From a virus: a stretch of DNA of 64,000 nucleotides. Location: IMG/VR virus record IMGVR_UViG_3300029305_004190. One strand, given 5' to 3'. Below the pieces are notes generated by a model. It did not search any database. It was not told the DNA's origin and saw only the letters and a list, made by a program, of their open reading frames with translations. The translations under genes were made by a program, and so were the position numbers. Every line of letters starts with the position of its first letter. Within the stretch, counting starts at the first letter, position 1. Of this stretch, positions 1 through 64,000 are shown one piece after another.

Positions 1-77
1 CCCTTGCGGTTAAGGGTGCAGGGCAAGACCCCGCAGACCCCCGCCGCTCACAGGGTGTACCCCTTGCGGTTAAGGGT
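1..77. repeat. Direct repeat of an 18-nt element (ccccttgcggttaagggt at 1-17 and 60-77), each copy itself a small hairpin (CCCTT-gcggtt-AAGGG)
   Basis: Identical 17-18 nt string seen twice 60 bp apart; internal inverted symmetry; no ORF in any + frame across 1-690. Confidence 0.6.
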
Positions 78-697
78 AAGAGGGCGGGAAACCCGCCCAA
101 AGCGGCAAGTTTGCCGTTGTAGTTTTTGCTATGGGAATACAAGCGAAGATGTTCGCCGCTTCCTTTGAGTAGCAAGAACAAAACGCCACGGAAACGGTGT
201 TAGAACATTTCCGAGTATCCCCGAATCTGACGGGGCGTCGCTGGTGCGTGAGAATTAAGCTCACGGTTCGAGATTGTGAAAATCCCCAGAGGTTTGTGCC
301 TATGAACCTAAGTGCGGCTTGCATAACTGATGGCTATACAAAAAAGGTCATTGAGGATTAGTAATATCGTCCAAGTTATCCACCCAAGGGTGTAGTGCTC
401 CGAGGAGCCGGTGATGAGGGCATATAGGTATGAAAGTCTAATTTGATTGAGTATTGCGAAAAAGAAAATCGAAAATCCACTCTAATCGGGTGAGTATTAG
501 GAATGATACGCACAGCGATGAATACTGCATTTACCACCTATGGGACAGAGTGTTCGCCAAGGGGTATGAGTGCAGAGCCGCTGTCATTCGATTGAGTTTA
601 TCATTCATACCAAGCCGCAGAGCCGTAAAAAAGTTCTGCGGTTTTAATGAGTGATAAACCTGTTATCACCTAATATCTGTGAAAGGGGCATTTAATT

Positions 698-1447
698 ATG
701 ACCAGAGAAGAAAACACCGCCAAATTGGTACAGTTGCGCTCTGAAGCCGAAGCCCTTGTCAAGGATTACAATGACGCAATCCAGAATGGCAAGTATGAGG
801 ACGCAAGCAAAGCTGATACCGCCCTGACCGAAAAGGTCAATGAGTACACCGCAACCGTCCGTGATATGTGTTTTGAGGATTGCAAGAACACTGAAAATCC
901 TATGCTCACTGCTGTCACAACTCTGATGTATGTTACTATCGGAGTAAAAGACGAGCAGAAGGGTGATGACAAGGTTCCTGTCCGCACCATTGTGGATAAG
1001 GAAAGAGCTATCGACCTGCTCAAACTGCACAAGTATTGCGGTAAAATCGGTGCCGATGAAAACTGGTCGCATATCGCGCAGAAGATGAATTTCCTGCTGA
1101 CTGCGCAGAAGTGCGTTGACCTCGGTATCGACCCCAAAGCTGTCAATGACAGTTATGCTATGAGTGAGATTGCCCGCGAGTTCGATATGGGCAAGAATCC
1201 CACCAGCAAGACCAACCTGCTCAAAACCCTGCAGACCGTAGTTACCGCTATGCTCGGCGAAGACTACAAGGCAACCAGCCATGATGTCAACTTCCTGCTG
1301 TCCGTCTATTCCAAGAAGAATCGCAAGGCGTTGACTGTAACCTGTGCAAATCACCGGTATTTCAGAAATTTCCTCGCTGAGGTTTGTCACCGTATCGTAA
1401 CCGGTAAGACCTATGAGGTCGATTTCAAGACCAAAAAGGATAGCTGA
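698..1447 (+). CDS. Hypothetical protein (249 aa)
   Basis: Long ORF with AAAGGGG SD upstream of ATG; followed by intrinsic terminator; overlapping minus-strand ORFs judged spurious. Confidence 0.6.
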   Translation: MTREENTAKLVQLRSEAEALVKDYNDAIQNGKYEDASKADTALTEKVNEYTATVRDMCFEDCKNTENPMLTAVTTLMYVTIGVKDEQKGDDKVPVRTIVDKERAIDLLKLHKYCGKIGADENWSHIAQKMNFLLTAQKCVDLGIDPKAVNDSYAMSEIAREFDMGKNPTSKTNLLKTLQTVVTAMLGEDYKATSHDVNFLLSVYSKKNRKALTVTCANHRYFRNFLAEVCHRIVTGKTYEVDFKTKKDS

Positions 1448-1466
1448 ATATCTGAATAGGATAGTT

Positions 1467-1499
1467 AAGCCGCTGATGGTGCTCGTCAGCGGCTTTTCT
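1467..1499 (+). terminator. Rho-independent terminator
   Basis: AAGCCGCTGA-tggtgctcg-TCAGCGGCTT hairpin followed by TTCT. Confidence 0.6.
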
Positions 1500-1823
1500 A
1501 ATCCCCGAAAGAGGTGAAAGTTTTGCAGAATAAGTATCGCTGGCTCTCATCCACAACGGGTGAGGTAGTCGAAAGTTTTTCAGAAGTCGTGAAATCGGTA
1601 ATTGAGTGCCTTTTCCACTATCGTTTTCTCAATGTTCGTTGGCGTTATAACGCTAAGGGATGGTAAGGCTCGCTCAGAGCCGCACTGATGAGCCGTAATC
1701 ACGGCGAAACCGGTGGTTTTCCATCTGTCTGCGGATGCGTTTGGCAGTAAGTCCACAAGGATTGGCTATCGGCTCCCTTGTGGCAGCCCCGCTCCCAATT
1801 CACTACATAAAGGAGTTTTTCAT

Positions 1824-2015
1824 ATGTCCTATGATGTTTTCAAAGAACGAGTAAAAGGGCTTGCAAAACGCTCCGGTTCTAAAGTGAGTTTTTCACATGA
1901 GGACGGGAAGCATATCGCCCGGTGCTCTGACGGAGTCACAATCGTCGGTAATAAGTTTTGCCCGAATGTCCTCGTGAAATGGGGTAGTGGTCACACTGCT
2001 TATGCCACTATCTGA
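1824..2015 (+). CDS. Small hypothetical protein (63 aa)
   Basis: ATG preceded by AAAGGAG SD (1811-1817); the longer track ORF starting at 1713 lacks an SD. Confidence 0.45.
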   Translation: MSYDVFKERVKGLAKRSGSKVSFSHEDGKHIARCSDGVTIVGNKFCPNVLVKWGSGHTAYATI

Positions 2016-2462
2016 GTCTAAAATGTGTTAGCCATTCTTTCCATTTTCCTCCATTCCTTTCTAAATATGCACTGGTACGCCGTTTCTAAAGGCTTATGCG
2101 GCGGTAAATGAGGTGGGAGCCAGTGCCTCCGTAATGCAGCCATTGACGTGTCGCAAGCCCGTATGAAAAATGCAGAGCGCGGAATTTTCCAGAGGAGGTT
2201 TCTTTATGGCTATTAAGGCGAAAACAGGAAACCGGCTTCATTCGACCGCACCGATGAGGCTTGGTTTGTTGGTTTCAAACTGAAGCCCCATTGAGTGAGT
2301 TTTGATTATTACGCCCCGTATTACAATGCCGACGAAATCTGCAACAAGTTCTATGGTACATACCATCCAAATGATTCGAGGTTTGAGAACGGATTGGGTA
2401 CGGGGTGTGGTAATGAAAATGAACTTATCCATTATTGTTGAAATAGAAAGGGAGTAAACGCT

Positions 2463-2669
2463 ATGTTTTTACAGGTTCTCGGAATCATCGTTTTGTGCAT
2501 CTATCTCGTTTTCAATTTCTTGACCGCAATGATGTATACGGTCGAGGAAATGCTGAAGCACTTTGTCGTTGGACAGTGCAAGGTTGGCATGGTTTTTGCC
2601 AACATCTTCTATGCTCCGGCATGGTTTTTGAAAGGACTTCGTTTCGCTATCATTCACCTTGTTGCATGA
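2463..2669 (+). CDS. Small hydrophobic membrane protein (68 aa)
   Basis: AAAGGGAG SD; sequence dominated by hydrophobic residues consistent with two TM helices. Confidence 0.5.
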   Translation: MFLQVLGIIVLCIYLVFNFLTAMMYTVEEMLKHFVVGQCKVGMVFANIFYAPAWFLKGLRFAIIHLVA

Positions 2670-2834
2670 GGTGAAGTATGTACGAAGTGGTATTTCTCGT
2701 CAAAGAAACCGGCGCAAAAGTAAAGAAGTCATTCGATTCGCTTTACAGATGCCGATTATTCGTAAATAAGCTCAACCATTCCAAGAGGCTTACGCTTATC
2801 TCTTGTCCCCTATTCGATTAAGCAGGAGGTTTCC

Positions 2835-3119
2835 ATGAACAAAGAAGAAATGGTAAATGCGTTATCGCAGAAAATCGGACTCACCAAAAAGGATTCCGAG
2901 GTTGCGCTTGACGCAGTCATCCAAATCATCACCGACACGCTGGCGTCGGGTCATAAGGTTCAGATTGTCGGGTTTGGAACCTTTGAGGTAAAAGAACGTG
3001 CGCCCAGAACGGGCAGAAACCCGAAAGCAAATCTGCCGGTTTATATCCCGGCAAAGAGGGTTCCCTATTTCACGCCGGGTAAGGTTTTGAAATCTCGTGT
3101 GGAGCGTCCTCACAAGTAA
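2835..3119 (+). CDS. hup: HU/IHF-family histone-like DNA-binding protein
   Basis: MNKEEMVNALSQKIGLTKKDSEVALDAV...GFGTFEVKERAPRTGRNPKANLPVYIPAKRVPYFTPGKVLK is the classic HU fold signature with the beta-arm RNP motif; GGAGG SD. Confidence 0.9.
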   Translation: MNKEEMVNALSQKIGLTKKDSEVALDAVIQIITDTLASGHKVQIVGFGTFEVKERAPRTGRNPKANLPVYIPAKRVPYFTPGKVLKSRVERPHK

Positions 3120-3145
3120 TATAAAGTTCAAAGGAGTAAAAGTTT

Positions 3146-3787
3146 GTGACCACAGAAAAGATGAGTGTACATAAGGCTCTTTGCGAGCTGAAAACGCTCG
3201 ATTCCCGTATTCAGAAAAGTATTCAGCAGGCGGTTTTCGTCTTTGCTAACAAGCACGCAAATACAAAGATTTCCGGCGTTCCTGTCGGTGAGTACAGCGC
3301 AGAGGTCAAGGCTGCTTATCAGTCTGTAAAAGACCTTATCGCAAGACGTGATGCAATCAAGCGTGCGGTTACGCTCTCCAACGCTGCAGTCAAGGTTGTT
3401 ATCGGTGGCAAGGAATACACCGTTGCTGAGGCAATCGAAATGAAGAACCACGGAATTTCACATCTCCAGTTGCTTCTCAGAAAGCTGGAAACTGATAATC
3501 AGAGAGCACGCCGTGAGTCTGACAATAACAACGGCGAAGCACTCGAAGACCGTGCCGATGAGTACGTTAAATCCCTGTATGGCAATGTCGATATGAAGGG
3601 TGCAAGCGAGGAAATCAAAAAGGTTCGCACTGATTTTATCGCAGCACAGACGATGGAAATCGTTGACCCTATCGGCATCAGGGCTGAGATGGAACGCCTT
3701 GAAAAGGAAATCAATGATTTCACAGTTGAAATCGACTCTGCGCTCTCGGTTTCCAATGCGCTTACCGAGCTGACAATCGAATACTAA
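3146..3787 (+). CDS. Hypothetical coiled-coil protein (213 aa)
   Basis: ORF with AAAGGAG SD, GTG/ATG start region; heptad-rich charged sequence. Confidence 0.6.
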   Translation: MTTEKMSVHKALCELKTLDSRIQKSIQQAVFVFANKHANTKISGVPVGEYSAEVKAAYQSVKDLIARRDAIKRAVTLSNAAVKVVIGGKEYTVAEAIEMKNHGISHLQLLLRKLETDNQRARRESDNNNGEALEDRADEYVKSLYGNVDMKGASEEIKKVRTDFIAAQTMEIVDPIGIRAEMERLEKEINDFTVEIDSALSVSNALTELTIEY

Positions 3788-3942
3788 AGCAATCAACATC
3801 GCTGCCGTCCGAAAACCCTGAATCATATGCCTTCTCTGTTTATGCGAAATACAGATAAGTAAAGATAAAAAGAATTTCGCTCCAGCCTGCTAAGCTGATA
3901 TAATTTTGTAAATCGGGTAACTTTACAAATATTTTTTTACAG

Positions 3943-3973
3943 TCGCCGCTATAGGATTTTTGCGGCGATTTTG
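3943..3973 (+). terminator. Rho-independent terminator
   Basis: TCGCCGC-tataggattttt-GCGGCGA followed by TTTTG. Confidence 0.55.
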
Positions 3974-4192
3974 AAGAAGGACTGTAAAGCTCAAAGTACA
4001 AAATTAAAAGCTGAAACCTCAAGAATCAAAGTTCTTCAAGGTATAAAGCTAACAGCTAAAAGCATAAACACCAAACCTTTACAAAATCCAAGAGATAGGG
4101 TTATCGGGTGCATATGTGACCGGTGGGAGAACCACTTGGCTGGACGGTAGCGAGTTGTTTATATATAGCCGGTCGAAAGACCGGCACCCTAT

Positions 4193-4265
4193 GGGAGAGT
4201 GGCGCAATCGGTTAGCGCAAGAAGTAGTTTGTCTGTTGTTGGTTCGAGTCCAACCTCTCCCACCA
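4193..4265 (+). tRNA. tRNA-like gene with intact acceptor, D and T arms but no Watson-Crick anticodon stem (possible pseudo-tRNA or non-canonical tRNA)
   Basis: GGGAGAG/CTCTCCC acceptor, GCGC-AATCGGTTA-GCGC D arm, GTTGG-TTCGAGT-CCAAC T arm, ACCA 3' end; region 4220-4237 cannot form a 5-bp anticodon stem. Confidence 0.4.
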
Positions 4266-4291
4266 TCATTATTAACTTAGGAGGGCTAAAG

Positions 4292-4531
4292 ATGAGGGTT
4301 ATAAATTTTTCCTACAACGGCTTTTCTGGTAGTGTAACTGGTGGGTATGCCAACTACACAGCGGAATTCAAAGAGTGGACAGAAGACCCGGGCGTGGCGG
4401 TCTGCCTTTGTAGTGATGGCGTGGAACGGTTAATACCAACCTTTGCACTTGAGGGATTCTGTGAAAAAGACTATCCGGTGCAGAACAATGAAAACAAGTT
4501 TTTCTATATCGGGAAACCGTGTAAGAGTTAA
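4292..4531 (+). CDS. Hypothetical protein (79 aa)
   Basis: ATG preceded by AGGAGG SD at 4279-4284; the 5' part of the track ORF 4199-4531 overlaps the tRNA-like gene and is rejected. Confidence 0.5.
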   Translation: MRVINFSYNGFSGSVTGGYANYTAEFKEWTEDPGVAVCLCSDGVERLIPTFALEGFCEKDYPVQNNENKFFYIGKPCKS

Positions 4532-4534
4532 TAA

Positions 4535-4643
4535 GGGCAGGTATGCAAGCGGTTAAAGCGGAGTCCGGAAAACTCGCAATTATCAACTTGAAGCGCTACG
4601 TGGTTGATAATGTTCGATGGTTCGAATCCATCCTTGCCCACCA
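4535..4643 (+). tRNA. Atypically long (109 nt) tRNA-like gene with a perfect 8-bp internal hairpin; isotype not assignable (possible type-II/Ser(GGA)-like or insert-containing tRNA)
   Basis: GGGCAGG/CTTGCCC acceptor (one GU), Ser-like D arm (GC-AAGCGGTTAAA-GC), GATGG-TTCGAAT-CCATC T arm, ACCA end; internal TTATCAAC...GTTGATAA 8-bp stem with 15-nt loop; candidate anticodon loop CCGGAAA lacks U33. Confidence 0.4.
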
Positions 4644-4646
4644 TTT

Positions 4647-4729
4647 GCGGAGCTGGCGGAATGGCAGACGCAGCGGATTCAAAACCCGCCGCCTTTGGCG
4701 TAAGGGTTCAAGTCCCTTGCTCCGCACCA
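4647..4729 (+). tRNA. tRNA-Leu (anticodon CAA), type II
   Basis: GCGGAGC/GCTCCGC acceptor, 3-bp D stem GCG/CGC, anticodon loop TTCAAAA, variable arm CGCC-TTT-GGCG, AAGGG-TTCAAGT-CCCTT T arm, ACCA. Confidence 0.7.
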
Positions 4730-4733
4730 ATAT

Positions 4734-4820
4734 GCTGGTATGGCGAAACTGGCAGACGCGATAGATTCAGAGTCTATTGGGCTTATGCTCGTGCAGGTTC
4801 GATTCCTGTTACCAGCACCA
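4734..4820 (+). tRNA. tRNA-Leu (anticodon CAG), type II
   Basis: GCTGGTA/TACCAGC acceptor, ATAGA-TTCAGAG-TCTAT anticodon arm, long variable arm, GCAGG-TTCGATT-CCTGT T arm, ACCA. Confidence 0.75.
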
Positions 4821-4841
4821 AATAACCTTTCGGAGGTACAT

Positions 4842-5174
4842 ATGGCTACAACAAAAATGATTGATTCGCTGTCAGAAGCGCTGCTTCGTGCAAAGGATAG
4901 TGCCTTGATATATGCTGATGCCGAGGACGATGGAACGTGCAACTTTGACACGCCGCAGTTGAGCCTCAGCGAATGGAAACCCAAAGAGGTAGAGCAGGCA
5001 TTTGTCAAGGCTGATTTAAGGTGTGATATCCAAAAGTCCGGTAAAGGACTTATCGTAGACATTCTCGGATGCACAACCGGTCAGGGTTCTCGCAGAACAC
5101 AAATGGCTGAAGCTGTACGAGACAGCTTGAAAGTGGATGGTTACGAAGCCTATGTGTACTATCAGATGGATTAA
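4842..5174 (+). CDS. Hypothetical protein (110 aa)
   Basis: ATG with GGAGG SD immediately after the tRNA cluster; upstream part of the track ORF overlaps the tRNAs. Confidence 0.5.
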   Translation: MATTKMIDSLSEALLRAKDSALIYADAEDDGTCNFDTPQLSLSEWKPKEVEQAFVKADLRCDIQKSGKGLIVDILGCTTGQGSRRTQMAEAVRDSLKVDGYEAYVYYQMD

Positions 5175-5191
5175 GGAAATGGAGGTATTAC

Positions 5192-5857
5192 ATGAGCGCG
5201 AAGATACATATTCCAGCAGACGAGGTATGGTCGTTCTTCTTCAAAAATAAGGAACGCTGTACTGAAGAAATGGTGGAAATCGCATCAAACGATGAAACCA
5301 AATATGCGGTATACCTTACCGAAGATGAGGGGTACCCGATGCTCTCTGTATGCCACGGAGATGACGAACCCGAGTATGAAGAGGGTACAATCAGTAAAGA
5401 TGACTGTACTGAAACCGCAAAAAGAATGTTTATCCGTTACCTTTTCCCGGTGACAGTGACCTGTGGTAAGACGATTTTCCAAGAAAACGTCGAAAAGGAT
5501 GACGAGGTGGACGAGGATGATGACCCGACGGAACAGGATAGACTTGATGAAATCTATGAGCGCGACGATGAATTGACGCTTGCTCTCTGCGAATTCTTGA
5601 AAGTCGTATTTGAGGAGGATACCGATGGCGCAGAACTCCTTGAAACGTATACAGAGGCGGTCATTGCTGAAATCCTTGACGAATTCCTCGATTTATTGGC
5701 AGTCAATCACAGCTTTACGGATATAAGACGACCGACATTCATAAACGACCCCGAGACAGGAGTTGAGTTCTTCACAGAATATCCTTACGACCCTGATGTG
5801 GTTTTTGAGGATGGAATGGCGGCAGTCGAAGAAGAAACCGATGGGGATGCAGAGTAA
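5192..5857 (+). CDS. Highly acidic hypothetical protein (221 aa; D/E-rich), candidate DNA-mimic/anti-restriction protein
   Basis: GGAGG SD; runs such as DEVDEDDDPTEQDRLDEIYERDDE; net charge strongly negative. Confidence 0.55.
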   Translation: MSAKIHIPADEVWSFFFKNKERCTEEMVEIASNDETKYAVYLTEDEGYPMLSVCHGDDEPEYEEGTISKDDCTETAKRMFIRYLFPVTVTCGKTIFQENVEKDDEVDEDDDPTEQDRLDEIYERDDELTLALCEFLKVVFEEDTDGAELLETYTEAVIAEILDEFLDLLAVNHSFTDIRRPTFINDPETGVEFFTEYPYDPDVVFEDGMAAVEEETDGDAE

Positions 5858-5871
5858 TCCCCGTCTACTAC

Positions 5872-5962
5872 GGCGGAGTGGCAGAGATGGCTTATTGCAG
5901 CAGTCTTGAAAACTGTCGGCGGGTCAAACCGCCCGTGGGTTCGAATCCTACCTCCGCCGCCA
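5872..5962 (+). tRNA. tRNA-Ser (anticodon TGA), type II
   Basis: GGCGGAG/CTCCGCC acceptor, GCA-GAGATGGCTTAT-TGC D arm, anticodon loop CTTGAAA, variable arm GGCGG-GTCAAA-CCGCC, GTGGG-TTCGAAT-CCTAC T arm, G-CCA. Confidence 0.75.
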
Positions 5963-5989
5963 ACTTGAGAATAATGGAGGTTTTTGAAT

Positions 5990-6649
5990 ATGCCTGAGTG
6001 TTTAGACAATTTCCCGTGGCGCTCGCTGAAAGGGTGCGGCAGCATGGCTCCGGCTATGTTCAAAGTCGGTGATTATAAGAATGAACGTCTGAAAGACGGA
6101 ACTGAAGTCCAGTTCAGAATCATCGGATTCAATCACGATAAAACCATTACAGGCGACATCGTCCCGTTCACTTGGGAGATGGTTGACTGTATGCCAAATC
6201 GTTACCCGTGGAATGAGCGTGATACGACTGAGGGCTCTTGGGGCGCGACATTCCTGCGGCGTGAAATGAACCAACCGGACGGTCGAATCTTCCGATTGAT
6301 GCCCGATGAAATCGTTGAGCTGGCAGTGCCGGTCATCAAGCTGACTGCCAATACATATACCGGTGAAAACAACATCCTTGAGACTGAGGATAAGTTTTGG
6401 ATAAAGTCTGAAAAAGAGCTTTTTGGACGAAACATCCTTTCAGCACCCGGCGAAGGTCACTGGTACGAATATTACAGACAGGAAGATGTGGCTTGGGGCA
6501 AAAAGCGTAATGGTTCCAACGAGTATACCATGCTGCGTTCCCCTAGTTGCAACGACAGCACCTATTTCTGCATTGTGGACACGGACGGCATTGCGGACTT
6601 TTACTACGCAAGGAATTCCATTGGGCTCGCCCCGGCTTTCTGCTTCTAA
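5990..6649 (+). CDS. Hypothetical protein (219 aa), W/Y-rich
   Basis: ATG 9 nt after GGAGG (5976-5980); no recognisable catalytic motif. Confidence 0.6.
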   Translation: MPECLDNFPWRSLKGCGSMAPAMFKVGDYKNERLKDGTEVQFRIIGFNHDKTITGDIVPFTWEMVDCMPNRYPWNERDTTEGSWGATFLRREMNQPDGRIFRLMPDEIVELAVPVIKLTANTYTGENNILETEDKFWIKSEKELFGRNILSAPGEGHWYEYYRQEDVAWGKKRNGSNEYTMLRSPSCNDSTYFCIVDTDGIADFYYARNSIGLAPAFCF

Positions 6650-6840
6650 TCTACTTATCTAATCGGATTCAGCACCACGAAAGTGGTGCGAGTTCAAACC
6701 ATATCATGACGAGAACAACCCACCAAACGGTGGGTTTTCTCATGCTCACAACGGCTCCAGCCTCCACGCGGCGTGAGTGGATAGCCATAAGGCTAACGAA
6801 TAGGGGTACATATTTTATAGTACAAAAGGAGTACAAAAAC

Positions 6841-7242
6841 ATGGCAAGAATCACTATCGCAGGCGACGCAGTAGTCGTAACTTCCGCACTGAAGCTTGAG
6901 GACATCAAGACCATCGCAAAGTATCGCCCCAACGAGCTCATTCTCAAGGGTGGCGAGGACGGTAAGGAGCCGATTTTCGGTATCGGCGTAACTTCCGGCT
7001 GTGGTTCCATCAATGAGGTCGGCGCATCTTTCGGTCGTGAATCCCACGATGAAGACAAGCTCGCTACCATCACGATGTGCACCGGCGGCGATGTAACCGG
7101 TGATGTCAAGGAGTGGGTCGCAGACCACATCGGCGGCGCAATCATCAAGCTGAACAAGCTCGAAGAGAAGCTTCCCGCAGTTCTCGCAGAAATCGCAGAC
7201 GAAAAGGCTGCGGTTATGAGCAACATCTCCGTCGCTCAGTAA
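6841..7242 (+). CDS. Hypothetical protein (134 aa) with strong SD and structured leader, probably highly expressed
   Basis: AAAAGGAG SD; ~185-nt leader with three perfect hairpins; followed by strong terminator. Confidence 0.6.
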   Translation: MARITIAGDAVVVTSALKLEDIKTIAKYRPNELILKGGEDGKEPIFGIGVTSGCGSINEVGASFGRESHDEDKLATITMCTGGDVTGDVKEWVADHIGGAIIKLNKLEEKLPAVLAEIADEKAAVMSNISVAQ

Positions 7243-7249
7243 GAAATAT

Positions 7250-7280
7250 GGGGCGGTTCCCGCCGCCCCTCCCCTTTTCT
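7250..7280 (+). terminator. Rho-independent terminator
   Basis: GGGGCGG-ttcc-CGCCGCCCC followed by TCCCCTTTT. Confidence 0.65.
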
Positions 7281-7331
7281 TCTATCAACCAATCCATCAA
7301 AAAATTTTCATGAATCAAAGGAGAATACATA

Positions 7332-7562
7332 ATGATTAAGGTAACTGTAGGTAACAACGTAAAGCGCGAATCCGTTATCATCGACGAAAACACCACCCTC
7401 CGTTCCTGCCTTGAGGCAAACGGCGTTGACTACACTCGCGGTGTTATGCATCTCGACGGTTCCTCCCTGAACCCCGGCGACCTCGACAAGACCTTCGCAA
7501 GCTTCGGTATCACTGAGAAGTGCTTCCTGCTGAACGTGGTCAAGGCGGATAACGCTGCCTGA
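7332..7562 (+). CDS. 76-aa ubiquitin-like beta-grasp protein (Ubl candidate), C-terminal tail ...KADNAA rather than GG
   Basis: AAAGGAG SD; same length as ubiquitin and aligns block-for-block by eye (IKVTVGN.. ~ IFVKTLTG..; HLDGSSLNPGDLDKTFASFGITEKCFLLNVVK ~ [29 protein letters not shown]); two intrinsic-terminator-like hairpins follow. Confidence 0.5.
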   Translation: MIKVTVGNNVKRESVIIDENTTLRSCLEANGVDYTRGVMHLDGSSLNPGDLDKTFASFGITEKCFLLNVVKADNAA

Positions 7563-7617
7563 TTCGGATGTGTGGGCGACTTCGCCCATAAATAATAACA
7601 AAGGGCACGCTCTGTCG

Positions 7618-7636
7618 AAGGGCTTGCCCTTTTTCC
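7618..7636 (+). terminator. Terminator-like hairpin with T-run (a second hairpin GGGCGA-ct-TCGCCC lies at 7574-7587)
   Basis: AAGGGC-tt-GCCCTT followed by TTTTCC. Confidence 0.5.
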
Positions 7637-7638
7637 AT

Positions 7639-7724
7639 GGGGGATTGGCGGAACTGGCAGACGCAGCGGGTTTAAGCCCCGCTGGTGTTTCACCGTATCG
7701 GTTCGACCCCGATATCCCCCACCA
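7639..7724 (+). tRNA. tRNA-Leu (anticodon TAA), type II
   Basis: GGGGGAT/ATCCCCC acceptor, GCG/CGC D stem, GCGGG-TTTAAGC-CCCGC anticodon arm, GGTG-TTT-CACC variable arm, ATCGG-TTCGACC-CCGAT T arm, A-CCA. Confidence 0.75.
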
Positions 7725-7751
7725 TAATGTATAAACAAGAGAGGTGTTTCT

Positions 7752-9236
7752 ATGTTCAAAACAAGCATTGCATCAACGCCTTTGACATCTGATGCAGCGA
7801 ACGCCTATTTCCATAATATCTATGGTGATAACTTCGGAAGCGATAACTCGTTTGTCGCTACACTGCGAGCGTTGGTGGCTCCTCGAATGAAAGAGGATGA
7901 GCACATATACCTTATGTTTGGTCAGTCGAACTACGACACAACCGCTGTAAGTAGTGCACCGACCGAAAGGGTTGTTTCAGCAATCTGCCGCAACTATGAG
8001 CTGAATGATACAAATGGTACGATTATCATTCACAGCTTCACATCCAGCGAAGAAAACAATCTCGCAAATTTCCGAGCAATCGGTGCAAAGTTCACGTCAT
8101 GTTATGACGGATACCACTGTCTCGACAAGGTTAAGGCGTTCTACCATAAGTCTTTTATCGTTGACTGTTATATCAATCCCGAACGGAAAAATGTTATCGT
8201 GTTTGTCGATAACCTCGATACGAAAAAGCTTCACTATCTGCAGGTTTCAATCTTGGCTTTCCTGCCTTGGTACTTTGACCCCGAAGCAGGTGTATCCGAG
8301 CTTGAAATGGAACTCCTTTACTCCCTCCGCGAGACAACTTCGGAAAAATACGAAAGCTGTATTGCAAAAATCGCAGAGGCTTACGACTTCAAGAGCGCAA
8401 GAGTTCGGCAGTTGCTTGCCGGTTTTGAAACTCGCTATGAGCGTATGGAATGCGATAAGGTGCGCAGAGAAATCCAGCAGTTTGACAATGAAATGAATCG
8501 TCTCAACGAACAAATCGGTGTTCTTTTGGGACGAAGAAATGATACTTGTATCAAGCTGATGGGGCTTGAACGTAAAATCGCCGAGGGTGGCGAAGATTCC
8601 GAAATTATGGAATACTTCCTCTGTAACAACAGATTGTATCTTGAGAATGTTACTGACCAAGATATGTATTTTGCTGTCAAGGATTATCTCATGTATTTCG
8701 ACCGTGAAATGGCAGAGAGAGCAATCAGCAATACGCGCAGCTTTGTATATCCGTATGACAACAATACTCATAACGGCATCACGAAAGACGGCATGAAAAA
8801 GCTCATGACAGAGATTTTTGTCAGCGAAGAACCGAGACTGAGAATCAAATTCTGTGCCGCATACCGATTTGCTCTGAATGGAAGCGTTAGTACACAGGGT
8901 GGTCACCGTTTCCCGAGTGAGTTTTCTGACTGTATGCCAAACACCCATATCGACAGATACAACTGTATGGGTAACTATCCGATGACCATCAATAAGCTTC
9001 TTGCAAACCACGATTACATAGGTGCACTTGAACAGTGCATTGCTTCGTGTAAGAGTCTCAACTGGGGTGACAGTACAGTCATGGGTTCCTTTATGGAAAA
9101 TATGTGGGGCAGTGGTCGCACAAACAATCGTTGTATCGAACTTCCCGATGGTCGAGTGGTCAAGCCTGTTGAAGCCATCAAATGGCTTGAAGAACAGGAG
9201 GCAATCTCAAATGTCAAGGAAAAAGAGGAGGAATAA
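7752..9236 (+). CDS. Large Cys-rich hypothetical protein (494 aa) inside the Ubl/JAB/E1 operon
   Basis: GAGAGG SD; central coiled-coil segment; no motif recognised by eye (E2-like HPN motif not found). Confidence 0.65.
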   Translation: MFKTSIASTPLTSDAANAYFHNIYGDNFGSDNSFVATLRALVAPRMKEDEHIYLMFGQSNYDTTAVSSAPTERVVSAICRNYELNDTNGTIIIHSFTSSEENNLANFRAIGAKFTSCYDGYHCLDKVKAFYHKSFIVDCYINPERKNVIVFVDNLDTKKLHYLQVSILAFLPWYFDPEAGVSELEMELLYSLRETTSEKYESCIAKIAEAYDFKSARVRQLLAGFETRYERMECDKVRREIQQFDNEMNRLNEQIGVLLGRRNDTCIKLMGLERKIAEGGEDSEIMEYFLCNNRLYLENVTDQDMYFAVKDYLMYFDREMAERAISNTRSFVYPYDNNTHNGITKDGMKKLMTEIFVSEEPRLRIKFCAAYRFALNGSVSTQGGHRFPSEFSDCMPNTHIDRYNCMGNYPMTINKLLANHDYIGALEQCIASCKSLNWGDSTVMGSFMENMWGSGRTNNRCIELPDGRVVKPVEAIKWLEEQEAISNVKEKEEE

Positions 9237-9243
9237 ACAGAAA

Positions 9244-10149
9244 ATGAGTAAGCCAATCAAAATGACAGAGCAGTACATGAGCGAATGCCGTGCTGACTTT
9301 GAAAAAGCATTACAGCTTACCAAGCTTGCTGATGGTAAGCTGAATTTCACCAAGGTCTTTTCCATTGCAGACAAGAAAGCAACTGTTTACTTCACGGGCG
9401 AGGCATGGACGAAGATGGTCATGCTCATTAAGGAGTTTGACAAGGAAGTAGCATGGCATGGTGTTGCACGTCGTGTCGAAGACGAGTCCAAGGACGAGTA
9501 TATCATCTCCGATATCATGGTATATCCGCAGACAGTTACCGGTGCATCAGTTGAAATGGATACTGAAAAGTATGCAGTGTGGCTGATGGATAACGCCGAT
9601 GATGAGCGTTTCGATAACATCCATATGCAGGGTCACTCCCATGTCAATATGGGAACCACTCCTTCAAGCGTTGACCTCAATCATCAGGAAGAAATCCTGA
9701 ATATGCTTGGTGATGAGGATTTCTATATCTTCATGATATGGAACAAGTCTTTCACAAGCACAAACAAGGTGTATGACCTGAAGAAAAACATCCTGTTTGA
9801 GGACAGAGATATCACCGTAAAGATTATTGGCGGTGTTGAAGACCTTGATGCCTTTGTCAAGGCGGCAAAAGACATGGTAAAAACCAAAGCATATGTCACC
9901 CCATCCTACAATGCCAATGGTGGATATCAGTACAACAAGCCCGCCGGAACTCCGTACAATCCGGTATCTACCACAACCACTCCCAAGTCCGATAAGTCCG
10001 ATGACAAGGAAAATAAGAAGAGTGGTAAAAAGGACAAGCCCAGAACAAAAATCGAGGGCACATCCGGCAAAAATGCTTGTCAGCAAAGCATCTTCGATAT
10101 GTATGATGATGCGGACGACCCGTACAGTTCATATTACAGGGGGTATTAA
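9244..10149 (+). CDS. JAB/MPN+ (JAMM) metalloprotease-domain protein with low-complexity basic C-terminal tail
   Basis: HMQGHSHVNMGTTPSSVD = H-x-H-x7-S-x2-D JAMM zinc motif with upstream Glu residues; GAGGAGG SD; alternative in-frame ATG at 9211. Confidence 0.65.
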   Translation: MSKPIKMTEQYMSECRADFEKALQLTKLADGKLNFTKVFSIADKKATVYFTGEAWTKMVMLIKEFDKEVAWHGVARRVEDESKDEYIISDIMVYPQTVTGASVEMDTEKYAVWLMDNADDERFDNIHMQGHSHVNMGTTPSSVDLNHQEEILNMLGDEDFYIFMIWNKSFTSTNKVYDLKKNILFEDRDITVKIIGGVEDLDAFVKAAKDMVKTKAYVTPSYNANGGYQYNKPAGTPYNPVSTTTTPKSDKSDDKENKKSGKKDKPRTKIEGTSGKNACQQSIFDMYDDADDPYSSYYRGY

Positions 10150-10152
10150 GAT

Positions 10153-10824
10153 ATGGATTTATCCAAAAGCTACGAATATTTTCAGCCTGAAAAGCAGGAC
10201 GACCGCATCCACATCATCGGATGCGGTTCCGTCGGCTCTACAGTCGCATATATGCTGGCACGTACCGGCGTAACCAATTTCACTCTGTGGGATTTCGACA
10301 TTGTCGAACCTCACAACCTCGCAAATCAGATGTTCCGTCAGAAAGATATCCATAAGCCCAAGGTCGAGGCGCTGCTTGATATTATCTGCGAAATCAATCC
10401 CGATATCGCAGAATGTGCAAAGCTCAAACCCGAGGGGTGGAAAGGACAGCAGCTTTCCGGTTATGTGTTCCTTTGCGTAGACAACATCGACCTGCGCAGA
10501 GAAATCGTTGAAAAGCATTTCGATAATCCGTATGTCAAGGCAATGTTCGATTTCAGAACTCGTCTTGAAGATGCACAGCATTATGCTGCTGACTGGTCAG
10601 ACTATAAGATGAAAAAAGATTTCCTTAACTCCATGAATTTCTCTCACGACGAAGCCAAGGAAGAAACTCCTGTGTCAGCGTGCAATGTAACGCTGTCGGT
10701 ATGCCCCACTGTCCTTGTAATCTGCGCAAGAGGTGTGGCGAACTTCATGAATTTCTGGAACGGCAAAGGAATCAAGAAGCTTGTTCTCGACGATGCGTTC
10801 AAGTTCGTCTGTGACGCATTCTAA
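10153..10824 (+). CDS. E1-like adenylyltransferase (ThiF/MoeB/ubiquitin-activating family), 223 aa
   Basis: IIGCGSVGSTVAYMLARTGV Rossmann GxGxxG motif, DFDIVEPHNLANQ (ThiF DxDxxExSNLNRQ-like), LCVDNID; translationally coupled to the JAB gene. Confidence 0.75.
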   Translation: MDLSKSYEYFQPEKQDDRIHIIGCGSVGSTVAYMLARTGVTNFTLWDFDIVEPHNLANQMFRQKDIHKPKVEALLDIICEINPDIAECAKLKPEGWKGQQLSGYVFLCVDNIDLRREIVEKHFDNPYVKAMFDFRTRLEDAQHYAADWSDYKMKKDFLNSMNFSHDEAKEETPVSACNVTLSVCPTVLVICARGVANFMNFWNGKGIKKLVLDDAFKFVCDAF

Positions 10825-10859
10825 AAACAATTCAAAAAAGATGAAAGGAGGTGTGTGCC

Positions 10860-11663
10860 GTGGATGTAAAGATAAGCGACCTTAAAATCGGCGCACAACT
10901 GATACTGGGGAAATATGGTGTCAGAAATAACATTCCTTTCCCGGTTATGTGGCTTAAATGCACTCCAAACAGTGATTTTATAACGCAATCAGCGGTCGAT
11001 TATCTGCCTTTTGATGCAAATGAGCCTGATAATGATGAGTTCAGAGGATATGGAAACCCAAATTACGGATTATCCAATCTCTTGGCATTCATGAATAGTG
11101 CCGATGAGTCATGGTATCGACCGACGCATTCGACGGATACGCCTCCCGACATGATGCATACCACACGGTCATCCCAGTATCAATCACACTATGGTTTTCT
11201 GTATCACTTTGAAGAGTACGAGATTGAAAGCCTTGTGAAGACAACTGTTGAGGTGTCGGGCGAACGTGTCACTTCTGCGATTCGTTTACCATCGAGTGAG
11301 GAACTTTCGGGAGCACAACGATTCGAATTGTTCCAGCGAAAAGGAATCCGAGCTAAAGGCACTGAGGATATGATTGCCAATCGCCTCGGGCATAATTTCG
11401 ATTACAATTCATTCATTCCGGTTTGGGTGCGTAACAAAAGTGTGCACTTTGTCAAGAGCGCATTGTGCCTGAGCAGAAATTGTAGTCTGGATACGGTATC
11501 ACCTCGGAACAGTTCGGGATTGCGTCCTGTTTGTACAATCAATCCTGATACGCCAGTGATTCTCGGCGAAGATGGATACTACTACATAAAACCCCGTCCC
11601 GTACAGCGAAATGTCTATACAGACGAGGAGCTTTTTGAACTCTTAGGTTTGGCGCAGCCTTAA
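10860..11663 (+). CDS. Hypothetical protein (approx. 268 aa)
   Basis: GTG 8 nt after GGAGG (alternative GTG at 10851); no recognisable motif. Confidence 0.55.
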   Translation: MDVKISDLKIGAQLILGKYGVRNNIPFPVMWLKCTPNSDFITQSAVDYLPFDANEPDNDEFRGYGNPNYGLSNLLAFMNSADESWYRPTHSTDTPPDMMHTTRSSQYQSHYGFLYHFEEYEIESLVKTTVEVSGERVTSAIRLPSSEELSGAQRFELFQRKGIRAKGTEDMIANRLGHNFDYNSFIPVWVRNKSVHFVKSALCLSRNCSLDTVSPRNSSGLRPVCTINPDTPVILGEDGYYYIKPRPVQRNVYTDEELFELLGLAQP

Positions 11664-11664
11664 T

Positions 11665-12016
11665 TGCGCCGAAGCTGTAACGCATTTTCCCTCTGGGGAG
11701 CTTTACGCCAAAGGCTAAAGTAACACATTGCTGGAGAAGATATACACCGCCTCCCTGAAAGGAGGAGAAGGCGCCACGAGAAGTCGGCGAGCCAATCGCC
11801 GGATTGCGGTCGTCTTGACATTTGAATATCACATATACATTTCTTTGTCAAGCCACTTTCCACACTTTTCCACATCACAATCGGTACATTTGGATTACTT
11901 TTCTCGAAAAGACTCCGAAATCACCGTCAGCCCGTGCCTCAGAACTCGAACGAAGAGTCTGGGCAGAAAGCTGCACTTTTACAAAGGTTACAGCCTCTAA
12001 TTTTGGATAGGAGGTA
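11665..12016 (+). ncRNA. Putative structured non-coding RNA upstream of the reverse transcriptase (candidate retron msr/msd-like template RNA)
   Basis: 352 nt with no ORF; several perfect hairpins (CGGCGA-gccaa-TCGCCG; CTTGACA-25nt-TGTCAAG; CTTTTC-tc-GAAAAG); imperfect inverted repeat gaagctgtaacg (11671-11682) / ggttacagcctc (11986-11997) resembling retron a1/a2 boundaries. Confidence 0.3.
11701..11739 (+). repeat. Copy 1 of a ~40-nt paralogous motif (ctttacgcc-aaaggctaaagtaacacattgctggagaag), followed by a GC-rich hairpin region
   Basis: About 80% identical to copies at 13215-13253 and 13488-13528, all in + orientation. Confidence 0.55.
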
Positions 12017-13159
12017 ATGAATATGATTTATATCACAGTAAAACAATCTCCGATATATCATCAAATGACTATCGAAGAACTCCTTATGCAGGATTTCACT
12101 GCTCCTGCAGTTATAAATCCGAATTTGACAAACACAAAAACATACGAAGTGGAGTATGTTAGCGAAAGATTCATGCGCAGACTTGATGTGGATATGCTTA
12201 TTGCAAAGCTCGTCCAGTTCAATCAGTCGGTTGAATCGCTGCGCCAACAGAAACGCAGCGACCTGTATGAAACATTCTATATTCCTAAAAAGTCAGGTGG
12301 TCTTAGAAGAATCGACGCACCCAAAGCTGAACTTATGGATGCGTTGCGTCGGCTCAAGACCATCTTGGAAGAAGATTTCCATGTTCTCTATCATACATCA
12401 GCATTTGCCTATGTAAAAAAGCGTTGTACAGTTGATGCAGTTAAGCGCCACCAAGCCAACAACAGTAAGTGGTTTGGCAAGCTCGACCTCCACGATTTCT
12501 TTGGAAGCACCACTTTGGATTTCGCTATGTCTATGCTTTCAAAAATCTTCCCTATCAGCGAAGTGGTTAAGGTGGAGACAGGCAGAAATGCATTGCAATG
12601 CGCGCTCGAACTTGCTTTCCTTAATGGCGGACTTCCGCAGGGGACTCCCATTTCACCGCTCATCACAAATGTTATGATGATTCCGGTTGATTTCAAGTTG
12701 GCAAATACCTTGAGAGAGTTTGAACAGCAGAAATTTGTGTACACCAGATATGCGGATGACTTTATCATTTCGTCCAAATATGACTTTGATGTACATAAGG
12801 TCGAAGAACTTGTTGTTTCAACTCTCAAGGATTTCAATGCTCCATTTTCAATCAACGCTTCTAAAACAAGATATGGCTCATCTGCAGGACGAAATTGGAA
12901 TCTCGGTGTAATGCTGAATAAAGACAACGAGATTACAGTTGGTCACAAAAAGAAACACCAGCTTCAGTCTATGATGTTCAACTATATCACCGATAAACGT
13001 AAGGGCATCGAGTGGAGTCGTGAAGACATCATGGTAATGCAGGGACTGCATAGCTATTATCGCATGGTTGAAGAAACAGTGATTGATGCAATCGTAAAAC
13101 ATATCAATGAAAAGATGGGCGTAGATGTATTGCGCCTTATCAAAGAAGATTTAAGATAA
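12017..13159 (+). CDS. Reverse transcriptase, retron-type (RT-only, 380 aa)
   Basis: FYIPKKSGGLRRIDAP (RT motif 1/2), LDLHDFFGST (motif 4), GLPQGTPISPL (motif 5), YTRYADDFII (YxDD); C-terminal region aligns by eye with retron Ec86 RT around the VTG region (here NLGVMLN) and downstream (IMVMQGLHSYYRMVE ~ HVRGWLSFILSVD); GGAGG SD. Confidence 0.85.
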   Translation: MNMIYITVKQSPIYHQMTIEELLMQDFTAPAVINPNLTNTKTYEVEYVSERFMRRLDVDMLIAKLVQFNQSVESLRQQKRSDLYETFYIPKKSGGLRRIDAPKAELMDALRRLKTILEEDFHVLYHTSAFAYVKKRCTVDAVKRHQANNSKWFGKLDLHDFFGSTTLDFAMSMLSKIFPISEVVKVETGRNALQCALELAFLNGGLPQGTPISPLITNVMMIPVDFKLANTLREFEQQKFVYTRYADDFIISSKYDFDVHKVEELVVSTLKDFNAPFSINASKTRYGSSAGRNWNLGVMLNKDNEITVGHKKKHQLQSMMFNYITDKRKGIEWSREDIMVMQGLHSYYRMVEETVIDAIVKHINEKMGVDVLRLIKEDLR

Positions 13160-13214
13160 ACAACTGGCGGTTGGACAAACCGTCCACCCTGTAATGCATA
13201 GCCTTTCGAGGCGC

Positions 13215-13253
13215 TTATCGCTTATGGCATAAGTAACACATTGGTGAGAAAGA
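13215..13253 (+). repeat. Copy 2 of the ~40-nt motif (cgcttatggcataagtaacacattggtgagaaag), followed by a GC-rich hairpin region
   Basis: Shares aagtaacacattg core and flanks with copies 1 and 3. Confidence 0.55.
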
Positions 13254-13487
13254 AGGAAGGCGGGCGACGCGACGCCGGGCTCCGAAGACCGGTCATCGCA
13301 CAACTTCAGTCCAATTCATCTGATGAGATTTACCTTCAAGCCCTTGTCGCACAATAAGACACTGCTCATCGCTCACCAGCAAAGCAGGTTCTGCAGCATG
13401 AATCCGGTATCCTTCTGCTGGCAGCCATCCTACGTAGATTACAGGAAATAAAACACATTTGCAATGAATAATACTCTATTGAGTATG

Positions 13488-13528
13488 CTTTACGCTCATG
13501 GCTAAAGTACCAACTTGCTCGGAGAACA
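13488..13528 (+). repeat. Copy 3 of the ~40-nt motif (ctttacgctcatggctaaagtaccaacttgctcggagaaca), followed by a GC-rich hairpin region
   Basis: Shares ctttacgc...ggctaaagta...ttgct.ggagaa with copy 1. Confidence 0.55.
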
Positions 13529-13747
13529 GAGGGCACGCACTGGAGGTGCCGTCCCGGTGACCATGGTCTGGCAAGAGCTTGGACAACATCCTCAGAAAGC
13601 CCAAACCACTGTGCCACAATAAGGACGACCCGAATTCAACTGTAAAATATAATTTTTACAGCTCTATAAAAGATGTCTCCTAAGCTTCCGCCCAGTCTTC
13701 AGATGCCTGCTTATCCTATGTAGATTGCAAATGAGAAAGGAAAATTC

Positions 13748-14434
13748 ATGATATATGTAACCGGTGATATCCACGCACACATCGACATCGGGAAGTTAAA
13801 TACACAGAGATTTCCCCAACAAAAATCATTGACTAAATCGGACTATCTCATCGTATGCGGTGATTTTGGACTGGTATGGGATAACTCCAAAAGTGACCTG
13901 TATTGGCGAGATTGGCTGTCAGATAAACCATTTACCACATTGTGGGTGGATGGAAACCATGAGAACTTTGAACTGTTATATCAGTTCCCGCTTGAAGATA
14001 AATTCGGCGGAAAGGTTCGTGAAATCGCACCCAGCATATATCATTTGGATAGAGGACAAGTCCTCACCATTGACAATAAGACGTTCTTTGTTATGGGCGG
14101 TGCTGCTTCGCATGACAAAGAATATCGCAAGGAACATATATCTTGGTGGAAAGATGAGTTGCCAACCGTCGCAGAGATGGAACGAGGTATCAAAGCACTT
14201 GAAGCCAATAACTGGACAGTTGATTTCGTTATTTCACATTGCGCTCCGCGCTCTGTCCAGACAATGATTGCCAGTTGGTATGAAAGTGACCCATTGGTCA
14301 GCTTCTTTGAACGAGTTCGAACAGACCTTAATTTTAAGAAGTGGTTCTTTGGTCACTATCATGTTGATAAACAGCTTAACGAGCAGTTTATTGCACTGTA
14401 TAACAATATTATTCCTCTCGATACAGTTTGTTGA
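13748..14434 (+). CDS. Calcineurin-like metallophosphoesterase
   Basis: GDIHAH, CGDFG, GNHE motifs in canonical order. Confidence 0.8.
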   Translation: MIYVTGDIHAHIDIGKLNTQRFPQQKSLTKSDYLIVCGDFGLVWDNSKSDLYWRDWLSDKPFTTLWVDGNHENFELLYQFPLEDKFGGKVREIAPSIYHLDRGQVLTIDNKTFFVMGGAASHDKEYRKEHISWWKDELPTVAEMERGIKALEANNWTVDFVISHCAPRSVQTMIASWYESDPLVSFFERVRTDLNFKKWFFGHYHVDKQLNEQFIALYNNIIPLDTVC

Positions 14435-14515
14435 CAAAAATGAAATCTGGAACATATTGTGGCGCAGTTGTTTAATGACTATTTGATAGAATGTGTTATT
14501 GCATATAACACATAC

Positions 14516-14589
14516 AGGGGTGTGGTGTAATGTAACATAGCGGTCTCCAAAACCGCCTGATTGGGGTTCGAATCCCTACACCCCTGCCA
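14516..14589 (+). tRNA. tRNA-Trp (anticodon CCA) with atypical D loop lacking GG
   Basis: AGGGGTG/CACCCCT acceptor, GCGGT-CTCCAAA-ACCGC anticodon arm, TGGGG-TTCGAAT-CCCTA T arm, G-CCA; D arm GTGT-AATGTA-ACAT. Confidence 0.65.
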
Positions 14590-14836
14590 GTTGTCGGGTC
14601 GCTCCCGACTGATGTGAGAGTGTGAGCAGGAATCCTCACGGAGAATAACAATGTCCGCTGAAAACAGTATGAATGCGTACCACGACAGGTCAATGAATCT
14701 GTCACGCTTAACATACCGACAATCTAAGCGGGAACTGCTCCAAAAAAGACATTTTAACTGGATGTCGCGCCCTGCTCGGGAGAAAGAGCCGCCACCCGGA
14801 GGGCGACCATGGTGAAAAAAACATCCGGGGCACTAA

Positions 14837-14931
14837 TGGGGTATCGCCAAGCGGTAAGGCATCAGACTTTGACTCTGACAAGAGCGGTGTAATGCCCTCG
14901 CTCGCCGGTTCGAATCCGGCTACCCCAGCCA
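14837..14931 (+). tRNA. 95-nt tRNA with anticodon TTG (Gln) but an unusually long (~24 nt) variable arm
   Basis: TGGGGTA/TACCCCA acceptor, GCC-AAGCGGTAA-GGC D arm, TCAGA-CTTTGAC-TCTGA anticodon arm, variable arm GAGCG-12nt-CGCTC, GCCGG-TTCGAAT-CCGGC T arm, G-CCA. Confidence 0.55.
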
Positions 14932-14957
14932 ATAAAAATCAAGAAAGGAATTGAACA

Positions 14958-15515
14958 ATGAAACCTTATGATGTAGGCTTAATATGTGGACGATTCCAGA
15001 CTTTTCATAAAGGACATGAGAAGTTGGTGGAAACAGGCTTGATGCTCTGTGACCGTCTTCTCATTCTCATCGGAAGCTCTCAGGAATGTGGTACAGAACG
15101 TAATCCATTAAATATCAATACAAGAACCAAGATGCTGAAGATGGTATATGGTGATGACCCAAACATTATGATATATGGTCTCCCTGACCTGTCAAATGAA
15201 AATGATATCCGTCCTGAATGGGGACGTTATTTGCTTGCCAACGCAGACCGATACATCTATAAGAATCCCGATGTCATGATTTATGGCAACGATGAGAGTA
15301 GAAGCGCTTGGTTTGCAAAAGAAGATTTGAAATATACAACAGAACTTATCATCAATAGAAGCGAGCTTCCTATCTCCGCGACTATGTTAAGAAAATACAT
15401 GGTTGAGGATAACCGCAAGGCTTGGATGGAGCTTGTGAATCCAAAGCTTCATAAGATGTATGATGAACTTCGCCGTGAACTCATGACAGTTGAATTCTAT
15501 CAACAAATGTCATAG
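14958..15515 (+). CDS. nadM: Nicotinamide/nicotinate mononucleotide adenylyltransferase (NMNAT, NadM/NadR-type cytidylyltransferase fold)
   Basis: ICGRFQTFHKGHEKLV (HxGH nucleotidyltransferase motif), 185 aa, C-terminal ISATMLR; GGAA SD. Confidence 0.8.
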   Translation: MKPYDVGLICGRFQTFHKGHEKLVETGLMLCDRLLILIGSSQECGTERNPLNINTRTKMLKMVYGDDPNIMIYGLPDLSNENDIRPEWGRYLLANADRYIYKNPDVMIYGNDESRSAWFAKEDLKYTTELIINRSELPISATMLRKYMVEDNRKAWMELVNPKLHKMYDELRRELMTVEFYQQMS

Positions 15516-15674
15516 TCAATAAACAAGGGTTTACAGTAATGACTCCAAACCAGAAACCCTGAGACCTACCATGTAGGGCGACAGCGATTGTGTAAGGCAA
15601 CGTATTGCGCTGTTAGGGAGTTATGTGAAAGTCAAGCCATCCAATTCTGGATGTTCCGTTATAGCCGGCATCAT

Positions 15675-15768
15675 GGAGAGTTAAGCATAATTGGTACTGC
15701 AGCGGATTGCTAATCCGTTCGCCGTCATTTAGTGCGGCGTGGAGGTTCGAGTCCTCTACTCTCCGCCA
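15675..15768 (+). tRNA. tRNA-Ser (anticodon GCT), type II
   Basis: GGAGAGT/ACTCTCC acceptor, GCGGA-TTGCTAA-TCCGT anticodon arm, CGCCG-TCATTTAGTG-CGGCG variable arm, GGAGG-TTCGAGT-CCTCT T arm, G-CCA. Confidence 0.75.
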
Positions 15769-15771
15769 AGT

Positions 15772-15847
15772 GCTGGAATAGTTCAGTTGGCAGAACAGGG
15801 CATTCGTACTGCTCAGGTCTTCGGTTCGACTCCGAATTCCAGCTCCA
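15772..15847 (+). tRNA. tRNA-Thr (anticodon CGT)
   Basis: GCTGGAA/TTCCAGC acceptor, GTTC-AGTTGGCA-GAAC D arm, GGGCA-TTCGTAC-TGCTC anticodon arm, TTCGG-TTCGACT-CCGAA T arm, T-CCA. Confidence 0.8.
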
Positions 15848-16050
15848 TTTAGGAGAGGCTATACTCCGAGGTACCCTTGAGGTCTGGAGCAACAAGGAAA
15901 AAGAAAGTCCCCAGAATGTTTTACGGTGTTCAGACAAACCGCCATAGAGCAGAAGTGTTTAGGGTCAGTGCTCCCATATAGCAAGTGTGGAGAGACGGTA
16001 AGGACAAGGCGTGGAAATCTGCAGAAGCGCGAAAAACCCTTCACAAATAC

Positions 16051-16126
16051 GCTGGTGTAGCTCAGATGGTAGAGCACTGGTTTTGTACTCCAGATGTCGC
16101 GGGTTCGATGCCTGTCACCAGCTCCA
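16051..16126 (+). tRNA. tRNA-Thr (anticodon TGT)
   Basis: GCTGGTG/CACCAGC acceptor, TAGCTCAGATGGTAGAGC D arm, anticodon loop TTTGTAC, GCGGG-TTCGATG-CCTGT T arm, T-CCA. Confidence 0.8.
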
Positions 16127-16129
16127 TAC

Positions 16130-16205
16130 GCTGATGTAACTCAGTTGGTAGAGTAGCGGATTTTTAATCCGTCAGTCGCAGGTTCGACTCCTGTCATCGG
16201 CACCA
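16130..16205 (+). tRNA. tRNA-Lys (anticodon TTT)
   Basis: GCTGATG/CATCGGC acceptor, AACTCAGTTGGTAGAGT D arm, GCGGA-TTTTTAA-TCCGT anticodon arm, GCAGG-TTCGACT-CCTGT T arm, A-CCA. Confidence 0.8.
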
Positions 16206-16355
16206 CCCCTCAAAGGGGATGAACATAGTGTACGTGAACCTACAGTTCACACCTTCCTCTCTCATATATTGTCAAGCATTGATGTGATGCTTACGGTGAA
16301 GATGGCTTCGAACCCATCGGCAATATATGCTCCCTTTAACCGTATTCCTTCCTAT

Positions 16356-16431
16356 ATGGGCGTAGCGCAGTTGGAAGCGCACCTGCCTTGGGGACAGGGG
16401 GTCGTGGGTTCGAACCCCACCGCCCATACCA
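16356..16431 (+). tRNA. tRNA-Pro (anticodon TGG)
   Basis: ATGGGCG/CGCCCAT acceptor, GCGC-AGTTGGAA-GCGC D arm, anticodon loop CTTGGGG with G37, GTGGG-TTCGAAC-CCCAC T arm, A-CCA. Confidence 0.75.
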
Positions 16432-16453
16432 TAACTGAATAAGGAGAGTCGAT

Positions 16454-16942
16454 ATGCTTTTATATCACGGAACACCGAACATTTTTAGCGAACCGTCTCT
16501 CGCAAAGTGTAAGCCGCACCGAGATTTCGGATGCGGCTTTTATCTTGCCCAAAATTTTCAAGACGCTTTACCGCTCGCAATCAAGCATTCACGCATCGGA
16601 TATGTATATACCTATGTGCTCAAAGACACTGACGACCTCAACGTCATCACTTTGGATGGATATTCCGATGAGTGGCTTGAATTAGTTGTGCGGTCAAGGC
16701 TCGGCTGCCCTCCAAATGCCGATTTGGTAATCGGGAATACAGCAGGAGGCGGCGCAAACCTTAAAGATAAGTTCACTAAGCTGAGGAATAGTGATGCATC
16801 GGTTAAAGAAGTAATCAACCTCATGCGAGATGAGCTGACAAAAACAAGCCTTGGAATTCAGTATTGTTTTCTGACTCCGAAGGCTTTATCAAAACTTCAA
16901 AAAATCAATGGTGAAATGTTTGAAAGGGAGGCAATAAGATGA
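16454..16942 (+). CDS. Hypothetical protein (162 aa) with N-terminal LYHGT...GFY motif (possibly ADP-ribosyltransferase-like H-Y-E fold; unverified)
   Basis: AAGGAG SD; motif order YHGT / GCGFY / later acidic residues resembles the H-Y-[ED] ART signature but cannot be confirmed by eye. Confidence 0.5.
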   Translation: MLLYHGTPNIFSEPSLAKCKPHRDFGCGFYLAQNFQDALPLAIKHSRIGYVYTYVLKDTDDLNVITLDGYSDEWLELVVRSRLGCPPNADLVIGNTAGGGANLKDKFTKLRNSDASVKEVINLMRDELTKTSLGIQYCFLTPKALSKLQKINGEMFEREAIR

Positions 16943-17478
16943 CCAGAGCCGAGTTTTTAGATAACATTACCGATTGGGGCGAGCTTAAAGAGTTCTGCTC
17001 TGACTGGGAATGCGACTACTGTGACGACATCTACGATGAAGACGGGAGAGACGACCAAATCAACGAGGACATCGGTGATTATAGTTGCGATTACTCATGG
17101 GATTCCCTCAGAGATTTGCTGAATGATATCCCTTCTGGGTACGATTATTACTGTAGAAGTTCTGCGTTCAACTGGGAAGAAGCTGACGACGAAATGTTCG
17201 AACGCTACAAGTCTGATGTCTGCGAGTGGGCAGACAACGGCGGCGTTTGGGATGAAGATGAGGAAGATGAGGATATCTTCGAAGAAGAGGATGATTTCTT
17301 TGCAGAAGAACCTGACGAAACACCCGTCGAAGACGAAGACTTCTCCGTTGGCGACCTGATTGGTATGTGTAGTGTAGCATTCGTTACAATCCAAAAGGAT
17401 AATATGCGCAAGATTCAGGAAGATAAAAAGGCATTCGACGAGTTCGTTGATGTGAATATTCCGAAAGTTCTGAAATAA
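16939..17478 (+). CDS. Extremely acidic Cys/Trp-containing protein (179 aa), candidate DNA mimic / anti-restriction factor
   Basis: Runs such as DEDEEDEDIFEEEDDFFAEEPDETPVEDED; start overlaps previous stop (ATGA). Confidence 0.55.
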   Translation: MTRAEFLDNITDWGELKEFCSDWECDYCDDIYDEDGRDDQINEDIGDYSCDYSWDSLRDLLNDIPSGYDYYCRSSAFNWEEADDEMFERYKSDVCEWADNGGVWDEDEEDEDIFEEEDDFFAEEPDETPVEDEDFSVGDLIGMCSVAFVTIQKDNMRKIQEDKKAFDEFVDVNIPKVLK

Positions 17479-17771
17479 TGATTCATTACACGTAAGTGTT
17501 TTGATATAGGTTACCGTGTAGATTGACTTTGCTTTACATATATTAAGTAGCGAAAAGGCAAAGTATCTTCTCGCTTATGGCAGAAGAATGAATTCGTGTT
17601 CTTCATTTTTATCATCGCATCTTGAGCGTTATTCTTTATTTAATCGGGGATTAAATAAAGAAAAACACCAAGATTGCTCGCTAAAAATGTCACGTAGTGC
17701 ACACGCCTCGCCTTTTGTTAGACTTGGGCTCGGCGTGCAGACGGTAACAAATGATTAACGGAGGTGAGTGC

Positions 17772-17927
17772 AATGATAGAAAAGAATGTGAAAAAGCAGG
17801 AAGCAAAACGCAGGCGTAATTTCTGGACTTGTGCTCGCCCTGTTACTCAAATCGTCCCAAATAAAAAGGCTTACAATCGTAAGCGTGCAAAAGATACAAT
17901 AAATAAGAAAGGTGGAGGATTCGAATG
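17772..17927 (+). CDS. Small basic protein (51 aa), not in supplied ORF track
   Basis: ATG preceded by AACGGAGGTGAG SD; MIEKNVKKQEAKRRRNFWTCARPVTQIVPNKKAYNRKRAKDTINKKGGGFE; stop overlaps start of next gene. Confidence 0.3.
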
Positions 17928-18479
17928 AATAAGGTTCTTGTTGTTGTCGATATGCAGAAAGACTTCGTGGATGGAGCGCTTGGCAGCAAGGAGGCAGTTG
18001 CAATCGTTCCAAAAGTGGTTGAGAAAATCAATGGATTTGAGGGGCTTTTTGCGGTAACGCATGACACTCATACCAACGCTTATCTCGATACGCAGGAAGG
18101 AAAGAATCTGCCGGTAGTTCACTGTGTCGAACAGAGCGACGGTTGGCAGTTGACACCCCCTGTATACGATGCGCTGAACAATCGCTTTAACGACGGAGTT
18201 TTGCCGCAGTTTTTCTACAAGCCTACATTTGGCTCCGTCGAGTTAGCTGACTGGCTGCTCAACGTGAACAAAAAGACTGCCGTTGACGAAGTCGTTCTCA
18301 TCGGTTTATGTACCGATATTTGCGTTATCTCAAACGCAATGCTTATCAAGGCATTTTTACCCGAGGTCAAGGTAACAGTGGATGCGGCGTGCTGCGCCGG
18401 TGTCACTCCTGAAAGCCACAACAATGCACTGGCTGCAATGAAGATGTGCCAGATTAACATCGAAAACTGGGAGGGCTAA
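17925..18479 (+). CDS. pncA: Isochorismatase-family cysteine hydrolase, probable nicotinamidase (PncA-like)
   Basis: VVVDMQKDF N-terminal motif, catalytic Cys context LIGLCTDICV, 184 aa; GGAGG SD. Confidence 0.75.
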   Translation: MNKVLVVVDMQKDFVDGALGSKEAVAIVPKVVEKINGFEGLFAVTHDTHTNAYLDTQEGKNLPVVHCVEQSDGWQLTPPVYDALNNRFNDGVLPQFFYKPTFGSVELADWLLNVNKKTAVDEVVLIGLCTDICVISNAMLIKAFLPEVKVTVDAACCAGVTPESHNNALAAMKMCQINIENWEG

Positions 18480-18480
18480 T

Positions 18481-19284
18481 ATGATTTCTGTTAACAATCA
18501 GCCTATCGACTTTACTTCGTTTCCCGATGGAACAACATCGTTTCGTTATGAGCCGCAGGAAGATTCCGATTTTACAATCGAATGGCGGTATGACAGCGAT
18601 AAAGAGTGTATCCTGCTGTGGTATCTTACCAAGCACATCAGGCAGTGTTACCTGAATGCCAATATCACTCTCGTTCTTCCGTATATCCCCAATGCCAGAA
18701 TGGACAGGGTTAAAAACAAGGACGAAGTATTCACGCTGAAATACTTTGCAGAAATCATCAACATCCTGCACTTCAATGAAGTTTATGTGTGCGACCCACA
18801 CTCCAGCGTCTCAACAGCTCTTCTGGATAGAGTCAAGGTAATCGACGCCAAGGAAAATATCGAAGAAGTTCTTCGAATTCTCGATAGCAATCAGAAGAAA
18901 GATATCCTTCTTTGCTATCCTGACGAAGGTGCTGCAAAGCGCTATTCAGAACAGCTTAACGCCGAGTATGTCTTCTGCATTAAGCACCGCGACTGGCGAA
19001 CCGGAAAGATACAGAGGTTGGAGCTCACGTCCCCCGAAACAGTTAAGGGCAGAAATATTCTTATCGTTGATGATATCTGTTCACGCGGCGGCACGTTCAC
19101 TTTTACCGCACAGGCATTGAAAGATGCAGGTGCAAAAGAGGTTTTCCTGTACGTTACACACTGCGAAAACACTATCGAAAAGGGTTCAGTTCTCACTGAT
19201 GGGCTGATTTCTCATGTGTTTACCACGAGCAGTATTTACCGTGGAAATCATGCTAATGTAACTGTATTCAAAGGGGGATATTGA
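18481..19284 (+). CDS. Ribose-phosphate pyrophosphokinase (PRPP synthetase)-like protein; candidate ADP-ribose pyrophosphate synthetase (Adps) of a phage NAD+ reconstitution pathway
   Basis: Type I PRTase PRPP-binding loop ILIVDDICSRGGTF in C-terminal half, Prs-like two-domain length (267 aa); coupled to pncA-like gene. Confidence 0.7.
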   Translation: MISVNNQPIDFTSFPDGTTSFRYEPQEDSDFTIEWRYDSDKECILLWYLTKHIRQCYLNANITLVLPYIPNARMDRVKNKDEVFTLKYFAEIINILHFNEVYVCDPHSSVSTALLDRVKVIDAKENIEEVLRILDSNQKKDILLCYPDEGAAKRYSEQLNAEYVFCIKHRDWRTGKIQRLELTSPETVKGRNILIVDDICSRGGTFTFTAQALKDAGAKEVFLYVTHCENTIEKGSVLTDGLISHVFTTSSIYRGNHANVTVFKGGY

Positions 19285-19682
19285 TGGGCATCGAAGAAGT
19301 TGAAGCATTATGTAAAGAAAGAAATCTTCCATATAAAGGCGAATTTCTCAAGTCGCTGAGTGATGAACAGCGAGATGCAGGATATATAAAATTCAATATT
19401 CCTGATATCGAAAATCTCGACAGTGCAAACGGTGAAGGTGTCTGGGGATGGGTTTCTCCAGAAGATAAACTAAAACATGATGATGACCGTTATCATGGAG
19501 AGATTACCGCAATCTTGTGTAATACACCGCTTAACTTCTATGGTATTCTTTGGTGGGGCTCTGAGGTCAAGATTACTTGCCATGGAAGTTCTCGCCCCAC
19601 ATTGTCAAAACAATGGGTAACAGACAATATTCTGAATGCGCCGTGGTTTGACAATAATGACGACAATATCGAAGAAGATTAA
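19281..19682 (+). CDS. Hypothetical protein (133 aa)
   Basis: ORF overlapping upstream stop (ATGA), acidic C-terminus. Confidence 0.55.
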   Translation: MMGIEEVEALCKERNLPYKGEFLKSLSDEQRDAGYIKFNIPDIENLDSANGEGVWGWVSPEDKLKHDDDRYHGEITAILCNTPLNFYGILWWGSEVKITCHGSSRPTLSKQWVTDNILNAPWFDNNDDNIEED

Positions 19683-19706
19683 CAATATCCCAAGGAGGGC
19701 AAACAT

Positions 19707-20912
19707 ATGATTGAGTTGCAAGGCAAGTATGCAACTGCGAAGGTGTTCACCGATGTGGTTGATAATGAATCAATCTCACAGGTAATCAACCTTTTGAATC
19801 AACCCTACATAGAGGGCAGCAAAGTTCGTATGATGCCGGACATCCATGCTGGAGCTGGATGCACCATCGGCACCACTATGACAATCAGTGATAAGATTTG
19901 CCCGAATCTTGTTGGCGTTGATATCGGATGCGGAATGGAAACCATCCGCATCAAGGAAACTTTCATCGAGCCGCAGAAGCTGGATAAAGTTATCCGTTCA
20001 GAAATTCCATCCGGTTTTGAAATCCGTAAGAATCCGCACCGTTTCGCTAAAGGCATTGATTTATCTGCATTGTATTGCGCCAAGAAGATTAAGCTCGACC
20101 GAGCATATAACAGCATTGGCACACTTGGTGGAGGTAACCACTTTATCGAAGCGAACAAAGACGAAGATGGTCATATCTACATCGTAGTTCACTCCGGTAG
20201 TCGCCATCTCGGTTTGGAGATTGCTAATCTGTATCAGGAGGCGGCGTATGCTTCACTCACCTCTTACAGCAAGGATGAAATCGAAAAGATTATCGAGGAA
20301 CTGAAGGCTGCGGGGCGGCAGAAAGAAATTCAGAATGTTCTGAAAAACTTGAAAGCCAAGCATTCTCCGATTCCGAAACCTCTTGCTTATGTTGAGGGAG
20401 AACTGTTCGAGCAGTATCTGCACGATATGCGCATTGCTCAACAGTACGCCAACCTCAACAGAAAAGCAATGATGGACACTATCGTGAAAGCGATGGGTTT
20501 CCACGTTGAAGAACAGTTTACCACAATTCATAACTACATTGATGTGGAAAATATGATTCTGCGCAAGGGAGCTGTATCGGCTCAGGCTGGCGAACGCCTG
20601 CTGATTCCTATCAATATGCGTGACGGTAGTTTGGTGTGCACTGGTAAAGGCAACGAGGATTGGAACTGTTCCGCACCTCACGGTGCCGGTCGGTTAATGA
20701 GCCGAAGCGAGGCAAAGCAAACCTTCACTGTTTCTGAGTTCAAGAAACAGATGGACGGTATCTACACCACTTCTGTTGGACGAAGCACACTCGATGAATG
20801 CCCGATGGCATATAAGAATATGGAAGATATCGTGAAAAACGTAGAACCAACTGTCACGATTGATTCCGTTATCAAGCCTATCTACAACTTCAAGGCGGGT
20901 GATGAAGAATGA
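19707..20912 (+). CDS. rtcB: RtcB-family RNA 3'-phosphate ligase
   Basis: VGVDIGCGM, GGGNHFIE, VHSGSRHLG, HNYIDVEN, CSAPHGAGR motifs in RtcB order; AAGGAGGG SD. Confidence 0.9.
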   Translation: MIELQGKYATAKVFTDVVDNESISQVINLLNQPYIEGSKVRMMPDIHAGAGCTIGTTMTISDKICPNLVGVDIGCGMETIRIKETFIEPQKLDKVIRSEIPSGFEIRKNPHRFAKGIDLSALYCAKKIKLDRAYNSIGTLGGGNHFIEANKDEDGHIYIVVHSGSRHLGLEIANLYQEAAYASLTSYSKDEIEKIIEELKAAGRQKEIQNVLKNLKAKHSPIPKPLAYVEGELFEQYLHDMRIAQQYANLNRKAMMDTIVKAMGFHVEEQFTTIHNYIDVENMILRKGAVSAQAGERLLIPINMRDGSLVCTGKGNEDWNCSAPHGAGRLMSRSEAKQTFTVSEFKKQMDGIYTTSVGRSTLDECPMAYKNMEDIVKNVEPTVTIDSVIKPIYNFKAGDEE

Positions 20913-21151
20913 TTGTTTTTCTGGTTTTCTTTTTCATCTTCCTGTACATCCTTATAGGCGCGGCTGTCACATATTACCTACATTATTTGTACAGCAATAA
21001 AGCGTGCTATAAACCCAAAGAAACATATGATTCCATTTCAACCCCTTCATACTGTGTGGTGATAGGAATTTTCTGGCTCTTTGCAGCACCGTTTGCTTTT
21101 GCATTATATTATTCACGTTACGGATTTCCGCAATCCAAAGAAAAGAGGTAA
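20909..21151 (+). CDS. Small hydrophobic membrane protein (80 aa)
   Basis: Two predicted TM segments (MIVFLVFFFIFLYILIGAAV..., IGIFWLFAAPFAFALYY); overlaps upstream stop. Confidence 0.45.
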   Translation: MIVFLVFFFIFLYILIGAAVTYYLHYLYSNKACYKPKETYDSISTPSYCVVIGIFWLFAAPFAFALYYSRYGFPQSKEKR

Positions 21152-21157
21152 CATCAA

Positions 21158-22672
21158 ATGATTCAATACAATCCACTTTTGTGTCTGGACTTCTACAAGA
21201 CTGCTCATGCGGAACAGTACCCGCAGAGCTTGACCAAGATGGTTTCTTACTACACTCCTCGTATGAGCCGACTGGCTGATACGGAAAAGGTAACTCTGTT
21301 CGGATTGCAGGCATTCATTCAGGAGTATCTTGTCGATGCGTTCAATGAGAACTTTTTTGGTAAGCCCTACCCGAAGGTTCTTGAGGAGTACAAACGTGTC
21401 CTCGGTGCAACAATCGGTACGACTGGTGTCGGCGAAAAGCGCATCGAAAAACTTTACAACCTTGGCTATCTCCCCCTGAAGATTCGTGCGGTGCCTGAGG
21501 GTACACGAACCAATATCAAGGTTCCGCAAATTGAAATTTCCAATACACACCCCGACTTCGTATGGCTTGTCAACAGTATCGAAACGATGTTGTCCAGTAC
21601 AATGTGGCACACGCAGGTTTCCGCAGAAGTTGGCTACAGATACCGTCAAATCGTCAATGAATATGCAGATGAAACCTGTGATGACAGCGTTGCTCGTGCA
21701 AGACTTCTTGGCGATTTTTCAATGCGTGGTCAGGAAAGTGTTGAGAGCGCAACAAAGAGTTCTGCGGCATTCTGCTTGAGCTTCCTCAACACGGCAACAG
21801 TCCCTGCAATTCTGTGGCTGGAAGACAATTACGATTGTGACTGTGAAAAGGAGCCCGTTGCCTTTGGCGCTCTTTCCACAGAGCACAGTGTTATGTGTTC
21901 CAACTATGCTGTAGATGGTGATGAGATTACACAGATTCGAAGACTTCTGACAAGCATCTATCCTCACCAGAATTTCTCGATGGTCAGCGACAGCTACGAT
22001 TACTGGAATCTGGTTGACAATCTTTTGCCACAGCTCAAGGACGAAATCCTTGCTCACGATGGTTTCATTTCCATTCGCGGAGACAGTGGTGACCCTGTCG
22101 ATGTTGTTACCCAGACAGTATTTAAGCTGTGGGATATCTTCGGCGGTACCGTAAACAGCAAGGGGTATAAAGTTCTCGACCCTCACGTCAAAGCCATCTA
22201 TGGCGATAGCATTACACCACAGAGATGCGAGGCAATCTATAAGATTCTAAAAGAGAACGGCTTCGCAATCAACAATGTTTCTCTTGGCGTTGGTTCATTC
22301 TCAATGCAGTGCCTTGAAACCATTACAATGGAGCATATGGGTAACTGTGCGATGGGTGTCAGAACTCATTATTCACCGTATACTCGTGACACGTTCGGCA
22401 TTGCGGTTAAAGCTACTTATGCCGAAGACGAGAACGGCAATCCCATCATGATTTTCAAGAACCCCAAGACCGACAGCGGAAACTTCAAGAAGTCGCAGCG
22501 TGGTTGTTGCCGTGTATATAAGACAGATAATGGATATGCGTATGAGGACGGCTTAACTTGGGCAGAAGCTCAGGAAGAGAACGAACTGATTACGGTATTT
22601 GAGAACGGTGAATTTGTCAAGCGCTACACGCTGAACGAAGTTCGCCAGAATCTCCATGGGGGTAATTTCTGA
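21158..22672 (+). CDS. nadV: Nicotinamide phosphoribosyltransferase family protein (NAMPT/NadV, or the homologous Namat)
   Basis: N-terminal NPLLCLDFYKTAHAEQYP (NAMPT D-x-YK-x-H-x-x-QYP signature), 504 aa typical NAMPT length, GDS/ GVGS phosphoribosyltransferase segments; GAGG SD. Confidence 0.85.
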   Translation: MIQYNPLLCLDFYKTAHAEQYPQSLTKMVSYYTPRMSRLADTEKVTLFGLQAFIQEYLVDAFNENFFGKPYPKVLEEYKRVLGATIGTTGVGEKRIEKLYNLGYLPLKIRAVPEGTRTNIKVPQIEISNTHPDFVWLVNSIETMLSSTMWHTQVSAEVGYRYRQIVNEYADETCDDSVARARLLGDFSMRGQESVESATKSSAAFCLSFLNTATVPAILWLEDNYDCDCEKEPVAFGALSTEHSVMCSNYAVDGDEITQIRRLLTSIYPHQNFSMVSDSYDYWNLVDNLLPQLKDEILAHDGFISIRGDSGDPVDVVTQTVFKLWDIFGGTVNSKGYKVLDPHVKAIYGDSITPQRCEAIYKILKENGFAINNVSLGVGSFSMQCLETITMEHMGNCAMGVRTHYSPYTRDTFGIAVKATYAEDENGNPIMIFKNPKTDSGNFKKSQRGCCRVYKTDNGYAYEDGLTWAEAQEENELITVFENGEFVKRYTLNEVRQNLHGGNF

Positions 22673-23139
22673 TGTCAATCAAGATTATTGACGGCGACCT
22701 GTTCAACACAAAAGCAAAGTATATCTGCCATCAGGTGAATTGCCAAGGTAGGATGGGGAGTGGTGTTGCTAAACAGGTTCGAGTCAAATTCCCGGAAGCA
22801 TACAAGGCATACTCTGACAGATGCAACGGCGAAAAGAGTATGAAAGACCCGCTCTGGACACTGGGCAAAGCACAGTTTGTGAGATGCAGCAACGGTGTTA
22901 CTATCGTAAATATGTATTCGCAAGGTAATTATGGCTACGATGGTAAACAGTATACAGACTATTCAGCTTTCCAGAATTGTCTGCACGAAATCCGAAAAAC
23001 AGTTCCCACTGATGCTGTGATTGCAATGCCGTATAAAATCGGATGCGGTCTTGGCGGCGGCGATTGGAACATTGTCATGGAGCTAATCGAAAAAGAACTT
23101 CCCGACCACACCGTAGAGTTGTGGAGAAAAGAGGCGTAA
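22672..23139 (+). CDS. Macro-domain (ADP-ribose binding/hydrolase) protein
   Basis: ICHQVNCQGRMGSGVAKQV and later CGLGGGDW glycine-rich loops characteristic of macro domains; 155 aa. Confidence 0.7.
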   Translation: MSIKIIDGDLFNTKAKYICHQVNCQGRMGSGVAKQVRVKFPEAYKAYSDRCNGEKSMKDPLWTLGKAQFVRCSNGVTIVNMYSQGNYGYDGKQYTDYSAFQNCLHEIRKTVPTDAVIAMPYKIGCGLGGGDWNIVMELIEKELPDHTVELWRKEA

Positions 23140-23140
23140 T

Positions 23141-23896
23141 ATGCTTGTTGACCCCAAGAAAACAAAGGACGATGTAGTCCAGTGGATTCGCAATTACTTT
23201 GCTGAAAATGGCAAAGATTGTTCAGCAGTTATCGGTATCTCCGGTGGAAAGGACAGCAGTATTGTAGCCGCTCTTTGCGTCGAAGCACTTGGTGCGGATA
23301 GGGTTGTCGGTGTTTTAATGCCAAATGGCAGGCAGAAAGACATTGCTGACTCAACTCGTCTTGTGGAAGCGCTCGGAATCCAAAGCATTGTTGTGAACAT
23401 CGGCGGTGCATACTGCAACATGGTTGATGTTCTTGGACGTACAGTTCCGGGTGGAATCAGCGAACAGGCAAAAATCAATCTTCCTCCCAGACTCAGAATG
23501 GCAACACTCTATGCAGTAGCTCAGTCCATTCCGGGTGGCGGTAGAGTTGCAAATACTTGCAATCTTTCGGAAGATTTCGTTGGTTACTCCACGAAATTCG
23601 GTGACAGTGCAGGTGACTTCAGTCCTCTTGCCAACCTTATGGTTCACGAAGTTGTACAGATTGGTCACGAGCTTCCCATCCCCGCTGACCTTGTTGATAA
23701 AGTGCCGTCCGATGGGCTGTGCGGTAAAACCGATGAAGATAACCTCGGTGTAAGTTACCGCGAAATTGACAGCTACATTGAAACAGGAACCTGTGCGGTA
23801 GCCGCGCATGAGCATCGCATTGAGGATTTACACAGAAAGAATCTTCATAAGGTAAATCCCATGCCTGCGTTCAGCAAATATAGTGTTCAATCGTAA
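23141..23896 (+). CDS. nadE: NH3-dependent NAD+ synthetase (NadE)
   Basis: PP-loop SGGKDSS, overall NadE architecture (251 aa), coupled to macro gene. Confidence 0.85.
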   Translation: MLVDPKKTKDDVVQWIRNYFAENGKDCSAVIGISGGKDSSIVAALCVEALGADRVVGVLMPNGRQKDIADSTRLVEALGIQSIVVNIGGAYCNMVDVLGRTVPGGISEQAKINLPPRLRMATLYAVAQSIPGGGRVANTCNLSEDFVGYSTKFGDSAGDFSPLANLMVHEVVQIGHELPIPADLVDKVPSDGLCGKTDEDNLGVSYREIDSYIETGTCAVAAHEHRIEDLHRKNLHKVNPMPAFSKYSVQS

Positions 23897-23909
23897 GGTG
23901 AAACACAAG

Positions 23910-25196
23910 ATGTTGGAAACAATCGCGCAAATCTATTGCCTCCAGAATATGGTGGGTTCAATCAAAAAGATGGAAGTATTACGGGAGTTCAAGGATAACG
24001 AGGACTTCCGTAAACTTTTATATTATGCTCTGAATCCTATGTTAACCTACAAGATTTCAGAGCACACACTTCGCAAAGAAGTAGAGTACGACCCAACAAT
24101 TACGCTTACACTGACAGATATTTATACCATATGCGAAACACTCTCAAACCGCAAGGCTTTGGATGATGCCACCGTGTATCAGGTATGTACATATCTGCAG
24201 TGTATGTGTGACCCTGAAGAAGCTAAGTTTTACATTAAGCTCCTTTCCAAAACACTTCGCCTTGGAGTAACAGCAAAAACGGTCAATAAAGTTATTCCCG
24301 GATTGATACCCGAATGGGAAGTACAACAGGCATATCCCATTGACAAATATCCTGTTAAAAACGACACCGAGTTTTGGCTCACACAGAAGCTGAACGGAGT
24401 TCGGGCTACATATTATAAAGGAAAACTTTATGCGAGAAGTGGTGTTCCGTTCAAAGGGCTTGAACACATAACAAGTGTGCTTGAGTGGTTGGAGAGTGAA
24501 GCGAGCTATCCGCAAGTTTTTGACGGAGAGCTGACACTGAAAAACAAAAACAGCCTCAGCGACAACGAAGCTTTCCGCATAGCCACGGGCATTATAAACT
24601 CATCAGATGATGATAAAACGGCAATTTGCTATACAGTTTTTGATGTTCTTCCTGCAAACGAGTTTGAGGGTGGAGAAAGTAAAGAGTTGTATGGTAAAAG
24701 ACGTGCTCAGCTTGAAGACATCAGGGCTATACTTCCTGATGAATGCCCGGTATATATTTTGCCCGTTCTGTATCACGGCAGTAACTCAGCCAAGATTGAT
24801 GAATATCTTGAGCAAATGGTTCGTGAAGACAAAGAGGGACTGATGCTTAATCTCGATGTTCCGTACAAGTGTAAACGACATAACGGAATATTGAAGGTCA
24901 AGCGTTTCTACGCAATGGACTTGCGAATCACAGGTTGCGAAGAAGGAACAGGAAGACTGGCTGGAACTTTGGGTGCTTTTGTACTTGATTATAAAGGAAA
25001 CGAGGTTCGTGTTGGTTCCGGTTTCACCGACGAACAGCGTACAGAATTCTGGGCAAATCGTGAAAGCATTATTGGACTTCTATGCGAAGTAAAATACAAA
25101 GAAATATCCTACGATAAAAACACCGGCGCAGATAGTCTGCAGTTTCCGGTGTTTGTTACGTTAAGGACAGATAAAGATGATGTGAGCTTCGCTTAA
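23910..25196 (+). CDS. lig: ATP-dependent DNA ligase
   Basis: Motif I KLNGVRA (KxNG), motif IV EGLMLN, motif V LKVK; ATG 8 nt after AAGGTGA (track lists GTG 23883 overlapping nadE stop). Confidence 0.8.
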   Translation: MLETIAQIYCLQNMVGSIKKMEVLREFKDNEDFRKLLYYALNPMLTYKISEHTLRKEVEYDPTITLTLTDIYTICETLSNRKALDDATVYQVCTYLQCMCDPEEAKFYIKLLSKTLRLGVTAKTVNKVIPGLIPEWEVQQAYPIDKYPVKNDTEFWLTQKLNGVRATYYKGKLYARSGVPFKGLEHITSVLEWLESEASYPQVFDGELTLKNKNSLSDNEAFRIATGIINSSDDDKTAICYTVFDVLPANEFEGGESKELYGKRRAQLEDIRAILPDECPVYILPVLYHGSNSAKIDEYLEQMVREDKEGLMLNLDVPYKCKRHNGILKVKRFYAMDLRITGCEEGTGRLAGTLGAFVLDYKGNEVRVGSGFTDEQRTEFWANRESIIGLLCEVKYKEISYDKNTGADSLQFPVFVTLRTDKDDVSFA

Positions 25197-25220
25197 CATC
25201 CAAGAAGAGGAGGATTCCAA

Positions 25221-25619
25221 GTGGGTAAAAGCAATAAACCCAAGCCACCGCAGTTTTCACACTCCATCAGTGCGTTCTGTAAGCTGATGGAAGATGCAAA
25301 AAGTGATTATGCGTGGAATTTCAGCGAGGTCAACCGAATGGACAGGCTTACACAGGATTACCTCCACAAACTTGAGCTGGAAGACCTCGATTATCAAGAA
25401 CGAGCCAAAATCGCAACTCAGTTGAGAAGATGCAGACAGGCTCGCAGAGCGTGTAAAGACACGGTCGAGGTTTTGGAACCGCTCGTCCAATTTTTAGAAA
25501 GCGATAAAGGCAAAAACCTTTTGAACCTTGTGCGTGAAGCGTTAGGAAAGACCAGAAAAGTTGAAGAACGCATGGAAACCCGCACATACATACCAAGAGT
25601 CTTAGAACAGGAGGAATGA
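25221..25619 (+). CDS. Hypothetical protein (132 aa)
   Basis: GTG start after AAGAGGAGG SD; basic/helical. Confidence 0.55.
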   Translation: MGKSNKPKPPQFSHSISAFCKLMEDAKSDYAWNFSEVNRMDRLTQDYLHKLELEDLDYQERAKIATQLRRCRQARRACKDTVEVLEPLVQFLESDKGKNLLNLVREALGKTRKVEERMETRTYIPRVLEQEE

Positions 25620-25620
25620 A

Positions 25621-25800
25621 ATGAACATAGTTTTCTGGCTCCTAATCATTATTGCTCTTGTTTTGGTGTGGTTCTGTCTGAGCTTTGCATTCAAAGGCGT
25701 TGGCGGAATCGGACTGAAACTGTACAATGATGCGAAAGACGAAATCACAGGCAAAGATGAAAAACATGAATCAAAGGAGAACAACAAGAATGAAGGGTAA
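25621..25800 (+). CDS. Small membrane protein (59 aa), not in ORF track
   Basis: MNIVFWLLIIIALVLVWFCLSFAF TM segment; ATG 2 nt after upstream stop; overlaps next gene by 12 nt. Confidence 0.35.
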   Translation: MNIVFWLLIIIALVLVWFCLSFAFKGVGGIGLKLYNDAKDEITGKDEKHESKENNKNEG

Positions 25801-26710
25801 GATTGGTGCAGTTATTATCGCCGTAGTGCTTCTGTTGGCACTCATCTGCTGCGTTAGCTGTCTGGAAAAGGTTCCGGCAGGTTATGTTGGCGTTGTGTAC
25901 AACATGAATGGCGGCGTTGACGGAGAAGTTCTGACACAGGGTTGGCATCTGGTGGCTCCCACTAAGAAGGTCACTACATATTCAATCGGTCTGGAACAGT
26001 CATATTTGACTTCTGAGAAAAAGGGTGATTCACCGAACGATGAGAGTTTCAGTATTCCTACATCAGACGGTAAAACTGTTAAGGTGAACCTCGAATTTTC
26101 ATACCGCTTTGATGAAGCGCGTGTGGCAGAAACATTCGTCATGTTTAAGGGTAAGTCAGGCGAATCAATCAAGGATACATTTATTAAGCCCAAGGTCATT
26201 GCTTGGACACAGGAAGTTTCTGCGAATTACCCCGTAACAGATATTTTTGGTGATAAGCGTACAGAAATCAATGCAGAGCTCGATGTTTATCTGCGTGATA
26301 AGTTTAACCAGTACGGTATTATCATCGACACAGTAAACTTTACAGACATTTCAGTAGATGAGGAGACTGCAGCAGCAATCCAGAAGAAAGTAACGGCACA
26401 ACAGGAGCTTGAGCTGGCAACAATCGAGGCGCAGACTGCACAGATTCAGGCGCAGAAAGAAAAGGATGTCGCTCGCATTGCTGCTGAAAAGGATAAGGAA
26501 GTAGCACAGATTGCGGCTGAGAAAGCGCTCATCGAAGCCAACGCACAGGCTGAGGTCATTCGAATTGCTGCCGAGGCGGAAGCAGAGGCAAACCGCGAAA
26601 TTGCAGCATCTCTTACTTCCGAACTGATTGAGAAGATTAAGTACGAACAGTGGAATGGTGTTCTTCCTACGGTTTCCGGCGCAAGTGCGCTGGTAAGCAT
26701 CGAGCCCTAA
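25789..26710 (+). CDS. SPFH/band-7 (stomatin/prohibitin/HflK-like) membrane protein
   Basis: N-terminal TM (IGAVIIAVVLLLALICC), SPFH core (GYVGVVYN...GWHLVAP), C-terminal A/E/Q-rich coiled coil; AAGGAG SD (track start 25727 judged too early). Confidence 0.75.
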
Positions 26711-26713
26711 CCA

Positions 26714-27004
26714 ATGTGGTTTCTTGAACTGCTTCAGTGGTGTTACGGAACTTCCATCATTTTAAGTATCATTTCATTCCTGCTTATGGTGATGAAGGCA
26801 ACGTATCTCTGGAAAAGTAAGCATCCCGACATCAAGTTACCCAAAACACCGTTGAACGACAATTTACACATAGTATTACAGCTCATGCTCATGGTACTGT
26901 GTCCTGTCATCAATGTAGTTTTCTTGTGGCTTGCTCTGTTCCATCTTGAAGAAACGTGTGACGAAGTCATTCGTAAGATGGAAATTAAACACGGGATAAC
27001 CTAA
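26714..27004 (+). CDS. Small membrane protein (96 aa)
   Basis: Two hydrophobic TM segments. Confidence 0.5.
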   Translation: MWFLELLQWCYGTSIILSIISFLLMVMKATYLWKSKHPDIKLPKTPLNDNLHIVLQLMLMVLCPVINVVFLWLALFHLEETCDEVIRKMEIKHGIT

Positions 27005-27025
27005 TTCAAAAGGAGGTAAAGTAAT

Positions 27026-27520
27026 TTGTCAACCACTTTATATCTGGTCGTTTTATTTCTCGCTAAGGTTTTGGACAACACACTTGGTACGGCGAAAACA
27101 ATTCTCGTACAAAGAAACCGTTGTGTACTTGCCGGTATCGCTCTTGGCTTGTCGAATTTCATTTACCTCAGCATCACAAAAAATATAGTAACTTCGGACA
27201 GCAGTCTCGCACTTGTGATAGTTTCCATAGCAAGTGGTGTAGGCTGCTGTTTGGCTGTTGCTTTAAGCAATCGCTTTTCTAAAGAGAAGACATATGTAAA
27301 TGTCATCATGTCCGATAACAAAGAAGCGATGAAAGAATTTCGAGATTTTCTCGCACAACATCATATCACTAATGTGGCAAACGACAGCTACACTTTGGAT
27401 TGGAGTACAAAAACAATCACTATAACGGCATATGCAGAAACAAAAGTGCAAAGCCGATTGATTGATACTTACATCGAAAACAGCCCCTTAAAGTTCAAGA
27501 GGCTGATTCGAAAGGGTTGA
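27026..27520 (+). CDS. Membrane protein (164 aa)
   Basis: TTG start 8 nt after AAAGGAGG; three hydrophobic segments then soluble C-terminal domain. Confidence 0.55.
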   Translation: MSTTLYLVVLFLAKVLDNTLGTAKTILVQRNRCVLAGIALGLSNFIYLSITKNIVTSDSSLALVIVSIASGVGCCLAVALSNRFSKEKTYVNVIMSDNKEAMKEFRDFLAQHHITNVANDSYTLDWSTKTITITAYAETKVQSRLIDTYIENSPLKFKRLIRKG

Positions 27521-27524
27521 TTCA

Positions 27525-27815
27525 ATGAGTACAGAGATAACAAACTTTCTTAAACGATTCCATTCGGATAAGGATGTAGATATTGTATTCACCTGTGGGT
27601 GTTGTTATTGGTTTGCCGAAATTCTATGCCGAAGATTTCCAACACAAAGCCGATTGATGTACGACCAAGTCGCTAATCACTTTGCTGTTGAAATTGATGG
27701 ACGCCTGTATGACATCACAGGCGATGTGACTGATAACTATGATGTCGAACCGTGGGATGAGCTGGACGATGACCTGCTCAAACAACGAATAATTCGAGAC
27801 TGTATTATGTTTTGA
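27525..27815 (+). CDS. Hypothetical protein (96 aa)
   Basis: ORF with Cys cluster CGCCYW. Confidence 0.5.
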   Translation: MSTEITNFLKRFHSDKDVDIVFTCGCCYWFAEILCRRFPTQSRLMYDQVANHFAVEIDGRLYDITGDVTDNYDVEPWDELDDDLLKQRIIRDCIMF

Positions 27816-27824
27816 GGTGATAAG

Positions 27825-28907
27825 ATGCGTAAATTAGCGTCAATCAGACAGATTGCCAATATCCGTCCAATTCCCGGTGCCGACCGAATTGTTGTGGCAC
27901 AGGTTGACGGTTGGGAATGTGTCGTTCAAAAAGATGAATTCCATGTAGGCGACCATGTCGTTTATGTCGAAGTCGATTCGGTAATGCCTGAACGTCCCGA
28001 GTTCGAGTTTTTGCGTGACCGAAAGTTCCGAGTGAGAACCATTAAGCTTCGTGGTCAAGTCAGCCAAGGATTGGTTCTTCCTCTTTCAATTCTTCCCGAG
28101 GGCGATTACTCCTTAGAGGATGATGTTACGGAGTTACTTGGTGTTACCAAGTACGACCCGGAAGCACAGCAGGAGGCGATGCTGCTTCAGAAACAGCCTG
28201 CTCCTCCCAAGAATGCTCTCATTCGATTCCTGATGCGATTCAAGTGGTACCGCAAGCTCTTTATGAAATCCAAACGCAAGGGCGGATTTCCTGAGTGGAT
28301 TACTAAGACGGACGAGACTCGCATTCAGAATCTGACCACACTTTTCAACCATGAACGTGACAAGGGAACGAAATTTTCAGTCACTGAAAAGGTGGATGGT
28401 CAGTCAGCTACATATTATCTTCGTAAAATCTCCAAGAGAAAATATGAGTTCGGCGTATGCAGTAGAAATATCTACCTTGGTACACCGGATAACAGTTCCT
28501 ACTGGACGGTTGCAAAACAGTATGACATCGAGAAAGCGCTCAAGAAGCTCATCGGTGATAATAATACCATTGTAATGCAGGGCGAAATCTGCGGCACTGG
28601 AATCCAAGGAAACAAGTACCACATCAATGGCTACGAGCTGTTTGTTTTCAATCTGATTTTCCCCGACCGTAAGTGTACAACCGCCGAAATTGCAGAACTT
28701 TGCGCCCCCCTCGGACTCAAGACAGTACCTATTCTGGAAGAAGAAAAGGTGCTGCCGCAGACCATTGCCGAAATGGTGGAGTATTCAAAGGACAACTCTG
28801 TTGTGCGTAAAGAGCAGAAGCGAGAGGGTGTTGTGGTTCGCAACATCAGAAACAATATCAGCTTTAAGGTAATCAATCCTGATTTCCTTTTAGCGGAAAA
28901 GGACTAA
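27825..28907 (+). CDS. Putative RNA ligase (covalent nucleotidyltransferase, Rnl-like)
   Basis: KVDGQS lysine-adenylate motif I (KxDG) mid-protein, later EGVVV and K-rich motif V-like region; N-terminal OB-like segment. Confidence 0.55.
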   Translation: MRKLASIRQIANIRPIPGADRIVVAQVDGWECVVQKDEFHVGDHVVYVEVDSVMPERPEFEFLRDRKFRVRTIKLRGQVSQGLVLPLSILPEGDYSLEDDVTELLGVTKYDPEAQQEAMLLQKQPAPPKNALIRFLMRFKWYRKLFMKSKRKGGFPEWITKTDETRIQNLTTLFNHERDKGTKFSVTEKVDGQSATYYLRKISKRKYEFGVCSRNIYLGTPDNSSYWTVAKQYDIEKALKKLIGDNNTIVMQGEICGTGIQGNKYHINGYELFVFNLIFPDRKCTTAEIAELCAPLGLKTVPILEEEKVLPQTIAEMVEYSKDNSVVRKEQKREGVVVRNIRNNISFKVINPDFLLAEKD

Positions 28908-28909
28908 TT

Positions 28910-29392
28910 ATGGGCAGAGGAAAATACGAAGATTTAACCGGCACATGGTTCGATAAAATCGAGGTTTTGAATCGTGCTCCGAGAGAGCGAGGCGGTCATC
29001 CCAAATGGGTATGCCGTTGTGAGTGTGGTAATATCTTTATTGCTCAAGCGAGATATCTGAAATCCGGCAAAACCAAGTCATGCGGTTGTCTTAAAAAAGG
29101 CAAGCCCGCAAACGAGATGCCAATCCGCGATATGTGGAAGAATTCAGAAAGTCTCGATGCGCTTGACATGGAAAATGAAGAACCGTATCAGAACCTTGCC
29201 AATGCGATTATCGCCGTTGCTGCAGATGATTACAGAGCTGCTCTGAAAGAGAACAATGAGAAGCTCAAAGCAAGTTTGGAGAAGTTTTTCCATTCAAATT
29301 GGTATAAGACACTTACCAATGTGGACGGCGACAGTTTGATTGCTCTACTGCAAAAAGAGCACACTGCAGCACTCGCTACTGCAAATACATAA
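28910..29392 (+). CDS. Hypothetical zinc-ribbon protein (160 aa)
   Basis: CRCECG...SCGC cysteine cluster. Confidence 0.55.
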   Translation: MGRGKYEDLTGTWFDKIEVLNRAPRERGGHPKWVCRCECGNIFIAQARYLKSGKTKSCGCLKKGKPANEMPIRDMWKNSESLDALDMENEEPYQNLANAIIAVAADDYRAALKENNEKLKASLEKFFHSNWYKTLTNVDGDSLIALLQKEHTAALATANT

Positions 29393-29422
29393 TTCAATAT
29401 ACATCATTTCAAGGAGGTTCCT

Positions 29423-30043
29423 ATGAATCTGAAAGAATCATTCCGCTACCAAAATTTCTTGGAGAGCATGATGAGCTCTGCCGGTGAAAGTATCACAAAT
29501 CGTGAGCACAGCTTGGCGGTTACCAAGAAACATCTTCGCAGTAAAGCAAACAGCGATGCCGAGGATATGTATGAAAACGTAGATTTCGGCGAGTTCCATA
29601 AAAACGATGATGTGCTGAGCTTTATGCTTTTTCTTGTGAACGAGAGAGAAAAGCTGACAACTGCAATCGGAAAGGCGAAAGCGACGATTGGCTTTGACCT
29701 TGACGCGGCTGTAGAAACAAACAAGTTCCGCCAGACGTTGGCTTACAGAGCAAAGATAATGTTGCGTTACGCTTCTTCAAAGAAGATGGAGCGTGGCACA
29801 GATTATAAGTTCAATGCCGAGGGTAACCAGAACCAGTATTTCTATGACATCGAGGTTGAATATACCGAAGCATTTGACCGCGAAGCAGCAAAGCGCTTGG
29901 TTAAAGAGATTGCAACAGAGGCGGACAAAACCTCTGCCGCGATTGATTCAGCCATGATTAACACGCAGGTTGATTATACTGCGCCTTTCAATGTGAATGA
30001 TTCCTTCGATGATGTAATGGAAGAGTTCCTTGCAATGAAGTAA
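29423..30043 (+). CDS. Hypothetical protein (206 aa)
   Basis: AAGGAGG SD. Confidence 0.6.
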   Translation: MNLKESFRYQNFLESMMSSAGESITNREHSLAVTKKHLRSKANSDAEDMYENVDFGEFHKNDDVLSFMLFLVNEREKLTTAIGKAKATIGFDLDAAVETNKFRQTLAYRAKIMLRYASSKKMERGTDYKFNAEGNQNQYFYDIEVEYTEAFDREAAKRLVKEIATEADKTSAAIDSAMINTQVDYTAPFNVNDSFDDVMEEFLAMK

Positions 30044-30053
30044 ATAGCAGACG

Positions 30054-30078
30054 AGCCGACTTGTTCGGCTCCCTGCTT
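30054..30078 (+). terminator. Stem-loop at operon end (weak terminator; no U-tract)
   Basis: GAGCCGA-cttgt-TCGGCTC directly after stop codon. Confidence 0.35.
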
Positions 30079-30544
30079 CAGGCAGAAGCAATCAGAGATA
30101 CTTTATTTGGCGTTTGACAGAGCGCATCTGTCACCGACAGCGATGCCGGTTTCACAATCATAAATACCGGAACAGTGATATTGCATCATGGTTCTGCTCT
30201 TTATAGATGTAAATACTACTTATCAAGTAAGTTGATGATAAATCATTCCACCTTCTTGGGATGCTTTAGCAAGAAAAAAGAACGTAAGCCGTATTACAAA
30301 GCGCCAAAACAATATCCGCTCTAACACCATTCTCCAACCACAAGACGTATCGCTAATGAGTCAGCCACAAAAGTCCCCGCCGACAACCATCAGACGGCTG
30401 ATTTCTGGAGTTTGATAGACTCAAATAAAATCGTTTTGAGGATGTTCCTCTTAACAATTTAATGCGTTGGTTAACAGCGACATATTGTATATCCAAAATA
30501 AAATATCAACGTGCGTTTCTGCTTGAAGCAGAGTGCCGAACTCA

Positions 30545-30575
30545 AAGCCAGCCAATTCGAGCTGGCTTTTCTTAT
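30545..30575 (+). terminator. Rho-independent terminator
   Basis: AAGCCAGC-caattcga-GCTGGCTT followed by TTCTTATATCTTT. Confidence 0.55.
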
Positions 30576-30605
30576 ATCTTTACCGAATTTACAGGAGGTG
30601 GTTTC

Positions 30606-31271
30606 TTGCGTGTAAGCATAAGTAAGGGCAACGAAAAACTGGGTTCTATTCAAAGCGTGTCGTTACCCTCTGGCGTGACCTGCAGAGAATGTGACTGCAG
30701 AAAGAAATGTTATGCTCGACGAATTGAGCAGCGTCGTAAGAGTGTGCGAAATGCATACCAAAACAATCTGACTGTATTGAATAAAGAACCTGATACATAT
30801 TGGCGGGAGGTCGAAGCAGCAATCATGCTGTCACGATACTTCCGCTTTCATGTTTCTGGCGATATCCCATCCTCCGATTACTTTGAACGGATGGTAGAAA
30901 TCGCAAAGCGCAATCCACATTGCGAGGTTTTGTGCTTTACAAAGAAGTATGAAATCATAAATGACTATCTCAGCAAGTCTTATTTGGATTCCATCAGAGG
31001 AACCACCATTCACCCGCAACTCTACAATATGTGGATGATAGCAGAACAGTTTCTTCCCAAAAACTTGCACATCATCATGAGTGCATGGAAAGGGTTGGAA
31101 ATGAATAATCCGTACACACTACCGGAGGCTCACGTTCGATACCGCGATGGTACAACAACTGCCAAAGAGGGAGCAAAAGAATGTAGCGGGAACTGTACCG
31201 AATGTGCCATCACAGATGAAGGTTGCTGGACACTTGGATATGGAGAACAGGTGATATTCAATGAACACTAA
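30606..31271 (+). CDS. Cys-rich hypothetical protein (221 aa)
   Basis: TTG start 6 nt after AGGAGG; the upstream part of track ORF 30462-31271 contains the terminator above and is rejected; CxxC...CxxC clusters. Confidence 0.55.
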   Translation: MRVSISKGNEKLGSIQSVSLPSGVTCRECDCRKKCYARRIEQRRKSVRNAYQNNLTVLNKEPDTYWREVEAAIMLSRYFRFHVSGDIPSSDYFERMVEIAKRNPHCEVLCFTKKYEIINDYLSKSYLDSIRGTTIHPQLYNMWMIAEQFLPKNLHIIMSAWKGLEMNNPYTLPEAHVRYRDGTTTAKEGAKECSGNCTECAITDEGCWTLGYGEQVIFNEH

Positions 31272-31641
31272 TGTAAAGAAATTCTTTGAACGCTTGACCC
31301 GCAGTGGTTTTGAAAAAGCTTGGCAGAAAGTACATGACGAATACGATGCCGTATGCAAAGAACGTGACCGCTGCCGCCAACTCGTAAACGAGTGGAACAA
31401 GGATGAAGAAATTCAAAAAGCACAGCAACAAGCTGAGTTTTACAGGAGGCATAGCCTTCATGAACTCTCCAAAGAAGAGGCTCGACGAATTCATGAGTTC
31501 CGTGAAACTCATTACAAATCATGTAAAAACAGCGGAATGTACCTGTTCGTATTGGAAGGCACCGGTCTCGGAGAGGCAATAACGATTAAATGCCCATGCT
31601 GTAATGAGGAAGAAGATGTGACCGATTACAGTACATGGTAA
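31261..31641 (+). CDS. Hypothetical protein (126 aa) with C-terminal CPCC zinc-finger-like motif
   Basis: ORF overlapping upstream stop. Confidence 0.5.
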   Translation: MNTNVKKFFERLTRSGFEKAWQKVHDEYDAVCKERDRCRQLVNEWNKDEEIQKAQQQAEFYRRHSLHELSKEEARRIHEFRETHYKSCKNSGMYLFVLEGTGLGEAITIKCPCCNEEEDVTDYSTW

Positions 31642-31650
31642 GGAGGTAAC

Positions 31651-31947
31651 ATGGATTTTTTCGAAATGGATGAACTATTCCGCACCTATAAGCCACCTGC
31701 GATGTATCTTCTTACAGTGGCTGAATCCAAGAAAGATAACCCGGTTCACGATGATATTAACGGACGGGTAGCCTATCCATTATATCTTCAAAAGGGTGAG
31801 CGTGGATACATATGTTTCTTGACCGATGATGAAAAGTTTCATCGCTTGCACACCTCGTTGATTGAGGATGTAACGCCATGGGGCAATGGAGAAGATACAA
31901 TCATTGTTCAGACAATGAATACTAAGTATGCAATGATAAAGTTATAA
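31651..31947 (+). CDS. Hypothetical protein (98 aa)
   Basis: AAGGAGG SD. Confidence 0.55.
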   Translation: MDFFEMDELFRTYKPPAMYLLTVAESKKDNPVHDDINGRVAYPLYLQKGERGYICFLTDDEKFHRLHTSLIEDVTPWGNGEDTIIVQTMNTKYAMIKL

Positions 31948-31974
31948 ACCGCAGACAAAAGGAAGGAGCTTCCT

Positions 31975-32466
31975 ATGATGAAAATTTCGGGTAAGAATTT
32001 TACTTGTGATGAATGTCCCGCTTGCAAGGGTCTTGATTACAGACTGAAAGTCGCAGAAGAGGGCGGATACGAACCGCAGATTGAATACTGTGGCTGTGAC
32101 AAAGTGCAGTCCGAGTTTTATGCCGGTGGTTTTTGTGGCGATGCTTTCACAGATGAGACACCGCAGAAGAAACACAAACCCAGAAAGACAGGTTCAGCAT
32201 ACCGTCGCTTAATGAAGAAACAGAAGAAAGACAGGTTGATGAAAATCATCAACAGGGGTGGGTACAATCCAGCAGCAGGATATGTCGATTGGGACTTTGT
32301 TGACGGCGAGTGGAAGCCTATCGGAAAGTACATCAAGTACCCTAAGAATTCAAACCAGCAGAGATTCTTCAAACGCTATTCTAACAGAAAAGCGAGAAGA
32401 GAGGAACTCCCGACCAAAGGCAACGGATACCGCAGACACTTCGATTACTGGTGGACGTTGTATTGA
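31975..32466 (+). CDS. Hypothetical basic protein (163 aa)
   Basis: AAGGAGC SD; CDECPACK zinc-ribbon-like N-terminus. Confidence 0.55.
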   Translation: MMKISGKNFTCDECPACKGLDYRLKVAEEGGYEPQIEYCGCDKVQSEFYAGGFCGDAFTDETPQKKHKPRKTGSAYRRLMKKQKKDRLMKIINRGGYNPAAGYVDWDFVDGEWKPIGKYIKYPKNSNQQRFFKRYSNRKARREELPTKGNGYRRHFDYWWTLY

Positions 32467-32475
32467 TAAGAAAGG

Positions 32476-32709
32476 ATGAGAGATATGCACAAATATAAAA
32501 TCGAACTTGTTACAACATCTGACATCGTGACCTTCGTAAATATTGCCTCCGCTCAAAACGGAAGTGTGAAGCTCATTGATGATTCTGGATTCTGCGTCAA
32601 TGGAAAGAGCTTGCTTGGAGCAATGGCAACGGTTGAGTGGAACTCCTTGTACTGTGTTTCAGACGAGGACATCTACATGAAGATTAAGCAGTTCTGCACG
32701 GAGGATTGA
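32476..32709 (+). CDS. Hypothetical protein (77 aa)
   Basis: ORF with SD AAGGATGAG. Confidence 0.45.
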   Translation: MRDMHKYKIELVTTSDIVTFVNIASAQNGSVKLIDDSGFCVNGKSLLGAMATVEWNSLYCVSDEDIYMKIKQFCTED

Positions 32710-32710
32710 A

Positions 32711-33292
32711 ATGTTTGAAGCTATTACAGTGTTCAAGGGCGAACACTATTTTCTCAGTAACTTTTATTCCGCTCCTGTAGTTTTCGAGGGAGTACGATAC
32801 GAAAACAATGAAGCAGCATTTCAGGCTGCCAAGTGTCCAAGCAGAAAGCATGAGTTCTGTAATCTGAACCCATCAGAAGCCAAGCGCCTTGGTCGTCAAG
32901 TTGAACTTCGTCCGGATTGGGAGCGGGTTAAGTACGATATCATGTATCGAATCTGCAAGGAAAAATTCATGCAGAATCATGACCTTAGAATTAAGCTCAT
33001 CGGTACGAAAGATGCTGAGCTTATTGAAGGCAATGACTGGAATGATACGATTTGGGGCGTGTGCAACGGTGTTGGTGAAAATCATCTTGGCAGAATTTTG
33101 ATGCGGGTCAGAGACGAGGTCAAATTCGGTTACAAATGCGAGCACAGCGAATGTACAGAAAGGGATTGTATTTTCCACAAGAACAGCACCGGAAAGTATG
33201 CCGAATCAACGGACAAGATGCCTTTCTATTACCCGGAGAGCGCATGGGAAGTTGAATGCTGTATGTGTTATGACATAAGGAGTTCGTTATGA
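32711..33292 (+). CDS. NADAR-domain protein (YbiA-like; NAD/ADP-ribose metabolism)
   Basis: N-terminal FKGEHYFLSNFYSAPVVFEGVRYENNEAAFQAAK matches the YbiA/NADAR signature (FLSNFYP...Y.S.EHYFQA.K). Confidence 0.7.
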   Translation: MFEAITVFKGEHYFLSNFYSAPVVFEGVRYENNEAAFQAAKCPSRKHEFCNLNPSEAKRLGRQVELRPDWERVKYDIMYRICKEKFMQNHDLRIKLIGTKDAELIEGNDWNDTIWGVCNGVGENHLGRILMRVRDEVKFGYKCEHSECTERDCIFHKNSTGKYAESTDKMPFYYPESAWEVECCMCYDIRSSL

Positions 33293-33648
33293 AATACCGA
33301 GTGTATGATACAGTCAAAGAAAAATATGTAACTGACAACCCATGCTGGATTTTGAAACCCGATGGGACATTGAAATACAATGATTATGGCGACGAAACGG
33401 GTATGCCTCATTGTATTGCCGAATTCTCAACCGGAGAAACAGACAAGAATGGCGTTGAAATCTTTGAAGGCGATATTGTCTTAATGAACGGTTATCGCGG
33501 TGGAAGACATCGCGCCACTGTATATTTCCGTAAAGGAAAATTTGCTGTTGACGGAACAAATTACCACTTCAAAGACTTGGCACCCTCGACATATGAGGTG
33601 ATTGGAAACATTCACGATACAGCCGATAGGAGAAAAGCACATGGCTGA
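33289..33648 (+). CDS. YopX-family phage protein
   Basis: DKNGVEIFEGDIV...YEVIGNIHD pattern typical of YopX. Confidence 0.65.
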   Translation: MKYRVYDTVKEKYVTDNPCWILKPDGTLKYNDYGDETGMPHCIAEFSTGETDKNGVEIFEGDIVLMNGYRGGRHRATVYFRKGKFAVDGTNYHFKDLAPSTYEVIGNIHDTADRRKAHG

Positions 33649-34255
33649 GTTTTGTTTCGAATGCTTCTGCAAACTGATTGCAGATACCAATGATTTTCCG
33701 ATTGTTGGCGAGAAGAAAGATTTGTGTGAGGGGTGCGGTCAGGTCAAGCCTGTGGTAGTAACCACAATTCCAAAGCCTGTGAGAGTTCTGTTTTTGGACT
33801 ACGATGGTGTGGTAAACACACCGATGTGGAATGAAGACGGTACCAAATGCAGATATAACTTCCCAAGCGACGGTAAGGTAAACAACTTCCAAGCCGTCCA
33901 ATGGATATCTGAATTCTGCCAGAAGTACGGATATCACATCGTAGTAACGAGCACATGGCGGTTAGATAGTAACTATAAAGAGTGTCTCACTAACGGTGGT
34001 CTTCGTAATGGCATCGAGATTTTAGGCAGAACAGAGAGCTTGAACAAAAAGTGCCGTGGGGATGAAATCAAGTTGTATCTTGAATCACACCCTGAAATCA
34101 AAAGTTACATAATCGTCGATGACGAAGACGATATACTCGAAGAGCAGCGTCCATATTTCGTCGAGACAGATGGTTACTTTGGTTTCGGATTGGCAGATGT
34201 TAATAAATGCGAACGGATTCATAAGCAGGTGGCAAATGCCAAAAGCGCCGATTGA
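33642..34255 (+). CDS. HAD-superfamily phosphatase (polynucleotide 3'-phosphatase-like) with N-terminal zinc ribbon
   Basis: LFLDYDGVV (DxDx[TV] motif I), later IIVDDEDD motif; CFECFC...CEGCG N-terminus; start chosen at 33642 (track ORF starts inside the previous gene). Confidence 0.6.
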
Positions 34256-34472
34256 TATTCAAGAGCTAAAGTTCAGATGTACCACAATGGATAAAGACCC
34301 GGATTTCAACTTCGGTGTTAATCCATGTGGCAACTCAATCAAGGTCGGTGATATCTGGTTATGCGGAGATAAGAACGGGAGATACTGTCCGAGTTACACA
34401 TTTGAACGCTGTGGTGGTGCGGTTTCTTTGCGAAAAAGTAATGGAGGTTTAACAAGTGGAGATAGTGGTTGA
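34236..34472 (+). CDS. Hypothetical protein (78 aa)
   Basis: ATG start chosen to avoid overlap with upstream gene. Confidence 0.4.
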   Translation: MPKAPIDIQELKFRCTTMDKDPDFNFGVNPCGNSIKVGDIWLCGDKNGRYCPSYTFERCGGAVSLRKSNGGLTSGDSG

Positions 34473-34686
34473 AACTTTTGATGGAGTCCGCATTTATTTC
34501 GATGAGGGAGATACCATCATAATGAACGATACTTTTATCACTTTTAACGACATCATTTCTTGGATGTCAGACGGAACGCTTTCATTACATGGACTAAGGG
34601 GCGCAACCCCTATCAAGTCCTCGGGGCATAGTCGAAGCAAGACTAAGTTACAAATGCAGCTTCCATTGTTGGCGGCAACTTTTTGA
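34456..34686 (+). CDS. Hypothetical protein (76 aa)
   Basis: ORF with GGAGG SD. Confidence 0.45.
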   Translation: MEIVVETFDGVRIYFDEGDTIIMNDTFITFNDIISWMSDGTLSLHGLRGATPIKSSGHSRSKTKLQMQLPLLAATF

Positions 34687-34704
34687 TTATGAAAGGCTGA
34701 TTTT

Positions 34705-34929
34705 ATGCACGAGATAACAAGATGGGACGAGCGTAATGAGTGGCTGACTACTCGTGAGCGTATTGGTTTTATCGGTAGTTCAGATACTGTTGCACTACAG
34801 AATGATATCTGGACGATAGAATTGTATCAAAAACACGATGGTGGTTACTCAATCTTCATAACACTTGACTCGGATGAGTCTTGGTTCGTGTGCGATTTTG
34901 AAGATGTCCCTGAGATGATGAAAGGTTAA
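34705..34929 (+). CDS. Hypothetical protein (74 aa)
   Basis: ORF in compact small-gene array. Confidence 0.45.
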   Translation: MHEITRWDERNEWLTTRERIGFIGSSDTVALQNDIWTIELYQKHDGGYSIFITLDSDESWFVCDFEDVPEMMKG

Positions 34930-34933
34930 TTTT

Positions 34934-35278
34934 ATGAGATTGGATAACTTAAAAGTCAAACTTGCATTGGTGATTCCGTTTGGTCGTCCGGACAAAAACG
35001 GTGTTATGTACTCGAGGGAAGCCATCGAAAAGGCAGTGGGTGATTTCAATGGAAAACTGCCAATTATCTATCGTGATAACGATTCGTGTAAAGACGGAGT
35101 TGTTATTGGCAACACAGTCGGAGAAACTTGTTCTGTGTTATGGGATGATGAGCAACAGGTATGTGAAGTAGTTGTCAATGGAAATGTGTACTATGGCGGC
35201 GCTGATATCATTGCGAATGAAATCAAAGATGGTGCGGTAACAGATTTCCGTATCACATCCGTTGGTTTGTCACGATGA
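34934..35278 (+). CDS. Hypothetical protein (114 aa)
   Basis: ORF in compact small-gene array. Confidence 0.5.
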   Translation: MRLDNLKVKLALVIPFGRPDKNGVMYSREAIEKAVGDFNGKLPIIYRDNDSCKDGVVIGNTVGETCSVLWDDEQQVCEVVVNGNVYYGGADIIANEIKDGAVTDFRITSVGLSR

Positions 35279-35293
35279 GGAGAGGATAATGTT

Positions 35294-35497
35294 ATGAGCA
35301 AGGCAAAGTTATTGGAATATATGGATAAACCGGTCGTAGTTAATGCGAGAAACAGAATGGGTTGTGACGAGAACTGGTATAACTCATACTATGCCATATC
35401 GCACACCTTTTCACGAGAAGAAATCGAAGCGATGAGCGAAGCAGAGGTGAGCAACCTTATTAAGCTCGGCGATACGATTGCAGAATATCTGTATTGA
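35294..35497 (+). CDS. Hypothetical protein (67 aa)
   Basis: GAGGAG SD. Confidence 0.45.
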   Translation: MSKAKLLEYMDKPVVVNARNRMGCDENWYNSYYAISHTFSREEIEAMSEAEVSNLIKLGDTIAEYLY

Positions 35498-35805
35498 GGA
35501 TGATTTTTTTGAGAAACGCAATATATGAGCCATTCATGGATATAGACAGAATCACATTTAACACAGAGTTTCCAACATATATCTTAGCCTTCTGCCCAGA
35601 CACAGATAGTTGGTTTGCCACCAATCAGCGATTCTTTTATTATGAATACCCTATGGACTTCCCGAATGAAAGAGCTGCGATTGACTATTTCAGGATGAAT
35701 CCAGATGTGTTTTTGAAATTAGAAGAGAGCATGAAAGTTTATCGCCCATCATTCTTCAATGGCGGGGTGTGGCTGGATAATGCAAGAGAACTTGTGAAAA
35801 TATAG
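35494..35805 (+). CDS. Hypothetical protein (103 aa)
   Basis: ORF overlapping upstream stop. Confidence 0.5.
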   Translation: MRMIFLRNAIYEPFMDIDRITFNTEFPTYILAFCPDTDSWFATNQRFFYYEYPMDFPNERAAIDYFRMNPDVFLKLEESMKVYRPSFFNGGVWLDNARELVKI

Positions 35806-35821
35806 GATTAAGGTGGCTTAT

Positions 35822-35989
35822 ATGCACGCTATTAAAATATATGTAACTGCCAAAGATTTCGATGAGTTCATAAAGAAACATCTTAGTGAAGAGGATTCCA
35901 AAAAGTTTCAGGACTGCGAATGGATTCCGGTGAAAATCAATGTCACAGACCTACTGGAAATTGAAGTGACAGCAGTTCCAGCAAAATAA
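35822..35989 (+). CDS. Small hypothetical protein (55 aa), not in ORF track
   Basis: ATG after AAGGTGG SD; fills otherwise empty 180-nt gap. Confidence 0.35.
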   Translation: MHAIKIYVTAKDFDEFIKKHLSEEDSKKFQDCEWIPVKINVTDLLEIEVTAVPAK

Positions 35990-36001
35990 ATGGAGGTTTG
36001 T

Positions 36002-36355
36002 ATGACCCCTACCGCAAAACAACTAAATGCAATCGCATTTATTGAAAGAACTCTGCCATATCTGAAATTTGTTGGAACAACAAAAGGTGAGGCATCTGAA
36101 TTCATTGCTCTCCATTTGGGACAATCGAAAAGTAAGCAGCTTACACGAGTCAAGAACAAATATAGCAATTCATCTGTTGAAAGACAAAGCAACTCCAAAC
36201 AAATGACGGACGAAGAACGCTATGAAACATATATTGACAGCGTATCGCAGAATTACCTCGATGACTGTAGCGATAGTTATGGATGGTCATCCGAACACAA
36301 AGATATAGCTCGTAGACTTCACCCATTCGATGAATGGAAAAAGAACGGAGGTTAA
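36002..36355 (+). CDS. Hypothetical protein (117 aa)
   Basis: ATG after TGGAGG SD. Confidence 0.5.
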   Translation: MTPTAKQLNAIAFIERTLPYLKFVGTTKGEASEFIALHLGQSKSKQLTRVKNKYSNSSVERQSNSKQMTDEERYETYIDSVSQNYLDDCSDSYGWSSEHKDIARRLHPFDEWKKNGG

Positions 36356-36357
36356 CA

Positions 36358-36572
36358 TGAGAGACCTGAACAGACTTTATAAGTTCTATGAACAGTTACG
36401 CAATATCCATATGGAATACTTTCCCGATTTGCGGTTTGGTCAACTCTGTTACAATTTCTTTTCATGGCTATCAACAGAAAGAGGAGTGGATTATTTCTTC
36501 CCGGAAGAAAACGAGATGCTCCGTGCTTTAGAGCGGTATGCTGAGGCACAACGTGCCTGTCGCAAGAGGTAA
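36358..36572 (+). CDS. Hypothetical protein (71 aa)
   Basis: ATG after AACGGAGG SD. Confidence 0.45.
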
Positions 36573-36575
36573 CCT

Positions 36576-36908
36576 ATGAATACAGCTTACATATACGAGT
36601 ATTGGGGTCGCACAGAAATCGGGCGAAAGATGATTAAGTCCGACAGAGTATCTGAGAGCGACCTTCTTTTCTTGATGCCAAACAATGTTAAGAAGATGCA
36701 TGGTCTTCCCATGACACGAGTGGCAGCTAAACACAAATCACATTACAAGCGGCTTAGAAAAAGAATAATATTATCATTCAGACTTTTCGAAATAATTGAG
36801 GATGTCATCGACGAAATTTTGCCGCAAACATATAACGAAGAATTTTTTGGACAGTTTGTAGAGTTCAAAAATTATGAGTGTGGAGACAATGATATTCTCC
36901 TTGAATGA
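36576..36908 (+). CDS. Hypothetical protein (110 aa)
   Basis: ORF in compact array. Confidence 0.5.
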   Translation: MNTAYIYEYWGRTEIGRKMIKSDRVSESDLLFLMPNNVKKMHGLPMTRVAAKHKSHYKRLRKRIILSFRLFEIIEDVIDEILPQTYNEEFFGQFVEFKNYECGDNDILLE

Positions 36909-36917
36909 GAGGTGCGC

Positions 36918-37109
36918 ATGAAAAACAAAGGCATTTATGTCGGGCAGTTCTCCGAACAGGACATTACGCTCGGTCTTGATAAGGCTGCAGTTGAAAAGGC
37001 AAAGACTGAAACAGGGCTCAAATACACCAACACCGAATTTGTTAAGCGTAACGGCAAGGTTGTCGCTATGAAAATCTGGGTGTGCGGAATGGAGGATTTC
37101 AAAGTATGA
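36918..37109 (+). CDS. Hypothetical protein (63 aa)
   Basis: ATG after GAGGTG SD. Confidence 0.45.
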   Translation: MKNKGIYVGQFSEQDITLGLDKAAVEKAKTETGLKYTNTEFVKRNGKVVAMKIWVCGMEDFKV

Positions 37110-37483
37110 TTAAATCACCAAGAAAAGTGCTTAACGCAATCATCACGATATGCGTTGTCAGCTTGATTATTGGTTGTTTTGCGGCACTTATTTCGCATGG
37201 CAATAAGTGCGTAGAGCACAACTACTCATTGTCTGAATTATCCGAAGGAACTTACGGTTGGTATTACCGTGTTTCATCACAGGTTCCGGCACAAAATTAT
37301 GATGTCATTACCTTGTGTTGCAATGGTGTGGTAGCCACCTTTCAAGGCAATGTACACATCACCTACACAGATAGTAAGGAACCATATGCAGTCGTAAAAG
37401 ATTATAATCTTGTCAACGCCGACAAGATATATGTGTATGTTCCCAGAGGAACAATTCACTTCCAAGAAAATGTAGGTGTTTGA
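37106..37483 (+). CDS. Hypothetical membrane-anchored protein (125 aa)
   Basis: N-terminal TM helix (AIITICVVSLIIGCFAALI); GGAGG SD. Confidence 0.5.
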   Translation: MIKSPRKVLNAIITICVVSLIIGCFAALISHGNKCVEHNYSLSELSEGTYGWYYRVSSQVPAQNYDVITLCCNGVVATFQGNVHITYTDSKEPYAVVKDYNLVNADKIYVYVPRGTIHFQENVGV

Positions 37484-37484
37484 A

Positions 37485-37688
37485 ATGGGCGATAAGTGCT
37501 ACAAATGTTTAGGCTTCTCACGCTGCCTTTCAGCAGCGCTCAATAACACAACCATCCGCTGCATTGATTTTGGCGCACTGAAAAAGTGTGTCGATGAAAC
37601 GTTAGACAAGTTCAACGAGCTTGGATTACCGAATCCATTAACGCAAGAAGAAATGAAAGAGCTTATTTACTGTGTAAATAGAAGATAG
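37485..37688 (+). CDS. Small Cys-rich protein (67 aa)
   Basis: CYKCLGFSRC motif. Confidence 0.4.
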   Translation: MGDKCYKCLGFSRCLSAALNNTTIRCIDFGALKKCVDETLDKFNELGLPNPLTQEEMKELIYCVNRR

Positions 37689-37696
37689 AGGTCGCT

Positions 37697-38239
37697 GTGC
37701 AATACAAAAACAAGGTTAAATTATACGATACATACGGAGTTCTGTACGTCGATACAGCCGAGTTTCTCTTTGACCTTGAAGACCTTCCGATAATCCAGAG
37801 TCGAGATAGCTGGTATAAAGATAAGGATGGATACCTTGTCAGCAGTTATTTTTTTGATGATAGGCGACGGTTTGTTCGGTTTCACCGAATCATTATGAAT
37901 GCCCAACCTAACCAATGCGTTGACCACATCAATAAAAACAAGGCAGATAACCGCAAACAGAATCTCAGATGCTGTGAGCGAGCCGACAATGACCTCAACC
38001 GGAACCTCTATGTGACGAATACGTCTGGAGTTTCCGGTGTTTATTTTGATAGGAAACGCAATAAGTGGGTTGCAAGCATCACATACCGGCGAACGAAGAT
38101 TTATATCGGACGCTTTGATATCAAGGAAGATGCTGTACGAGCACGGCTCGACAAAGAAATGGAATTGTATAAAGAGTTTGCACCGCAGAGAGAACTGTGG
38201 GAGTCTATGAGAAAAGGAGATGCCACCATATGTGGATAA
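37697..38239 (+). CDS. HNH endonuclease with AP2 DNA-binding domain (homing-endonuclease-like)
   Basis: CVDHINKNKADNRKQNLR HNH motif; SGVSGVYFDRKRNKWVASI AP2-type motif. Confidence 0.75.
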   Translation: MQYKNKVKLYDTYGVLYVDTAEFLFDLEDLPIIQSRDSWYKDKDGYLVSSYFFDDRRRFVRFHRIIMNAQPNQCVDHINKNKADNRKQNLRCCERADNDLNRNLYVTNTSGVSGVYFDRKRNKWVASITYRRTKIYIGRFDIKEDAVRARLDKEMELYKEFAPQRELWESMRKGDATICG

Positions 38240-38538
38240 AGAAATCCGTTTATGAAGCTATGAAATCGTGTGCCGATAACAATGAGCATGATGCCAATTT
38301 ATTCAGAAGCCTGCTTTACTCACTACAAAAAGATGATGTGTGCGTCTTGTTAAGTTCTGATTTCGCACTGATGAAGCGGGATGTATACAACAGATTCTGC
38401 GATGAACAGGCTGTAACTAAGAAAAAGCTTGCAGATGCACTCATAGAACTTGAGTGGTACAAGAATAAATACCGCGAAACGACATGGAATGAAATCAATA
38501 AAACGGTAGATAATCTTTATGGGGAAAGCGAAACGTAA
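38197..38538 (+). CDS. Hypothetical protein (113 aa)
   Basis: ORF overlapping the HNH gene end. Confidence 0.45.
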   Translation: MGVYEKRRCHHMWIKKSVYEAMKSCADNNEHDANLFRSLLYSLQKDDVCVLLSSDFALMKRDVYNRFCDEQAVTKKKLADALIELEWYKNKYRETTWNEINKTVDNLYGESET

Positions 38539-38725
38539 ACCTCGTCCAGCTATGCCAAGATGGTATTGGCTTGGACAGGATGGTTGTTGGTTCTGCAAGA
38601 ACCGTAACAACTGTAATAACTGTAAGCCGAACCGTGAATACGTAAAAGAGTTCGGCGAAAAGAAAATCAAAGGAAAAACTGCAAGCAGCAAAATCAACCA
38701 CAGAAAGGAGCCGGATTATGAGTAA
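38519..38725 (+). CDS. Small basic Cys-rich protein (68 aa)
   Basis: CWFCKNRNNCNNCK cluster. Confidence 0.4.
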   Translation: MGKAKRKPRPAMPRWYWLGQDGCWFCKNRNNCNNCKPNREYVKEFGEKKIKGKTASSKINHRKEPDYE

Positions 38726-39560
38726 CAAGAAAGATTCGCTCGGCGACAGAATGAAACGATATGAGTATGTCTCTCGTACATATCTGACCAGAAGAACACC
38801 GGTAATCATCCGCATTGATGGTAAAGCGTTTCATACTTTTACCAAGGGTATGAGAAAACCTTTTGATAAAGTGCTGATGAATGTAATGCAGGAAACGATG
38901 AAGTCTCTGTGCGAAAACATCCAAGGCTGTGTGTTCGGCTATACACAATCTGACGAAATCACACTGGTGCTTACCGATTACGAAACAATTACCACCGAGG
39001 CATGGTTCGGTAACAACGTCCAAAAGATGGTGAGTGTTTCCGCTTCTATGGCAACGCAGTATTTCAATAAATATTTCAAACGTGAATACTCCAGATATTG
39101 TGGAGAAAACCTCGATGCTCCTGTTACAGAAGGTGAGCGTGAGTACAGAGAAACCCTTTATATCAAATTTGATAAAGCTTTGTTTGATTCGAGAGTTTTC
39201 ATCTTGCCCAAAGAGGAAGTTTGCAACTGCCTGATTTGGCGACAGCAGGATGCCACACGAAACAGCATCGAAGCCGTTGGACAAGCATACTTCTCTCACA
39301 AGGAACTTCACAAGAAAACGTGCAATCAAATTCAGGATATGCTCTGGAAGGAACGCAAAATTAACTGGAACGACTACCCGGTCGATTGTAAGCGAGGTTC
39401 TTGTTGTGTGAGAAAAGAATTTACCGAAGAACAATATCCAAAAGATTTCCTCGAAAACCCTGATGCAGAATCCACCTATATTGTTCGCAAGAGATGGGTA
39501 ATCGACAAAGAGCCTCCGATTTTCACTCAGGATAGAGAGTATGTGGAAAGGTGGTTATAA
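38718..39560 (+). CDS. Thg1-like protein (tRNA-His guanylyltransferase family, 3'-5' nucleotide addition)
   Basis: IIRIDGKAFHTFTKG is the hallmark Thg1/TLP active-site motif; 280 aa. Confidence 0.8.
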   Translation: MSNKKDSLGDRMKRYEYVSRTYLTRRTPVIIRIDGKAFHTFTKGMRKPFDKVLMNVMQETMKSLCENIQGCVFGYTQSDEITLVLTDYETITTEAWFGNNVQKMVSVSASMATQYFNKYFKREYSRYCGENLDAPVTEGEREYRETLYIKFDKALFDSRVFILPKEEVCNCLIWRQQDATRNSIEAVGQAYFSHKELHKKTCNQIQDMLWKERKINWNDYPVDCKRGSCCVRKEFTEEQYPKDFLENPDAESTYIVRKRWVIDKEPPIFTQDREYVERWL

Positions 39561-39832
39561 TGGGGGAACAAGGAACTAACCTGATTGAAGCTCTCCAAGA
39601 ACGAATTTCTTGGCTTGAGGGTCAAGCTGCGGAAGCAAACTGCAGAGCGGCTACAGCCAATAATCGTATCGAGTTATTGGAGGAAGAGATACGCCATCTC
39701 AGAGAGAAATTTGCTGGTGATTTGCTTGTGGAAATTGCTGACCGATTCAAACGCTTTGTTGATAACAGAGAGCTTGTTGGCATGACAAACGATGAGTTTA
39801 ACTACGAACTTCATCAGTTGCTGTTCAGTTGA
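39551..39832 (+). CDS. Hypothetical coiled-coil protein (93 aa)
   Basis: Heptad-like LEEEIRHLREKF. Confidence 0.5.
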   Translation: MVIMGEQGTNLIEALQERISWLEGQAAEANCRAATANNRIELLEEEIRHLREKFAGDLLVEIADRFKRFVDNRELVGMTNDEFNYELHQLLFS

Positions 39833-39835
39833 GAT

Positions 39836-40090
39836 ATGAGCAAACGAATCAATAAAAATACGAACGAATATGCTATCCGCCGATTGTGGTCAAGAAGACA
39901 GTTGGCTGAAGCATTGGTTCAGTGGCATCAAGAAGAAACAACAGATTATGACTGGGATGAGAACCCAATCCCGGGTTATATGGAAGACTATTATACTACA
40001 AGTGATAATCAAGAGTTCAGTGATTACGAAGAAGCGGTCGAACACGAACTTTGGTGGCTTGCACAGGAGGTGAGCAGCAGTGGTGAATAA
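39836..40090 (+). CDS. Hypothetical acidic protein (84 aa)
   Basis: ORF in compact array. Confidence 0.5.
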   Translation: MSKRINKNTNEYAIRRLWSRRQLAEALVQWHQEETTDYDWDENPIPGYMEDYYTTSDNQEFSDYEEAVEHELWWLAQEVSSSGE

Positions 40091-40634
40091 GAAGTTTTAC
40101 ATTTCCGACTGGCATTACGGTCATGAAAACATAATTGCATTTGATAACCGCCCATTCAAATCACTGGATGAAATGAATGAGGTATTGGTTGAACGGTGGA
40201 ATAATGTGGTTTCTGCCGGTGACATTGTTTATGTTCTCGGCGATATGTTCTGGTGCAATGCGGAAACGGCAATTCCTGTTCTCGATAAACTGAACGGACA
40301 GAAGTTTCTCATTCAGGGTAACCATGACAGATGCAATGATAACAGGTTTAAGAAGAAGTTTGTCAAGGTTACAGAGTATCTTGAGGTCGAGGATGGCGAT
40401 AAAAGAGTTGTCCTTTGTCACTACCCTATTCCCTGCTTTAAGAACCACTTCTATGGATGGTACCACTTGTATGGTCATGTCCACAATTCTTTTGAGGCGA
40501 ACATGATGGAACACAATAAGTATCTGATGCAGGAGCTGTACGGACATCAATGCCATATGTTCAATGTCGGTGCAATGATGCCATGGATGGATTATACTCC
40601 AAGAACACTCAGTCAAATTATAGGTCAAAGTTAA
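40080..40634 (+). CDS. Calcineurin-like metallophosphoesterase (second copy)
   Basis: ISDWHYGH, LGDMF, GNHD, GHVH motifs. Confidence 0.8.
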   Translation: MVNKKFYISDWHYGHENIIAFDNRPFKSLDEMNEVLVERWNNVVSAGDIVYVLGDMFWCNAETAIPVLDKLNGQKFLIQGNHDRCNDNRFKKKFVKVTEYLEVEDGDKRVVLCHYPIPCFKNHFYGWYHLYGHVHNSFEANMMEHNKYLMQELYGHQCHMFNVGAMMPWMDYTPRTLSQIIGQS

Positions 40635-40680
40635 AGGCGGCTAAGCAAGAAAATGCTCAACCGCCTTCTTATATAATTAC

Positions 40681-41205
40681 TCAGTCTACATACATTAGGC
40701 AGAAATCAACGCCATAATCAACTGAGATTTCAAGCTCCTTATAGGTATACTCTGTGAATAAGTAAACATACTTGGCATCATCACAATGCTTTTCTAATAT
40801 ATTTTTCAGATTCTCTTCATATTCACCATCAAACAGCAGTGAATATTTTCCATCTGAAATATCGTATGTGAGGCTGCTAACAGGGATGTTATAAAACTTG
40901 ATTCCACAGTCTTCGTATTCCCATTTGTCTCCATCGGTTTCTGATGGCAAACCTAAAAAGAATATCGTGGCAACTTTTCCGTTTTTAATATCAAAGTCAT
41001 TCATTTTGATGTTTGGTCTTAAAAGGATGCTGATTGTCAGAACGATGCAAGCAATCACAAAGATTGCTACTGCTATTGTCATCGACCTCTTTTTATTGCC
41101 CGAAATGTTATTCAAAATTGATTTACGCACATAGCCACAGTGAGGACATTTATTTGCGGTGTCGCTGATTTCTTTCCCGCATTCAGGGCAGTTAATCAAT
41201 GCCAT
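40681..41205 (-). CDS. Zinc-ribbon membrane protein
   Basis: N-terminal CPECG...CPHCG zinc ribbon, one TM helix, extracytoplasmic domain; one of only two minus-strand genes. Confidence 0.6.
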   Translation of the reverse strand: MALINCPECGKEISDTANKCPHCGYVRKSILNNISGNKKRSMTIAVAIFVIACIVLTISILLRPNIKMNDFDIKNGKVATIFFLGLPSETDGDKWEYEDCGIKFYNIPVSSLTYDISDGKYSLLFDGEYEENLKNILEKHCDDAKYVYLFTEYTYKELEISVDYGVDFCLMYVD

Positions 41206-41400
41206 AATATCACCTCTCATTTTATGTAAACACGAAACAAACCCATTTTATTATACCACAAAAAGCTTCAAAAGTCAAGATTTCCAATAGCCATTAAACC
41301 TGTTGACAAAAATGGATTCACTCAAACCAATGCGACCCAAGGGATGCAGGGTGGCGTGATGGAGCGTAGTAATGCATCTCTATAACACAACTCAAGGACG

Positions 41401-42588
41401 GTGATTCCGATGATTTATTTAGACAACGCGGCAACAACAAAGGTTGCTCCAGAAGTTCTTGAAGCCATGATGCCTTACCTTACAGACGAATACGGTAATG
41501 CCGGTTCAACATATAAATTTGGACGAGCTGCTAAAGCAGCAATTCAAAATGCAAGAGGACAAGTGGCTGGTCTATTCAACTGCCAACCGAACAATGTGGT
41601 ATTCACTTCTGGTGGCAGCGAGAGCAACAACATGGTCTTTCAAGGACTCAGACATAAACTCTTGGAAGCAGGCAAGAAACACCTTGTAGTTTCCGCCATC
41701 GAACACGATTCCGTCTTGAAGGCAGCAGAAATGCTTACCAAAGACGGATTTTATATTACTTATATCGCGCCGGACAAAGACGGATATATTCGTCCAAGAG
41801 ATATTTCGGAAGCGATTACAGAGGAAACAGGACTCGTCTCCGTTATGTATGTCAACAATGAAACTGGCGCAGTCAATGACATCAAGGAAATCGGGCGTAT
41901 CTGCTGTCAGAAAAATGTGTTATTCCACACAGACTGTGTTCAAGCGGCAGGTCAGTACAATATTGATGTGAACGATTGCTGCATTGATTTCGCGTCAATT
42001 TCATCTCATAAGATTCATGGATGCAAAGGCGTTGGTGCGCTGTATATCAGAAATCTGGATGTACAGCCATTGATTTCCGGCGGAGCGGAGCAAGAATTCG
42101 GTTTGCGAGGAGGAACAGAAAATGTTGCGGGAATTATTGGTTTCGGTAAGGCTGCTGAATTGACCATTGAACACCTCCGCGTAGACATGATTGAAATCTC
42201 CGTCATGAAGCAACAGTTTTATATGAAGCTTCGTGATGTTTTCAAAGCATCTGGTGGTGACATTGAAACAATCCATGTGAATGGTCATCCTGTAATTGAA
42301 CCGGGAAAAATCTTGAACATACGAATCGATGGTGTGGATGCAGAAACGCTTCTGCTTATGCTTGACACAAGAAATATTTGTATTTCAGCAGGTTCTGCCT
42401 GTCGAAGCCATGAAGCACAACCAAGCCATGTACTTACGGCAATGGGCTTGACGGACGAGGAGTCCAGAGGCTCTGTAAGGATTTCATTCTCAAGGTATAA
42501 CACCCATGATGAAGTTATGGAGGCGGCGGAGAAGATTGCTCTTTGTGTGAGAGCTCTCCAAGAAGAACTGCAAAACTTACAACAGTAA
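41401..42588 (+). CDS. Cysteine desulfurase (class V aminotransferase, NifS/IscS-like)
   Basis: PLP-lysine motif SSHKIHG, active-site Cys region SAGSACRS, N-terminal LDNAATT. Confidence 0.85.
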   Translation: MIPMIYLDNAATTKVAPEVLEAMMPYLTDEYGNAGSTYKFGRAAKAAIQNARGQVAGLFNCQPNNVVFTSGGSESNNMVFQGLRHKLLEAGKKHLVVSAIEHDSVLKAAEMLTKDGFYITYIAPDKDGYIRPRDISEAITEETGLVSVMYVNNETGAVNDIKEIGRICCQKNVLFHTDCVQAAGQYNIDVNDCCIDFASISSHKIHGCKGVGALYIRNLDVQPLISGGAEQEFGLRGGTENVAGIIGFGKAAELTIEHLRVDMIEISVMKQQFYMKLRDVFKASGGDIETIHVNGHPVIEPGKILNIRIDGVDAETLLLMLDTRNICISAGSACRSHEAQPSHVLTAMGLTDEESRGSVRISFSRYNTHDEVMEAAEKIALCVRALQEELQNLQQ

Positions 42589-42605
42589 CAAAGGAGATGA
42601 ACAGC

Positions 42606-43628
42606 ATGACGATTGAACAAATCAAGGAAATGGTCTCTGGGGCGGATTATGATTTTCTGCGTACAAATGAGCACCTTCGTAATCGAACCATCTTTCTGAC
42701 GCTTGGTGGAAGCTACTCATACGGTACAAACATTGAAACGTCGGATGTAGATGTACGAGGATGTGCGCTGAATAGTCCGTCAGATTTGCTTGGTCTTACT
42801 AACTTTGAGCAGGTGGTAAACGAAGCAACAGACACCACGGTGTACAGTTTTAATAAGCTCATTGGCTTATTGTTAAACTGCAATCCTAACACGATTGAAA
42901 TGTTGGGTTGTAAGCCGGAGCATTACTTTTTCATCACAGATATTGGGCAAAGCATGATTGACAATCGTAAGCTGTTTCTCTCCAAGCGGGCTGTTAATTC
43001 CTTTGGAGGGTACGCCACACAACAGCTTCGCCGATTGGAAAATGCTCTTGCACGAGATAAGCTTTCGCAAGCTCGTAAAGAAGAGCATATTTTGAAATCA
43101 ATGCAAAGTTCTGTTAAGGCTTTTGAGGAAAAGTACACTTCTTTCGAACACGGAAGCCTCACACTATATACCGCTGACAGTACACGGGATGATTTGGATA
43201 GAGAAATTTTCGCTGATATCCATATAGACAAATATCCTGCACGTGAGTTCAATGGAATGGTCAATGCGCTTGCCAATGTGCTTGGCACATATGAAAAATT
43301 GAATCATCGAAATCACAAGAAAGATGACAATCACTTGAACAAGCACGCTATGCATTTGGTTCGTCTTTATCTTATGTGTCTTGATATTCTCGAAAAAGAA
43401 GATATCATCACATATCGAGAGAACGACCATGATTTGCTGATGAGCATCCGCTCGGGTGCATTCCAACTCGAAGATGGGACTTATCACCCCGAGTTTTTCA
43501 AAATGATTGATGATTTTGAAAAAAGGTTGGCTTACGCAAAAGAGAATACCTCGTTACCAGAACATCCAAACATGAAGCTTGTGCAAGAATTTGTGATGGA
43601 TATCAATAGGAGGTCGCTTGATGTATAA
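42606..43628 (+). CDS. Pol-beta-superfamily nucleotidyltransferase with helical C-terminal domain (CD-NTase/cGAS-DncV-like or OAS-like signature)
   Basis: LTLGGSYSYGTNIETSDVDVRG = GS-x9-13-[DE]h[DE]h nucleotidyltransferase motif; AAAGGAG SD. Confidence 0.6.
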   Translation: MTIEQIKEMVSGADYDFLRTNEHLRNRTIFLTLGGSYSYGTNIETSDVDVRGCALNSPSDLLGLTNFEQVVNEATDTTVYSFNKLIGLLLNCNPNTIEMLGCKPEHYFFITDIGQSMIDNRKLFLSKRAVNSFGGYATQQLRRLENALARDKLSQARKEEHILKSMQSSVKAFEEKYTSFEHGSLTLYTADSTRDDLDREIFADIHIDKYPAREFNGMVNALANVLGTYEKLNHRNHKKDDNHLNKHAMHLVRLYLMCLDILEKEDIITYRENDHDLLMSIRSGAFQLEDGTYHPEFFKMIDDFEKRLAYAKENTSLPEHPNMKLVQEFVMDINRRSLDV

Positions 43629-44982
43629 GATATGTGTTCCTCGCGGAGCGCAATCAATCGTAATGGGGCTCAGATATGCTCACCATGAAGCGTATGTGGT
43701 TGGAGGATGTGTCAGAGATAGTCTCCTTGGCAAGGAGCCCAAAGATTGGGATATTTGCACATCTGCCACACCAGATGAAATGAAAGAGCATTTCATAAGA
43801 GCAGGCTTTGAAACAATCGACACGGGTTTGAAACACGGAACTATTACTGTCAAGGTCGGAAAAGGTGAACAATATGAAGTAACCACATTTCGAGTTGATG
43901 GTAATTATTCTGACAGCCGTCATCCGGACAGTGTAGAATTTGTTGACAGCGTTTATAAAGATTTATCCAGACGAGATTTTACAATCAATGCAATGGCATA
44001 CAATTCCGCCGGATTGATTGACCCATATCACGGTCGTCAGGATTTGGAACGTGGCGTCATTTCTTGCGTTGGAAATCCCGATGACCGCTTTTCAGAAGAT
44101 GCTTTACGGATTCTCAGAGCATTACGGTTCGCTTCCACATATAATTTCACGATTGATGATAAGACAGCAGAGTCAATTCATAAGAATAAGGATAACCTGA
44201 AGAATATTGCAGTTGAACGTATTCAATCAGAGTTGTGCAAGATGCTTTGTGGTAAAGGTGTTTTACAGGTTTTGCTGGATTTTAGCGACGTAATGTCCAC
44301 TATCATTCCCGAAATCACACCATGTATAGGATTCAAACAGAACAATCCATATCACCAATATACAATCTATGACCACATCGCCCATGCAGTAGCCAACTGT
44401 GACACATCTGATGTTTCAATTAAGGTTGCACTGCTGCTCCATGACATTGGAAAGCCGATGTGTTATTCGGAGGATGAGAATGGAGGGCACTTTCATGGTC
44501 ATGCGCTGCCCGGAAGAGACATTGCTGAAACCGTCATGAATCGGCTTCGTTTTGATAATAAAACAAAAGAGGAAGTCCTTGACCTTGTCTTGTATCATGA
44601 TGCAACGATTGAGCCAACACTAAAAACGGTACGCCGTTGGTTGAATAAGATTGGCGAAAGGCGGTTTTCACAGCTACTTGATATCAGAATGGCTGACATT
44701 AAAGCTCATGCCGAAGGTACTCAGGATTCACGCATCGAGAGGTGCCAAGCGCTTGGGACAATCATGTCAGAAATTCTGGAACAAGAGCAGTGTTTTTGCC
44801 TAAAAGATTTGGCTATCAGAGGTAAAGATATTTTGTCATTTGGAATTCAAGAGGGTAAGCTTGTCGGAGATACCTTGAATCATATCCTCGATATGGTTAT
44901 CAACGGTGAACTTGAAAACTATATCGAAGTTCAGATGGAAGAAGCCAAACAATACTTGGAGGCAAGGCAAAATGGCGGATAA
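43618..44982 (+). CDS. cca: CCA-adding tRNA nucleotidyltransferase with HD domain
   Basis: GGCVRDSLLGKEPKDWDI head motif, RRDFTINA, HD domain HDIGK. Confidence 0.85.
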   Translation: MMYKICVPRGAQSIVMGLRYAHHEAYVVGGCVRDSLLGKEPKDWDICTSATPDEMKEHFIRAGFETIDTGLKHGTITVKVGKGEQYEVTTFRVDGNYSDSRHPDSVEFVDSVYKDLSRRDFTINAMAYNSAGLIDPYHGRQDLERGVISCVGNPDDRFSEDALRILRALRFASTYNFTIDDKTAESIHKNKDNLKNIAVERIQSELCKMLCGKGVLQVLLDFSDVMSTIIPEITPCIGFKQNNPYHQYTIYDHIAHAVANCDTSDVSIKVALLLHDIGKPMCYSEDENGGHFHGHALPGRDIAETVMNRLRFDNKTKEEVLDLVLYHDATIEPTLKTVRRWLNKIGERRFSQLLDIRMADIKAHAEGTQDSRIERCQALGTIMSEILEQEQCFCLKDLAIRGKDILSFGIQEGKLVGDTLNHILDMVINGELENYIEVQMEEAKQYLEARQNGG

Positions 44983-45208
44983 GAAAAAAGAATATCCATA
45001 TCCAAAGGGTGAACACGTTTGGGTAGGATATTATACCGATAAGCATGAATTGATGTTCATCATCACAAGTAAGGAATCTTCGAGAGATTACTACTTTCTT
45101 TATGAGTATGCGAATGGCAAGTTCCAGAAACTTGGTAAGTCTCGTTCACCAAAAGAACTTGAAGAAAAGTTTGAGGTCGAAAAGAAGATTCGTTGTCATA
45201 CATCTTGA
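44972..45208 (+). CDS. Hypothetical protein (78 aa)
   Basis: ATG overlapping cca stop; track ORF 44906 start rejected. Confidence 0.4.
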   Translation: MADKKKEYPYPKGEHVWVGYYTDKHELMFIITSKESSRDYYFLYEYANGKFQKLGKSRSPKELEEKFEVEKKIRCHTS

Positions 45209-45246
45209 GATTTTTACAAATATATGATATAATGTAATGTGAAGGA

Positions 45247-45648
45247 GTGTGGTTTCACATGGACAACAACTTTGAAGTAAGATTTTTAACCGATGCCGAA
45301 CTTGAAAAAGCTATGGATGAAGTGGTTAATGGCATCAAGGATGATATAAATAAAGACGAACTGAGAACAACAATCCTCAATCCATTGAAGATGGAACAGT
45401 TCAAGTTTGCGTATGCGGCGCTGCAGTATATTATGAAAGGAAAGAACGTACAGATTTCCTATAAAATGTACGAACCTTTCAAGACCATGGGCAGTATCAC
45501 AGTCGAAGGAACGGTTTTGGAGTTCGACAAGCCAGAGTGGTTTGCTCGAATTGCAGAATTTGCAAGCAACACAGAAATTTATCCGCTGACTAAGAATATT
45601 GTGCGTATGACCTTTACATTCCACGGTCTTACTACGCCGATTGAATAA
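45247..45648 (+). CDS. Hypothetical protein (133 aa)
   Basis: ORF following A/T-rich promoter-like region. Confidence 0.5.
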   Translation: MWFHMDNNFEVRFLTDAELEKAMDEVVNGIKDDINKDELRTTILNPLKMEQFKFAYAALQYIMKGKNVQISYKMYEPFKTMGSITVEGTVLEFDKPEWFARIAEFASNTEIYPLTKNIVRMTFTFHGLTTPIE

Positions 45649-45662
45649 GGAGGTGTACCCGT

Positions 45663-46010
45663 ATGGAATATAAAGGATGTTATAGTTCTGCTGTCGAACT
45701 TATCAAAGAGGCTTCACAGGAATTCGGTGACAGAGTATCTTTGAATGAAGTAAAGTTTGATTCTCTGAAGCTGGTGTGTGAAGAAGTTGATAATCTGGTC
45801 GAAGAAATCGACTGCGAAAGCGTGGATGTCAGCGTCAACGAAGCCACAAAACAGTTTACTATTGAAGTTGTCTGCGATGAAGTTATTTTTGAGCACGGCA
45901 GAAGCAATGGTTTCTTCAAGTTAATCCAGATGTTGAGTTCATTCTCTTTTTCAAAGAAAGGAAGGAGTTACATTCGTATCGCTTTGAACATTGACAATAT
46001 GTGGGAGTGA
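45663..46010 (+). CDS. Hypothetical protein (115 aa)
   Basis: GGAGG SD. Confidence 0.5.
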   Translation: MEYKGCYSSAVELIKEASQEFGDRVSLNEVKFDSLKLVCEEVDNLVEEIDCESVDVSVNEATKQFTIEVVCDEVIFEHGRSNGFFKLIQMLSSFSFSKKGRSYIRIALNIDNMWE

Positions 46011-46014
46011 ACGA

Positions 46015-46245
46015 GTGGATACAAAAAGAAGAAATCGTCTTCGTGACGCATTAAAAATGTTGGCAAATGTGGCGGCAATCGTTGAATCTGTTTGTGACAA
46101 GGAAGAGGATTGTATGGATAACTACCCTGAAAATCTTCAAAACACAGAACGGTTTGAAAATATGGAGGCTGCTGTTGATAATCTAAATGATGCCTTGGAA
46201 AAGCTGGATGATGCCAAGGGTCACATTGAATCTGCGATAGGATGA
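46015..46245 (+). CDS. Hypothetical protein (76 aa)
   Basis: GTG 7 nt after GGGAG; track lists TTG 45991. Confidence 0.4.
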   Translation: MDTKRRNRLRDALKMLANVAAIVESVCDKEEDCMDNYPENLQNTERFENMEAAVDNLNDALEKLDDAKGHIESAIG

Positions 46246-46255
46246 GGTAATAAAT

Positions 46256-46831
46256 ATGTGGGATATTTTGGGTGCAGTGTTTGGAGGTGCATATTTAGCG
46301 GGGAAAGTATCTTCTGAGCGTAGTGCTTCGATGGAAGCGGCACAAAAACGAGACGAATGGAAGCACGCTTTTGATGAGTGGTCGGCAAGCGTAACAAACA
46401 GAAGTCTTGAAGCAAAACTTGAATTGTTTATCCATCAAAGACCGCAAGATGCTGCCCAAAAAGCTAAAGCACTATGTAACTGTATCCCAGAAGACCAACA
46501 TAATAACACAACTTACCTCCGAGTATTGCTGGCGGAGCATGGAAAGATAAGAAGTGTTGATGCCGGTTTCGGTATCGAGACACCCCTCTATCCGGCGACC
46601 CCGGTTTTGAAGTCAAGGCAACAATATATGGCGTTTTACCAGTTTATTTGGTGGATTAAAGAATCCATTGAAAAGAACGGAGCTCCAAAAGCTGATATGT
46701 TTTTTGTTCCAGCGTATCCGGGGAACAATTCTACGAAGTACCATGATTTGCATGATACAAGTAATCTCATGCGAAGCGGCACCTATGTTTGGTTTCCGCA
46801 GAGAATCGGCACATATTTGGACAAAAGATAA
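46256..46831 (+). CDS. Hypothetical protein (191 aa)
   Basis: ORF ending at bidirectional terminator. Confidence 0.55.
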   Translation: MWDILGAVFGGAYLAGKVSSERSASMEAAQKRDEWKHAFDEWSASVTNRSLEAKLELFIHQRPQDAAQKAKALCNCIPEDQHNNTTYLRVLLAEHGKIRSVDAGFGIETPLYPATPVLKSRQQYMAFYQFIWWIKESIEKNGAPKADMFFVPAYPGNNSTKYHDLHDTSNLMRSGTYVWFPQRIGTYLDKR

Positions 46832-46855
46832 GCGGGGCATACACCCCGCTATCTT
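46831..46855. terminator. Bidirectional terminator between convergent genes
   Basis: AGCGGGG-cataca-CCCCGCT hairpin. Confidence 0.55.
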
Positions 46856-47663
46856 AATCTTCGTCATCAAATAGATAGTCGGGTAAATCTATTCTCTGAC
46901 CAAGCAAAACCTTTCCGCACACCTTGACAGAAACCTCGCTATCTGCCGATACATAGATGTTGGTATGACGAAGGTCGGGGTTTGCCGAAACTAAAGTTAA
47001 GTTTCTTTCGTCGTCTACATACAACTGCTTGCAGTACATAGCACCGTCTACACAGAAAATTCCCACATCTCCATTGGACAGTTCTTCGTCCTTCTTTACA
47101 TAAACCATGTCTCCATCGTTGATGTATGGATACATACTGTTACCTTGAATGTCTACTGCATAATCTGCGTCAGTAGGCACATTGCTATCAACAAGCATCA
47201 TCTCAAAGTCGGTTCCATCGAGAGGTACGTTGTAACCGGCGGCGGATGGTGTTGTATAACGAGGGATATATCTTTCTCTCGTTTTCTTTGGAATAAATTC
47301 TGCCTTCTTTGTTAGAACAATTTGTTCGGAAGCATCCATGCGTTCTTTTTCCAAAGCACAAATCATATCAACTGCTTTTTTACCATGCGAATCCAGTGCT
47401 TGGTAGGTTTTAAGCAGTTTTTTCTCTTCTGGCGATAAAATAATACTTCTTCGTACAATACCAAATGTGTTGACATCAAGTAACCCATCTGTTGTTATCT
47501 TCAATTCACGAGCAAGAGCAATTATTGCATCCATCGCAGGCTTCTTTGTCCCGCGCTCCCAGTTCCGAACAGTAACAACTGATACTCCTACAGATTCAGC
47601 CAGTTCTTGCTGAGTTATGTTCTGTTCTAACCTGAGATTTTTTAATCTCTGACCGAAGTCCAT
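46854..47663 (-). CDS. CI/LexA-like repressor (XRE HTH + S24 peptidase domain)
   Basis: N-terminal LKNLRLEQNITQQELAESVGVSVVTVRNWERG HTH; C-terminal GNSMYPYINDGDMVYV...K Ser/Lys dyad autopeptidase; GGAGGAAGAT SD on minus strand. Confidence 0.85.
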   Translation of the reverse strand: MDFGQRLKNLRLEQNITQQELAESVGVSVVTVRNWERGTKKPAMDAIIALARELKITTDGLLDVNTFGIVRRSIILSPEEKKLLKTYQALDSHGKKAVDMICALEKERMDASEQIVLTKKAEFIPKKTRERYIPRYTTPSAAGYNVPLDGTDFEMMLVDSNVPTDADYAVDIQGNSMYPYINDGDMVYVKKDEELSNGDVGIFCVDGAMYCKQLYVDDERNLTLVSANPDLRHTNIYVSADSEVSVKVCGKVLLGQRIDLPDYLFDDED

Positions 47664-47696
47664 ATCTTCCTCCGAAAATAAATTTTGATTACCCTG

Positions 47697-47725
47697 TTGA
47701 CAGGAGCGAGATTTTGTGGTATGAT
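47697..47725 (+). promoter_or_regulatory. Consensus sigma-70-type promoter (rightward)
   Basis: TTGACA (47697-47702) - 17 nt - TATGAT (47720-47725). Confidence 0.6.
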
Positions 47726-47758
47726 ATATTCACGAGCGAAACAAGAGTTTCTGTATAT

Positions 47759-47787
47759 ATTATAGCATAAACTTTAGTATCTGTCAA
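47759..47787 (-). promoter_or_regulatory. Consensus sigma-70-type promoter (leftward, toward repressor gene)
   Basis: On minus strand TTGACA (47787-47782) - 17 nt - TATAAT (47764-47759); predicted start sites of the two promoters about 20 bp apart with overlapping transcripts. Confidence 0.6.
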
Positions 47788-48010
47788 GAGCAAAAGAAGA
47801 GACAGTCTATCTTTTTCGGATAAACTGTCTCAGGAAAGTACGCCGCAACGCAACCAACGAAAACGGCGAACATGAAACTGCGCTAAAACCAAAGCGCAGC
47901 CGGTACCTGCATTACTACAGGCATGAGACATTAAGACACCACTCAAAATGCCTCATACTGTAGTATACCACAAATTCATAAAAAAATCAATGGGGGAATT
48001 TAACTACAGG

Positions 48011-48334
48011 ATGAAAAAAATTATAAGTGTCAAGGAGTTTAAGGATTATTGTGAAAAAAATAAGCCGCAATCTATAATCTACCAAACAGAAAACCAAAAA
48101 TGGTATCGAGTTTCAGACCCATGCAAAGTCAGAATGTCCTTCCCGATTATGTTGATATGCGAAAACCCAAACCTAATTTGTCTGAAGTCCGGAACCAATA
48201 CTATTTTGTTCGATATGGTGAAATATATAGAAATTGACACAGATTCCACAGTCCTCGGAACACTTATTACGGTGTTTTGTGGTGAATTTGGAACAAATGG
48301 TCACGATATTACATATACACTCATCGCTGCATAA
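48011..48334 (+). CDS. Hypothetical protein (108 aa) downstream of long structured leader
   Basis: ATG after GGGGGAA; track start 47948 also possible. Confidence 0.4.
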   Translation: MKKIISVKEFKDYCEKNKPQSIIYQTENQKWYRVSDPCKVRMSFPIMLICENPNLICLKSGTNTILFDMVKYIEIDTDSTVLGTLITVFCGEFGTNGHDITYTLIAA

Positions 48335-48440
48335 AAAATTTGATGTTGTCTATATAATTGACTTGACTTATTGAGATAAATATGCTATACTTATACCATC
48401 AACATACATCAACATAATTGTACTGAAGGAGTATAGCAGA

Positions 48441-48872
48441 TTGGGGAATAATATCGTTCGTGCCCCTCAGATTGGGGATATCTATATGATGAAGTTTGGT
48501 GGCAGTGCTAATGAGCAGTGTGGTTGGAGACCCGGACTTGTATTTCAGAACAATGTCGGCAACACATATAGCCCGAATATCATTGCACTTCCGTTAACCA
48601 GCGTTCTGAAAAAAGCGAATCAGCCGACTCACGTTGTCGTGAGAGCAAACGATACTGGGCTGAAAAGAGACAGCATGGTTCTTTGTGAGAATCCAGAGCG
48701 TATGTCCAAGGAAAGAGTGGGAGATTATATCACCACACTTTCCGATGCATATATGAAACAGGTAGCAGAAGCAAGCCTTCTCTCCTCGTCGGTCATTTCC
48801 TTTTTGGATATTGAGCTCTTGGTATCAGTTTGGAAAAAGGCTGTTGCTCTCAACACAGCCATTCCTGCATAA
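48441..48872 (+). CDS. MazF/PemK-family toxin-like endoribonuclease
   Basis: GDIYMMKFGG...RPGLVFQNN...IIALPLTS...PTHVVV...GLKRDSMVLCENPERMSKERV follows the PemK/MazF fold signature; TTG start 8 nt after AAGGAG. Confidence 0.7.
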   Translation: MGNNIVRAPQIGDIYMMKFGGSANEQCGWRPGLVFQNNVGNTYSPNIIALPLTSVLKKANQPTHVVVRANDTGLKRDSMVLCENPERMSKERVGDYITTLSDAYMKQVAEASLLSSSVISFLDIELLVSVWKKAVALNTAIPA

Positions 48873-48884
48873 TGGAGGTTCGCT

Positions 48885-49835
48885 ATGTATAACGAAGAAC
48901 AAAAGAAAAGATTCATCAGAGACTATACGGGCAGTTTGAGCACTGCTAATGTTGCAGCAACGATATTCAATGAAACAGAAAAATATGAGGTATCTTGGGG
49001 CGCAGATTTATGTACCAAGGGAGTCGAAGAACTCCAACCCGTTGTCAATGAGATAACTGGTCTCAGAAACAAAAGTCAGTGGATGTCGCTTACGATTCTT
49101 AAAGAATATGTCAAGTGGTGTCTTGCAATGAAGGTACCCGGAGCCTGTGATGGAATGCTCCATATCGAGGCTGTCGGGCTTGACAAGATTAAGAAACAAA
49201 TGGTGGCAAGCCCACTGCACCTGCAAAGATATTTAGATGATATCTTCGATAAGGAGTTTGAAGAGACAATCGACAACTTATACAGATGTTACTTTTGGAT
49301 GGCATACGGAGGAATTGACGAGGAAGATACGATTCTTGTAAGAACAGAAGATGTTGACTTGTCGCAAATGCTGATTCGTTACAAAACAACAAGTGTGCCT
49401 ATATACCGAGAGGCTATCCCTGCTTTCAAAAACGCAGTAACACTAACGAATTTCCTGTACAAACATCCAAACTACACCAAGCCGATTCGAAGAGATAGAG
49501 TCCCCGGTGATACAATCATGCGAGGGCTGAAAGCTACAACCAAAACCTTTACGATGCGAACCACCATATCTAAGCGAAACATCAGTGCCATTGAAGATGG
49601 TCTCACAGAGCTTCAGTTGAGTTTTTATCGCGTAAGAATGTCTGGTTTGTTTTACAGAACATACGAAATGGAGAGGGCTGGGATTCCTGTTACCTTTTCT
49701 GAAGCTGCACTGCGTGTAATGGATGGAAAGACATACGCGCTGAGCGGTAGAGAAAAGATAATCCACAAACAGAATCGAATTGAAAGAGATTATTTCGACG
49801 ACTACCAGCGTTGGAAGTTGGCATTTTCCATCTAA
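48885..49835 (+). CDS. Hypothetical protein (316 aa)
   Basis: GGAGG SD; ends at strong terminator. Confidence 0.55.
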   Translation: MYNEEQKKRFIRDYTGSLSTANVAATIFNETEKYEVSWGADLCTKGVEELQPVVNEITGLRNKSQWMSLTILKEYVKWCLAMKVPGACDGMLHIEAVGLDKIKKQMVASPLHLQRYLDDIFDKEFEETIDNLYRCYFWMAYGGIDEEDTILVRTEDVDLSQMLIRYKTTSVPIYREAIPAFKNAVTLTNFLYKHPNYTKPIRRDRVPGDTIMRGLKATTKTFTMRTTISKRNISAIEDGLTELQLSFYRVRMSGLFYRTYEMERAGIPVTFSEAALRVMDGKTYALSGREKIIHKQNRIERDYFDDYQRWKLAFSI

Positions 49836-49849
49836 ATAAATATTTCTAA

Positions 49850-49878
49850 GAGAGCCGAAACCAAAGGCTCTCTTTTTT
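49850..49878 (+). terminator. Rho-independent terminator
   Basis: GAGAGCC-gaaaccaaa-GGCTCTC followed by TTTTTT. Confidence 0.75.
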
Positions 49879-49959
49879 CAACCGCAATCAACATAATTAA
49901 ATAGCCAACAACGCCGCAAGGCTTTTGGAATACATAATTGAATGAAAGGGGAACACACA

Positions 49960-50232
49960 ATGGTTTTCAAAAGAAAACAGACGCTCGATTTGCTGCAAAA
50001 GAAAGAGGCTCATCTTACAGAATTGATGACTCGTTCTGAATCAGCACTCCAGTTGGTGCATGATACGATGGAAAATCTCGCCATCGTTAATCAGGACATT
50101 GATTCAACGGTGAGTGAGATTGATACATATCTGCAGCGACTCAATGACACCAAAAACAGTCTTGACCTGACTCGAAACAAGAATCAGCGAATCATGCAGA
50201 ATTTTTCAAAGCTTCTGTGTATTGATGATTAA
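49960..50232 (+). CDS. Hypothetical coiled-coil protein (90 aa)
   Basis: ATG after AAAGGGG. Confidence 0.5.
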   Translation: MVFKRKQTLDLLQKKEAHLTELMTRSESALQLVHDTMENLAIVNQDIDSTVSEIDTYLQRLNDTKNSLDLTRNKNQRIMQNFSKLLCIDD

Positions 50233-50243
50233 GGAGGCTGCCA

Positions 50244-50813
50244 GTGAGTCAAACCAAAGAACGCTTCATTGAAGAGTATAATGCACATATCAAAAGAGAC
50301 GGCGCAGACGAATTGCTGAATTGGTTGCAATCGTCTGATTTTTTATACGCTCCGGCTTCCACAAAGTATCATGGCAGCTATGATGGTGGTTTGGTGGAGC
50401 ACTCTTTGAATGTCTATGACTGCTTGGTCAAAGAGCTTGAAACTGCCGGGCTGTCAGATACATACACCAATGAGACTGTAGCGATTGTGTCATTACTTCA
50501 TGATATCTGCAAGGCTAATTTTTATAAGAAGACTCCTCGCAATGTCAAGGAAAATGGTCAGTGGGTGACCAAAGAAGTTTTCGAGATTGATGAAAAGTTC
50601 CCGTGTGGGCATGGCGAAAAATCTGTGATTATCCTGCAGAATTTTATTCATCTCGATGCCGAAGAAATCTTTGCTATTCGAGCACATATGGGTGGCTTTG
50701 ACACATCTGTGAAGGGTGGCGACTATTTTATCGGCAAAATTTTTGAGAAAAGCAAGCTTGCGGTTTTGCTGCATCTTGCCGATATGAAAGCAACTTATTT
50801 ATTGGAGGGTTGA
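50244..50813 (+). CDS. HD-domain phosphohydrolase
   Basis: H..H...SLNV and LLHDICK (HD) motifs; GTG after TAAGGAGG. Confidence 0.7.
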   Translation: MSQTKERFIEEYNAHIKRDGADELLNWLQSSDFLYAPASTKYHGSYDGGLVEHSLNVYDCLVKELETAGLSDTYTNETVAIVSLLHDICKANFYKKTPRNVKENGQWVTKEVFEIDEKFPCGHGEKSVIILQNFIHLDAEEIFAIRAHMGGFDTSVKGGDYFIGKIFEKSKLAVLLHLADMKATYLLEG

Positions 50814-50816
50814 TAT

Positions 50817-51512
50817 ATGTCAGAGAATCTTAACATCTATCAGCGACTTGCAAAAATTCGTAAGCAGGTCGAAGTTATCCAGAGAAACAAATCTGGTTAT
50901 GGCTACAAATATGTAAGTGAGGATAAAATCCTCGCAAAAATTTCAGGCTTTATGGACAAGTATAATCTGTCTCTTATCCCCTGTGTTGTACATAGCAGTT
51001 CCGTCATCTCCCCTTATAACACAAAGAAAACCAAAGCAACCAATAAAGGCGACATTTATGAAGAGAATGTCAATGAGGTATTGGTGAGCGCTGACATGAT
51101 TTTCAGATGGGTCAACAATGACAATCCTGAAGAGTTCATCGAGGTACCGTGGATTCTTGTCGGACACCAGACGGATGGTTCCCAGAGTTTTGGTTCTGGA
51201 CTCAGTTATGCGATGCGTTACTTCCTGCTGAAATTCTTCAACATTGCAACTCCCGATGATGACCCCGATAAGTGGAGAAGCGAACAGAAGGCTGCAGGTG
51301 TGGCAGAGGATAAAATGATTGCTGAAGAAATCATCCAGAATGTAGATGCAGCAATTAAGGAGTTCCTTACCGCGAATCCCGGCAAAGCAGAAGACGTTAA
51401 GAAGATGGTTGCAAAATATGTGAAGGGTGGAAATTACTTCGCAATTACCGAGTCCGTAGTGGCTTCCAAGCTGTTAAACGATTTCAAAGAAACATTCAAT
51501 GTAAAGGAGTAA
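50817..51512 (+). CDS. ERF-family single-strand annealing protein
   Basis: N-terminal NIYQRLAKIRKQVEVIQRNKSGYGYKYVSEDKILAKI typical of ERF recombinases. Confidence 0.7.
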   Translation: MSENLNIYQRLAKIRKQVEVIQRNKSGYGYKYVSEDKILAKISGFMDKYNLSLIPCVVHSSSVISPYNTKKTKATNKGDIYEENVNEVLVSADMIFRWVNNDNPEEFIEVPWILVGHQTDGSQSFGSGLSYAMRYFLLKFFNIATPDDDPDKWRSEQKAAGVAEDKMIAEEIIQNVDAAIKEFLTANPGKAEDVKKMVAKYVKGGNYFAITESVVASKLLNDFKETFNVKE

Positions 51513-51518
51513 TCGAAT

Positions 51519-51896
51519 ATGGGTTTCAGAACAGGCGCGTATGCAAAAGTTTGGGAGGTAACTCCTATGAGCGACACCAGCACAAAGGTGCGGATGTCTG
51601 TAAGTCGTAAGAATAAGCAGTCCGGTGAATATGAACAGGACTTTTCTGGTTTTGTTCTGTGCATTGGCACGGCGGCAGCGAAGAAGGCTTCGCAGCTTCA
51701 GGAAGGCTCTCGTATTAAGATTGGTGATTGTGATGTAACCACCAAGTACGATGAGCAGAAGAAGATTACATATACCAATTTTAAGATGTTCTCCTTTGAG
51801 GACGCTGACGGAGAAAACAGTTCGCCTGCAGAACAGGCAGCTCCTGAACCTACGGTCGATGACGGTGAAATCGACGACAACCGCCTTCCGTTTTAA
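51519..51896 (+). CDS. ssb: Single-stranded DNA-binding protein (SSB)
   Basis: OB-fold-length protein with acidic C-terminal tail ending DDGEIDDNRLPF (SSB D-D-D-I-P-F-like tip). Confidence 0.7.
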   Translation: MGFRTGAYAKVWEVTPMSDTSTKVRMSVSRKNKQSGEYEQDFSGFVLCIGTAAAKKASQLQEGSRIKIGDCDVTTKYDEQKKITYTNFKMFSFEDADGENSSPAEQAAPEPTVDDGEIDDNRLPF

Positions 51897-51908
51897 CGGA
51901 GGCGGCGT

Positions 51909-52694
51909 ATGGGAGAAGTCAATTACGCACCAATAATCCAAGACATGACATGGAGTTATTCCAGAATCAAATCTTTCTATGATTGCCCGTACCGGTGGTA
52001 TTTAAGATACATACGGAAGTTAAAAAGCAAAGAGATGTTCTTCGCAAGCTACGGTACATTCATGCACAAGATGATTGAAATGTACCTTAAAAATGAGAAG
52101 ACACCCAAGCAACTTAGCGATTTATATCTGCAAGGCTTCAAAGAAGAAGTAGTTGGATGGGCTCCAAGTAAGCAAGTGTTTGCAAACTATTTTACAAGTG
52201 GACTGCGGTATTTGAAAGAACTGCAGCCTTTTCCTTATAACGTAGTTGCGGTTGAGAAACGTGTTGACTTCAATATCGACGGCATTCCGTTTATTGGCTA
52301 CATTGACTTCCTTGGTGAAAAAGATGGTGATTTATTTGTTATCGACAATAAGTCAAGAACATTAAAGCCACGGAGCAAAAAAGGAAAAGTAACCAAGACC
52401 GATGAAGAGCTGGACAGTTACTTGAAACAGTTGTATTTGTACTCGATGGCAGTTGAACAAGAGTATGGCAAGCTTCCAAAGTCCCTATGCTTTAACTGTT
52501 ATCGCACTCCCCTATTTATTGAAGAGCCATTCATGGAACAGGCATATGCCGAATCCAAGATATGGCTTTCCGAAAGCGTAAAGGAGATAACAACGGAAAC
52601 TGATTTTAAGCCCAATGCTGAGTTCTTCAAATGCAAACATTTATGCGAAATGCAGGACTACTGCGAATACTACAAATTAACGCAAAAGAGGTGA
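51909..52694 (+). CDS. PD-(D/E)XK nuclease of RecB/Cas4-like type with C-terminal Cys cluster
   Basis: YSRIKSFYDCPYRWYL N-terminal motif, GYIDFLGE...LFVIDNKS (D...D/ExK core), C-terminal CKHLCEMQDYCEY Fe-S-like Cys cluster. Confidence 0.7.
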   Translation: MGEVNYAPIIQDMTWSYSRIKSFYDCPYRWYLRYIRKLKSKEMFFASYGTFMHKMIEMYLKNEKTPKQLSDLYLQGFKEEVVGWAPSKQVFANYFTSGLRYLKELQPFPYNVVAVEKRVDFNIDGIPFIGYIDFLGEKDGDLFVIDNKSRTLKPRSKKGKVTKTDEELDSYLKQLYLYSMAVEQEYGKLPKSLCFNCYRTPLFIEEPFMEQAYAESKIWLSESVKEITTETDFKPNAEFFKCKHLCEMQDYCEYYKLTQKR

Positions 52695-52793
52695 CTAACG
52701 ATTAGAGCAGAAGATATTACAAGAATCGAAAGTGAAGCCGGTATCATTGCGACGCTGGTTTATCATCCAGAGTATACATTCTACTCTGAGGGT

Positions 52794-54029
52794 TTGTTGC
52801 CGAATCATTTCTACAACAAAGCAAATAAATACATATATGCAGCCATCTGTAATTTGGCACAGCGCGGTGTCGAACGAGTTGATTCATTCAGTATTATTGA
52901 ATCTCTTAAATCCAAAGAGAGTACCGCACAGTATGCAAATGAACTGACAATCGAGCAGCTCAACGACTTCATTGACAACAGCGAAAATCTTGCAAGACAT
53001 ACTGTTGAAGATTATAAACTGTGTGTCGATAACGTAATGAATGCAGCTTTTCGCAGGGATACGCTACAGAGCTTAAAGAAGTGTGAAGCTTTGTGCTTCA
53101 ATGAGTCTGTGCAAGGGATTGAGCAACAGATTTATAAAGCGCTGGATGATGTGATGATGGAGTTTTCCAACACCACCGAGGTTCCTGCTTATAAAGATGT
53201 GATTGATGATTGCTGGGACGAAATCAAGGGTAGGCAAAGCACAGGCTATGCAGGAATTCCTTTTAAGTTTTCTGCACTGAACGACTATGCCACAATAGAA
53301 CGTGGGGAGTTATTCATTTTTGGCGCAGAACAGAAACAAGGTAAGAGCATGATGCTTCTTAACTGTGCGGTTGACCTGCTCAGGCAGGATTACGCAGTTC
53401 TGTATCTGGACAGTGAGCTGAACACGCGAATGTTTACTGCCCGTATTCTTGCTCATCTTTCAGGAATCGAGTACAAGAGATTGGCTTCTGGTGCTTATAC
53501 GAAAGAGGAAGAAGCAAAGATTCTTGAAGCTAAAGAGTGGCTGAAAACAAGAAAGTTTACACACATCTATATTCCGACCTTCGACCAGCACAGTATTTAT
53601 ACTGCGGTAAAGAAAGTAAACCATACACAAGGGCTGGATGTTCTTATTGTCGATTACTTCAAAGGTAAAGGCGAAGGTGATGCGTTTGACAGCTACCAAG
53701 AGCTTGGACGTTTTGTAGATATGGTCAAAAACCAAATCTGCGGCGACATGAATATCGCAGGAATCGGAGCTGCACAGGCAACGGTCACAGGGAAACTGGC
53801 AGACAGTGCCAAGATTGCCAGAAACGCTTCTACAATCGCAATGATTTCCGATAAAACACCGGAAGAAATCGAAGCTGACGGTGCAGAATGCGGCAATAAG
53901 AAACTCCGAGTCACCGTAAACCGTAATGGAATGCAGATGGCTCAAGGAGAATACATAGACTTGCTTTTCGATGGAAACCACATCCTCTACGAGCAAGCGA
54001 AACAGCATATACCTCAAACCCCATTTTAA
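52794..54029 (+). CDS. dnaB: DnaB-like replicative DNA helicase
   Basis: Walker A GAEQKQGKS, DnaB C-terminal RecA-like domain motifs, N-terminal DnaB-N-like region; ORF is open from 52695 with AAGAGGTGA SD and possible non-canonical ATT start at 52701. Confidence 0.85.
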   Translation: MLPNHFYNKANKYIYAAICNLAQRGVERVDSFSIIESLKSKESTAQYANELTIEQLNDFIDNSENLARHTVEDYKLCVDNVMNAAFRRDTLQSLKKCEALCFNESVQGIEQQIYKALDDVMMEFSNTTEVPAYKDVIDDCWDEIKGRQSTGYAGIPFKFSALNDYATIERGELFIFGAEQKQGKSMMLLNCAVDLLRQDYAVLYLDSELNTRMFTARILAHLSGIEYKRLASGAYTKEEEAKILEAKEWLKTRKFTHIYIPTFDQHSIYTAVKKVNHTQGLDVLIVDYFKGKGEGDAFDSYQELGRFVDMVKNQICGDMNIAGIGAAQATVTGKLADSAKIARNASTIAMISDKTPEEIEADGAECGNKKLRVTVNRNGMQMAQGEYIDLLFDGNHILYEQAKQHIPQTPF

Positions 54030-54050
54030 TCTGACAAAGGAGGAGACGGC

Positions 54051-55031
54051 GTGGAGCTTACAGAATTGATTTCATCAATCGACATTCTTGAGTATATCTC
54101 ACAATACACTGAGTTCACCGAGAAGAACGGCGAATACTGGGCACTTTCCCCTTTGAAAGAAGAAAACACGCCGTCATTCTCCGTAAGAAAAGAAGAAAAT
54201 ACCTTTTATGATTTTTCATCCGGTGTTGGCGGCAACGTATTGACATTTGTTCGATTCTACAACAAGTGTGGATATACCGAAGCAATAGAAAAATTGAAAG
54301 AATATGCCGGTTTCGATGGGACAATCAGACCACATCAGAAACTTGCAGCAACGGAAATTGCAAAACGGTTTTCACCACCAAAAAAGACGGTCAGAACAAA
54401 CAAATCCGTCATCTTACCGAATGATTACATGGAACGATATGAAAAACGAGAAGATAAACTCGATGTCTGGCGTGCGGAGGGCATCTCAAGTGCTTCTCTG
54501 GACAAGTTTCAGGTATATTACGATAGTTTTTCAGACAGACTTGTGTATCCAATACGAGATGCAGATGGAAATATCGTAAATGTTGGTGGAAGAACCCTTG
54601 ATAAGGATTGGAAAGATAAAGGTTTACGAAAATACACCTACTTTAAGCCTTGGGGCGAACTAAATGTAATATATGGTCTTTCCGAAAACTTGCAAAGCAT
54701 CAAACAAAAGGGAGAAATCATCCTTTTTGAAGGATGTAAATCGGTTTTGCTCGCAGATACATGGGGAATCCACAACACTGGTGCGATTTTGACATCGCAT
54801 CTTAATCCGAACCAGATGAAATTGCTTGCAAGGTTGGCTTGTCGAGTGGTTTTTGCACTTGATAAAGATGTTGTGGTTCGAGAAGACCACAATATTAACC
54901 GTTTGAAGCAATTTGTGAAGGTTGAATACATATGGGACAAAGATAATCTGCTCAATGATAAAGACGCTCCGGTTGACAAAGGTCTGGAAGCGTGGAAAAA
55001 ATTATATGAAGGGAGGCTGTCATGGAGATGA
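54051..55031 (+). CDS. dnaG: DNA primase (DnaG-like, zinc-binding N-terminus + TOPRIM)
   Basis: N-terminal primase zinc-binding-domain-like segment, TOPRIM ILFEGCKSVL...ALDKD; GTG after GGAGGAG. Confidence 0.8.
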   Translation: MELTELISSIDILEYISQYTEFTEKNGEYWALSPLKEENTPSFSVRKEENTFYDFSSGVGGNVLTFVRFYNKCGYTEAIEKLKEYAGFDGTIRPHQKLAATEIAKRFSPPKKTVRTNKSVILPNDYMERYEKREDKLDVWRAEGISSASLDKFQVYYDSFSDRLVYPIRDADGNIVNVGGRTLDKDWKDKGLRKYTYFKPWGELNVIYGLSENLQSIKQKGEIILFEGCKSVLLADTWGIHNTGAILTSHLNPNQMKLLARLACRVVFALDKDVVVREDHNINRLKQFVKVEYIWDKDNLLNDKDAPVDKGLEAWKKLYEGRLSWR

Positions 55032-58000
55032 GCGGGCAATATACAGTGTACCACTTACATAGTGACCTTAGTAACGGTGTAACAAACATCGACTCGGTCA
55101 CAAAATATGGCGAATACATAAAGAAAGCCAAAGAATGCGGTATGAAGGCATTGGCTTTCTCAGAACATGGTTCAGTTTTTGAATGGTGGCATAAGAAAAA
55201 GGAAATCGAAGAAGCGGGTATGAAATATATCCATGCGGTCGAGGCATATCTCACCGTGACTTTGGACGAAAAAATCCGAGATAATTACCACTGCGTATTA
55301 CTGGCTAAGAACTACGACGGGTTCCTTGAATTGAACAGCCTTGTTTCAAACAGTTTCAATCGAAAAGACAACCATTATTACTACGCTCCTCGTATTACGT
55401 TCGAGGAGCTCTTTTCAACCTCAGACAATATTATCATCACGACCGCCTGTGTTGGTGGTGTGCTTGGTAAAGCCGATGATGAAATCAAACAGCGATATGT
55501 GGAGTTTTTAATCAACAATAAACACAGATGCTTTCTTGAAGTCGGTCACCATCTTGATGAAAAGCAGGTTGAATACAACCGTATGTTGCTTTCGTTAAGC
55601 GAAATCACGGGTGTCTCCTTAATCGCCGGAACTGACACGCACGTTCTGGATGAAGTCCATGAAAGAGGGCGTAGTATTCTACAGCAATCAAAAGACATTA
55701 CATTTGATGGCGAAGAAAAATGGGATTTGAAGTTCAAAACCTACGATGAACTTGTTACCGCATATCGCAAGCAGCGTTCTCTCCCAGAGGCAGCATTTCT
55801 GCAGGCAATCGAAAACACGAATGTAATGGCAGACATGGTAGAGCCGTTTGAACTTGACCGCAATACCAAGTATCCACACATCTATGAGAACCCCGAAGAA
55901 ACTTTCAAAAAGAAAGTAACGGATGCAATGTATCGTCATCCATATGCTCTGAAAAACCACACCGAGGCAGAGTTACTTGCTGTCTTGGATGAGGAATATA
56001 AGGTGTACCAAGCAACAAAGTCAATCGACTTTATGCTTCTTCAGACTTATCTCAGAGAATGGGAAAAAGAACATGGAATCCAGTGTGGATATGGTCGTGG
56101 TTCAGTTTCTGGTAGCATGATTGCCTATCTGCTCGGTGTAACACAGATGGACAGCATCCGCTTTGACCTGAACTTCTTCCGATTTATGAATCCGTCACGA
56201 GTAACAAACGCTGATATTGATACAGACTACTCTGGCAAAGACCGTGATGCAGTAAAGCAGTTTCTGCTTCGTGACAAAATGAATCTGCCTAATATTCGTT
56301 CGGCAGAAATCATCACGTTCAACACGATTGCTATGAAAGGCGCAGTTCGTGATGTGTGCCGTGCCTTGTATAAGGACAGAAGCGATGTGAACTACATCAA
56401 TGTAGCAAATACCATTTGTAATGAGGTAGTTTTGCAAGATAACCAGTGGGTTGTCAGCGATAAAATGCGTAAAGACTACCCAGAGGTTTTCAAGTATGTT
56501 GACATCGTAAATGGTACTATCGTATCAATCGGTACTCATCCGAGCGGCGTGTTAATCAGTGACCTTCCAATCGAACAGACAGTCGGTCTGTGTAGCATCT
56601 CAACATCAGATTACCCGGTATCCATGATTAACATGAAGGAACTCGACGACCTCATGTATGTAAAGCTCGATATCCTCGGGCTTGACAATATCGGCGTAAT
56701 CAATGAAACCTGTAAGATGCTTGGAATCGAACGACTTACACCGGATAACACAGATATGGATGACATGGATGTGTGGAAAAGCATCCGTGACAACACGACA
56801 CTTATCTTCCAATGGGAGTCTAACAGCGCACAGCAGTATATGAAGAAGTTCATGTCTGATGAGACACTGGAAATTGCCCGTTCAAAGATTCCGAACTTCT
56901 CCATGCTGAAATGGATGTCGTTCGGTAATGGTCTTCTCAGACCGGCTTGTGCAAGCTTCCGAGACAGCGTTGCAAATGGCGAGTTCTACGACAATGGTTT
57001 TGATGCGCTAAACGAATTCTTGGCACCTGAAGCTGGAAGAATTGCTATGCAGGAGACCATCATGCAGTTTCTCGTTAAGTTCTGCGGTTATTCGGCAGCA
57101 GAATCTGATAACGTAAGACGAGCAATCGCAAAGAAAAAAGGAACGGAAACACTTCTTCCTGAAATTGAACAGCGCTTTATCGCATTCTGTTCAGAACATT
57201 ATGACATGACCGTTGAACAGTGCGAAGAGGTCATCAAACCTTTCCTACAGATTATTCTGGACGCTTCTGCATACGGATTTTCATGGAACCACTCCGATGC
57301 GTATTCATCCATTGGATATATCTGTGGCTATCTGCGCCATTATTATCCGTTAGAGTTTCTTACTGCGGCACTGAATATCTTCGGTGACAATATGGACAAG
57401 ACAGCAGACATCACTTCTTACGCAACAAGGGTAGGAGTTAAGATTACACTTCCCAAATGGGGATTATCCAGAGGCGAGTATTTCTACGATAAAGAAAAGA
57501 GAATCATTGCCAAGGGCTTAACCTCAATCAAGTATATGAGCGCAGCTCTTGCGGACGAGCTTTACAATCTATCCAAAACAAAGAAGTATACCAGCTTCAT
57601 GGAGTTGCTTGAAGACCTTGATACCAAGACCACAATCAACTCACGACAGCTTGATATCTTAATCAAACTCGATTTCTTCTCTGACTTCGGAAACCAAAGA
57701 GAGCTTCTGAGAATGACTGATTTATTTACAAACACATTCAAGAAGGGCGAAGCTAAGAAGATTAAGAAATCTGATGTGGATGGTACACCCTTGGAGGATA
57801 TTGTAAAGAAGTATGCAGTCGGCATGACAAAGGCAGGCGGCGTTGCAAAGAGTTATACACTTCTTGATGTATCGTCAATTCTGCAGGAAGCAGAACAGGT
57901 CATCCGTTCAGTCGGCATGGACGATTTAAGCGACATTATCAAAGTTCGTAACTTTTACGATGTCATGGGCTATATCGGTTATGTGTCCGGTAAGGATGAG

Positions 58001-58237
58001 GACAGACCAAAGTTATATGTAACAGAGGTCAAGCCATTACATAGAAAGTCAGACAATAAGAAGTTTGGCTATAGCATTTTCACCAAGTCAATCGGAAGCG
58101 GTAAGGAAAGTCGCTTCACCGTGTTTTCACGAGTTTATGATAATGACCCAATCAAGGAAGGCGACATCATCTATTGTCAACGCTACGAGAGGGACGGTCA
58201 GTATTTCAAACTCACAGCATATAGCAAAGTGATGTAA
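55022..58237 (+). CDS. dnaE: DNA polymerase III alpha subunit (DnaE/PolC family, PHP domain)
   Basis: N-terminal PHP motif YTVYHLHSDLSNG, 1071 aa, polymerase core motifs (GVLISDLP, LDILGLDN). Confidence 0.9.
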   Translation: MEMSGQYTVYHLHSDLSNGVTNIDSVTKYGEYIKKAKECGMKALAFSEHGSVFEWWHKKKEIEEAGMKYIHAVEAYLTVTLDEKIRDNYHCVLLAKNYDGFLELNSLVSNSFNRKDNHYYYAPRITFEELFSTSDNIIITTACVGGVLGKADDEIKQRYVEFLINNKHRCFLEVGHHLDEKQVEYNRMLLSLSEITGVSLIAGTDTHVLDEVHERGRSILQQSKDITFDGEEKWDLKFKTYDELVTAYRKQRSLPEAAFLQAIENTNVMADMVEPFELDRNTKYPHIYENPEETFKKKVTDAMYRHPYALKNHTEAELLAVLDEEYKVYQATKSIDFMLLQTYLREWEKEHGIQCGYGRGSVSGSMIAYLLGVTQMDSIRFDLNFFRFMNPSRVTNADIDTDYSGKDRDAVKQFLLRDKMNLPNIRSAEIITFNTIAMKGAVRDVCRALYKDRSDVNYINVANTICNEVVLQDNQWVVSDKMRKDYPEVFKYVDIVNGTIVSIGTHPSGVLISDLPIEQTVGLCSISTSDYPVSMINMKELDDLMYVKLDILGLDNIGVINETCKMLGIERLTPDNTDMDDMDVWKSIRDNTTLIFQWESNSAQQYMKKFMSDETLEIARSKIPNFSMLKWMSFGNGLLRPACASFRDSVANGEFYDNGFDALNEFLAPEAGRIAMQETIMQFLVKFCGYSAAESDNVRRAIAKKKGTETLLPEIEQRFIAFCSEHYDMTVEQCEEVIKPFLQIILDASAYGFSWNHSDAYSSIGYICGYLRHYYPLEFLTAALNIFGDNMDKTADITSYATRVGVKITLPKWGLSRGEYFYDKEKRIIAKGLTSIKYMSAALADELYNLSKTKKYTSFMELLEDLDTKTTINSRQLDILIKLDFFSDFGNQRELLRMTDLFTNTFKKGEAKKIKKSDVDGTPLEDIVKKYAVGMTKAGGVAKSYTLLDVSSILQEAEQVIRSVGMDDLSDIIKVRNFYDVMGYIGYVSGKDEDRPKLYVTEVKPLHRKSDNKKFGYSIFTKSIGSGKESRFTVFSRVYDNDPIKEGDIIYCQRYERDGQYFKLTAYSKVM

Positions 58238-58250
58238 GAGAGGTGGCAAC

Positions 58251-58661
58251 GTGGATATATTAAACGGCAACACATTCTGCCAAGCGTTGGAATTGTGTGA
58301 CAGTTTTTCAGATGCCAATATCGGTATTATTATGAAAAACTCTCGCTCAGTTGACGAATTTGCAGAAGCGATTTTTTCGGAAATCTGTAGTGGACGCATG
58401 GGCGGCTGGACAATCAACAAAGGAATACATAACGGATACGCAGTTTTGAAGTCAAGCACCGATAGCTTTATCCATTTATTAAGTGTGCACGACCCTGAAC
58501 GGTTGCATAGTCGTTCATTCCATTGGGTTCTGTATGAAGAAGGAGTCAGTAAAGACGCTTTGCCGATTATCGCCTCTGTTGAAAGGTTGTTGCTTCCTGA
58601 TGAGGAACTCAAAGACAGCAAAGAATTGGATGATTTTTTGAACAGCTTCAAGATAGTCTGA
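58251..58661 (+). CDS. Hypothetical protein (136 aa)
   Basis: GTG after GAGAGGTGG SD. Confidence 0.5.
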   Translation: MDILNGNTFCQALELCDSFSDANIGIIMKNSRSVDEFAEAIFSEICSGRMGGWTINKGIHNGYAVLKSSTDSFIHLLSVHDPERLHSRSFHWVLYEEGVSKDALPIIASVERLLLPDEELKDSKELDDFLNSFKIV

Positions 58662-58678
58662 AATAAGGGAGAAAAAAT

Positions 58679-58999
58679 ATGAAAGCAATGTTATCACAGC
58701 CGATGGCTGGTAAAACCGAAAAGGAAATCGTAGAAACCCGCGAACGAGCTATCGCCGCGCTTCATGAAGCCGGATATGACGTAATCAATACTCTTTTTAC
58801 CGATGAATGGTATAGCAAAGAGTCGATGACCGAACGCGGAGTCGTGCAAATTCCACTCTGTTTTCTTGCAAAATCTTTGGAGAATATGAGTCTGTGTCAT
58901 GCGGCTTATTTCTGCAAGGGTTGGGAGGATGCCCGTGGATGCCGAATTGAACACGACGCGGCTGTAGCATATGGATTGACTGTGCTGTATGAGGAATGA
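58679..58999 (+). CDS. Hypothetical protein (106 aa), possibly DUF4406-like (nucleoside 2-deoxyribosyltransferase-like fold)
   Basis: MKAMLSQPMAGKTEKEI...GYDVIN resembles DUF4406 N-terminus; weak. Confidence 0.45.
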   Translation: MKAMLSQPMAGKTEKEIVETRERAIAALHEAGYDVINTLFTDEWYSKESMTERGVVQIPLCFLAKSLENMSLCHAAYFCKGWEDARGCRIEHDAAVAYGLTVLYEE

Positions 59000-59011
59000 G
59001 CAGTATAAAAC

Positions 59012-59356
59012 ATGAATTTGATGAACGGAATTCGTAATTTGAGTAGATACTGGGTTGATAAACATACCGGCATTATTATGCGTCAATGGACAAGTGAAGA
59101 GTATGAGGCTGTAAGCCCTCGTACACATATTTTTGAAATGTACTGGAGTTATCAGTGCCCAATATGTAGTTTTCTGCCAGTCCCACATTGTAATGAAGCC
59201 GAAGCAATGCACGGTGCAAATACACATGAACGATATGCTGGAAGCAGACATAGATGTGTAGTCGAACACAGGGAGCATGAATTGGTTTGCTTAGAATGTA
59301 AAGAAGAGTATGTAGATGAGCTCGGTGTCTGGGTAAATAAACAAGAAATTATGTGA
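59012..59356 (+). CDS. Hypothetical Cys-rich protein (114 aa)
   Basis: CPICSF...CLEC clusters. Confidence 0.5.
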   Translation: MNLMNGIRNLSRYWVDKHTGIIMRQWTSEEYEAVSPRTHIFEMYWSYQCPICSFLPVPHCNEAEAMHGANTHERYAGSRHRCVVEHREHELVCLECKEEYVDELGVWVNKQEIM

Positions 59357-59363
59357 GGCATTC

Positions 59364-59561
59364 ATGAAAGATAAACGGCAAGAGTACATTGACTACTTCA
59401 CGCATATGGAGAAGGAGCATAAGCGAATACCGCTTGGCGGTATGGCTTGGAGCGACATTGGCTGGTGGGTTTACGACGCAATCGAAACGGACAAGTTATT
59501 TACCAGAAAAGAACTCGCTGATATGTTCCCTGATTTGTTAGGATATTTGAAAGATAATTAA
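59364..59561 (+). CDS. Hypothetical protein (65 aa)
   Basis: ORF in compact array. Confidence 0.45.
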   Translation: MKDKRQEYIDYFTHMEKEHKRIPLGGMAWSDIGWWVYDAIETDKLFTRKELADMFPDLLGYLKDN

Positions 59562-59584
59562 ATTGTTAACAGGAGGTATTTCAC

Positions 59585-59788
59585 TTGCAAGACAAGAAAG
59601 TTTGCAACCACTGCGGCAGAGAGCTTGATGTCTTTGACCTGCAGCAAGATTTCACTATACATAAAAAAATCCAATATGGCAGTTCCTACGACGGCTGCCG
59701 GGTTCACTTCCAACTCTGCTGTGACTGCTTTGATAAAGCCGTTGAGCAGTGCAAGGTAAATCCGATTGAGGAGGTAGAAGACGAATGA
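59585..59788 (+). CDS. Zinc-ribbon protein (67 aa)
   Basis: TTG after AGGAGG; CNHCG...CCDC. Confidence 0.45.
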   Translation: MQDKKVCNHCGRELDVFDLQQDFTIHKKIQYGSSYDGCRVHFQLCCDCFDKAVEQCKVNPIEEVEDE

Positions 59789-60708
59789 TTGAAAGAGCCG
59801 AATACACGGCTATGGCTGAGCAAGCTATTGAAAGATTTCGAACGCTCAGCGCTATTATGCCGTATAATGCGGAAATCGTGTATGTCATTTCAAGAGAAGT
59901 GTATGAAGCAATGCAGGCATACGAATATGACTTTTGGAATGAGCACGCCAGAGTTAATGTAAGACCAGATGGTATCGTGGGCGTATACTATGGTACACGC
60001 CTTGCTCTTATCAATGAAGATATTGCCGATAATTTCTTCATGCCAGTGGTTTACAGCAGAAACTTCCAACATTATAACGGGTTGCAAGTAGATGATTTCG
60101 TGATTTTCAATGATGATGACAACGACCTTCTTTTCCGTCTTGCAAGACTGACCCCGGATGCTATGTATACGGATACGGGATTGACTGTAAGTTTCGTTCT
60201 TACACGTATTCACGATATTGCTGCTACCGACAATGCAGTAGCAAACCTTGCCGATAACGCAGTGACGATTGGAGATGCTATTGAGGAACTTGGGCAGGCA
60301 GTCGAAGACATGAATGAAACAGTTGCCAACTGGATTGCTGATGAAATTCACGGTACAAGACATGATACACCTGTGAGATATGTACATGACGCAATAATCA
60401 ATCCGAACAATCCATATGAAGTTGGAGTACAGACAATCGAGGAGCTTATTGAAGCGGTTCAAGAAATGTCAACTGCTGATTATTTAACGGCTGAACAGGT
60501 CATCAGACCTAATCAGTTAGCAGATGGTACAATCACATTGAATTTGGACGGTGCTCAAATCAATGTAGATTTGCTCCAAGAACTTGCAGGAGAAGTTAGC
60601 ACACCTCGTCGTGCTAAGAAACGTACAAGCAAAGAAAAAGAACTCAACCCCGGTGATACAAAACTGCTTGACGAATATCTCCATAGCTTTATGAAAGGCG
60701 GATGTTAA
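59785..60708 (+). CDS. Hypothetical protein (307 aa)
   Basis: ORF overlapping upstream stop. Confidence 0.55.
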   Translation: MIERAEYTAMAEQAIERFRTLSAIMPYNAEIVYVISREVYEAMQAYEYDFWNEHARVNVRPDGIVGVYYGTRLALINEDIADNFFMPVVYSRNFQHYNGLQVDDFVIFNDDDNDLLFRLARLTPDAMYTDTGLTVSFVLTRIHDIAATDNAVANLADNAVTIGDAIEELGQAVEDMNETVANWIADEIHGTRHDTPVRYVHDAIINPNNPYEVGVQTIEELIEAVQEMSTADYLTAEQVIRPNQLADGTITLNLDGAQINVDLLQELAGEVSTPRRAKKRTSKEKELNPGDTKLLDEYLHSFMKGGC

Positions 60709-61382
60709 TGGGACAGGTAATTATTCAGGATTTTACAACCAAGACCCCCATCACAATGATTGGCACAGAAGCCGGTGTGTGCTGGGGTGCTGATATCAGC
60801 GATGCCCGTAAGAATTTCAAGCGTGGCATTGACTGCCTTGAGAGCGAACACGGCAGAACTTTTGAGTTTCCGGATGTTTATATGATTCTTGACGGTTATT
60901 CCGCAAGGGTTATTCGTGAATGGTATACGCATATCGGTGGTTCTCCTACAAGATTGCAGGCAAGCACCAGATATATCGACTACGAACACGGATTCGATTA
61001 CATAACACCAGACACCATTCGCAGAAACAAAGAGGCGAACTCCATCTATAACAATATGATGCTGAATCTTCAAAACAGCCTCAGTAAGCTCGATGAGTTG
61101 GGTATTCCGAGAGAAGACTCTGCACTCGGTTTACCTCTTGGCATGACAACAAAAATTGTATGCAAGCATAATGCCCGTAACCTGATTGATATGTCGCATC
61201 AGCGTCTCTGCACCAGAGCTTACCATGAGTATCGCAAATTGTTTTTGGATTTATGTGACGCTCTTCGTGCTTACTCAGAAGAATGGGCGTATCTCGTTGA
61301 CCATTACTTCATGCCCAAGTGTAAGTATATGGGGTTCTGTAAAGAAAAGAACTCGTGCGGCATGATGCCAAGACGAAAATAA
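60702..61382 (+). CDS. thyX: Flavin-dependent thymidylate synthase (ThyX)
   Basis: VIREWYTHIGGSPTRLQASTRY resembles the ThyX RHR...S..RY signature; ILDGYSARV upstream; about 225 aa typical ThyX length. Confidence 0.7.
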   Translation: MLMGQVIIQDFTTKTPITMIGTEAGVCWGADISDARKNFKRGIDCLESEHGRTFEFPDVYMILDGYSARVIREWYTHIGGSPTRLQASTRYIDYEHGFDYITPDTIRRNKEANSIYNNMMLNLQNSLSKLDELGIPREDSALGLPLGMTTKIVCKHNARNLIDMSHQRLCTRAYHEYRKLFLDLCDALRAYSEEWAYLVDHYFMPKCKYMGFCKEKNSCGMMPRRK

Positions 61383-61488
61383 TATGGAATACATAACACT
61401 TATTGCTATCACGTTCCTCCTCGTATTACTTATCTGGAGTGACGGCGGAGGAAACAATCGCCAGAAACCAGTGTAGTAAGGAGGCAAG

Positions 61489-61899
61489 GTGAAAAGCCGA
61501 ATTCTGAATCCAAAACGAATGAAACAGCTCATTGATTTTTCTGGGCTGGAGCTGGATGGTGGTATTTACCCGACAGACATTGATGGTTTTATCGAATACC
61601 ATGATTCAGAATACATACTTATCGAAGTAAAACACGCAAAAGCTCAAGTACCATACGGACAAAGGCTTGCACTGCAACGAGCTGTTGATGATTTCACAAC
61701 ATCCGGCAAGGACGCTGTAGCAATCGTATGTGAACACCATGTTGATGATGTTTCAGAGAATGTAGTTGCAGCCAAATGCAATGTGAGAGAAATATATTAT
61801 GGTAAGGAGCACTGTTGGAGACCGCCGGACAAGCCTATGAATGTAAGGCAGGCAATCGACAGTTTTCAACTCCATGTAAAACAGAATAAAAGGAGGTAG
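61489..61899 (+). CDS. Hypothetical protein (136 aa)
   Basis: GTG after AGGAGG. Confidence 0.5.
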   Translation: MKSRILNPKRMKQLIDFSGLELDGGIYPTDIDGFIEYHDSEYILIEVKHAKAQVPYGQRLALQRAVDDFTTSGKDAVAIVCEHHVDDVSENVVAAKCNVREIYYGKEHCWRPPDKPMNVRQAIDSFQLHVKQNKRR

Positions 61900-61902
61900 C
61901 CG

Positions 61903-62469
61903 ATGAAGGTTATTTTGATTTCAGGCAAAGCACAGCATGGGAAAGATACAACTGCTGGCATTTTGAAATCAGCACTTGAAGCCGATGGCTTTTCAGTGCT
62001 TGTCGCCCATTACGGCGACTTGGTAAAATACATATGCAAGACATTTTTCAACTGGGATGGCAACAAGGATGAAGCAGGTCGCACGATGCTTCAGTATGTT
62101 GGTACGGATGTGATTCGAAAGCAGGACGAGAACTATTGGGTTCGTTTTGTGGGAGAAATGCTCACATTCTTCAATAATAAATGGGACTATGTACTTATCC
62201 CTGATTGCAGATTCCCCAATGAAGTAGACTATCTCAAGGAAATGGGATTTGATGCAGTTCATATGCGGGTCGTTCGTGAGAATTTTGACAGTCCACTTAC
62301 CGCAGAGCAGCAAATGCACCCTTCAGAAACGGCGCTTGATGATGCGACTGCAGATTATTACATCTATAATAATGGTTCTCAGAAGGAGCTTCAAGGAAAA
62401 GTAATCCAGTGGATTGTTGAGACGAACGGTTCCCATCAAATGACTTTTGATGAAATCGTTGAGGGCTAA
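61903..62469 (+). CDS. Deoxynucleoside monophosphate kinase (P-loop, T4 gp1-like)
   Basis: Walker A ILISGKAQHGKDT; about 188 aa. Confidence 0.65.
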   Translation: MKVILISGKAQHGKDTTAGILKSALEADGFSVLVAHYGDLVKYICKTFFNWDGNKDEAGRTMLQYVGTDVIRKQDENYWVRFVGEMLTFFNNKWDYVLIPDCRFPNEVDYLKEMGFDAVHMRVVRENFDSPLTAEQQMHPSETALDDATADYYIYNNGSQKELQGKVIQWIVETNGSHQMTFDEIVEG

Positions 62470-62472
62470 ATT

Positions 62473-63036
62473 ATGAAGCGTCTGACCATTCTTGTTGATA
62501 TGGATGATACAATTATCAATCTTCTCGATGCGTGGGTAGATAGATTGAATCGTTCATATGGAACAGAAGTAAAAGCAGAAGATGTCACACAGTGGAATAT
62601 CGCTAAATCTTTTCCATCGCTGACAAGCGAACAGGTTTATTCTCCGCTTTTGTGTGATGACTTTTGGTATAATGTCCTACCCAAAGAGGGGGCAGCGGAA
62701 GCGCTTCGGCAACTCATCAACGACGGGCATAAGGTTTTAATTGTAACAAGTTCGTTATATCAGACCTTGCGGACAAAAATGGATGTGACATTGTTTGGCT
62801 ACTTTCCTTTCATCACATGGAAAGACGTAATCATAACCGGTTACAAACAGTTGATTAAGGGCGATGTCTTGGTCGATGATGGAGTACACAATCTTGAAAA
62901 CGGCGATTACTTCAAGATTCTGATGAATGCTCCCCATAATCTTACATACGACGCTGAAGCGAATGGAATGTGTCGTACATCTAATTGGGGAGAGGTATAT
63001 TCGTTAATTACAGAGTATGCAAATACTCTTGAGTAA
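62473..63036 (+). CDS. HAD-family 5'(3')-deoxyribonucleotidase
   Basis: ILVDMDDTI (DxDxT motif I), later VLVDDG motif. Confidence 0.7.
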   Translation: MKRLTILVDMDDTIINLLDAWVDRLNRSYGTEVKAEDVTQWNIAKSFPSLTSEQVYSPLLCDDFWYNVLPKEGAAEALRQLINDGHKVLIVTSSLYQTLRTKMDVTLFGYFPFITWKDVIITGYKQLIKGDVLVDDGVHNLENGDYFKILMNAPHNLTYDAEANGMCRTSNWGEVYSLITEYANTLE

Positions 63037-63062
63037 ATATTTGAGGAGGTAGATAAAGTCGT

Positions 63063-63287
63063 ATGAATATCGTGTTGTATTCAACCGGCTGTCCAAAATG
63101 CAAGGTTCTTAAACAGAAGCTGGACAACAAAGCCATTACATATACAGAAAACAATACAGTAGCTGATATGATGGCTCTTGGCATTACGCAGGTTCCCGTT
63201 CTTGCAGTTGACGGCGAACTTCTTTCGTTCTCACTTGCAAATGAGTGGGTCAATCAATATCATGCTGAGGAGGCAAATGACAGATGA
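63063..63287 (+). CDS. nrdH: Glutaredoxin-like protein NrdH
   Basis: CPKC redox motif near N-terminus, 74 aa; GAGGAGG SD. Confidence 0.8.
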   Translation: MNIVLYSTGCPKCKVLKQKLDNKAITYTENNTVADMMALGITQVPVLAVDGELLSFSLANEWVNQYHAEEANDR

Positions 63288-64000
63288 ACATTCCGCTTAA
63301 AATGAATAGAGACTTTGAGAAAGCCATGGCGGTACTCAATGAAAAGTATGGTGAAGACTTCGAGTTTCTGAACGGCTTTCATGAGACACAACTCAACTTT
63401 TCCGATTTCATTGATGGCTTCATCGACCGCAATGTCGCTGATGTAACCATTGATGCAAACGCCAATGCATCCAATAAAGACATCAGGAGTCTTCTGAACG
63501 AGAAGGGTAAGTCGCACGATAAATTGTTTGCGTTTAACAAAATCTTTTACGAGATGAAGAAACGCTACAATCTGCGCACAGCAAAAGAATGGCTTGAAAC
63601 AGAATACAACGGTGGTTTTTACCTCCACGATGCTTCATCATCTACATATCTGCCCTACTGTTATGCATATGACCTTACACGTCTTGCGACTGAGGGTCTT
63701 TTCTTTTTGAAAAATTATAACAATCAGGCACCCAAACACCTGACTACATTCATGGACGATGTGATTGAGTATATCAGCTATATGAGCAATCGCAGTTCTG
63801 GCGCAGTTGGTATCCCCAATGTCTTAATCTGGACATATTACTTCTGGAAAAAGGACTGCGAGACAGGATATGTTATCAAAGACCCCGATTACTATATTCG
63901 TCAGTGCTTCCAGAAGTTTATCTACCGTCTCAATCAGCCGTTTATGCGTATCGACCAGACCGCTTTTGTAAATGTGTCAATCTTCGACCGTAACTACATC
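63284..64000 (+). CDS. nrdD: Anaerobic ribonucleoside-triphosphate reductase NrdD (class III), N-terminal part; continues beyond window
   Basis: Open frame to window end; ...GGFYLHDASSSTYLPYCYAYDL... matches conserved class III RNR N-terminal region; overlapping minus ORF 63260-63628 rejected. Confidence 0.8.
   Translation, partial: MNIPLKMNRDFEKAMAVLNEKYGEDFEFLNGFHETQLNFSDFIDGFIDRNVADVTIDANANASNKDIRSLLNEKGKSHDKLFAFNKIFYEMKKRYNLRTAKEWLETEYNGGFYLHDASSSTYLPYCYAYDLTRLATEGLFFLKNYNNQAPKHLTTFMDDVIEYISYMSNRSSGAVGIPNVLIWTYYFWKKDCETGYVIKDPDYYIRQCFQKFIYRLNQPFMRIDQTAFVNVSIFDRNYI

What the first reader, a model, noticed from the sequence alone, without database searches (positions are those of the whole stretch)
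7332..11663. Phage-encoded ubiquitin-like / JAB / E1 module
Five co-directional, tightly packed genes encode a ubiquitin-like protein, a JAB deubiquitinase-type protease and an E1-type activating enzyme, suggesting a phage-borne Ubl conjugation or deconjugation system. The 76-aa protein aligns block-for-block with ubiquitin's beta-grasp fold but ends in Ala-Ala rather than Gly-Gly. It is followed by a 494-aa Cys-rich unknown protein, a JAB/MPN+ protein with an intact H-x-H-x7-S-x2-D zinc motif, a 223-aa ThiF/MoeB-type E1, and a 270-aa unknown protein. Ubl/E1/JAB trios are known from bacterial antiviral systems (Bil, CBASS Cap2/Cap3) and JAB+Ubl from lambda-like tail assembly; a compact trio with a minimal E1 inside a phage replication/anti-defense region is unusual. 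It could modify virion or host proteins, or counteract host Ubl-based immunity.
Basis: partly seen in the sequence, partly recalled or inferred. Interest (0 to 1): 0.85.

Follow-up and report, generated by a model that had tools for sequence, protein, structure and literature searches.

The report
Phage-encoded ubiquitin-like conjugation cassette
A large family of gut Clostridia phages carries its own ubiquitin-like protein with an activating enzyme, a trimming protease and a probable conjugating enzyme, so these viruses very likely tag proteins much as cells do with ubiquitin, although the targets are unknown.

Summary
The 76-aa protein is a confident beta-grasp Ubl. The 301-aa protein has an invariant JAMM motif. 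The 223-aa protein is a ThiF-type E1.

- The 494-aa protein ends in a UBC/RWD-like domain with an invariant His-x5-Cys, making it the likely E2.
- The 270-aa protein is an optional DUF6273 accessory, present in 31 of 66 relatives.
- An upstream 133-aa gene (6841-7242) is a core partner. In 11 of 66 relatives it is fused in frame directly after the Ubl's conserved K-A-D-N-A.
- The window's last Ala is a one-residue propeptide. Asn-Ala occupies the Gly-Gly position, and relatives have GG, GA or SA there.
- A retron-type RT, with a covariation-supported a1/a2 ncRNA, follows in 66 of 66 relatives.
- A tRNA-Leu gene separates the Ubl gene from the rest.

The Ubl is 96-100% identical in relatives where its neighbours are 42-94%. 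The cassette sits among NAD-salvage, RNA-repair and tRNA genes. It matches no Bil, Bub, CBASS or PRTRC model.

Best reading: a new phage-borne variant of prokaryotic Ubl conjugation. Targets and biological role are unknown, and nothing has been tested biochemically.

The parts
6841..7242 (+). 133-aa partner protein (g133), fold and function unknown. Core member of the block. In some relatives it is fused in frame to the C-terminus of the Ubl.
   Evidence: True start is MARITIAGD. Present in 66 of 66 relatives. Forms a single ORF with the Ubl in 11 loci, 10 distinct sequences, with junction ...KADNA|A(K/V/Y)I... No Pfam, PDB, PHROG or PADLOC match. The g131+Ubl pair is duplicated in L018-L020.
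7332..7562 (+). Ubiquitin-like beta-grasp protein, 76 aa. The predicted mature end is ...K-A-D-N-A75, and Ala76 is a one-residue propeptide.
7639..7724 (+). tRNA-Leu(TAA) gene inserted between the Ubl gene and the 494-aa gene.
   Evidence: ARAGORN and Rfam. Found at the same place in six of eleven relatives scanned and absent there from the other five.
7752..9236 (+). 494-aa three-part protein: N-terminal alpha/beta domain (1-222, MogA/MoaB-like), long helix (225-278), and C-terminal UBC/RWD-like domain (284-494) with invariant His399-x5-Cys405. Probable E2.
9244..10149 (+). JAB/JAMM (MPN+) metalloprotease, 301 aa, with a low-complexity Lys/Asp/Glu-rich C-terminal tail. Predicted to trim the Ubl precursor and to deconjugate.
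   Evidence: E68, H131-x-H133-x7-S141-x2-D144 invariant in 40 sequences. Rpn11 E 0.0025-0.02. PADLOC JAB 0.0021. Prok-JAB hit in 24 of 40 members, best 0.0013.
10153..10824 (+). Single-domain ThiF/MoeB/UBA5-type E1, 223 aa, of a phage subfamily that lacks the NLxRQ arginine and has an invariant Cys177 in TPVSAC.
   Evidence: Pfam ThiF 2.2e-22. MoeB 3.2e-10, ThiF, Uba1, UBA5, MccB and Cap2 in PDB. Invariants GxGxxG, D47, K70, D110, R115 and C177, with N58 at the MoeB R73 position. Same features in crAss001 gp76 and Xanthomonas phage PhiXhv-15.
10851..11663 (+). 270-aa DUF6273-family protein. Optional accessory gene, not a core part of the cassette.
   Evidence: Present in 31 of 66 relatives and absent from L017 and many others. 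8 of 9 family members hit Pfam DUF6273, best 1.1e-7. A second DUF6273 gene lies at 5984-6649.
11674..11994 (+). Retron-type structured ncRNA (msr/msd-like). a1 is 11674-11681 (GCTGTAAC) followed by conserved G11682. A conserved hairpin lies at 11699-11721. a2 is 11987-11994 (GTTACAGC).
   Evidence: Conserved 5' and 3' elements. In 15 variants the inner 7 pairs are paired in 100% of sequences; 10 of 12 pairs show changes on both sides; covariation 0.449 against 0.245 shuffled, 0 of 500 shuffles as high. MFE -101.2 kcal/mol, z -4.41, closed by a1/a2. No Rfam family matches.
12017..13159 (+). Retron-type reverse transcriptase, 380 aa, always adjacent to the cassette in this lineage.
   Evidence: NCBIfam retron St85 family 1e-50 (172.7 bits, below the cut-off of 235). 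PADLOC RT_II-A 6.4e-47. Pfam RVT_1. Present in 66 of 66 relatives. Sits between JAB and E1 in L040.

Best explanation
This is a phage-encoded ubiquitin-like protein modification cassette. It works like Bil or Bub systems but is built from different families.

Proposed steps:
1. The 76-aa beta-grasp Ubl is made as a precursor, either with a short tail (Ala76 here) or, in some relatives, fused to the 133-aa partner. (Precursor forms are shown from sequence.)
2. The JAB/MPN+ metalloprotease cuts after the conserved Asn-Ala and exposes Ala75. (Inferred.)
3. The single-domain, presumably homodimeric ThiF/UBA5-like E1 adenylates that carboxylate and takes it onto Cys177 of its crossover loop. (Inferred.)
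4. The Ubl passes to Cys405 in the UBC/RWD-like C-terminal domain of the 494-aa protein. The N-terminal domain and long helix of that protein would dimerise it or choose targets. (Inferred.)
5. The Ubl ends up on lysines of targets that are still unknown. The 133-aa partner, host defence proteins and phage proteins are all candidates. The JAB can reverse the mark. (Inferred.)

The position among NAD-salvage, RNA-repair and tRNA genes suggests a role in host takeover or counter-defence. (Inferred.)
For: - Ubiquitin-like purifying selection: 96-100% aa identity at 83-86% nt identity, while neighbouring genes are 42-94% identical.
- Processing signature: invariant K-x-D-N-A followed by nothing, by one to several variable residues (mostly 0-3), or by an in-frame fused g133 in 11 of 66 loci. 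Relatives have GG, GA or SA at the same two positions.
- JAB: complete invariant JAMM motif, Rpn11 and Prok-JAB matches.
- E1: Pfam ThiF 2e-22; nucleotide-loop, Lys and Mg-Asp residues invariant; invariant Cys177.
- Gene order Ubl-E2like-JAB-E1 equals Bil operons (10.1101/2023.09.26.559546).
- Ubl fusions cleaved by a JAB have a precedent in BubAB (10.1101/2024.11.21.623953).
- Co-occurrence of g133, Ubl, p494, JAB and E1 in 65-66 of 66 relatives, with variable genes inserted between them.
Against: - No biochemical data exist.
- The C-terminus is Asn-Ala, not the Gly held to be obligatory for E1 chemistry (quoting Hor et al.).
- The E1 lacks the arginine equivalent to MoeB R73, so adenylation is not assured.
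- I could not model the JAB, the E1 or g133.
- The placement of Cys177 in the crossover loop is by eye, not by a tool alignment.
- All relatives with the full cassette belong to one syntenic phage lineage, so co-occurrence is weak proof of functional coupling.
- The E1's best sequence matches are the sulfur-carrier activators MoeB and ThiF.
Confidence: 0.6

Rival explanations
1. Sulfur-carrier or other small-molecule biosynthesis. The Ubl would be a MoaD/ThiS-type carrier activated by a MoeB/ThiF-like E1, g133 would be its synthase partner (as MoaD-MoaE), and the JAB would only free the C-terminus (as Mec+/CysO or QbsD/QbsE). The product would be a cofactor, a modified nucleotide or a metabolite, with no protein conjugation.
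Against: - No rhodanese, cysteine desulfurase or MoaA/C/E-type gene was seen among the genes scanned.
- The g133 profile finds no MoaE or other synthase in PDB or Pfam.
- The terminus is Asn-Ala, whereas all known carriers end in Gly-Gly (own knowledge).
- A UBC/RWD-like domain with an invariant His/Cys has no role in sulfur transfer.
- The matches to MoeB and ThiF cover only the Rossmann half, residues 12-120.
- Ubiquitin-like extreme conservation suggests many protein partners.
Confidence: 0.15
2. The Ubl cassette is the effector arm of a phage-borne retron. The RT and its ncRNA/msDNA would sense a trigger, such as a competing phage or a host nuclease, and would control Ubl conjugation, either as a superinfection-exclusion system or as a counter-defence switch. 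This is compatible with the best explanation at the biochemical level but differs in biological logic.
For: A retron-type RT (NCBIfam 1e-50; PADLOC RT_II-A 6e-47) with a covariation-supported a1/a2 ncRNA is adjacent in 66 of 66 relatives and in the 25%-identity relative L017. In L040 the RT lies between JAB and E1. Retrons need neighbouring effector genes (own knowledge), and no other candidate is conserved, since the metallophosphoesterase is present in only 26 of 66.
Against: All loci come from one syntenic lineage. The related E1 (with a JAB in crAss001) in crAss001 and Xanthomonas phages has no RT within 5 kb. No listed paper combined 'retron' with ThiF, JAB or ubiquitin-like. msDNA production is untested.
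Confidence: 0.15
3. Pure counter-defence by interference. The JAB would strip host Ubl marks (Bil-type tagging of tail proteins, CBASS cGAS priming). The phage Ubl would act as a decoy or inhibitor of host E1/E2, without productive conjugation by the phage enzymes.
For: The cassette sits in an island of counter-defence-type functions: NAMPT, nicotinamidase, Prs-like, NMNAT-like, RtcB, RNA ligase, CCA-adding enzyme and 12 tRNAs. Host Ubl systems are known phage defences.
Against: A decoy does not need its own conserved E1 with intact ATP-site residues and Cys, nor an E2-like His/Cys protein, nor a conserved processing site. The phage Ubl shows no sequence similarity to BilA or other known Ubls. 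Whether the hosts (Oscillospiraceae-type Clostridia) carry Bil or CBASS type II was not examined.
Confidence: 0.07
4. C-terminal peptide chemistry of the MccB or PaaA type. The ThiF-like enzyme would modify the Asn-containing tail of the small protein (succinimide or nucleotidylation) to make a modified protein or peptide product rather than a conjugate.
For: The conserved residue next to the end is Asn. MccB (5e-6) and PaaA (1e-4) are among the PDB matches of the E1. MccB acts on a C-terminal Asn (own knowledge).
Against: Relatives replace Asn-Ala by Gly-Gly, Gly-Ala or Ser-Ala, so Asn is not essential. The substrate is a folded 75-aa beta-grasp domain, not a short peptide. The E1 has no MccB-type N-terminal peptide-clamp domain, since it starts 15 residues before the Rossmann loop.
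Confidence: 0.03

Closest known systems
Bil (BilABCD, type I/II) bacterial anti-phage ubiquitination systems
   Different: Encoded by a phage, not by a bacterial defence island. The E1 is a 223-aa single adenylation domain, not IAD-AAD-CYS. The E2-like domain is the tail of a 494-aa three-part protein. The Ubl ends in Asn-Ala, not Gly. There is no sequence match to PADLOC or BilB models.
Bub type I (6E.1 / DUF6527) operons
   Same: Minimal ThiF/UBA5-like E1 with a JAB immediately upstream. The Ubl is produced as an N-terminal fusion to a partner protein and would be released by cleavage at its conserved C-terminus. Sources.
   Different: JAB and E1 are separate genes. The E1 keeps a conserved Cys, whereas BubCD has a Tyr and oxyester chemistry. 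The fused partner g133 has no detectable E2 features (no S-x-H, no Cys). No DUF6527 protein is present. The fusion occurs in only 11 of 66 relatives.
crAss001 gp76 (ThiF) / gp77 (metalloprotease), and the ThiF gene of Xanthomonas jumbo phage PhiXhv-15
   Same: The same phage E1 subfamily: Arg-less N-x-x-[NG]-Q motif, conserved Cys, D-x-R and NF-x-NF motifs. In crAss001 it lies next to a Prok-JAB-like gene with HSH-x-NM. In PhiXhv-15 a 141-aa protein ending ...AIAKASGG lies two genes upstream. Sources.
   Different: Only 23-32% identity. No detectable homologue of the 494-aa protein, g133 or the RT. They are annotated as 'thiamine biosynthesis protein' and are unstudied. Whether they form complete cassettes was not established here.
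Sulfur-carrier trios (MoaD/MoeB, ThiS/ThiF, CysO/MoeZ/Mec+, QbsE/QbsC/QbsD)
   Same: Beta-grasp carrier, single-domain E1 and, in some, a JAMM protease that trims the carrier's tail. The E1's best sequence matches are here.
   Different: No Gly-Gly terminus, no sulfurtransferase partner, presence of an E2/RWD-like protein, phage location.
Type II CBASS Cap2/Cap3
   Same: E1 Rossmann core matches Cap2-type 'E1-E2' models (PADLOC 7e-19, residues 15-85), and a JAB is present.
   Different: No CD-NTase or effector. E1 and E2 are not fused. A dedicated Ubl is present, whereas CBASS conjugates the CD-NTase itself.
Retrons (for example type II-A / St85 family)
   Same: RT of retron type, preceded by a structured ncRNA closed by a1/a2 inverted repeats, with a conserved G after a1.
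   Different: RT scores below NCBIfam's family cut-off. No Rfam msr match. Located in a phage next to a Ubl cassette rather than next to a known retron effector.

Membership tests
Ubiquitin-like modifiers (beta-grasp Ubl) | Beta-grasp fold | tested here: met
Ubiquitin-like modifiers (beta-grasp Ubl) | C-terminal Gly (usually Gly-Gly), free or exposed by processing | tested here: not met
   The window has ...K-A-D-N-A-A. Asn-Ala is conserved at the Gly-Gly position, and some relatives have GG, GA or SA followed by 1-2 residues.
Ubiquitin-like modifiers (beta-grasp Ubl) | Variable C-terminal extension or fusion partner after the conserved terminus (precursor form) | tested here: met
   Extensions of none, A, AA, S, G, R, LN, HQ, NVK, LAA and a few longer ones. 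In-frame Ubl-g133 fusions in 11 of 66 loci.
Ubiquitin-like modifiers (beta-grasp Ubl) | Covalent attachment to targets | not testable with these tools
   Needs biochemistry or mass spectrometry.
JAB/JAMM (MPN+) metalloproteases | E ... H-x-H-x7-S-x2-D zinc and catalytic motif | tested here: met
   E68, H131, H133, S141 and D144 invariant in 40 sequences. The HSH..S..D segment aligns with that of Rpn11.
JAB/JAMM (MPN+) metalloproteases | Family-model match above curated threshold | tested here: inconclusive
   The window protein has no Pfam hit. 24 of 40 homologues hit Prok-JAB, best E 0.0013, below the gathering score. PADLOC JAB 0.0021. Rpn11 0.0025.
E1-like adenylating enzymes (ThiF/MoeB/UBA5) | ThiF-family Rossmann domain above Pfam threshold, with GxGxxG, phosphate-binding Lys and Mg-binding Asp | tested here: met
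   79.8 bits against a cut-off of 28.1. G23/G25/G28, K70 (= MoeB K86) and D110 (= D130) are invariant.
E1-like adenylating enzymes (ThiF/MoeB/UBA5) | Arginine of the N-L-x-R-Q motif (MoeB R73) | tested here: not met
   Invariant Asn58 at that position in 14 relatives. The same loss occurs in crAss001 gp76 and PhiXhv-15.
E1-like adenylating enzymes (ThiF/MoeB/UBA5) | Catalytic Cys in or near the crossover loop | tested here: inconclusive
   Cys177 in the invariant motif TPVSAC. It is conserved in distant phage E1s. Its structural position was judged by eye against ThiF C184 / MoeB C187, from my own knowledge, and not modelled.
E2 / UBC-RWD fold | UBC/RWD fold (helix, four-strand meander, helices) | tested here: inconclusive
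E2 / UBC-RWD fold | Conserved catalytic Cys after the meander, with a nearby His | tested here: met
   His399-x5-Cys405 is invariant in 18 sequences down to 25% identity. The other Cys residues are not conserved. It lies between strand 379-381 and helix 409-418.
Bil (BilABCD) | Gene order Ubl-E2-JAB-E1 | tested here: met
   with a tRNA gene inserted after the Ubl gene.
Bil (BilABCD) | E1 with inactive and active adenylation domains and a mobile CYS domain | tested here: not met
   The E1 is 223 aa with one adenylation domain.
Bil (BilABCD) | Sequence membership of the Ubl and E2 families | tested here: not met
   No PADLOC hit for the Ubl or the 494-aa protein. hhalign against E. aridi BilB gives probability 0.3%.
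Bub type I (6E.1) | Ubl-E2 fusion cleaved by the JAB | tested here: inconclusive
   A Ubl-g133 fusion exists in 11 of 66 relatives. g133 shows no E2 features or matches, and cleavage is untested.
Bub type I (6E.1) | JAB-E1 fusion protein whose crossover loop lacks Cys (Tyr, oxyester chemistry) | tested here: not met
   Separate genes 3 nt apart. Invariant Cys177.
Bub type I (6E.1) | DUF6527 (BubE) serine protease | tested here: not met
   No DUF6527 hit among the neighbouring genes scanned in Pfam.
PRTRC (ParB-related, ThiF-related cassette) | Matches to PRTRC protein A-F and PRTRC ThiF models | tested here: not met
   Only PRTRC_ThiF at E 1.1e-4, 21.6 bits against a cut-off of 144.75. No hits for the other proteins.
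Sulfur-carrier systems | Gly-Gly carrier terminus plus a sulfurtransferase or synthase partner | tested here: not met
   Asn-Ala terminus. No rhodanese, desulfurase, MoaE or ThiG hits among the neighbouring genes scanned.
Retron | RT of the retron clade | tested here: inconclusive
   Best NCBIfam hit is the retron St85 family at 1e-50, but 172.7 bits is below the cut-off of 235. PADLOC retron RT models reach 6e-47.
Retron | ncRNA just upstream of the RT, closed by a1/a2 inverted repeats, with a conserved G after a1 | tested here: met
   15 variants. Inner 7 bp paired in 100%. 10 of 12 pairs show compensatory changes, 0 of 500 shuffles as high. The G is invariant. The MFE fold is closed by a1/a2, z -4.41.
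Retron | msDNA synthesis | not testable with these tools
   Needs RT-DNA detection.

The most novel reading that the evidence does not exclude
Gut Clostridia phages run a true ubiquitination-like cascade of their own, using a non-glycine (Asn-Ala) Ubl terminus and an arginine-less E1. The Ubl is made, as in eukaryotes, as a cleavable fusion precursor. The cascade is functionally wired to an adjacent retron (RT plus ncRNA/msDNA). Under this reading the phage either tags host immune or takeover targets under retron control, or uses the pair as a new kind of phage-borne exclusion system.
Probability: 0.15. Interest if true: 0.92.

Novelty: new variant of a known kind. Interest (0 to 1): 0.78.

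Why it matters
Prokaryotic ubiquitin-like conjugation has so far been characterised as a bacterial weapon against phages (CBASS type II, Bil, probably Bub). Here the same logic sits in the virus.

- Its modifier is conserved as strongly as ubiquitin.
- It would show that E1/E2 chemistry tolerates a non-Gly terminus.
- It offers a natural parallel to eukaryotic ubiquitin-fusion precursors.
- It gives a directly testable question: what do phages ubiquitinate? Because Lys71 precedes the tail, trypsin should leave an A-D-N-A remnant on modified lysines.
- It flags the unstudied ThiF/JAB pairs of crAss-like phages and the related ThiF genes of jumbo phages as probable relatives.
- It reveals a retron-type element that always accompanies the cassette.

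Tried and rejected
- Near-identical DNA in GenBank phages: none.
- PRTRC cassette: rejected.
- Membership in Bil or CBASS by PADLOC: only the Rossmann core of the E1 and a weak JAB hit.
- hhalign of the 494-aa family against E. aridi BilB: nothing.
- Foldseek of the 494-aa model against PDB: nothing below E 0.3. The afdb50 library was unavailable.
- Pfam scans of every member of the p494 C-domain and g133 alignments: no recurrent family.
- Profile searches of the Ubl and g133 against PDB sequences: nothing.
- hhalign of the JAB, p494 and Ubl profiles against crAss001 gp77/gp78 and the PhiXhv-15 892-aa and 141-aa proteins: only a weak JAB-motif match to gp77 (E 0.0021, probability 13%), the rest nothing.
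- The representative-library profile search returned only proteins with the domain at the same C-terminal position, mostly ~460-540 aa, so it found no informative domain fusions.
- The 270-aa protein as E2 or E3: rejected, because it is an optional DUF6273 protein. Pairwise BLASTP to the other DUF6273 gene was insignificant.
- Lambda-type tail-assembly Ubl/JAB: rejected. No NlpC/P60 domain was found, and the neighbours are tRNA, NAD, RNA-repair and replication genes.
- The promoter/terminator scan gave no more sites than shuffles. The GC-rich hairpins flanking the Ubl gene are therefore only noted, not claimed.
- An unbiased longest-helix search for a1/a2 was no better than shuffles. The evidence for the helix comes from homologous position and covariation.
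- Literature searches found no paper on a phage-encoded E1/E2/JAB/Ubl cassette or on a retron-Ubl link.

Full report
**1. What is in the sequence**

The window is phage-like. Nearly all ORFs lie on the + strand, and it carries 12 tRNA genes, a DnaB-type helicase, a 1071-aa DNA polymerase and an integrase-like gene. The five ORFs of the finding are present as described.

The last four are tightly packed: 7752-9236, 9244-10149, 10153-10824 and 10851-11663, with gaps of 7, 3 and 26 nt. The 76-aa gene (7332-7562) lies 189 nt upstream of them. A tRNA-Leu(TAA) gene (7639-7724) and GC-rich hairpins sit in that gap. The same tRNA is at this spot in six of eleven relatives scanned and absent there from the other five.

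**2. The three named components are real**

*JAB.* The window protein alone gives only weak matches: PADLOC JAB 0.0021 and Rpn11 0.0025, with HSH..S..D aligned. However, E68, H131, H133, S141 and D144 are invariant in 40 homologues, and 24 of those 40 hit Pfam Prok-JAB below threshold.

*E1.* Pfam ThiF scores 2.2e-22, 79.8 bits against a cut-off of 28.1. PDB matches are MoeB, ThiF, Uba1, UBA5, MccB and Cap2, all over the Rossmann half.
- Invariant in 14 divergent relatives: GxGxxG, D47, K70 (MoeB K86), D110 (MoeB D130), R115 and the motif TPVSAC177.
- The arginine of N-L-x-R-Q (MoeB R73) is always Asn. crAss001 gp76 and a Xanthomonas jumbo-phage E1 share this loss.
- At 223 aa the enzyme is of ThiF/MoeB size, so it is not exceptionally minimal.

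**3. The 494-aa protein is the probable E2**

AF2 (pLDDT 88.7, pTM 0.48) predicts three parts:
- an alpha/beta domain (1-222);
- a long helix (225-278);
- a C-terminal domain (284-494) with a helix, a beta-meander, a loop and several helices.

Across 18 sequences down to 25% identity, the only invariant Cys/His pair is His399-x5-Cys405 ([PT]-[NQ]-x-H-x5-C). It lies in the loop after the meander, where E2 active sites sit. The other cysteines are not conserved, which argues against a zinc site.

Foldseek/PDB, Pfam and hhalign against BilB were negative. I therefore rate the fold as likely and the catalytic role as inferred.

**4. The unit is not the five genes**

I compared three sets of relatives:
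- 16 close IMG/VR loci;
- 20 MAG contigs plus one GenBank phage, with p494 at 25-70% identity;
- 80 further IMG/VR loci found through the E1.

In the 66 loci with full 7-kb flanks, the counts are: the upstream 133-aa gene 66, Ubl 65, p494 66, JAB 66, E1 66, the retron-type RT 66, the 270-aa gene 31 and the metallophosphoesterase 26.

The 270-aa family is DUF6273, with 8 of 9 members hitting and a best E of 1.1e-7. A second gene of that family lies at 5984-6649. Unrelated genes are inserted between JAB and E1 in several loci, and in L040 the RT itself sits there.

All these contigs belong to one syntenic phage lineage. They come from mammalian gut samples and are binned with Oscillospiraceae, Acutalibacteraceae, Ruminococcus and other Clostridia. 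Co-occurrence alone is therefore weak evidence of coupling.

**5. The Ubl behaves like a processed modifier**

Across close relatives the Ubl is 96-100% identical in protein but only 83-86% in DNA. Its neighbours are 42-94% identical.

The C-terminus is invariant K-x-D-N-A. It is followed by nothing or by a variable extension: mostly 1-3 residues (A, AA, S, G, R, LN, HQ, NVK, LAA), occasionally up to 8. More distant relatives have KADGG|C, KADGA|RC, KADGA|RK, KADGA|AI or KADSA|AI. A Xanthomonas phage has a small protein ending AIAKASGG two genes upstream of its E1. Asn-Ala therefore stands where Gly-Gly usually does, and Ala76 of the window is a propeptide.

The most telling result comes from 11 of the 66 loci (10 distinct sequences). 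There the Ubl and the 133-aa protein form one ORF, with junction ...VVKADNA|A-K-I-K-V-A-G... The partner's own N-terminus follows directly, with its Met replaced by Ala.

This is a Rosetta-stone link between the two proteins. It also marks a natural precursor whose release needs cleavage exactly after Asn-Ala. The arrangement parallels eukaryotic ubiquitin fusions and the BubAB Ubl-E2 fusion cut by the BubC JAB domain. In L018-L020 the partner + Ubl pair is duplicated identically 8 kb apart.

The partner itself (true coordinates 6841-7242) matches nothing. Its invariant residues include Ser15 and Lys27 but no Cys or His. I could not model it.

**6. Mechanism proposed**

- Shown: the folds or families of the Ubl, JAB and E1; the conserved motifs; the precursor forms; the conserved gene set.
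- Inferred: the JAB cleaves after Ala75; the E1 adenylates Ala75 and forms a thioester on Cys177; the Ubl transfers to Cys405 of the 494-aa protein; the Ubl is conjugated to lysines of unknown targets; the JAB reverses the mark.
- Against: the non-Gly terminus, the missing E1 arginine and the modest E2 evidence.

I put 0.6 on protein conjugation.

The rivals are:
- a sulfur-carrier or biosynthetic system (0.15), supported by the MoeB/ThiF, MoaD and MogA-like resemblances but lacking any sulfurtransferase or Gly-Gly terminus;
- a retron-controlled module (0.15, not exclusive of the main explanation);
- pure interference with host Ubl immunity (0.07);
- MccB-like tail chemistry (0.03).

**7. Context**

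The cassette sits in a block of counter-defence and repair-type genes:
- NMNAT-like (14958-15515), nicotinamidase (17925-18479), Prs-like (18481-19284) and NAMPT (21158-22672);
- RtcB (19707-20912), RNA ligase (27825-28907) and a CCA-adding enzyme (43618-44982);
- DNA ligase, and 12 tRNAs.

**8. The retron-type element**

The 380-aa RT is best matched by retron families: NCBIfam St85 at 1e-50, below the family cut-off, and PADLOC RT_II-A at 6e-47.

The 354-nt spacer before it holds conserved 5' and 3' elements that pair with each other: a1 at 11674-11681, followed by an invariant G, and a2 at 11987-11994. In 15 sequence variants the inner seven pairs are always paired, and 10 of 12 pairs show changes on both sides. 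Covariation is 0.449 against 0.245 in shuffles, with 0 of 500 shuffles as high, and it collapses when the register is slid.

The window RNA folds with z -4.41 and is closed by a1/a2. Rfam has no match. Whether the retron and the Ubl cassette work together is open.

**9. Comparison with known systems and novelty**

The cassette works like Bil (same four functions and gene order) and like Bub type I (minimal E1 next to a JAB, Ubl made as a fusion). It fails defining features of both:
- it has no IAD-AAD-CYS E1;
- it has no Gly terminus;
- it has no JAB-E1 fusion;
- a Cys is present where Bub has a Tyr;
- it has no DUF6527 protein;
- it has no sequence membership in either family.

It is also not PRTRC, CBASS type II or a sulfur-carrier trio (see the membership table).

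Its nearest relatives are unstudied phage genes annotated 'thiamine biosynthesis protein': crAss001 gp76 with the gp77 JAB-like protease, and genes of Xanthomonas jumbo phages.

Full-text searches found no description of a phage-encoded E1/E2/JAB/Ubl cassette. The library is incomplete, so this is absence of evidence only. I class the cassette as a new variant of a known kind.

**10. Limits**

- There is no experiment.
- Only two structure predictions were possible.
- All full cassettes come from one lineage.
- Host assignment rests on MAG binning.

Noticed in passing
window 11674-11994 and 12017-13159: Retron-type RT preceded by a roughly 320-nt structured ncRNA closed by covarying a1/a2 repeats, with an invariant G after a1. 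It is present next to the Ubl cassette in 66 of 66 relatives. No Rfam family matches.
   Followed up: yes
window 14958-15515, 17925-18479, 18481-19284, 21158-22672: A set of NAD-related genes: cytidylyltransferase/NMNAT-like, isochorismatase/nicotinamidase, Prs-like phosphoribosyltransferase and NAMPT. It looks like a phage NAD+ salvage or reconstitution pathway of the kind used against NAD-depleting defences.
   Followed up: partly
window 13748-14434, 19707-20912, 27825-28907, 42543-43628, 43618-44982: An RNA-repair toolkit (metallophosphoesterase, RtcB ligase, RNA ligase, nucleotidyltransferase, CCA-adding enzyme) interleaved with the tRNA genes. This suggests countering of anticodon or tRNA nucleases.
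   Followed up: partly
window 4193-4265 and 14837-14931: ARAGORN calls an odd tRNA with a two-base 'anticodon' (ag) at 4193-4265. It also calls an unusually long (95-nt) tRNA-Gln(TTG) at 14837-14931.
   Followed up: no
window 5984-6649 and 10851-11663: Two DUF6273-family genes flank the cassette. Each was detected in roughly half of the relatives (34 and 31 of 66), like movable accessory genes. The 270-aa one also hits a PHROG labelled Hoc-like head decoration (2e-10).
   Followed up: partly
L018 9120-9831 and 17269-17980 (also L019, L020): The 131-aa partner + 75-aa Ubl gene pair is duplicated with identical protein sequences about 8 kb apart on contigs related to an Acutalibacter muris-labelled protein.
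   Followed up: partly
L031 3958-4194: A second, divergent Ubl paralogue (39% identity) that lacks the K-A-D-N-A tail and ends ...QEPGEEVPT. It lies about 3 kb upstream of the regular Ubl.
   Followed up: no
L042 (crAss001 NC_049977.1, gp75-gp78) and L041 (Xanthomonas phage PhiXhv-15, 1775-6530): crAss001 gp77 (Prok-JAB-like, HSHNNM..S..D) and gp76 (ThiF) lie side by side in the replication block. PhiXhv-15 has a 141-aa protein ending AIAKASGG, an 892-aa unknown protein, then a 227-aa ThiF of the same Arg-less subfamily. These are probably related, unstudied phage Ubl modules.
   Followed up: partly
window 9900-10149 (C-terminal third of the JAB protein): Low-complexity Lys/Asp/Glu-rich tail with a conserved K-P-R-T-[RK]-I-G-A-G-W-x-G motif (degenerate in the window: KPRTKIEGTSG) and an acidic, aromatic end. 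Function unknown.
   Followed up: no
window 16454-16942: A DUF3990 protein (Pfam 5e-23) lies directly after the tRNA cluster. Its role is unknown.
   Followed up: no
window 7250-7269 and 7575-7636: GC-rich hairpins lie immediately after the 133-aa gene and after the Ubl gene. They may be terminators or attenuators that set the Ubl gene apart as its own highly expressed unit. The consensus scan did not call them on the + strand.
   Followed up: partly

Follow-up and report, generated by a model that had tools for sequence, protein, structure and literature searches.

A retron-clade reverse transcriptase of large gut phages and the array of three paralogous structured RNAs that it probably uses as primer-templates

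Retrons are bacterial anti-phage systems made up of one reverse transcriptase (RT), one non-coding RNA (ncRNA) and one effector. Some retrons are borne by temperate coliphage-like elements, such as Ec73 on the retronphage phiR73 and Ec67 and Ec86 in P2/186-like prophages. These are canonical single-ncRNA retrons with effectors and serve as host-protecting prophage cargo. The locus described here lies within 64,000 nt of viral DNA, IMG/VR record IMGVR_UViG_3300029305_004190, and this whole stretch is referred to as the window. Like the coliphage-borne retrons, the locus is on a phage genome, but it occupies the accessory region of a genome of ~100 kb or larger and includes an array of RNAs. It has an RT of the same clade as the bacterial retrons Retron-Eco1 (Ec86), Sen2 (St85, type II-A) and Ec83 and Ec78 (type I-A). 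It also shares with them an ncRNA that is encoded on the RT strand and immediately precedes the RT gene, with the a2 arm just before the RT start, terminal a1/a2 arms with a conserved G, msr-like stem-loops and a template part beside a2. In contrast to these retrons, the locus has three ncRNAs for its RT, some of them in tandem 3' of the RT, and has neither a long msd hairpin nor a known effector. Its RT differs in the VTG and NA(xxH) signatures, which are altered, and in ~70 extra N-terminal residues, and it is carried by a large phage with Clostridia-type gut hosts, not by a bacterial defence island.

Three further kinds of system invite comparison. In DRT2 (UG2) and DRT9 (UG28), too, the RT stands alone beside a structured ncRNA, and no separate gene encodes an effector. 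However, the phage RT resembles retron RTs much more closely, the RNA is present in several copies, and the phage RNA has the a1/a2-G layout instead of the rolling-circle template of DRT2 or the poly-A template of DRT9. Gut-phage diversity-generating retroelements (DGRs) likewise place a phage RT near repeated non-coding sequence. The present locus differs from these in that no TR/VR pair occurs in the window, its repeats are structured and do not diverge specifically at adenines, and its RT is not DGR-type. In multitrons, which were man-made from Retron-Eco1 for genome editing, retron ncRNA/msd modules are placed in series with one RT to give several RT-DNAs per cell (10.1101/2023.07.17.549397). 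The phage array has serial modules and one RT in common with multitrons, whereas it arose in nature, is conserved and evolves through tandem duplication.

From the sequence comparisons presented below, we propose that the locus is probably a phage-encoded retron variant whose single RT works with three paralogous primer-template RNAs set out as an array. The use of many RNAs by one RT is feasible, since engineered retron ncRNA arrays are used by a single RT. The features of the locus and its neighbours are listed in Table 1.

Table 1. Positions of the RT gene, the three RNA units and the neighbouring genes in the window.
Feature	Position	Strand	Size	Basis or detail
Candidate partner block, directly 5' of the retron module	7332-10824	+		Conserved neighbourhood
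Ubl-like ORF	7332-7562	+	76 aa	
p494	7752-9236	+		UBC/RWD-like domain
JAMM/JAB-like protein	9250-10149	+		
ThiF/E1-like protein	10153-10824	+		
p270	10851-11663		270 aa	
ncRNA unit 1 (upstream), msr-msd-like	11674-11994	+	321 nt	CM hit, fold, inverted repeat
Unit 1 a1 arm, GCTGTAAC	11674-11681	+		Inverted-repeat search; G at 11682 next
Unit 1 SL1 (11688-11699) and SL2 (11700-11721) (GCUUUACGCCAAAGGCUAAAGU)	11688-11721	+		Fold, covariation
Unit 1 a2 arm, GTTACAGC	11987-11994	+		Inverted-repeat search
RT gene	12023-13159	+	378 aa	ORF list, profile matches, homologue alignment
ncRNA unit 2 (first downstream)	13188-13445	+	258 nt	CM hit, fold, RNAalifold with orthologues, repeats
Unit 2 a1 CCTGTAAT and a2 ATTACAGG	13188-13195 and 13438-13445	+		G at 13196
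Unit 2 SL1 and SL2	13201-13212 and 13213-13234	+		Small conserved hairpin at ~13341-13353
ncRNA unit 3 (second downstream)	13456-13733	+	278 nt	CM hit, fold, RNAalifold with orthologues
Unit 3 a1 CATTTGCAAT and a2 ATTGCAAATG	13456-13465 and 13724-13733	+		G at 13466
Unit 3 SL1 and SL2	13471-13486 and 13487-13508	+		
Metallophosphoesterase	13748-14434			

The RT frame is open from 12017 to 13159 (380 aa). Translation probably starts from the ATG at 12023, as homologues open with M-x-YITV and are most commonly 378 aa long, and an AGGAGG is located 8 nt 5' of this ATG. The YADD and LPQG catalytic motifs are intact; YTRYADD, GGLPQGT and NWxLG are invariant among eight homologues of 44-76% identity. 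An N-terminal extension of ~70 aa is specific to the phage RT family, and sequence comparison indicates that the RT evolves under purifying selection. Pfam RVT_1 matched the protein at 2.6e-20. The best matches in PADLOC, NCBIfam and the PDB were retron RTs in all three, namely the PADLOC model RT_II-A (6.4e-47, 158 bits, the best, followed by RT_I-A at 3.3e-41), NCBIfam retron_St85_RT (1e-50, 172.7 bits, below its cut-off of 235) and the Ec83 RT (8.9e-22). These scores resemble cross-type hits, with 158 bits compared to 427 bits for a canonical Salmonella retron RT (type I-A) on its own model. The DRT2 and DRT3 models matched far worse, at 2.7e-11 and 6.5e-7 compared to 1e-50 for the retron model. 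NCBIfam Drt2 and Drt3a gave 43 and 29 bits, below their respective cut-offs of 390 and 200, DRT2 in the PDB gave E = 9e-4, and the group II maturase model TIGR04416 gave 85.7 bits against a cut-off of 300. Retron RTs reportedly carry two signatures (Mestre et al. 2020), NAxxH before motif A and VTG after YADD, and both are altered in the phage protein. The NAKIH of Ec83 aligns with AVKRH, in which only the H is kept, and HVTGV aligns with WNLGV, within the N-W-x-L-G that is invariant in the phage RT family. The initial annotation had described a retron-type RT with all core motifs; the best matches agree with that description, but the two signature patterns depart from it. As placed by its best library matches, the RT falls within the retron clade and outside every modelled retron type.

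The RT is flanked by 353 nt on the 5' side (11664-12016) and 588 nt on the 3' side (13160-13747). The initial annotation had taken both flanks to be ORF-free and structured. This proved correct: the ORF listing gave nothing but short mechanical ORFs in them, and they contain three modules with their own folds. The three repeated elements noted there are real and far beyond chance, and a repeat search placed them at 11697-11740, 13210-13253 and 13484-13527. Their identity, first put at about 80%, measured 73% and 66% to the first copy over 44 nt. Each is indeed followed by a GC-rich region, the first quarter past the hairpin being G/C-rich with 4-14% U. These elements are the conserved second hairpin (SL2) of complete RNA modules of ~260-325 nt. 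The weak inverted repeat seen at 11671-11682 and 11986-11997 contains the perfect 8-bp pair GCTGTAAC/GTTACAGC. It bounds the upstream unit as retron a1/a2 arms do, as had been suggested, but such bounding is not confined to the upstream RNA, as both downstream units have their own inverted repeat and G. Since each element comes with its own terminal inverted repeat and G, the downstream spacer is two complete tandem units and not one structured region. The template-like modules that had been placed on both sides of the RT are thus one complete unit upstream and two downstream.

Unit 1 is ordered a1, G, SL1, SL2, GC-rich stems, G-poor stretch and a2, and its a2 arm ends 28 nt 5' of the RT start codon. 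Its CM hit at 11672-11749 scored 77.8 bits (E 4.5e-14), its minimum free energy (MFE) fold is closed by a1/a2 (z = -4.0), and G11682 is the candidate branching or priming G. Unit 2 was hit at 13186-13262 (68 bits, E 6e-12) and has a conserved UCCUACGUAG directly 5' of a2. Unit 3, hit at 13456-13536 (69.6 bits, E 2.8e-12; fold z = -2.1), starts in tandem 10 nt after unit 2, and the next gene is 14 nt beyond its end. Perfect a1/a2 helices of 8-10 bp delimit all three window units, and all three MFE folds close with a1/a2. The two downstream units were also folded together with their orthologues using RNAalifold. The SL2 sequence is common to all modules of a genome, and SL2 is the likely RT recognition hairpin. 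When both strands of the window were searched with CMs R1 and R2, only these three sites were found (E 1e-11 to 1e-14), and the best fourth hit with nhmmer had E = 0.18. The motif is present in the window in three copies, all by the RT, and does not act as a promoter spread over the genome. Inside the units the sequence is poor in G (13-19%), with an A/C-rich stretch of ~100-170 nt. The interiors hold short hairpins only, with no long msd hairpin, and in folding the putative cDNA strands of the units do not surpass shuffled sequences (z = -1.26, +0.27 and -0.74).

Structural conservation was assessed on 99 distinct units from related phage loci. In SL1 and SL2, 98.4% of cells were paired and compensatory change was observed at 13 of the 14 pairs. 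The covariation score was 0.862 compared to 0.243 for shuffles, a value that none of 500 shuffles reached, and slid controls paired at 33-46%. The G directly after a1 was found in 85/85 and 97/99 aligned units. With the a1/a2 helix anchored precisely on the base that precedes the G, 82% of 97 units scored 16 or more, compared to 13.7% with shifted anchors; the helix fell below this score in 18% of units. There were 49 distinct a1 8-mers, each with a matching a2, and AG was present directly 5' of a2 in 65 of 80 units. The layout was the same in four loci at 36-45% RT identity (L029, L032, L043 and L045). A mid-unit hairpin, UUGUGCCACAA, occurs in the downstream units of the window and in close relatives; we do not regard it as a family feature because it was found in only 18 of 80 diverse units. 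An extra helix, between a purine-rich stretch after SL2 and a pyrimidine-rich stretch 5' of AUGUAG, was seen in both downstream unit types and is not claimed, since the upstream unit type gave no confirmation of it.

In ~100 related phage loci, every CM hit shared the strand of the RT and lay to one side of its gene, never within it. The usual arrangement is one unit upstream and two downstream, with units abutting head to tail. Modules duplicate in tandem and their template part diverges quickly, so related phages have from one to at least seven, with seven in locus L146. The exact SL2 pattern was searched in 2.9 million IMG/VR viral contigs and occurred only at RT-flanking spacings, of ~1520 nt (across the RT) and ~285 nt (tandem), and in one phage clade. 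The layout is common to a large phage clade and is not unique to one phage. In gut metagenomes of humans and animals the RT family is abundant, with hundreds of protein clusters at 90% identity, some of them on more than 100 contigs. A DNA search of the GenBank phage collection gave no match to the locus, and the best match in the protein search, at 41% identity, was a phage contig from human faeces that carries no annotation. The carrier is a large gut phage, of ~100 kb or more, with Clostridia-type hosts; family contigs were binned with both Clostridia and Bacteroidales. Many functions linked to counter-defence in published work are encoded in its accessory region, namely NAMPT and NMNAT, RtcB, an RNA ligase, a CCA-adding enzyme and 12 tRNAs.

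From the layout of the units, the following scheme can be drawn for one RT with three primer-template RNAs. The region would be transcribed as one RNA, probably read on from the upstream ThiF-like gene, and each module would fold independently. The RT would bind the shared SL2 of every module, and cDNA synthesis would be primed by the 2'-OH of the conserved G (11682, 13196 and 13466). Synthesis would start on the template base beside a2 and run 5'-wards through the G-poor stretch to the GC-rich stems. The predicted products are three different msDNAs, branched RNA-DNA molecules whose T/G-rich, weakly structured DNA parts would have a common 5' end. We infer that such abundant small DNAs, made in infection, may act in virus-host or virus-virus conflict, which is the weakest step of the scheme. 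The most likely form of this role, at the same weak step, would be as decoys, sponges or antidotes against host immunity. Counter-defence is our leading guess for the role, though a tentative one. Other roles, among them coupling to the neighbouring ubiquitin-like conjugation genes, are possible but unlikely, and phage-borne defence or exclusion is less likely still.

Among the neighbours of the RT (ThiF-like, JAB-like, p270 and metallophosphoesterase), no known retron effector class was found. The metallophosphoesterase and p270 were considered as effectors and rejected because they are not conserved beside the RT. A quite unlikely alternative, and the one that survives best, is that the RT, the RNA array and the upstream Ubl-like/E2-like/JAB/E1-like operon are one system, with the operon in the effector's part. 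The RT or RT-msDNA would then be a substrate, regulator or sensor of Ubl conjugation, directed against host immunity or rival viruses. A parallel would be type II CBASS, in which Cap2 and Cap3 control the CD-NTase. The genes for p494, the JAB-like and the ThiF-like protein are directly 5' of the RT in all family loci with sufficient flank, down to 36% RT identity. The RT lies 137-2872 nt downstream of the ThiF-like gene in 77 of 80 loci, and where no gene intervenes the first RNA unit begins 3-60 nt past the ThiF stop codon. The structural matches of p494 are UBC/RWD-like, with the BilB E2 among them, and one His and one Cys of the protein are invariant. The 76-aa ORF is highly conserved and ends in ...DNA plus 0-3 residues; a profile search of this Ubl candidate against the PDB gave no significant match, and its single-sequence AF2 model had a pLDDT of 44. 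However, phage gene order persists by descent, and adjacency in one viral clade is therefore weak evidence. In addition, ThiF and the RNA are separated by an inserted variable gene, p270, in the window as well as in many relatives, and in locus L164 the block is retained while tRNA genes take the place of the RT.

It is improbable that the modules are structured RNAs or scaffolds that bind or regulate the RT, rather than G-primed templates, and that the RT makes a different product. Some DRT and Abi enzymes carry out template-independent, protein-primed or rolling-circle concatemer synthesis. The missing long msd hairpin and G-poor unit interiors, the altered retron signature residues and the position of the RT outside all modelled retron types would all fit such an activity. 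On the other hand, the a1/a2-G layout is conserved and covaries in ~100 units and is the specific arrangement that 2'-OH priming needs. The AG conserved 5' of a2 is as expected of a defined start site, and the DRT2 and DRT3 models are far inferior to the retron model on this RT.

A diversity-generating or recombineering-type element, whose cDNA would edit targets such as tail fibres outside the window, is very improbable. An RT with several fast-diverging template modules is in keeping with it, and the structural genes and the rest of the phage genome lie outside the window. However, the units match the rest of the window by chance 9-19-mers only, and no TR/VR-like pair was found for any unit within the 64 kb. 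The RT has QGxxxSP, which is the motif of retron and group II RTs, rather than the DGR-type motif. DGR RTs are also absent from its best matches, and an Avd-like gene was not noticed. The chance that the repeats are ordinary phage promoters, terminators or attenuators, or a group II intron remnant, with the RT an unrelated passenger, is negligible: although the elements are intergenic and beside gene starts, their distribution, with three copies in 64 kb that are all by the RT, contradicts this, promoter and terminator scan counts equal those of shuffles, no Rfam family, group II intron models included, was found in the RT flanks (11300-14000) at gathering thresholds or at E up to 10, and the maturase score is far below its cut-off.

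We return to the preferred reading of a phage-encoded retron variant with one RT and an RNA array. The initial annotation had called the architecture undescribed, and we likewise found no natural multi-ncRNA retron and no large-phage retron like this one in the literature. Natural retrons with several ncRNAs were not found, engineered arrays only, in a search that covered subscription journals thinly, so that absence is no proof. As far as we found, the multi-RNA layout is new for natural retrons. If the RT array and the Ubl operon did form one system, they would make up a type of retron whose effector logic is wholly new and works on the viral side. As the family is abundant in gut metagenomes, its function would be common in gut phage-host conflict. 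A phage retron lineage that has no known effector and probably several different template RNAs raises the questions of what use reverse-transcribed small DNAs are to a virus and how an RT chooses among templates. For the retron arrays engineered for multiplex genome editing, the locus also provides a precedent from nature, and it supplies a compact RT, a putative shared and defined recognition hairpin and naturally interchangeable template parts.

The three repeat elements reported by the initial annotation are real (11697-11740, 13210-13253 and 13484-13527), but identities to the first copy measured 73% and 66% rather than ~80%. Additional repeats link the downstream halves (13337-58 with 13602-23; 13427-43 with 13713-29), which makes the 588-nt spacer downstream of the reverse transcriptase (RT) gene a ~270-nt unit duplicated in tandem. 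Every element lies inside a unit with perfect inverted-repeat ends, the arms a1 and a2, and with a G directly 3' of a1. The a1/a2 helix closes the minimum-energy fold in all three window units and encloses a short, variable hairpin, SL1, followed by SL2 (GCUUUACGCCAAAGGCUAAAGU), the stem-loop that the initial annotation had described as a 40-nt motif. A retron msr-msd RNA has the same order of parts: a1, branching G, msr stem-loops, template and a2. The upstream unit also resembles classical retrons in that its a2 arm is located just 5' of the RT start codon.

The RNA signal was specific. With a covariance model built on the 5' domain, which spans a1 to just beyond SL2, a scan of both strands of the 64 kb window found exactly three sites (E 1e-11 to 1e-14); a second, broader covariance model found the same three sites, and the best fourth match by nhmmer had an E of 0.18. 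Among 2.9 million IMG/VR contigs, the exact SL2 pattern was present in only 48 stretches on ~35 contigs of one phage clade, with one to three matches per stretch at spacings of ~1520 nt (across the RT) and ~285 nt (tandem). The confinement of SL2 to three window sites and one phage clade contradicts a ubiquitous phage promoter, the reading that the initial annotation had set against its own. No Rfam family matched the RT flanks, and promoter and terminator consensus counts equalled those in shuffled sequence.

Features of the window and their coordinates
Feature	Coordinates	Remarks
Unit 1 (upstream)	11674-11994	a1 GCTGTAAC then G, 11674-11682; a2 GTTACAGC, 11987-11994
Unit 2 (downstream)	13188-13445	a1 CCTGTAAT then G, 13188-13196; a2 ATTACAGG, 13438-13445
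Unit 3 (downstream)	13456-13733	a1 CATTTGCAAT then G, 13456-13466; a2 ATTGCAAATG, 13724-13733
Unit interiors	11733-11986, 13247-13437, 13520-13723	two-part base composition
RT ORF	12017-13159	+ strand
Conserved block	6847-10824	directly 5' of the retron module, throughout the clade
131-aa ORF		member of the block
76-aa candidate ubiquitin-like (Ubl) ORF	7332-7562	window copy ends ...VKADNAA
tRNA-Leu	7639-7724	
p494, UBC/RWD-like domain	7752-9236	
JAMM/JAB-like protein	9250-10149	RPN11 match, E = 0.0025; HxHx7Sx2D-like motif
ThiF/E1-like protein	10153-10824	
12 tRNA genes	4193-7724 and 14516-16431	
NMNAT-like cytidylyltransferase	14958-15515	
Acidic 179-aa protein	16939-17478	long D/E runs
RtcB	19707-20912	
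NAMPT	21158-22672	
RNA ligase	27825-28907	
CCA-adding enzyme	43618-44982	
Integrase-like ORF	48885-49835	PHROG 5830, 1e-12
RAGATH-16 RNA	219-291	+ strand; full-length Rfam match, 86.2 bits (gathering score 65.6); RNA motif without known function

The RT is likely translated from the ATG at 12023, which gives 378 aa; AGGAGG lies 8 nt 5' of this ATG, and almost all homologues share the 378-aa length and the N-terminus M-x-YITV. Pfam RVT_1 matched the protein at 2.6e-20, identifying it as a reverse transcriptase. Its top matches in three independent libraries were retron RTs: in PADLOC, RT_II-A (6.4e-47) and RT_I-A (3.3e-41); in NCBIfam, the retron St85 family (1e-50, at 172.7 bits below the cut-off of 235); and among solved structures, the retron Ec83 RT (8.9e-22), then Ec78, Ec67 and Kva2. 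Far worse than the retron matches were a group II maturase model (3.3e-24; 85.7 bits, cut-off 300) and the DRT models (Drt2, 2.7e-11; Drt3a, 6.5e-7). The RT is outside all known retron types. Its best PADLOC score was 158 bits; a canonical Salmonella type I-A RT scored 427 bits on the model of its own type and 120-185 bits on those of other types. Identity with canonical bacterial retron RTs is just 25-32%. Retron RTs carry the signature residue patterns NAxxH and VTG, which align here with AVKRH and with an N-L-G that is invariant within the phage RT family. The enzyme is subject to selection: its catalytic YADD and its LPQG motif do not vary among homologues with identities as low as 44%.

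RT relatives with 36-87% identity are plentiful in metagenomes, on viral contigs of 50-130 kb and on contigs binned with Clostridia (among them Roseburia, Oscillospiraceae, Lachnospiraceae, Christensenella and Lawsonibacter) and, for a few, with Bacteroidales. All covariance-model matches in the related loci lay on the same strand as the RT and never within its gene. At RT identities of at least 60%, the RT is usually preceded by one unit and followed by two (29 loci) or by one (10 loci). Other arrangements are two units upstream (L138), three upstream and one downstream (L185), and one upstream and six downstream (L146, 5682-9950). Neighbouring units frequently abut head to tail, and several a1 arms in L146 are nearly identical (TCACATTTACATT), indicating recent tandem duplication. 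Downstream of the RT in L033 (5184-5356), two 5' domains (a1-G-SL1-SL2) are just 96 nt apart, the second with a weak a2 arm; the spacing suggests that a unit is nested or was duplicated in part.

Across 99 distinct units, in an alignment fitted to the covariance model and so favouring pairing, 98.4% of SL1 and SL2 cells were paired and 13 of 14 pairs showed compensatory change. The covariation score was 0.862 compared to 0.243 for shuffles (none of 500 reached it); slid registers scored 0.06-0.13. Both the slid controls and the count of pair types speak for real covariation in the stem-loops. A G directly follows a1 in 97 of the 99 units. An a1/a2 helix (>=8 bp equivalent) anchored at the base before this G, with its partner 100-520 nt downstream, was found in 82% of units, and in 13.7% when the anchor was shifted by 3-9 nt. 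The a1 arms comprised 49 different 8-mers, all of them with an a2 to match; AG directly preceded a2 in 65 of 80 units, and the median unit length was 300 nt. This unit layout can still be recognised at 36-45% RT identity (loci L029, L032, L043 and L045).

The first quarter of the interior after SL2 is U-poor (4-14% U) and G/C-rich, which suggests that it forms more msr-like stems, and the middle half is G-poor (13-19% G; 11-18% G for the middle of the three window interiors) and A/C-rich. From this two-part composition, the expected cDNA would be approximately the last 100-170 nt of the unit, T/G-rich and ending where it meets the GC-rich stems. DNA folds of the putative cDNA strands were no more structured than shuffles (z -1.26, +0.27 and -0.74), which sets them clearly apart from known retrons and their long msd hairpins. 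The phage locus has the RNA-side features that define retrons (a1/a2, the conserved G, msr stem-loops and a position beside the RT) but not the signature residues, a long msd hairpin or a known effector, and we therefore class it as a retron variant.

Sequence comparison shows a retron-clade RT under selection and several same-strand RNA modules, each with an a1/a2 helix, a G that is invariant and stem-loops that covary; SL2 is common to all modules of one genome, and their interiors are variable. The locus probably works like a retron. By analogy with retrons, the modules and the RT would be transcribed together, as a consensus scan found no terminator-like site separating them and as the first unit, in relatives that lack the inserted 270-aa gene, starts 3-60 nt past the upstream gene's stop codon. 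Each module would fold independently, the RT would bind the shared SL2, and the 2'-OH of the conserved G would prime cDNA synthesis on the base adjoining a2. In engineered "multitrons", a single RT uses several arrayed ncRNAs (10.1101/2023.07.17.549397). A literature search that covered few subscription-journal papers turned up neither a natural retron RT with several ncRNAs nor a description of this phage family. We read the locus as a retron lineage that is carried by phages and has an array of primer-template RNAs.

The conserved block that precedes the retron module occurs in 72-84 of 84 loci from relatives and resembles a Bil- or Cap2/Cap3-like operon for Ubl conjugation, encoded here by a phage; the E2 and Ubl assignments are weak. 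Its 76-aa ORF is 96-99% identical in phages whose RTs are only 75% identical, and the homologues end in ...DNA plus 0-3 more residues. In a search started from the ThiF-like gene, the RT was downstream of that gene in 77 of 80 viral loci. Two of the other three are truncated; the third, L164, is the only full-length locus that has the Ubl/E2/JAB/E1 block yet no RT, and a tRNA gene cluster (5681-6400) takes the place of the retron module. The adjacency of block and retron may be a functional link or plain synteny. Homologues of the very acidic 179-aa protein are encoded between the JAB-like and ThiF-like genes in other phages of the clade (L019, L026, L031 and L164); this protein might mimic DNA or belong to the Ubl module.

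No known retron effector was found among the genes neighbouring the RT. A downstream metallophosphoesterase and the upstream 270-aa protein were rejected as effectors, as neither is conserved beside the RT in relatives. The accessory genes of the window form an NAD-salvage and tRNA-repair kit of a type linked to counter-defence. NAMPT and NMNAT were reportedly described by Osterman and colleagues in 2024 as an NAD-reconstitution pair in phage counter-defence. In some assemblies, related contigs with the RT are as long as 180-250 kb; together with the integrase-like ORF, this length suggests that the phage may be temperate or episomal, not strictly lytic. For the retron array, counter-defence is our leading but tentative guess, given the accessory context, the absence of a toxin and the template parts, which diverge fast and duplicate in tandem. 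Exclusion or defence by a system that the phage carries ranks next after counter-defence, and an editing or DGR-like role is unlikely, with no unit matching any other sequence within the 64 kb window. If the role is counter-defence, the small DNAs would serve the phage as decoys, sponges or antidotes.

Follow-up and report, generated by a model that had tools for sequence, protein, structure and literature searches.

Does the stretch in front of a phage-borne reverse transcriptase (RT) gene encode the RNA that the enzyme copies, or is it an ordinary spacer? The stretch concerned is 352 nt long (positions 11665–12016) and lies immediately upstream of an RT gene in 64 kb of DNA from virus IMGVR_UViG_3300029305_004190; we refer to the whole of this DNA as the window. 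An earlier note, made from the letters alone, proposed the stretch as a candidate retron template, that is, a long msr-msd non-coding RNA (ncRNA). We find that this assignment is probably right, for reasons other than those first given. We put the chance at roughly three in four that 11671–11997, on the + strand, is a retron-type msr-msd ncRNA, the first of three units flanking one retron-clade RT in a large, tRNA-rich gut phage. The order on the + strand is unit 1, RT, unit 2, unit 3.

The window resembles a large phage genome. It carries 12 tRNA genes, all on the + strand, and encodes a DNA polymerase, a DnaB-like helicase, DNA and RNA ligases, RtcB, a CCA-adding enzyme and a nicotinamide phosphoribosyltransferase (NAMPT). 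There is no nucleotide match to it among GenBank phages. Relatives of the RT are found on IMG/VR viral contigs of 50–130 kb and on contigs binned into gut MAGs, whose bin taxonomy is mixed (mostly Clostridia, some Bacteroidota), and thousands of gut metagenome contigs, human and animal, carry the RT lineage.

Given an RT start at 12023, the gap upstream of the gene spans 11664–12022. This ATG is the most likely start, lying 9 nt after a GGAGG (12009–12013), and homologues are 378 aa long. Taken literally, the description of the gap as free of ORFs does not hold: an ORF at 11728–12000 (90 aa, TTG start) is listed, together with others. The frames of these ORFs are unconserved, with relatives differing by frame-breaking indels of 1–2 nt, and the lengths of their stop-free runs are at most marginally significant (P = 0.05 to 0.37). 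The same run lengths and indels led us to reject both a small protein and a DRT2-like stop-free template as the product of the region.

The three perfect hairpins that had first drawn attention to the gap are all in the sequence, but they fail as evidence, their number showing no excess above chance and one of them being broken in a near-identical strain. CGGCGA-gccaa-TCGCCG lies at 11785–11801 and CTTGACA...TGTCAAG at 11814–11852, the latter with its 7-bp stem and 25-nt loop as described. CTTTTC-tc-GAAAAG is also present (11898–11911), but cannot fold as drawn because a 2-nt loop is sterically too short; realistically, it forms 5 bp with a 4-nt loop. First-order Markov simulations of the 352 nt yield a mean of 1.9 perfect stems of at least 6 bp, against 3 observed (P = 0.28 for at least 3), and the 352 nt as a whole fold marginally better than shuffles (z = −2.2, 4/100 shuffles as good). 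In strain L112, whose RT protein is 100% identical, an uncompensated TT>AC change at 11815–11816 costs the 7-bp stem two pairs; the first hairpin gains one pair in the same strain, and in relatives with 78–87% RT identity a hairpin is kept at this position with a different sequence. The candidate directly upstream of the RT is instead supported by features absent from the earlier note, and these are the significant ones: an a1/a2 repeat, a G after a1 and two 5′ hairpins (Table 1). Also missed was that unit 1 has two paralogues downstream of the RT.

Table 1. Features of the RT locus, in window coordinates.
Feature	Position	Strand	Basis or remark
ncRNA unit 1, candidate retron-like msr-msd	11671–11997	+	Covariance-model match 11667–11734, 66 bits, E = 5e-12
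a1, 5′ arm of closing inverted repeat, GAAGCTGTAAC	11671–11681	+	10/11 positions complementary to 11987–11997
G directly 3′ of a1, predicted 2′-OH branch/priming nucleotide	11682	+	Invariant column in alignments
hp1, msr-like hairpin 1, TCCC-tctg-GGGA	11688–11699	+	5 modelled pairs
hp2, msr-like bipartite hairpin 2, GCTTTA-C-GCC-aaa-GGC-TAAAGT	11700–11721	+	8 pairs
Fast-evolving middle and 3′ segment, putative msd template (extent inferred)	11735–11986	+	Holds the three hairpins of the earlier note; last base, G 11986, abuts a2
a2, 3′ arm of closing inverted repeat, GTTACAGCCTC	11987–11997	+	Complementarity to a1; GGTTACA block invariant in relatives
RT, 378 aa, retron clade	12023–13159	+	RVT_1 2.6e-20; alternative ATG 12017
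ncRNA unit 2	13188–13445	+	Covariance-model match 13181–13247, 52 bits
Unit 2 parts	a1 13188–13195, G 13196, hp1 13201–13212, hp2 13213–13234, a2 13438–13445		
ncRNA unit 3	13456–13733	+	Covariance-model match 13451–13521, 48 bits
Unit 3 parts	a1 13456–13465, G 13466, hp1 13471–13486, hp2 13487–13508, a2 13724–13733		

Unit 1 is closed by an 11-nt inverted repeat with TGTAAC and GTTACA at its core, which a repeat search also found independently. In retron msr-msd RNA, the a1/a2 stem sets the branching G beside the 3′ end of the template (PMC7736814, PMC8632793); by the same biology, G11682 would be the branch or priming nucleotide of unit 1. Downstream of each 5′ module, we looked for a stretch able to pair with the bases that precede the G, considering only G candidates. 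Nearly all units possess a helix of 8–16 bp abutting the G, which outperforms 95% of shuffles (p ≤ 0.05) in 68 of 86 distinct units. The arms vary by unit and lineage while complementarity is kept, giving TGTAAC/GTTACA, TGTAAT/ATTACA, TGCAAT/ATTGCA, TGCAGT/ACTGCA and TATGAT/ATCATA; unit 2 uses CCTGTAAT/ATTACAGG and unit 3 a perfect 10 bp. The G after a1 is an invariant column in two alignments and is present in all 136 validated units, as identified by a finder restricted to G candidates, and the base 5′ of a2 is a G in 128 of the 136. Units are 191–401 nt long (median 308), those of the window 258–327 nt. The minimum-energy fold of 11671–11997 recovers a1/a2, hp1 and hp2 (z = −4.2, 0/100 shuffles as good), and the unconstrained, single-sequence folds of units 2 and 3 do likewise.

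In an alignment with ten relatives, the gap has two invariant blocks, a 5′ one (CTGTAACG), after which come two hairpins, and a 3′ one (ATGTAGGTTACAG), with about 250 nt between them that are almost unalignable. A covariance model of the 5′ module (R1, 69 positions, three seeds) matches the 64-kb window exactly three times, always beside the RT (Table 1). About 60 related loci, with RTs as little as 41% identical, also have R1 matches next to the RT, and all of those at E ≤ 0.01 are on the RT strand. In the R1 alignment (39 distinct sequences), standard pairing holds in 99.8% of cells, both sides are changed in 10 of 13 pairs and 148 cells are compensatory, values reached by 0 of 500 shuffles and somewhat inflated by the fitting of the alignment to the model; sliding the pair partners gives only 36–45% pairing. 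Both-side changes affect all five modelled pairs of hp1 (99.5% of cells paired in the 39 distinct sequences) and five of the eight in hp2 (100% paired).

RNAalifold recovers hp2, with four covarying pairs, from a plain MAFFT alignment made with no structure fitting, and its run on unit 3 orthologues supports the frame. The two hairpins, which follow the G, abut each other, and their G-U/U-G pairs identify the + strand as the one transcribed. A more distant locus, L029 (RT 45% identical), yields no R1 match even with filters off; by eye, two hairpins and an a1/a2 pair (TTTAATCTC/GAGATTAAA) can be made out. Within 9000–16000, Rfam gives no retron family even at E ≤ 10, none reaches the gathering score in four relatives and no Rfam family of any kind covers the units. 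Sequence comparison shows the units to be one RNA family of the + strand, conserved and structured, that goes with the RT and has a retron frame.

Several units per RT are the rule in this family. Units 2 and 3 of the window, 10 nt apart, fill a 588-nt stretch after the RT that had seemed empty. At least two units are present in 50 of the 57 related loci with a validated unit, and the commonest layout (26 loci) places one upstream of the RT and two downstream. Typically there are 2–4 per RT, the number varying: L111 is without unit 1, and L002 and L003 are without unit 2. In some relatives, units lie after tRNA arrays, several kb from the RT.

Between the conserved ends, the middle segments (190–250 nt) are C-rich and T-poor and change rapidly in sequence. 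In close relatives, the RT gene is 96.6% identical in nucleotides overall and 90.9% at third codon positions, and the 5′ modules are 99–100% identical; middle-segment identity in the same relatives is 76% for unit 1, 84% for unit 2 and 92% for unit 3. One tight subgroup differs by 1.2% at RT third positions versus 4–5% in the middles. Comparison of L112 with the window gives 17 differences over 240 nt in unit 1 and 9 changes, all synonymous, over 1137 nt of RT sequence; unit 2 is unchanged and unit 3 has a single difference. Strain differences in the units are mostly transitions, with no excess at adenines. The template-like part is, as judged from these alignments, free to vary, and in unit 1 it outpaces a rough estimate of the synonymous rate, which may reflect relaxed constraint, recombination or diversifying selection.

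The middles are not featureless. They retain a few conserved islands, for example GTCAAGC (unit 1) and TTGTCGCACAATAAG / CTGTGCCACAATAAG (units 2 and 3), the latter forming a small hairpin in relatives. The variable part folds into a domain of several hairpins, enclosed by a short long-range helix that covaries weakly; a single long msd stem-loop is not apparent. As a search for spacer-like targets, we compared the variable segments with 50,697 phage records (distant mode) and with the rest of the window, and found no match. By these comparisons, the units are neither coding nor a repeat of anything else. The pattern of constraint matches that expected of a retron, in which the msr would be recognised by the RT and the msd sequence would be free to vary.

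The RT itself points the same way. All 25 of its listed PADLOC matches are retron RT models (best RT_II-A, 6e-47), and NCBIfam retron_St85_RT matches at 1e-50 (173 bits, under the curated cut-off of 235). The best solved structure is the retron Ec83 RT (9e-22), and the top nine PDB matches all belong to retron RTs or retron-type polymerases. Nearest by RT sequence are the St85/Sen2-type (II-A) and Ec83/Ec78-type (I-A) retrons. Within the family, YADD and LPQGTPISP are invariant, and an N-terminal extension of ~70 aa is present in the RT. Retron RTs are marked by VTG in RT7 (region Y) and NAxxH (region X), the G and H being most conserved (PMC7736814). Relative to the Ec83 RT, VTG is replaced by NLG and NAKIH by AVKRH; family-wide, NLG and the H are invariant (KRH in most members), and NAxxH reads xxKRH. 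Each canonical signature is thus reduced to its most conserved residue, G in VTG and H in NAxxH. A group II intron was considered and rejected, with TIGR04416 at 86 bits against a cut-off of 300 and no group II intron Rfam match. By its sequence matches, the RT belongs among retron RTs, although it scores below curated cut-offs.

Down to 45% RT identity, the RT sits in a syntenic block with the order g494, JAB/MPN protein, ThiF/E1, variable 270-aa protein, unit 1, RT. The JAB/MPN protein is Rpn11-like, with a weak JAB match. The RT is also present at all 43 ThiF loci whose sequence runs far enough downstream. Given this synteny and co-occurrence, the RT travels with a conserved block in the relatives sampled and does not resemble sporadic cargo. 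Downstream come a metallophosphoesterase, tRNAs and an NMNAT-like gene, with RtcB, NAMPT and an RNA ligase further on. Genes for tRNA repair and NAD salvage are of the kinds that phages use against anticodon nucleases and NAD-depleting defences; their link to the retron is one of association only. PADLOC, Pfam and NCBIfam place no known retron effector or toxin next to the RT, only the E1/ThiF, the weak JAB and the metallophosphoesterase. Retron cassettes lacking an effector are known (PMC7736814). No sigma-70-like promoter was found on the + strand over 11200–12016, the TTGACA at 11815 having no usable −10 element. A Bacteroides-type −7 motif (TAGGTTTG) occurs at 11644–11651.

How would such a system work? 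We suggest that the units are co-transcribed with the RT and the neighbouring tRNA arrays, from which tRNA processing could release them. The RT would bind the conserved 5′ hairpins, and the a1/a2 helix would set the 2′-OH of the G (11682, 13196 or 13466) beside the template base 5′ of a2 (11986 in unit 1). Copying leftwards through the variable segment, the RT would then produce a short single-stranded DNA branched onto the RNA (msDNA), and a cell could hold up to three different msDNAs. We infer the cDNA synthesis and the 2′–5′ branch purely from retron biology. For the role of the msDNA in the phage, our preferred guess is counter-defence or inter-phage competition rather than abortive infection, because the neighbours are tRNA-repair and NAD-salvage genes and include no toxin. 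A fuller, tentative model is a natural retron array in the conserved core of a widespread lineage of large gut phages: one RT would serve 2–4 template RNAs that each fold separately, with templates evolving at or above the neutral rate and the whole inherited alongside E1/JAB amid tRNA, tRNA-repair and NAD-salvage genes. Its single-stranded DNAs might be used offensively, as decoys or inhibitors of defences or rivals, or else in DNA metabolism.

Other readings of the same RNA must be weighed against the retron. It could be a structured RT partner working by a non-retron mechanism, in which the 5′ module is a scaffold and the RT copies a short internal template or primes in another way (protein, 3′-OH). 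The defence-associated RT systems DRT2, DRT9 and DRT10 use a short internal template or other priming. The degenerate signature triplets (NLG, xxKRH) would suit such a mechanism, as would the length of the window units (258–327 nt) with no clear msd stem-loop seen, and the islands of units 2 and 3 could mark a defined short template. We nonetheless think this reading unlikely: the NCBIfam models of UG/Abi-clade RTs score far below their cut-offs (Drt2 43 bits, 2.7e-11, cut-off 390; Drt3a 29 bits, 7e-7, cut-off 200), against 1e-50 for retron St85, and an a1/a2 helix that abuts an invariant G, kept here by compensatory change, is the arrangement specific to 2′-OH priming in retrons. We give still less credence to the units being cis-regulatory leaders, or RNA-processing elements, of the RT and metallophosphoesterase genes that are never reverse-transcribed. 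Their placement is suggestive, since unit 1 ends 25 nt before the RT start, its a2 lying 11 nt upstream of the Shine-Dalgarno ribosome-binding site, and the a2 of unit 3 ends 14 nt before the metallophosphoesterase start; the lack of a sigma-70-like promoter in the gap and the position of units among tRNA arrays processed from long transcripts fit as well. However, unit 2 precedes unit 3 and no gene, and elsewhere units follow tRNAs or sit kilobases from the RT start. A leader has no need of a terminal helix that brings an invariant G to the 3′ end. All loci examined have their units next to a retron-clade RT or at most a few kb from it, and the 64-kb window has none in any other place. A regulatory function is compatible with a dual role, as in the hyRNA of type VI retrons (10.1101/2025.10.22.683967).

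A phage genome in which an RT follows a non-coding, template-like region that is hypervariable between strains also recalls a diversity-generating retroelement (DGR), the unit then being a template repeat (TR) copied with adenine-specific errors into a target gene. DGR RTs carry an I/LGxxxSQ motif at the position where this RT has LPQGTPISP. We found no Avd-like gene, and in the 64-kb window the only parts of the units that recur are the paralogous 5′ modules; the variation, made up of ordinary transitions with no adenine bias, falls in the RNA gene itself and not in a protein target. A DGR is accordingly extremely improbable. Chance hairpins in a spacer or 5′ UTR devoid of function would account for the unexceptional number of perfect hairpins and for the disruption of one in a near-identical strain. 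That reading is already refuted by the comparative data, in which the 5′ module and a1/a2 covary across about 60 loci and three paralogues and unit 1 folds at z = −4.2, and we allow it practically no weight. The retron reading is favoured because relatives preserve, through compensatory changes, the architecture that defines an msr-msd. Counting against it are the RT score under the curated cut-off, the degenerate signature triplets, the want of a single long msd stem-loop, of an Rfam match and of a neighbouring effector, and the lack of a described natural precedent, in the literature searched, for one RT with several templates.

The accepted picture of retrons is of bacterial anti-phage systems of toxin–antitoxin-like design, each with one RT, one ncRNA and one effector. 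The locus departs from this on three counts: a phage keeps the RNA frame, several copies of it accompany one RT, and no toxin is recognisable. Full-text literature searches, in which subscription journals are poorly covered, returned no description of a natural retron with several ncRNAs or of a phage-borne one; a phage-borne, multi-template, retron-like system with no recognisable effector apparently has not been described before. Should the units prove to be reverse-transcribed, retrons would acquire a viral use, probably a counter-defensive one, and gut phages would offer a natural ‘multitron’ design, with distinct a1/a2 pairs letting one RT serve several templates, as a possible source of tools for multiplex genome editing in gut Firmicutes or Bacteroidota. 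Were the offensive array to prove true, the accepted role of retrons in bacterial abortive infection would be inverted. The pairing of invariant 5′ modules with fast-changing templates is also a natural experiment on which parts of a retron RNA are read by the RT.

Set beside bacterial retrons, the system shares a retron-clade RT, a same-strand ncRNA directly upstream, an a1/a2 repeat, an invariant G after a1 and two conserved msr-like hairpins with a varying template. It differs in its setting, a conserved block of a large tRNA-rich phage and not a bacterial defence island, and in having 2–4 ncRNA units per RT rather than one. Also different are the units of 191–401 nt with no obvious single msd stem, the NLG/xxKRH signatures, the ~70-aa N-terminal extension and the absence of a known effector. 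The stand-alone (msr-msd)-RT cassettes of RT clades 2 and 11 (Mestre et al. 2020, PMC7736814) likewise combine a retron RT and ncRNA with no recognisable effector, but are bacterial and have a single ncRNA. In the type VI retron hyRNA (Retron-Vpa2), a bacterial defence system, the RNA contains a repressed toxin coding sequence that msDNA derepresses (10.1101/2025.10.22.683967). The likeness there is a long structured transcript whose template is joined to the translation signals of a downstream gene; unlike the hyRNA, the phage units have no conserved ORF within them. Gut-phage DGRs also pair a phage RT with a nearby non-coding template and strain-level hypervariability, whereas the present RT is of the retron clade and the locus has no TR/VR pair (64 kb searched), no adenine pattern and no Avd. 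Engineered ‘multitrons’ (PMC10370050) similarly serve one RT with several arrayed, tandem-transcribed ncRNA/msd units. They are synthetic constructs for genome editing; the phage locus is their putative natural counterpart, in which a distinct a1/a2 per unit would keep each RNA folding on itself.

The 588-nt gap that follows the gene for the retron-clade reverse transcriptase (RT), at 13160–13747, contains two further retron-like ncRNA copies, units 2 (13188–13445) and 3 (13456–13733), each with its own pair of closing inverted-repeat arms (a1/a2). A minus-strand 83-aa ORF in this gap (13366–13617) is probably spurious. Units 2 and 3 share a conserved island lying 80–100 nt upstream of a2; the version of relatives, ATTGTGCCACAAT, is a 5-bp hairpin, and the island may mark a stop point of the putative reverse transcription.

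Unit 1 is the ncRNA candidate preceding the RT. Alignment with L112, a strain whose RT protein is identical, gives 17 differences over 240 nt in the variable part of unit 1 (11735–11974 versus L112 1214–1453), compared with 9 over 1,137 nt in the RT gene and 0–1 in units 2 and 3. Change in the template-like segment of unit 1 outpaces a rough synonymous estimate for this strain pair. TAnnTTTG is the Bacteroides-type −7 promoter motif. It is matched by TAGGTTTG (11644–11651), located within the end of the upstream ORF and ~20 nt 5′ of a1, a match whose meaning would depend on the host.

The number of units is plastic among relatives. L111, a locus with an RT of 83% identity, has no unit 1, the distance from the upstream gene to the RT being 80 nt (L111 1420–1501), and unit 2 is absent downstream of the RT in two other loci, L002 and L003. 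At L045 (4321–6142), an array of 14 tRNAs that includes a skipping-rope RNA (RF02924, 5449–5531) lies between the RT and additional ncRNA units, one of which begins exactly where the final tRNA stops. Such a layout suggests release of the units by tRNA processing. An insert of ~230 nt splits or lengthens the match to the RT in some relatives (L026 4282–4514; L054 3001–4377). The insert, which matches no Rfam family at gathering score, could be an intron or other insertion.

Coordinates of protein, tRNA and ncRNA-island features in the window.
Feature	Position	Assignment or sequence
Block protein, 494 aa	within 7752–10824	no family hit
Block protein, 375 aa	within 7752–10824	Rpn11-like JAB/MPN domain
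Block protein, 223 aa	within 7752–10824	ThiF/E1-like adenylyltransferase
Conserved island, unit 2	13343–13358	TTGTCGCACAATAAG
Conserved island, unit 3	13608–13623	CTGTGCCACAATAAG
tRNA with 2-base anticodon (ag)	4193–4265	identity unassigned by ARAGORN
tRNA-Gln(ttg), unusually long (95 nt)	14837–14931	ARAGORN

Genes for RNA repair and NAD salvage form a dense set at 13748–15515, 19707–28907 and 42543–44982, encoding a metallophosphoesterase, a cytidylyltransferase-like (NMNAT-like) protein, RtcB, nicotinamide phosphoribosyltransferase, an ATP-dependent DNA ligase, an RNA ligase and two nucleotidyltransferases, one of them a CCA-adding enzyme. Together with the 12 tRNA genes that accompany it, this set looks like a counter-defence island. 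The long tRNA-Gln possibly harbours an intron.

Upstream of the RT lies a conserved three-protein block (494-aa protein, JAB and E1), whose synteny with the RT persists down to 45% RT identity; an RT is present in 43 of 43 ThiF loci, counting those that extend far enough. The E1/JAB portion resembles its counterparts in CBASS (Cap2/Cap3) or in Bil systems, yet is carried by a phage.
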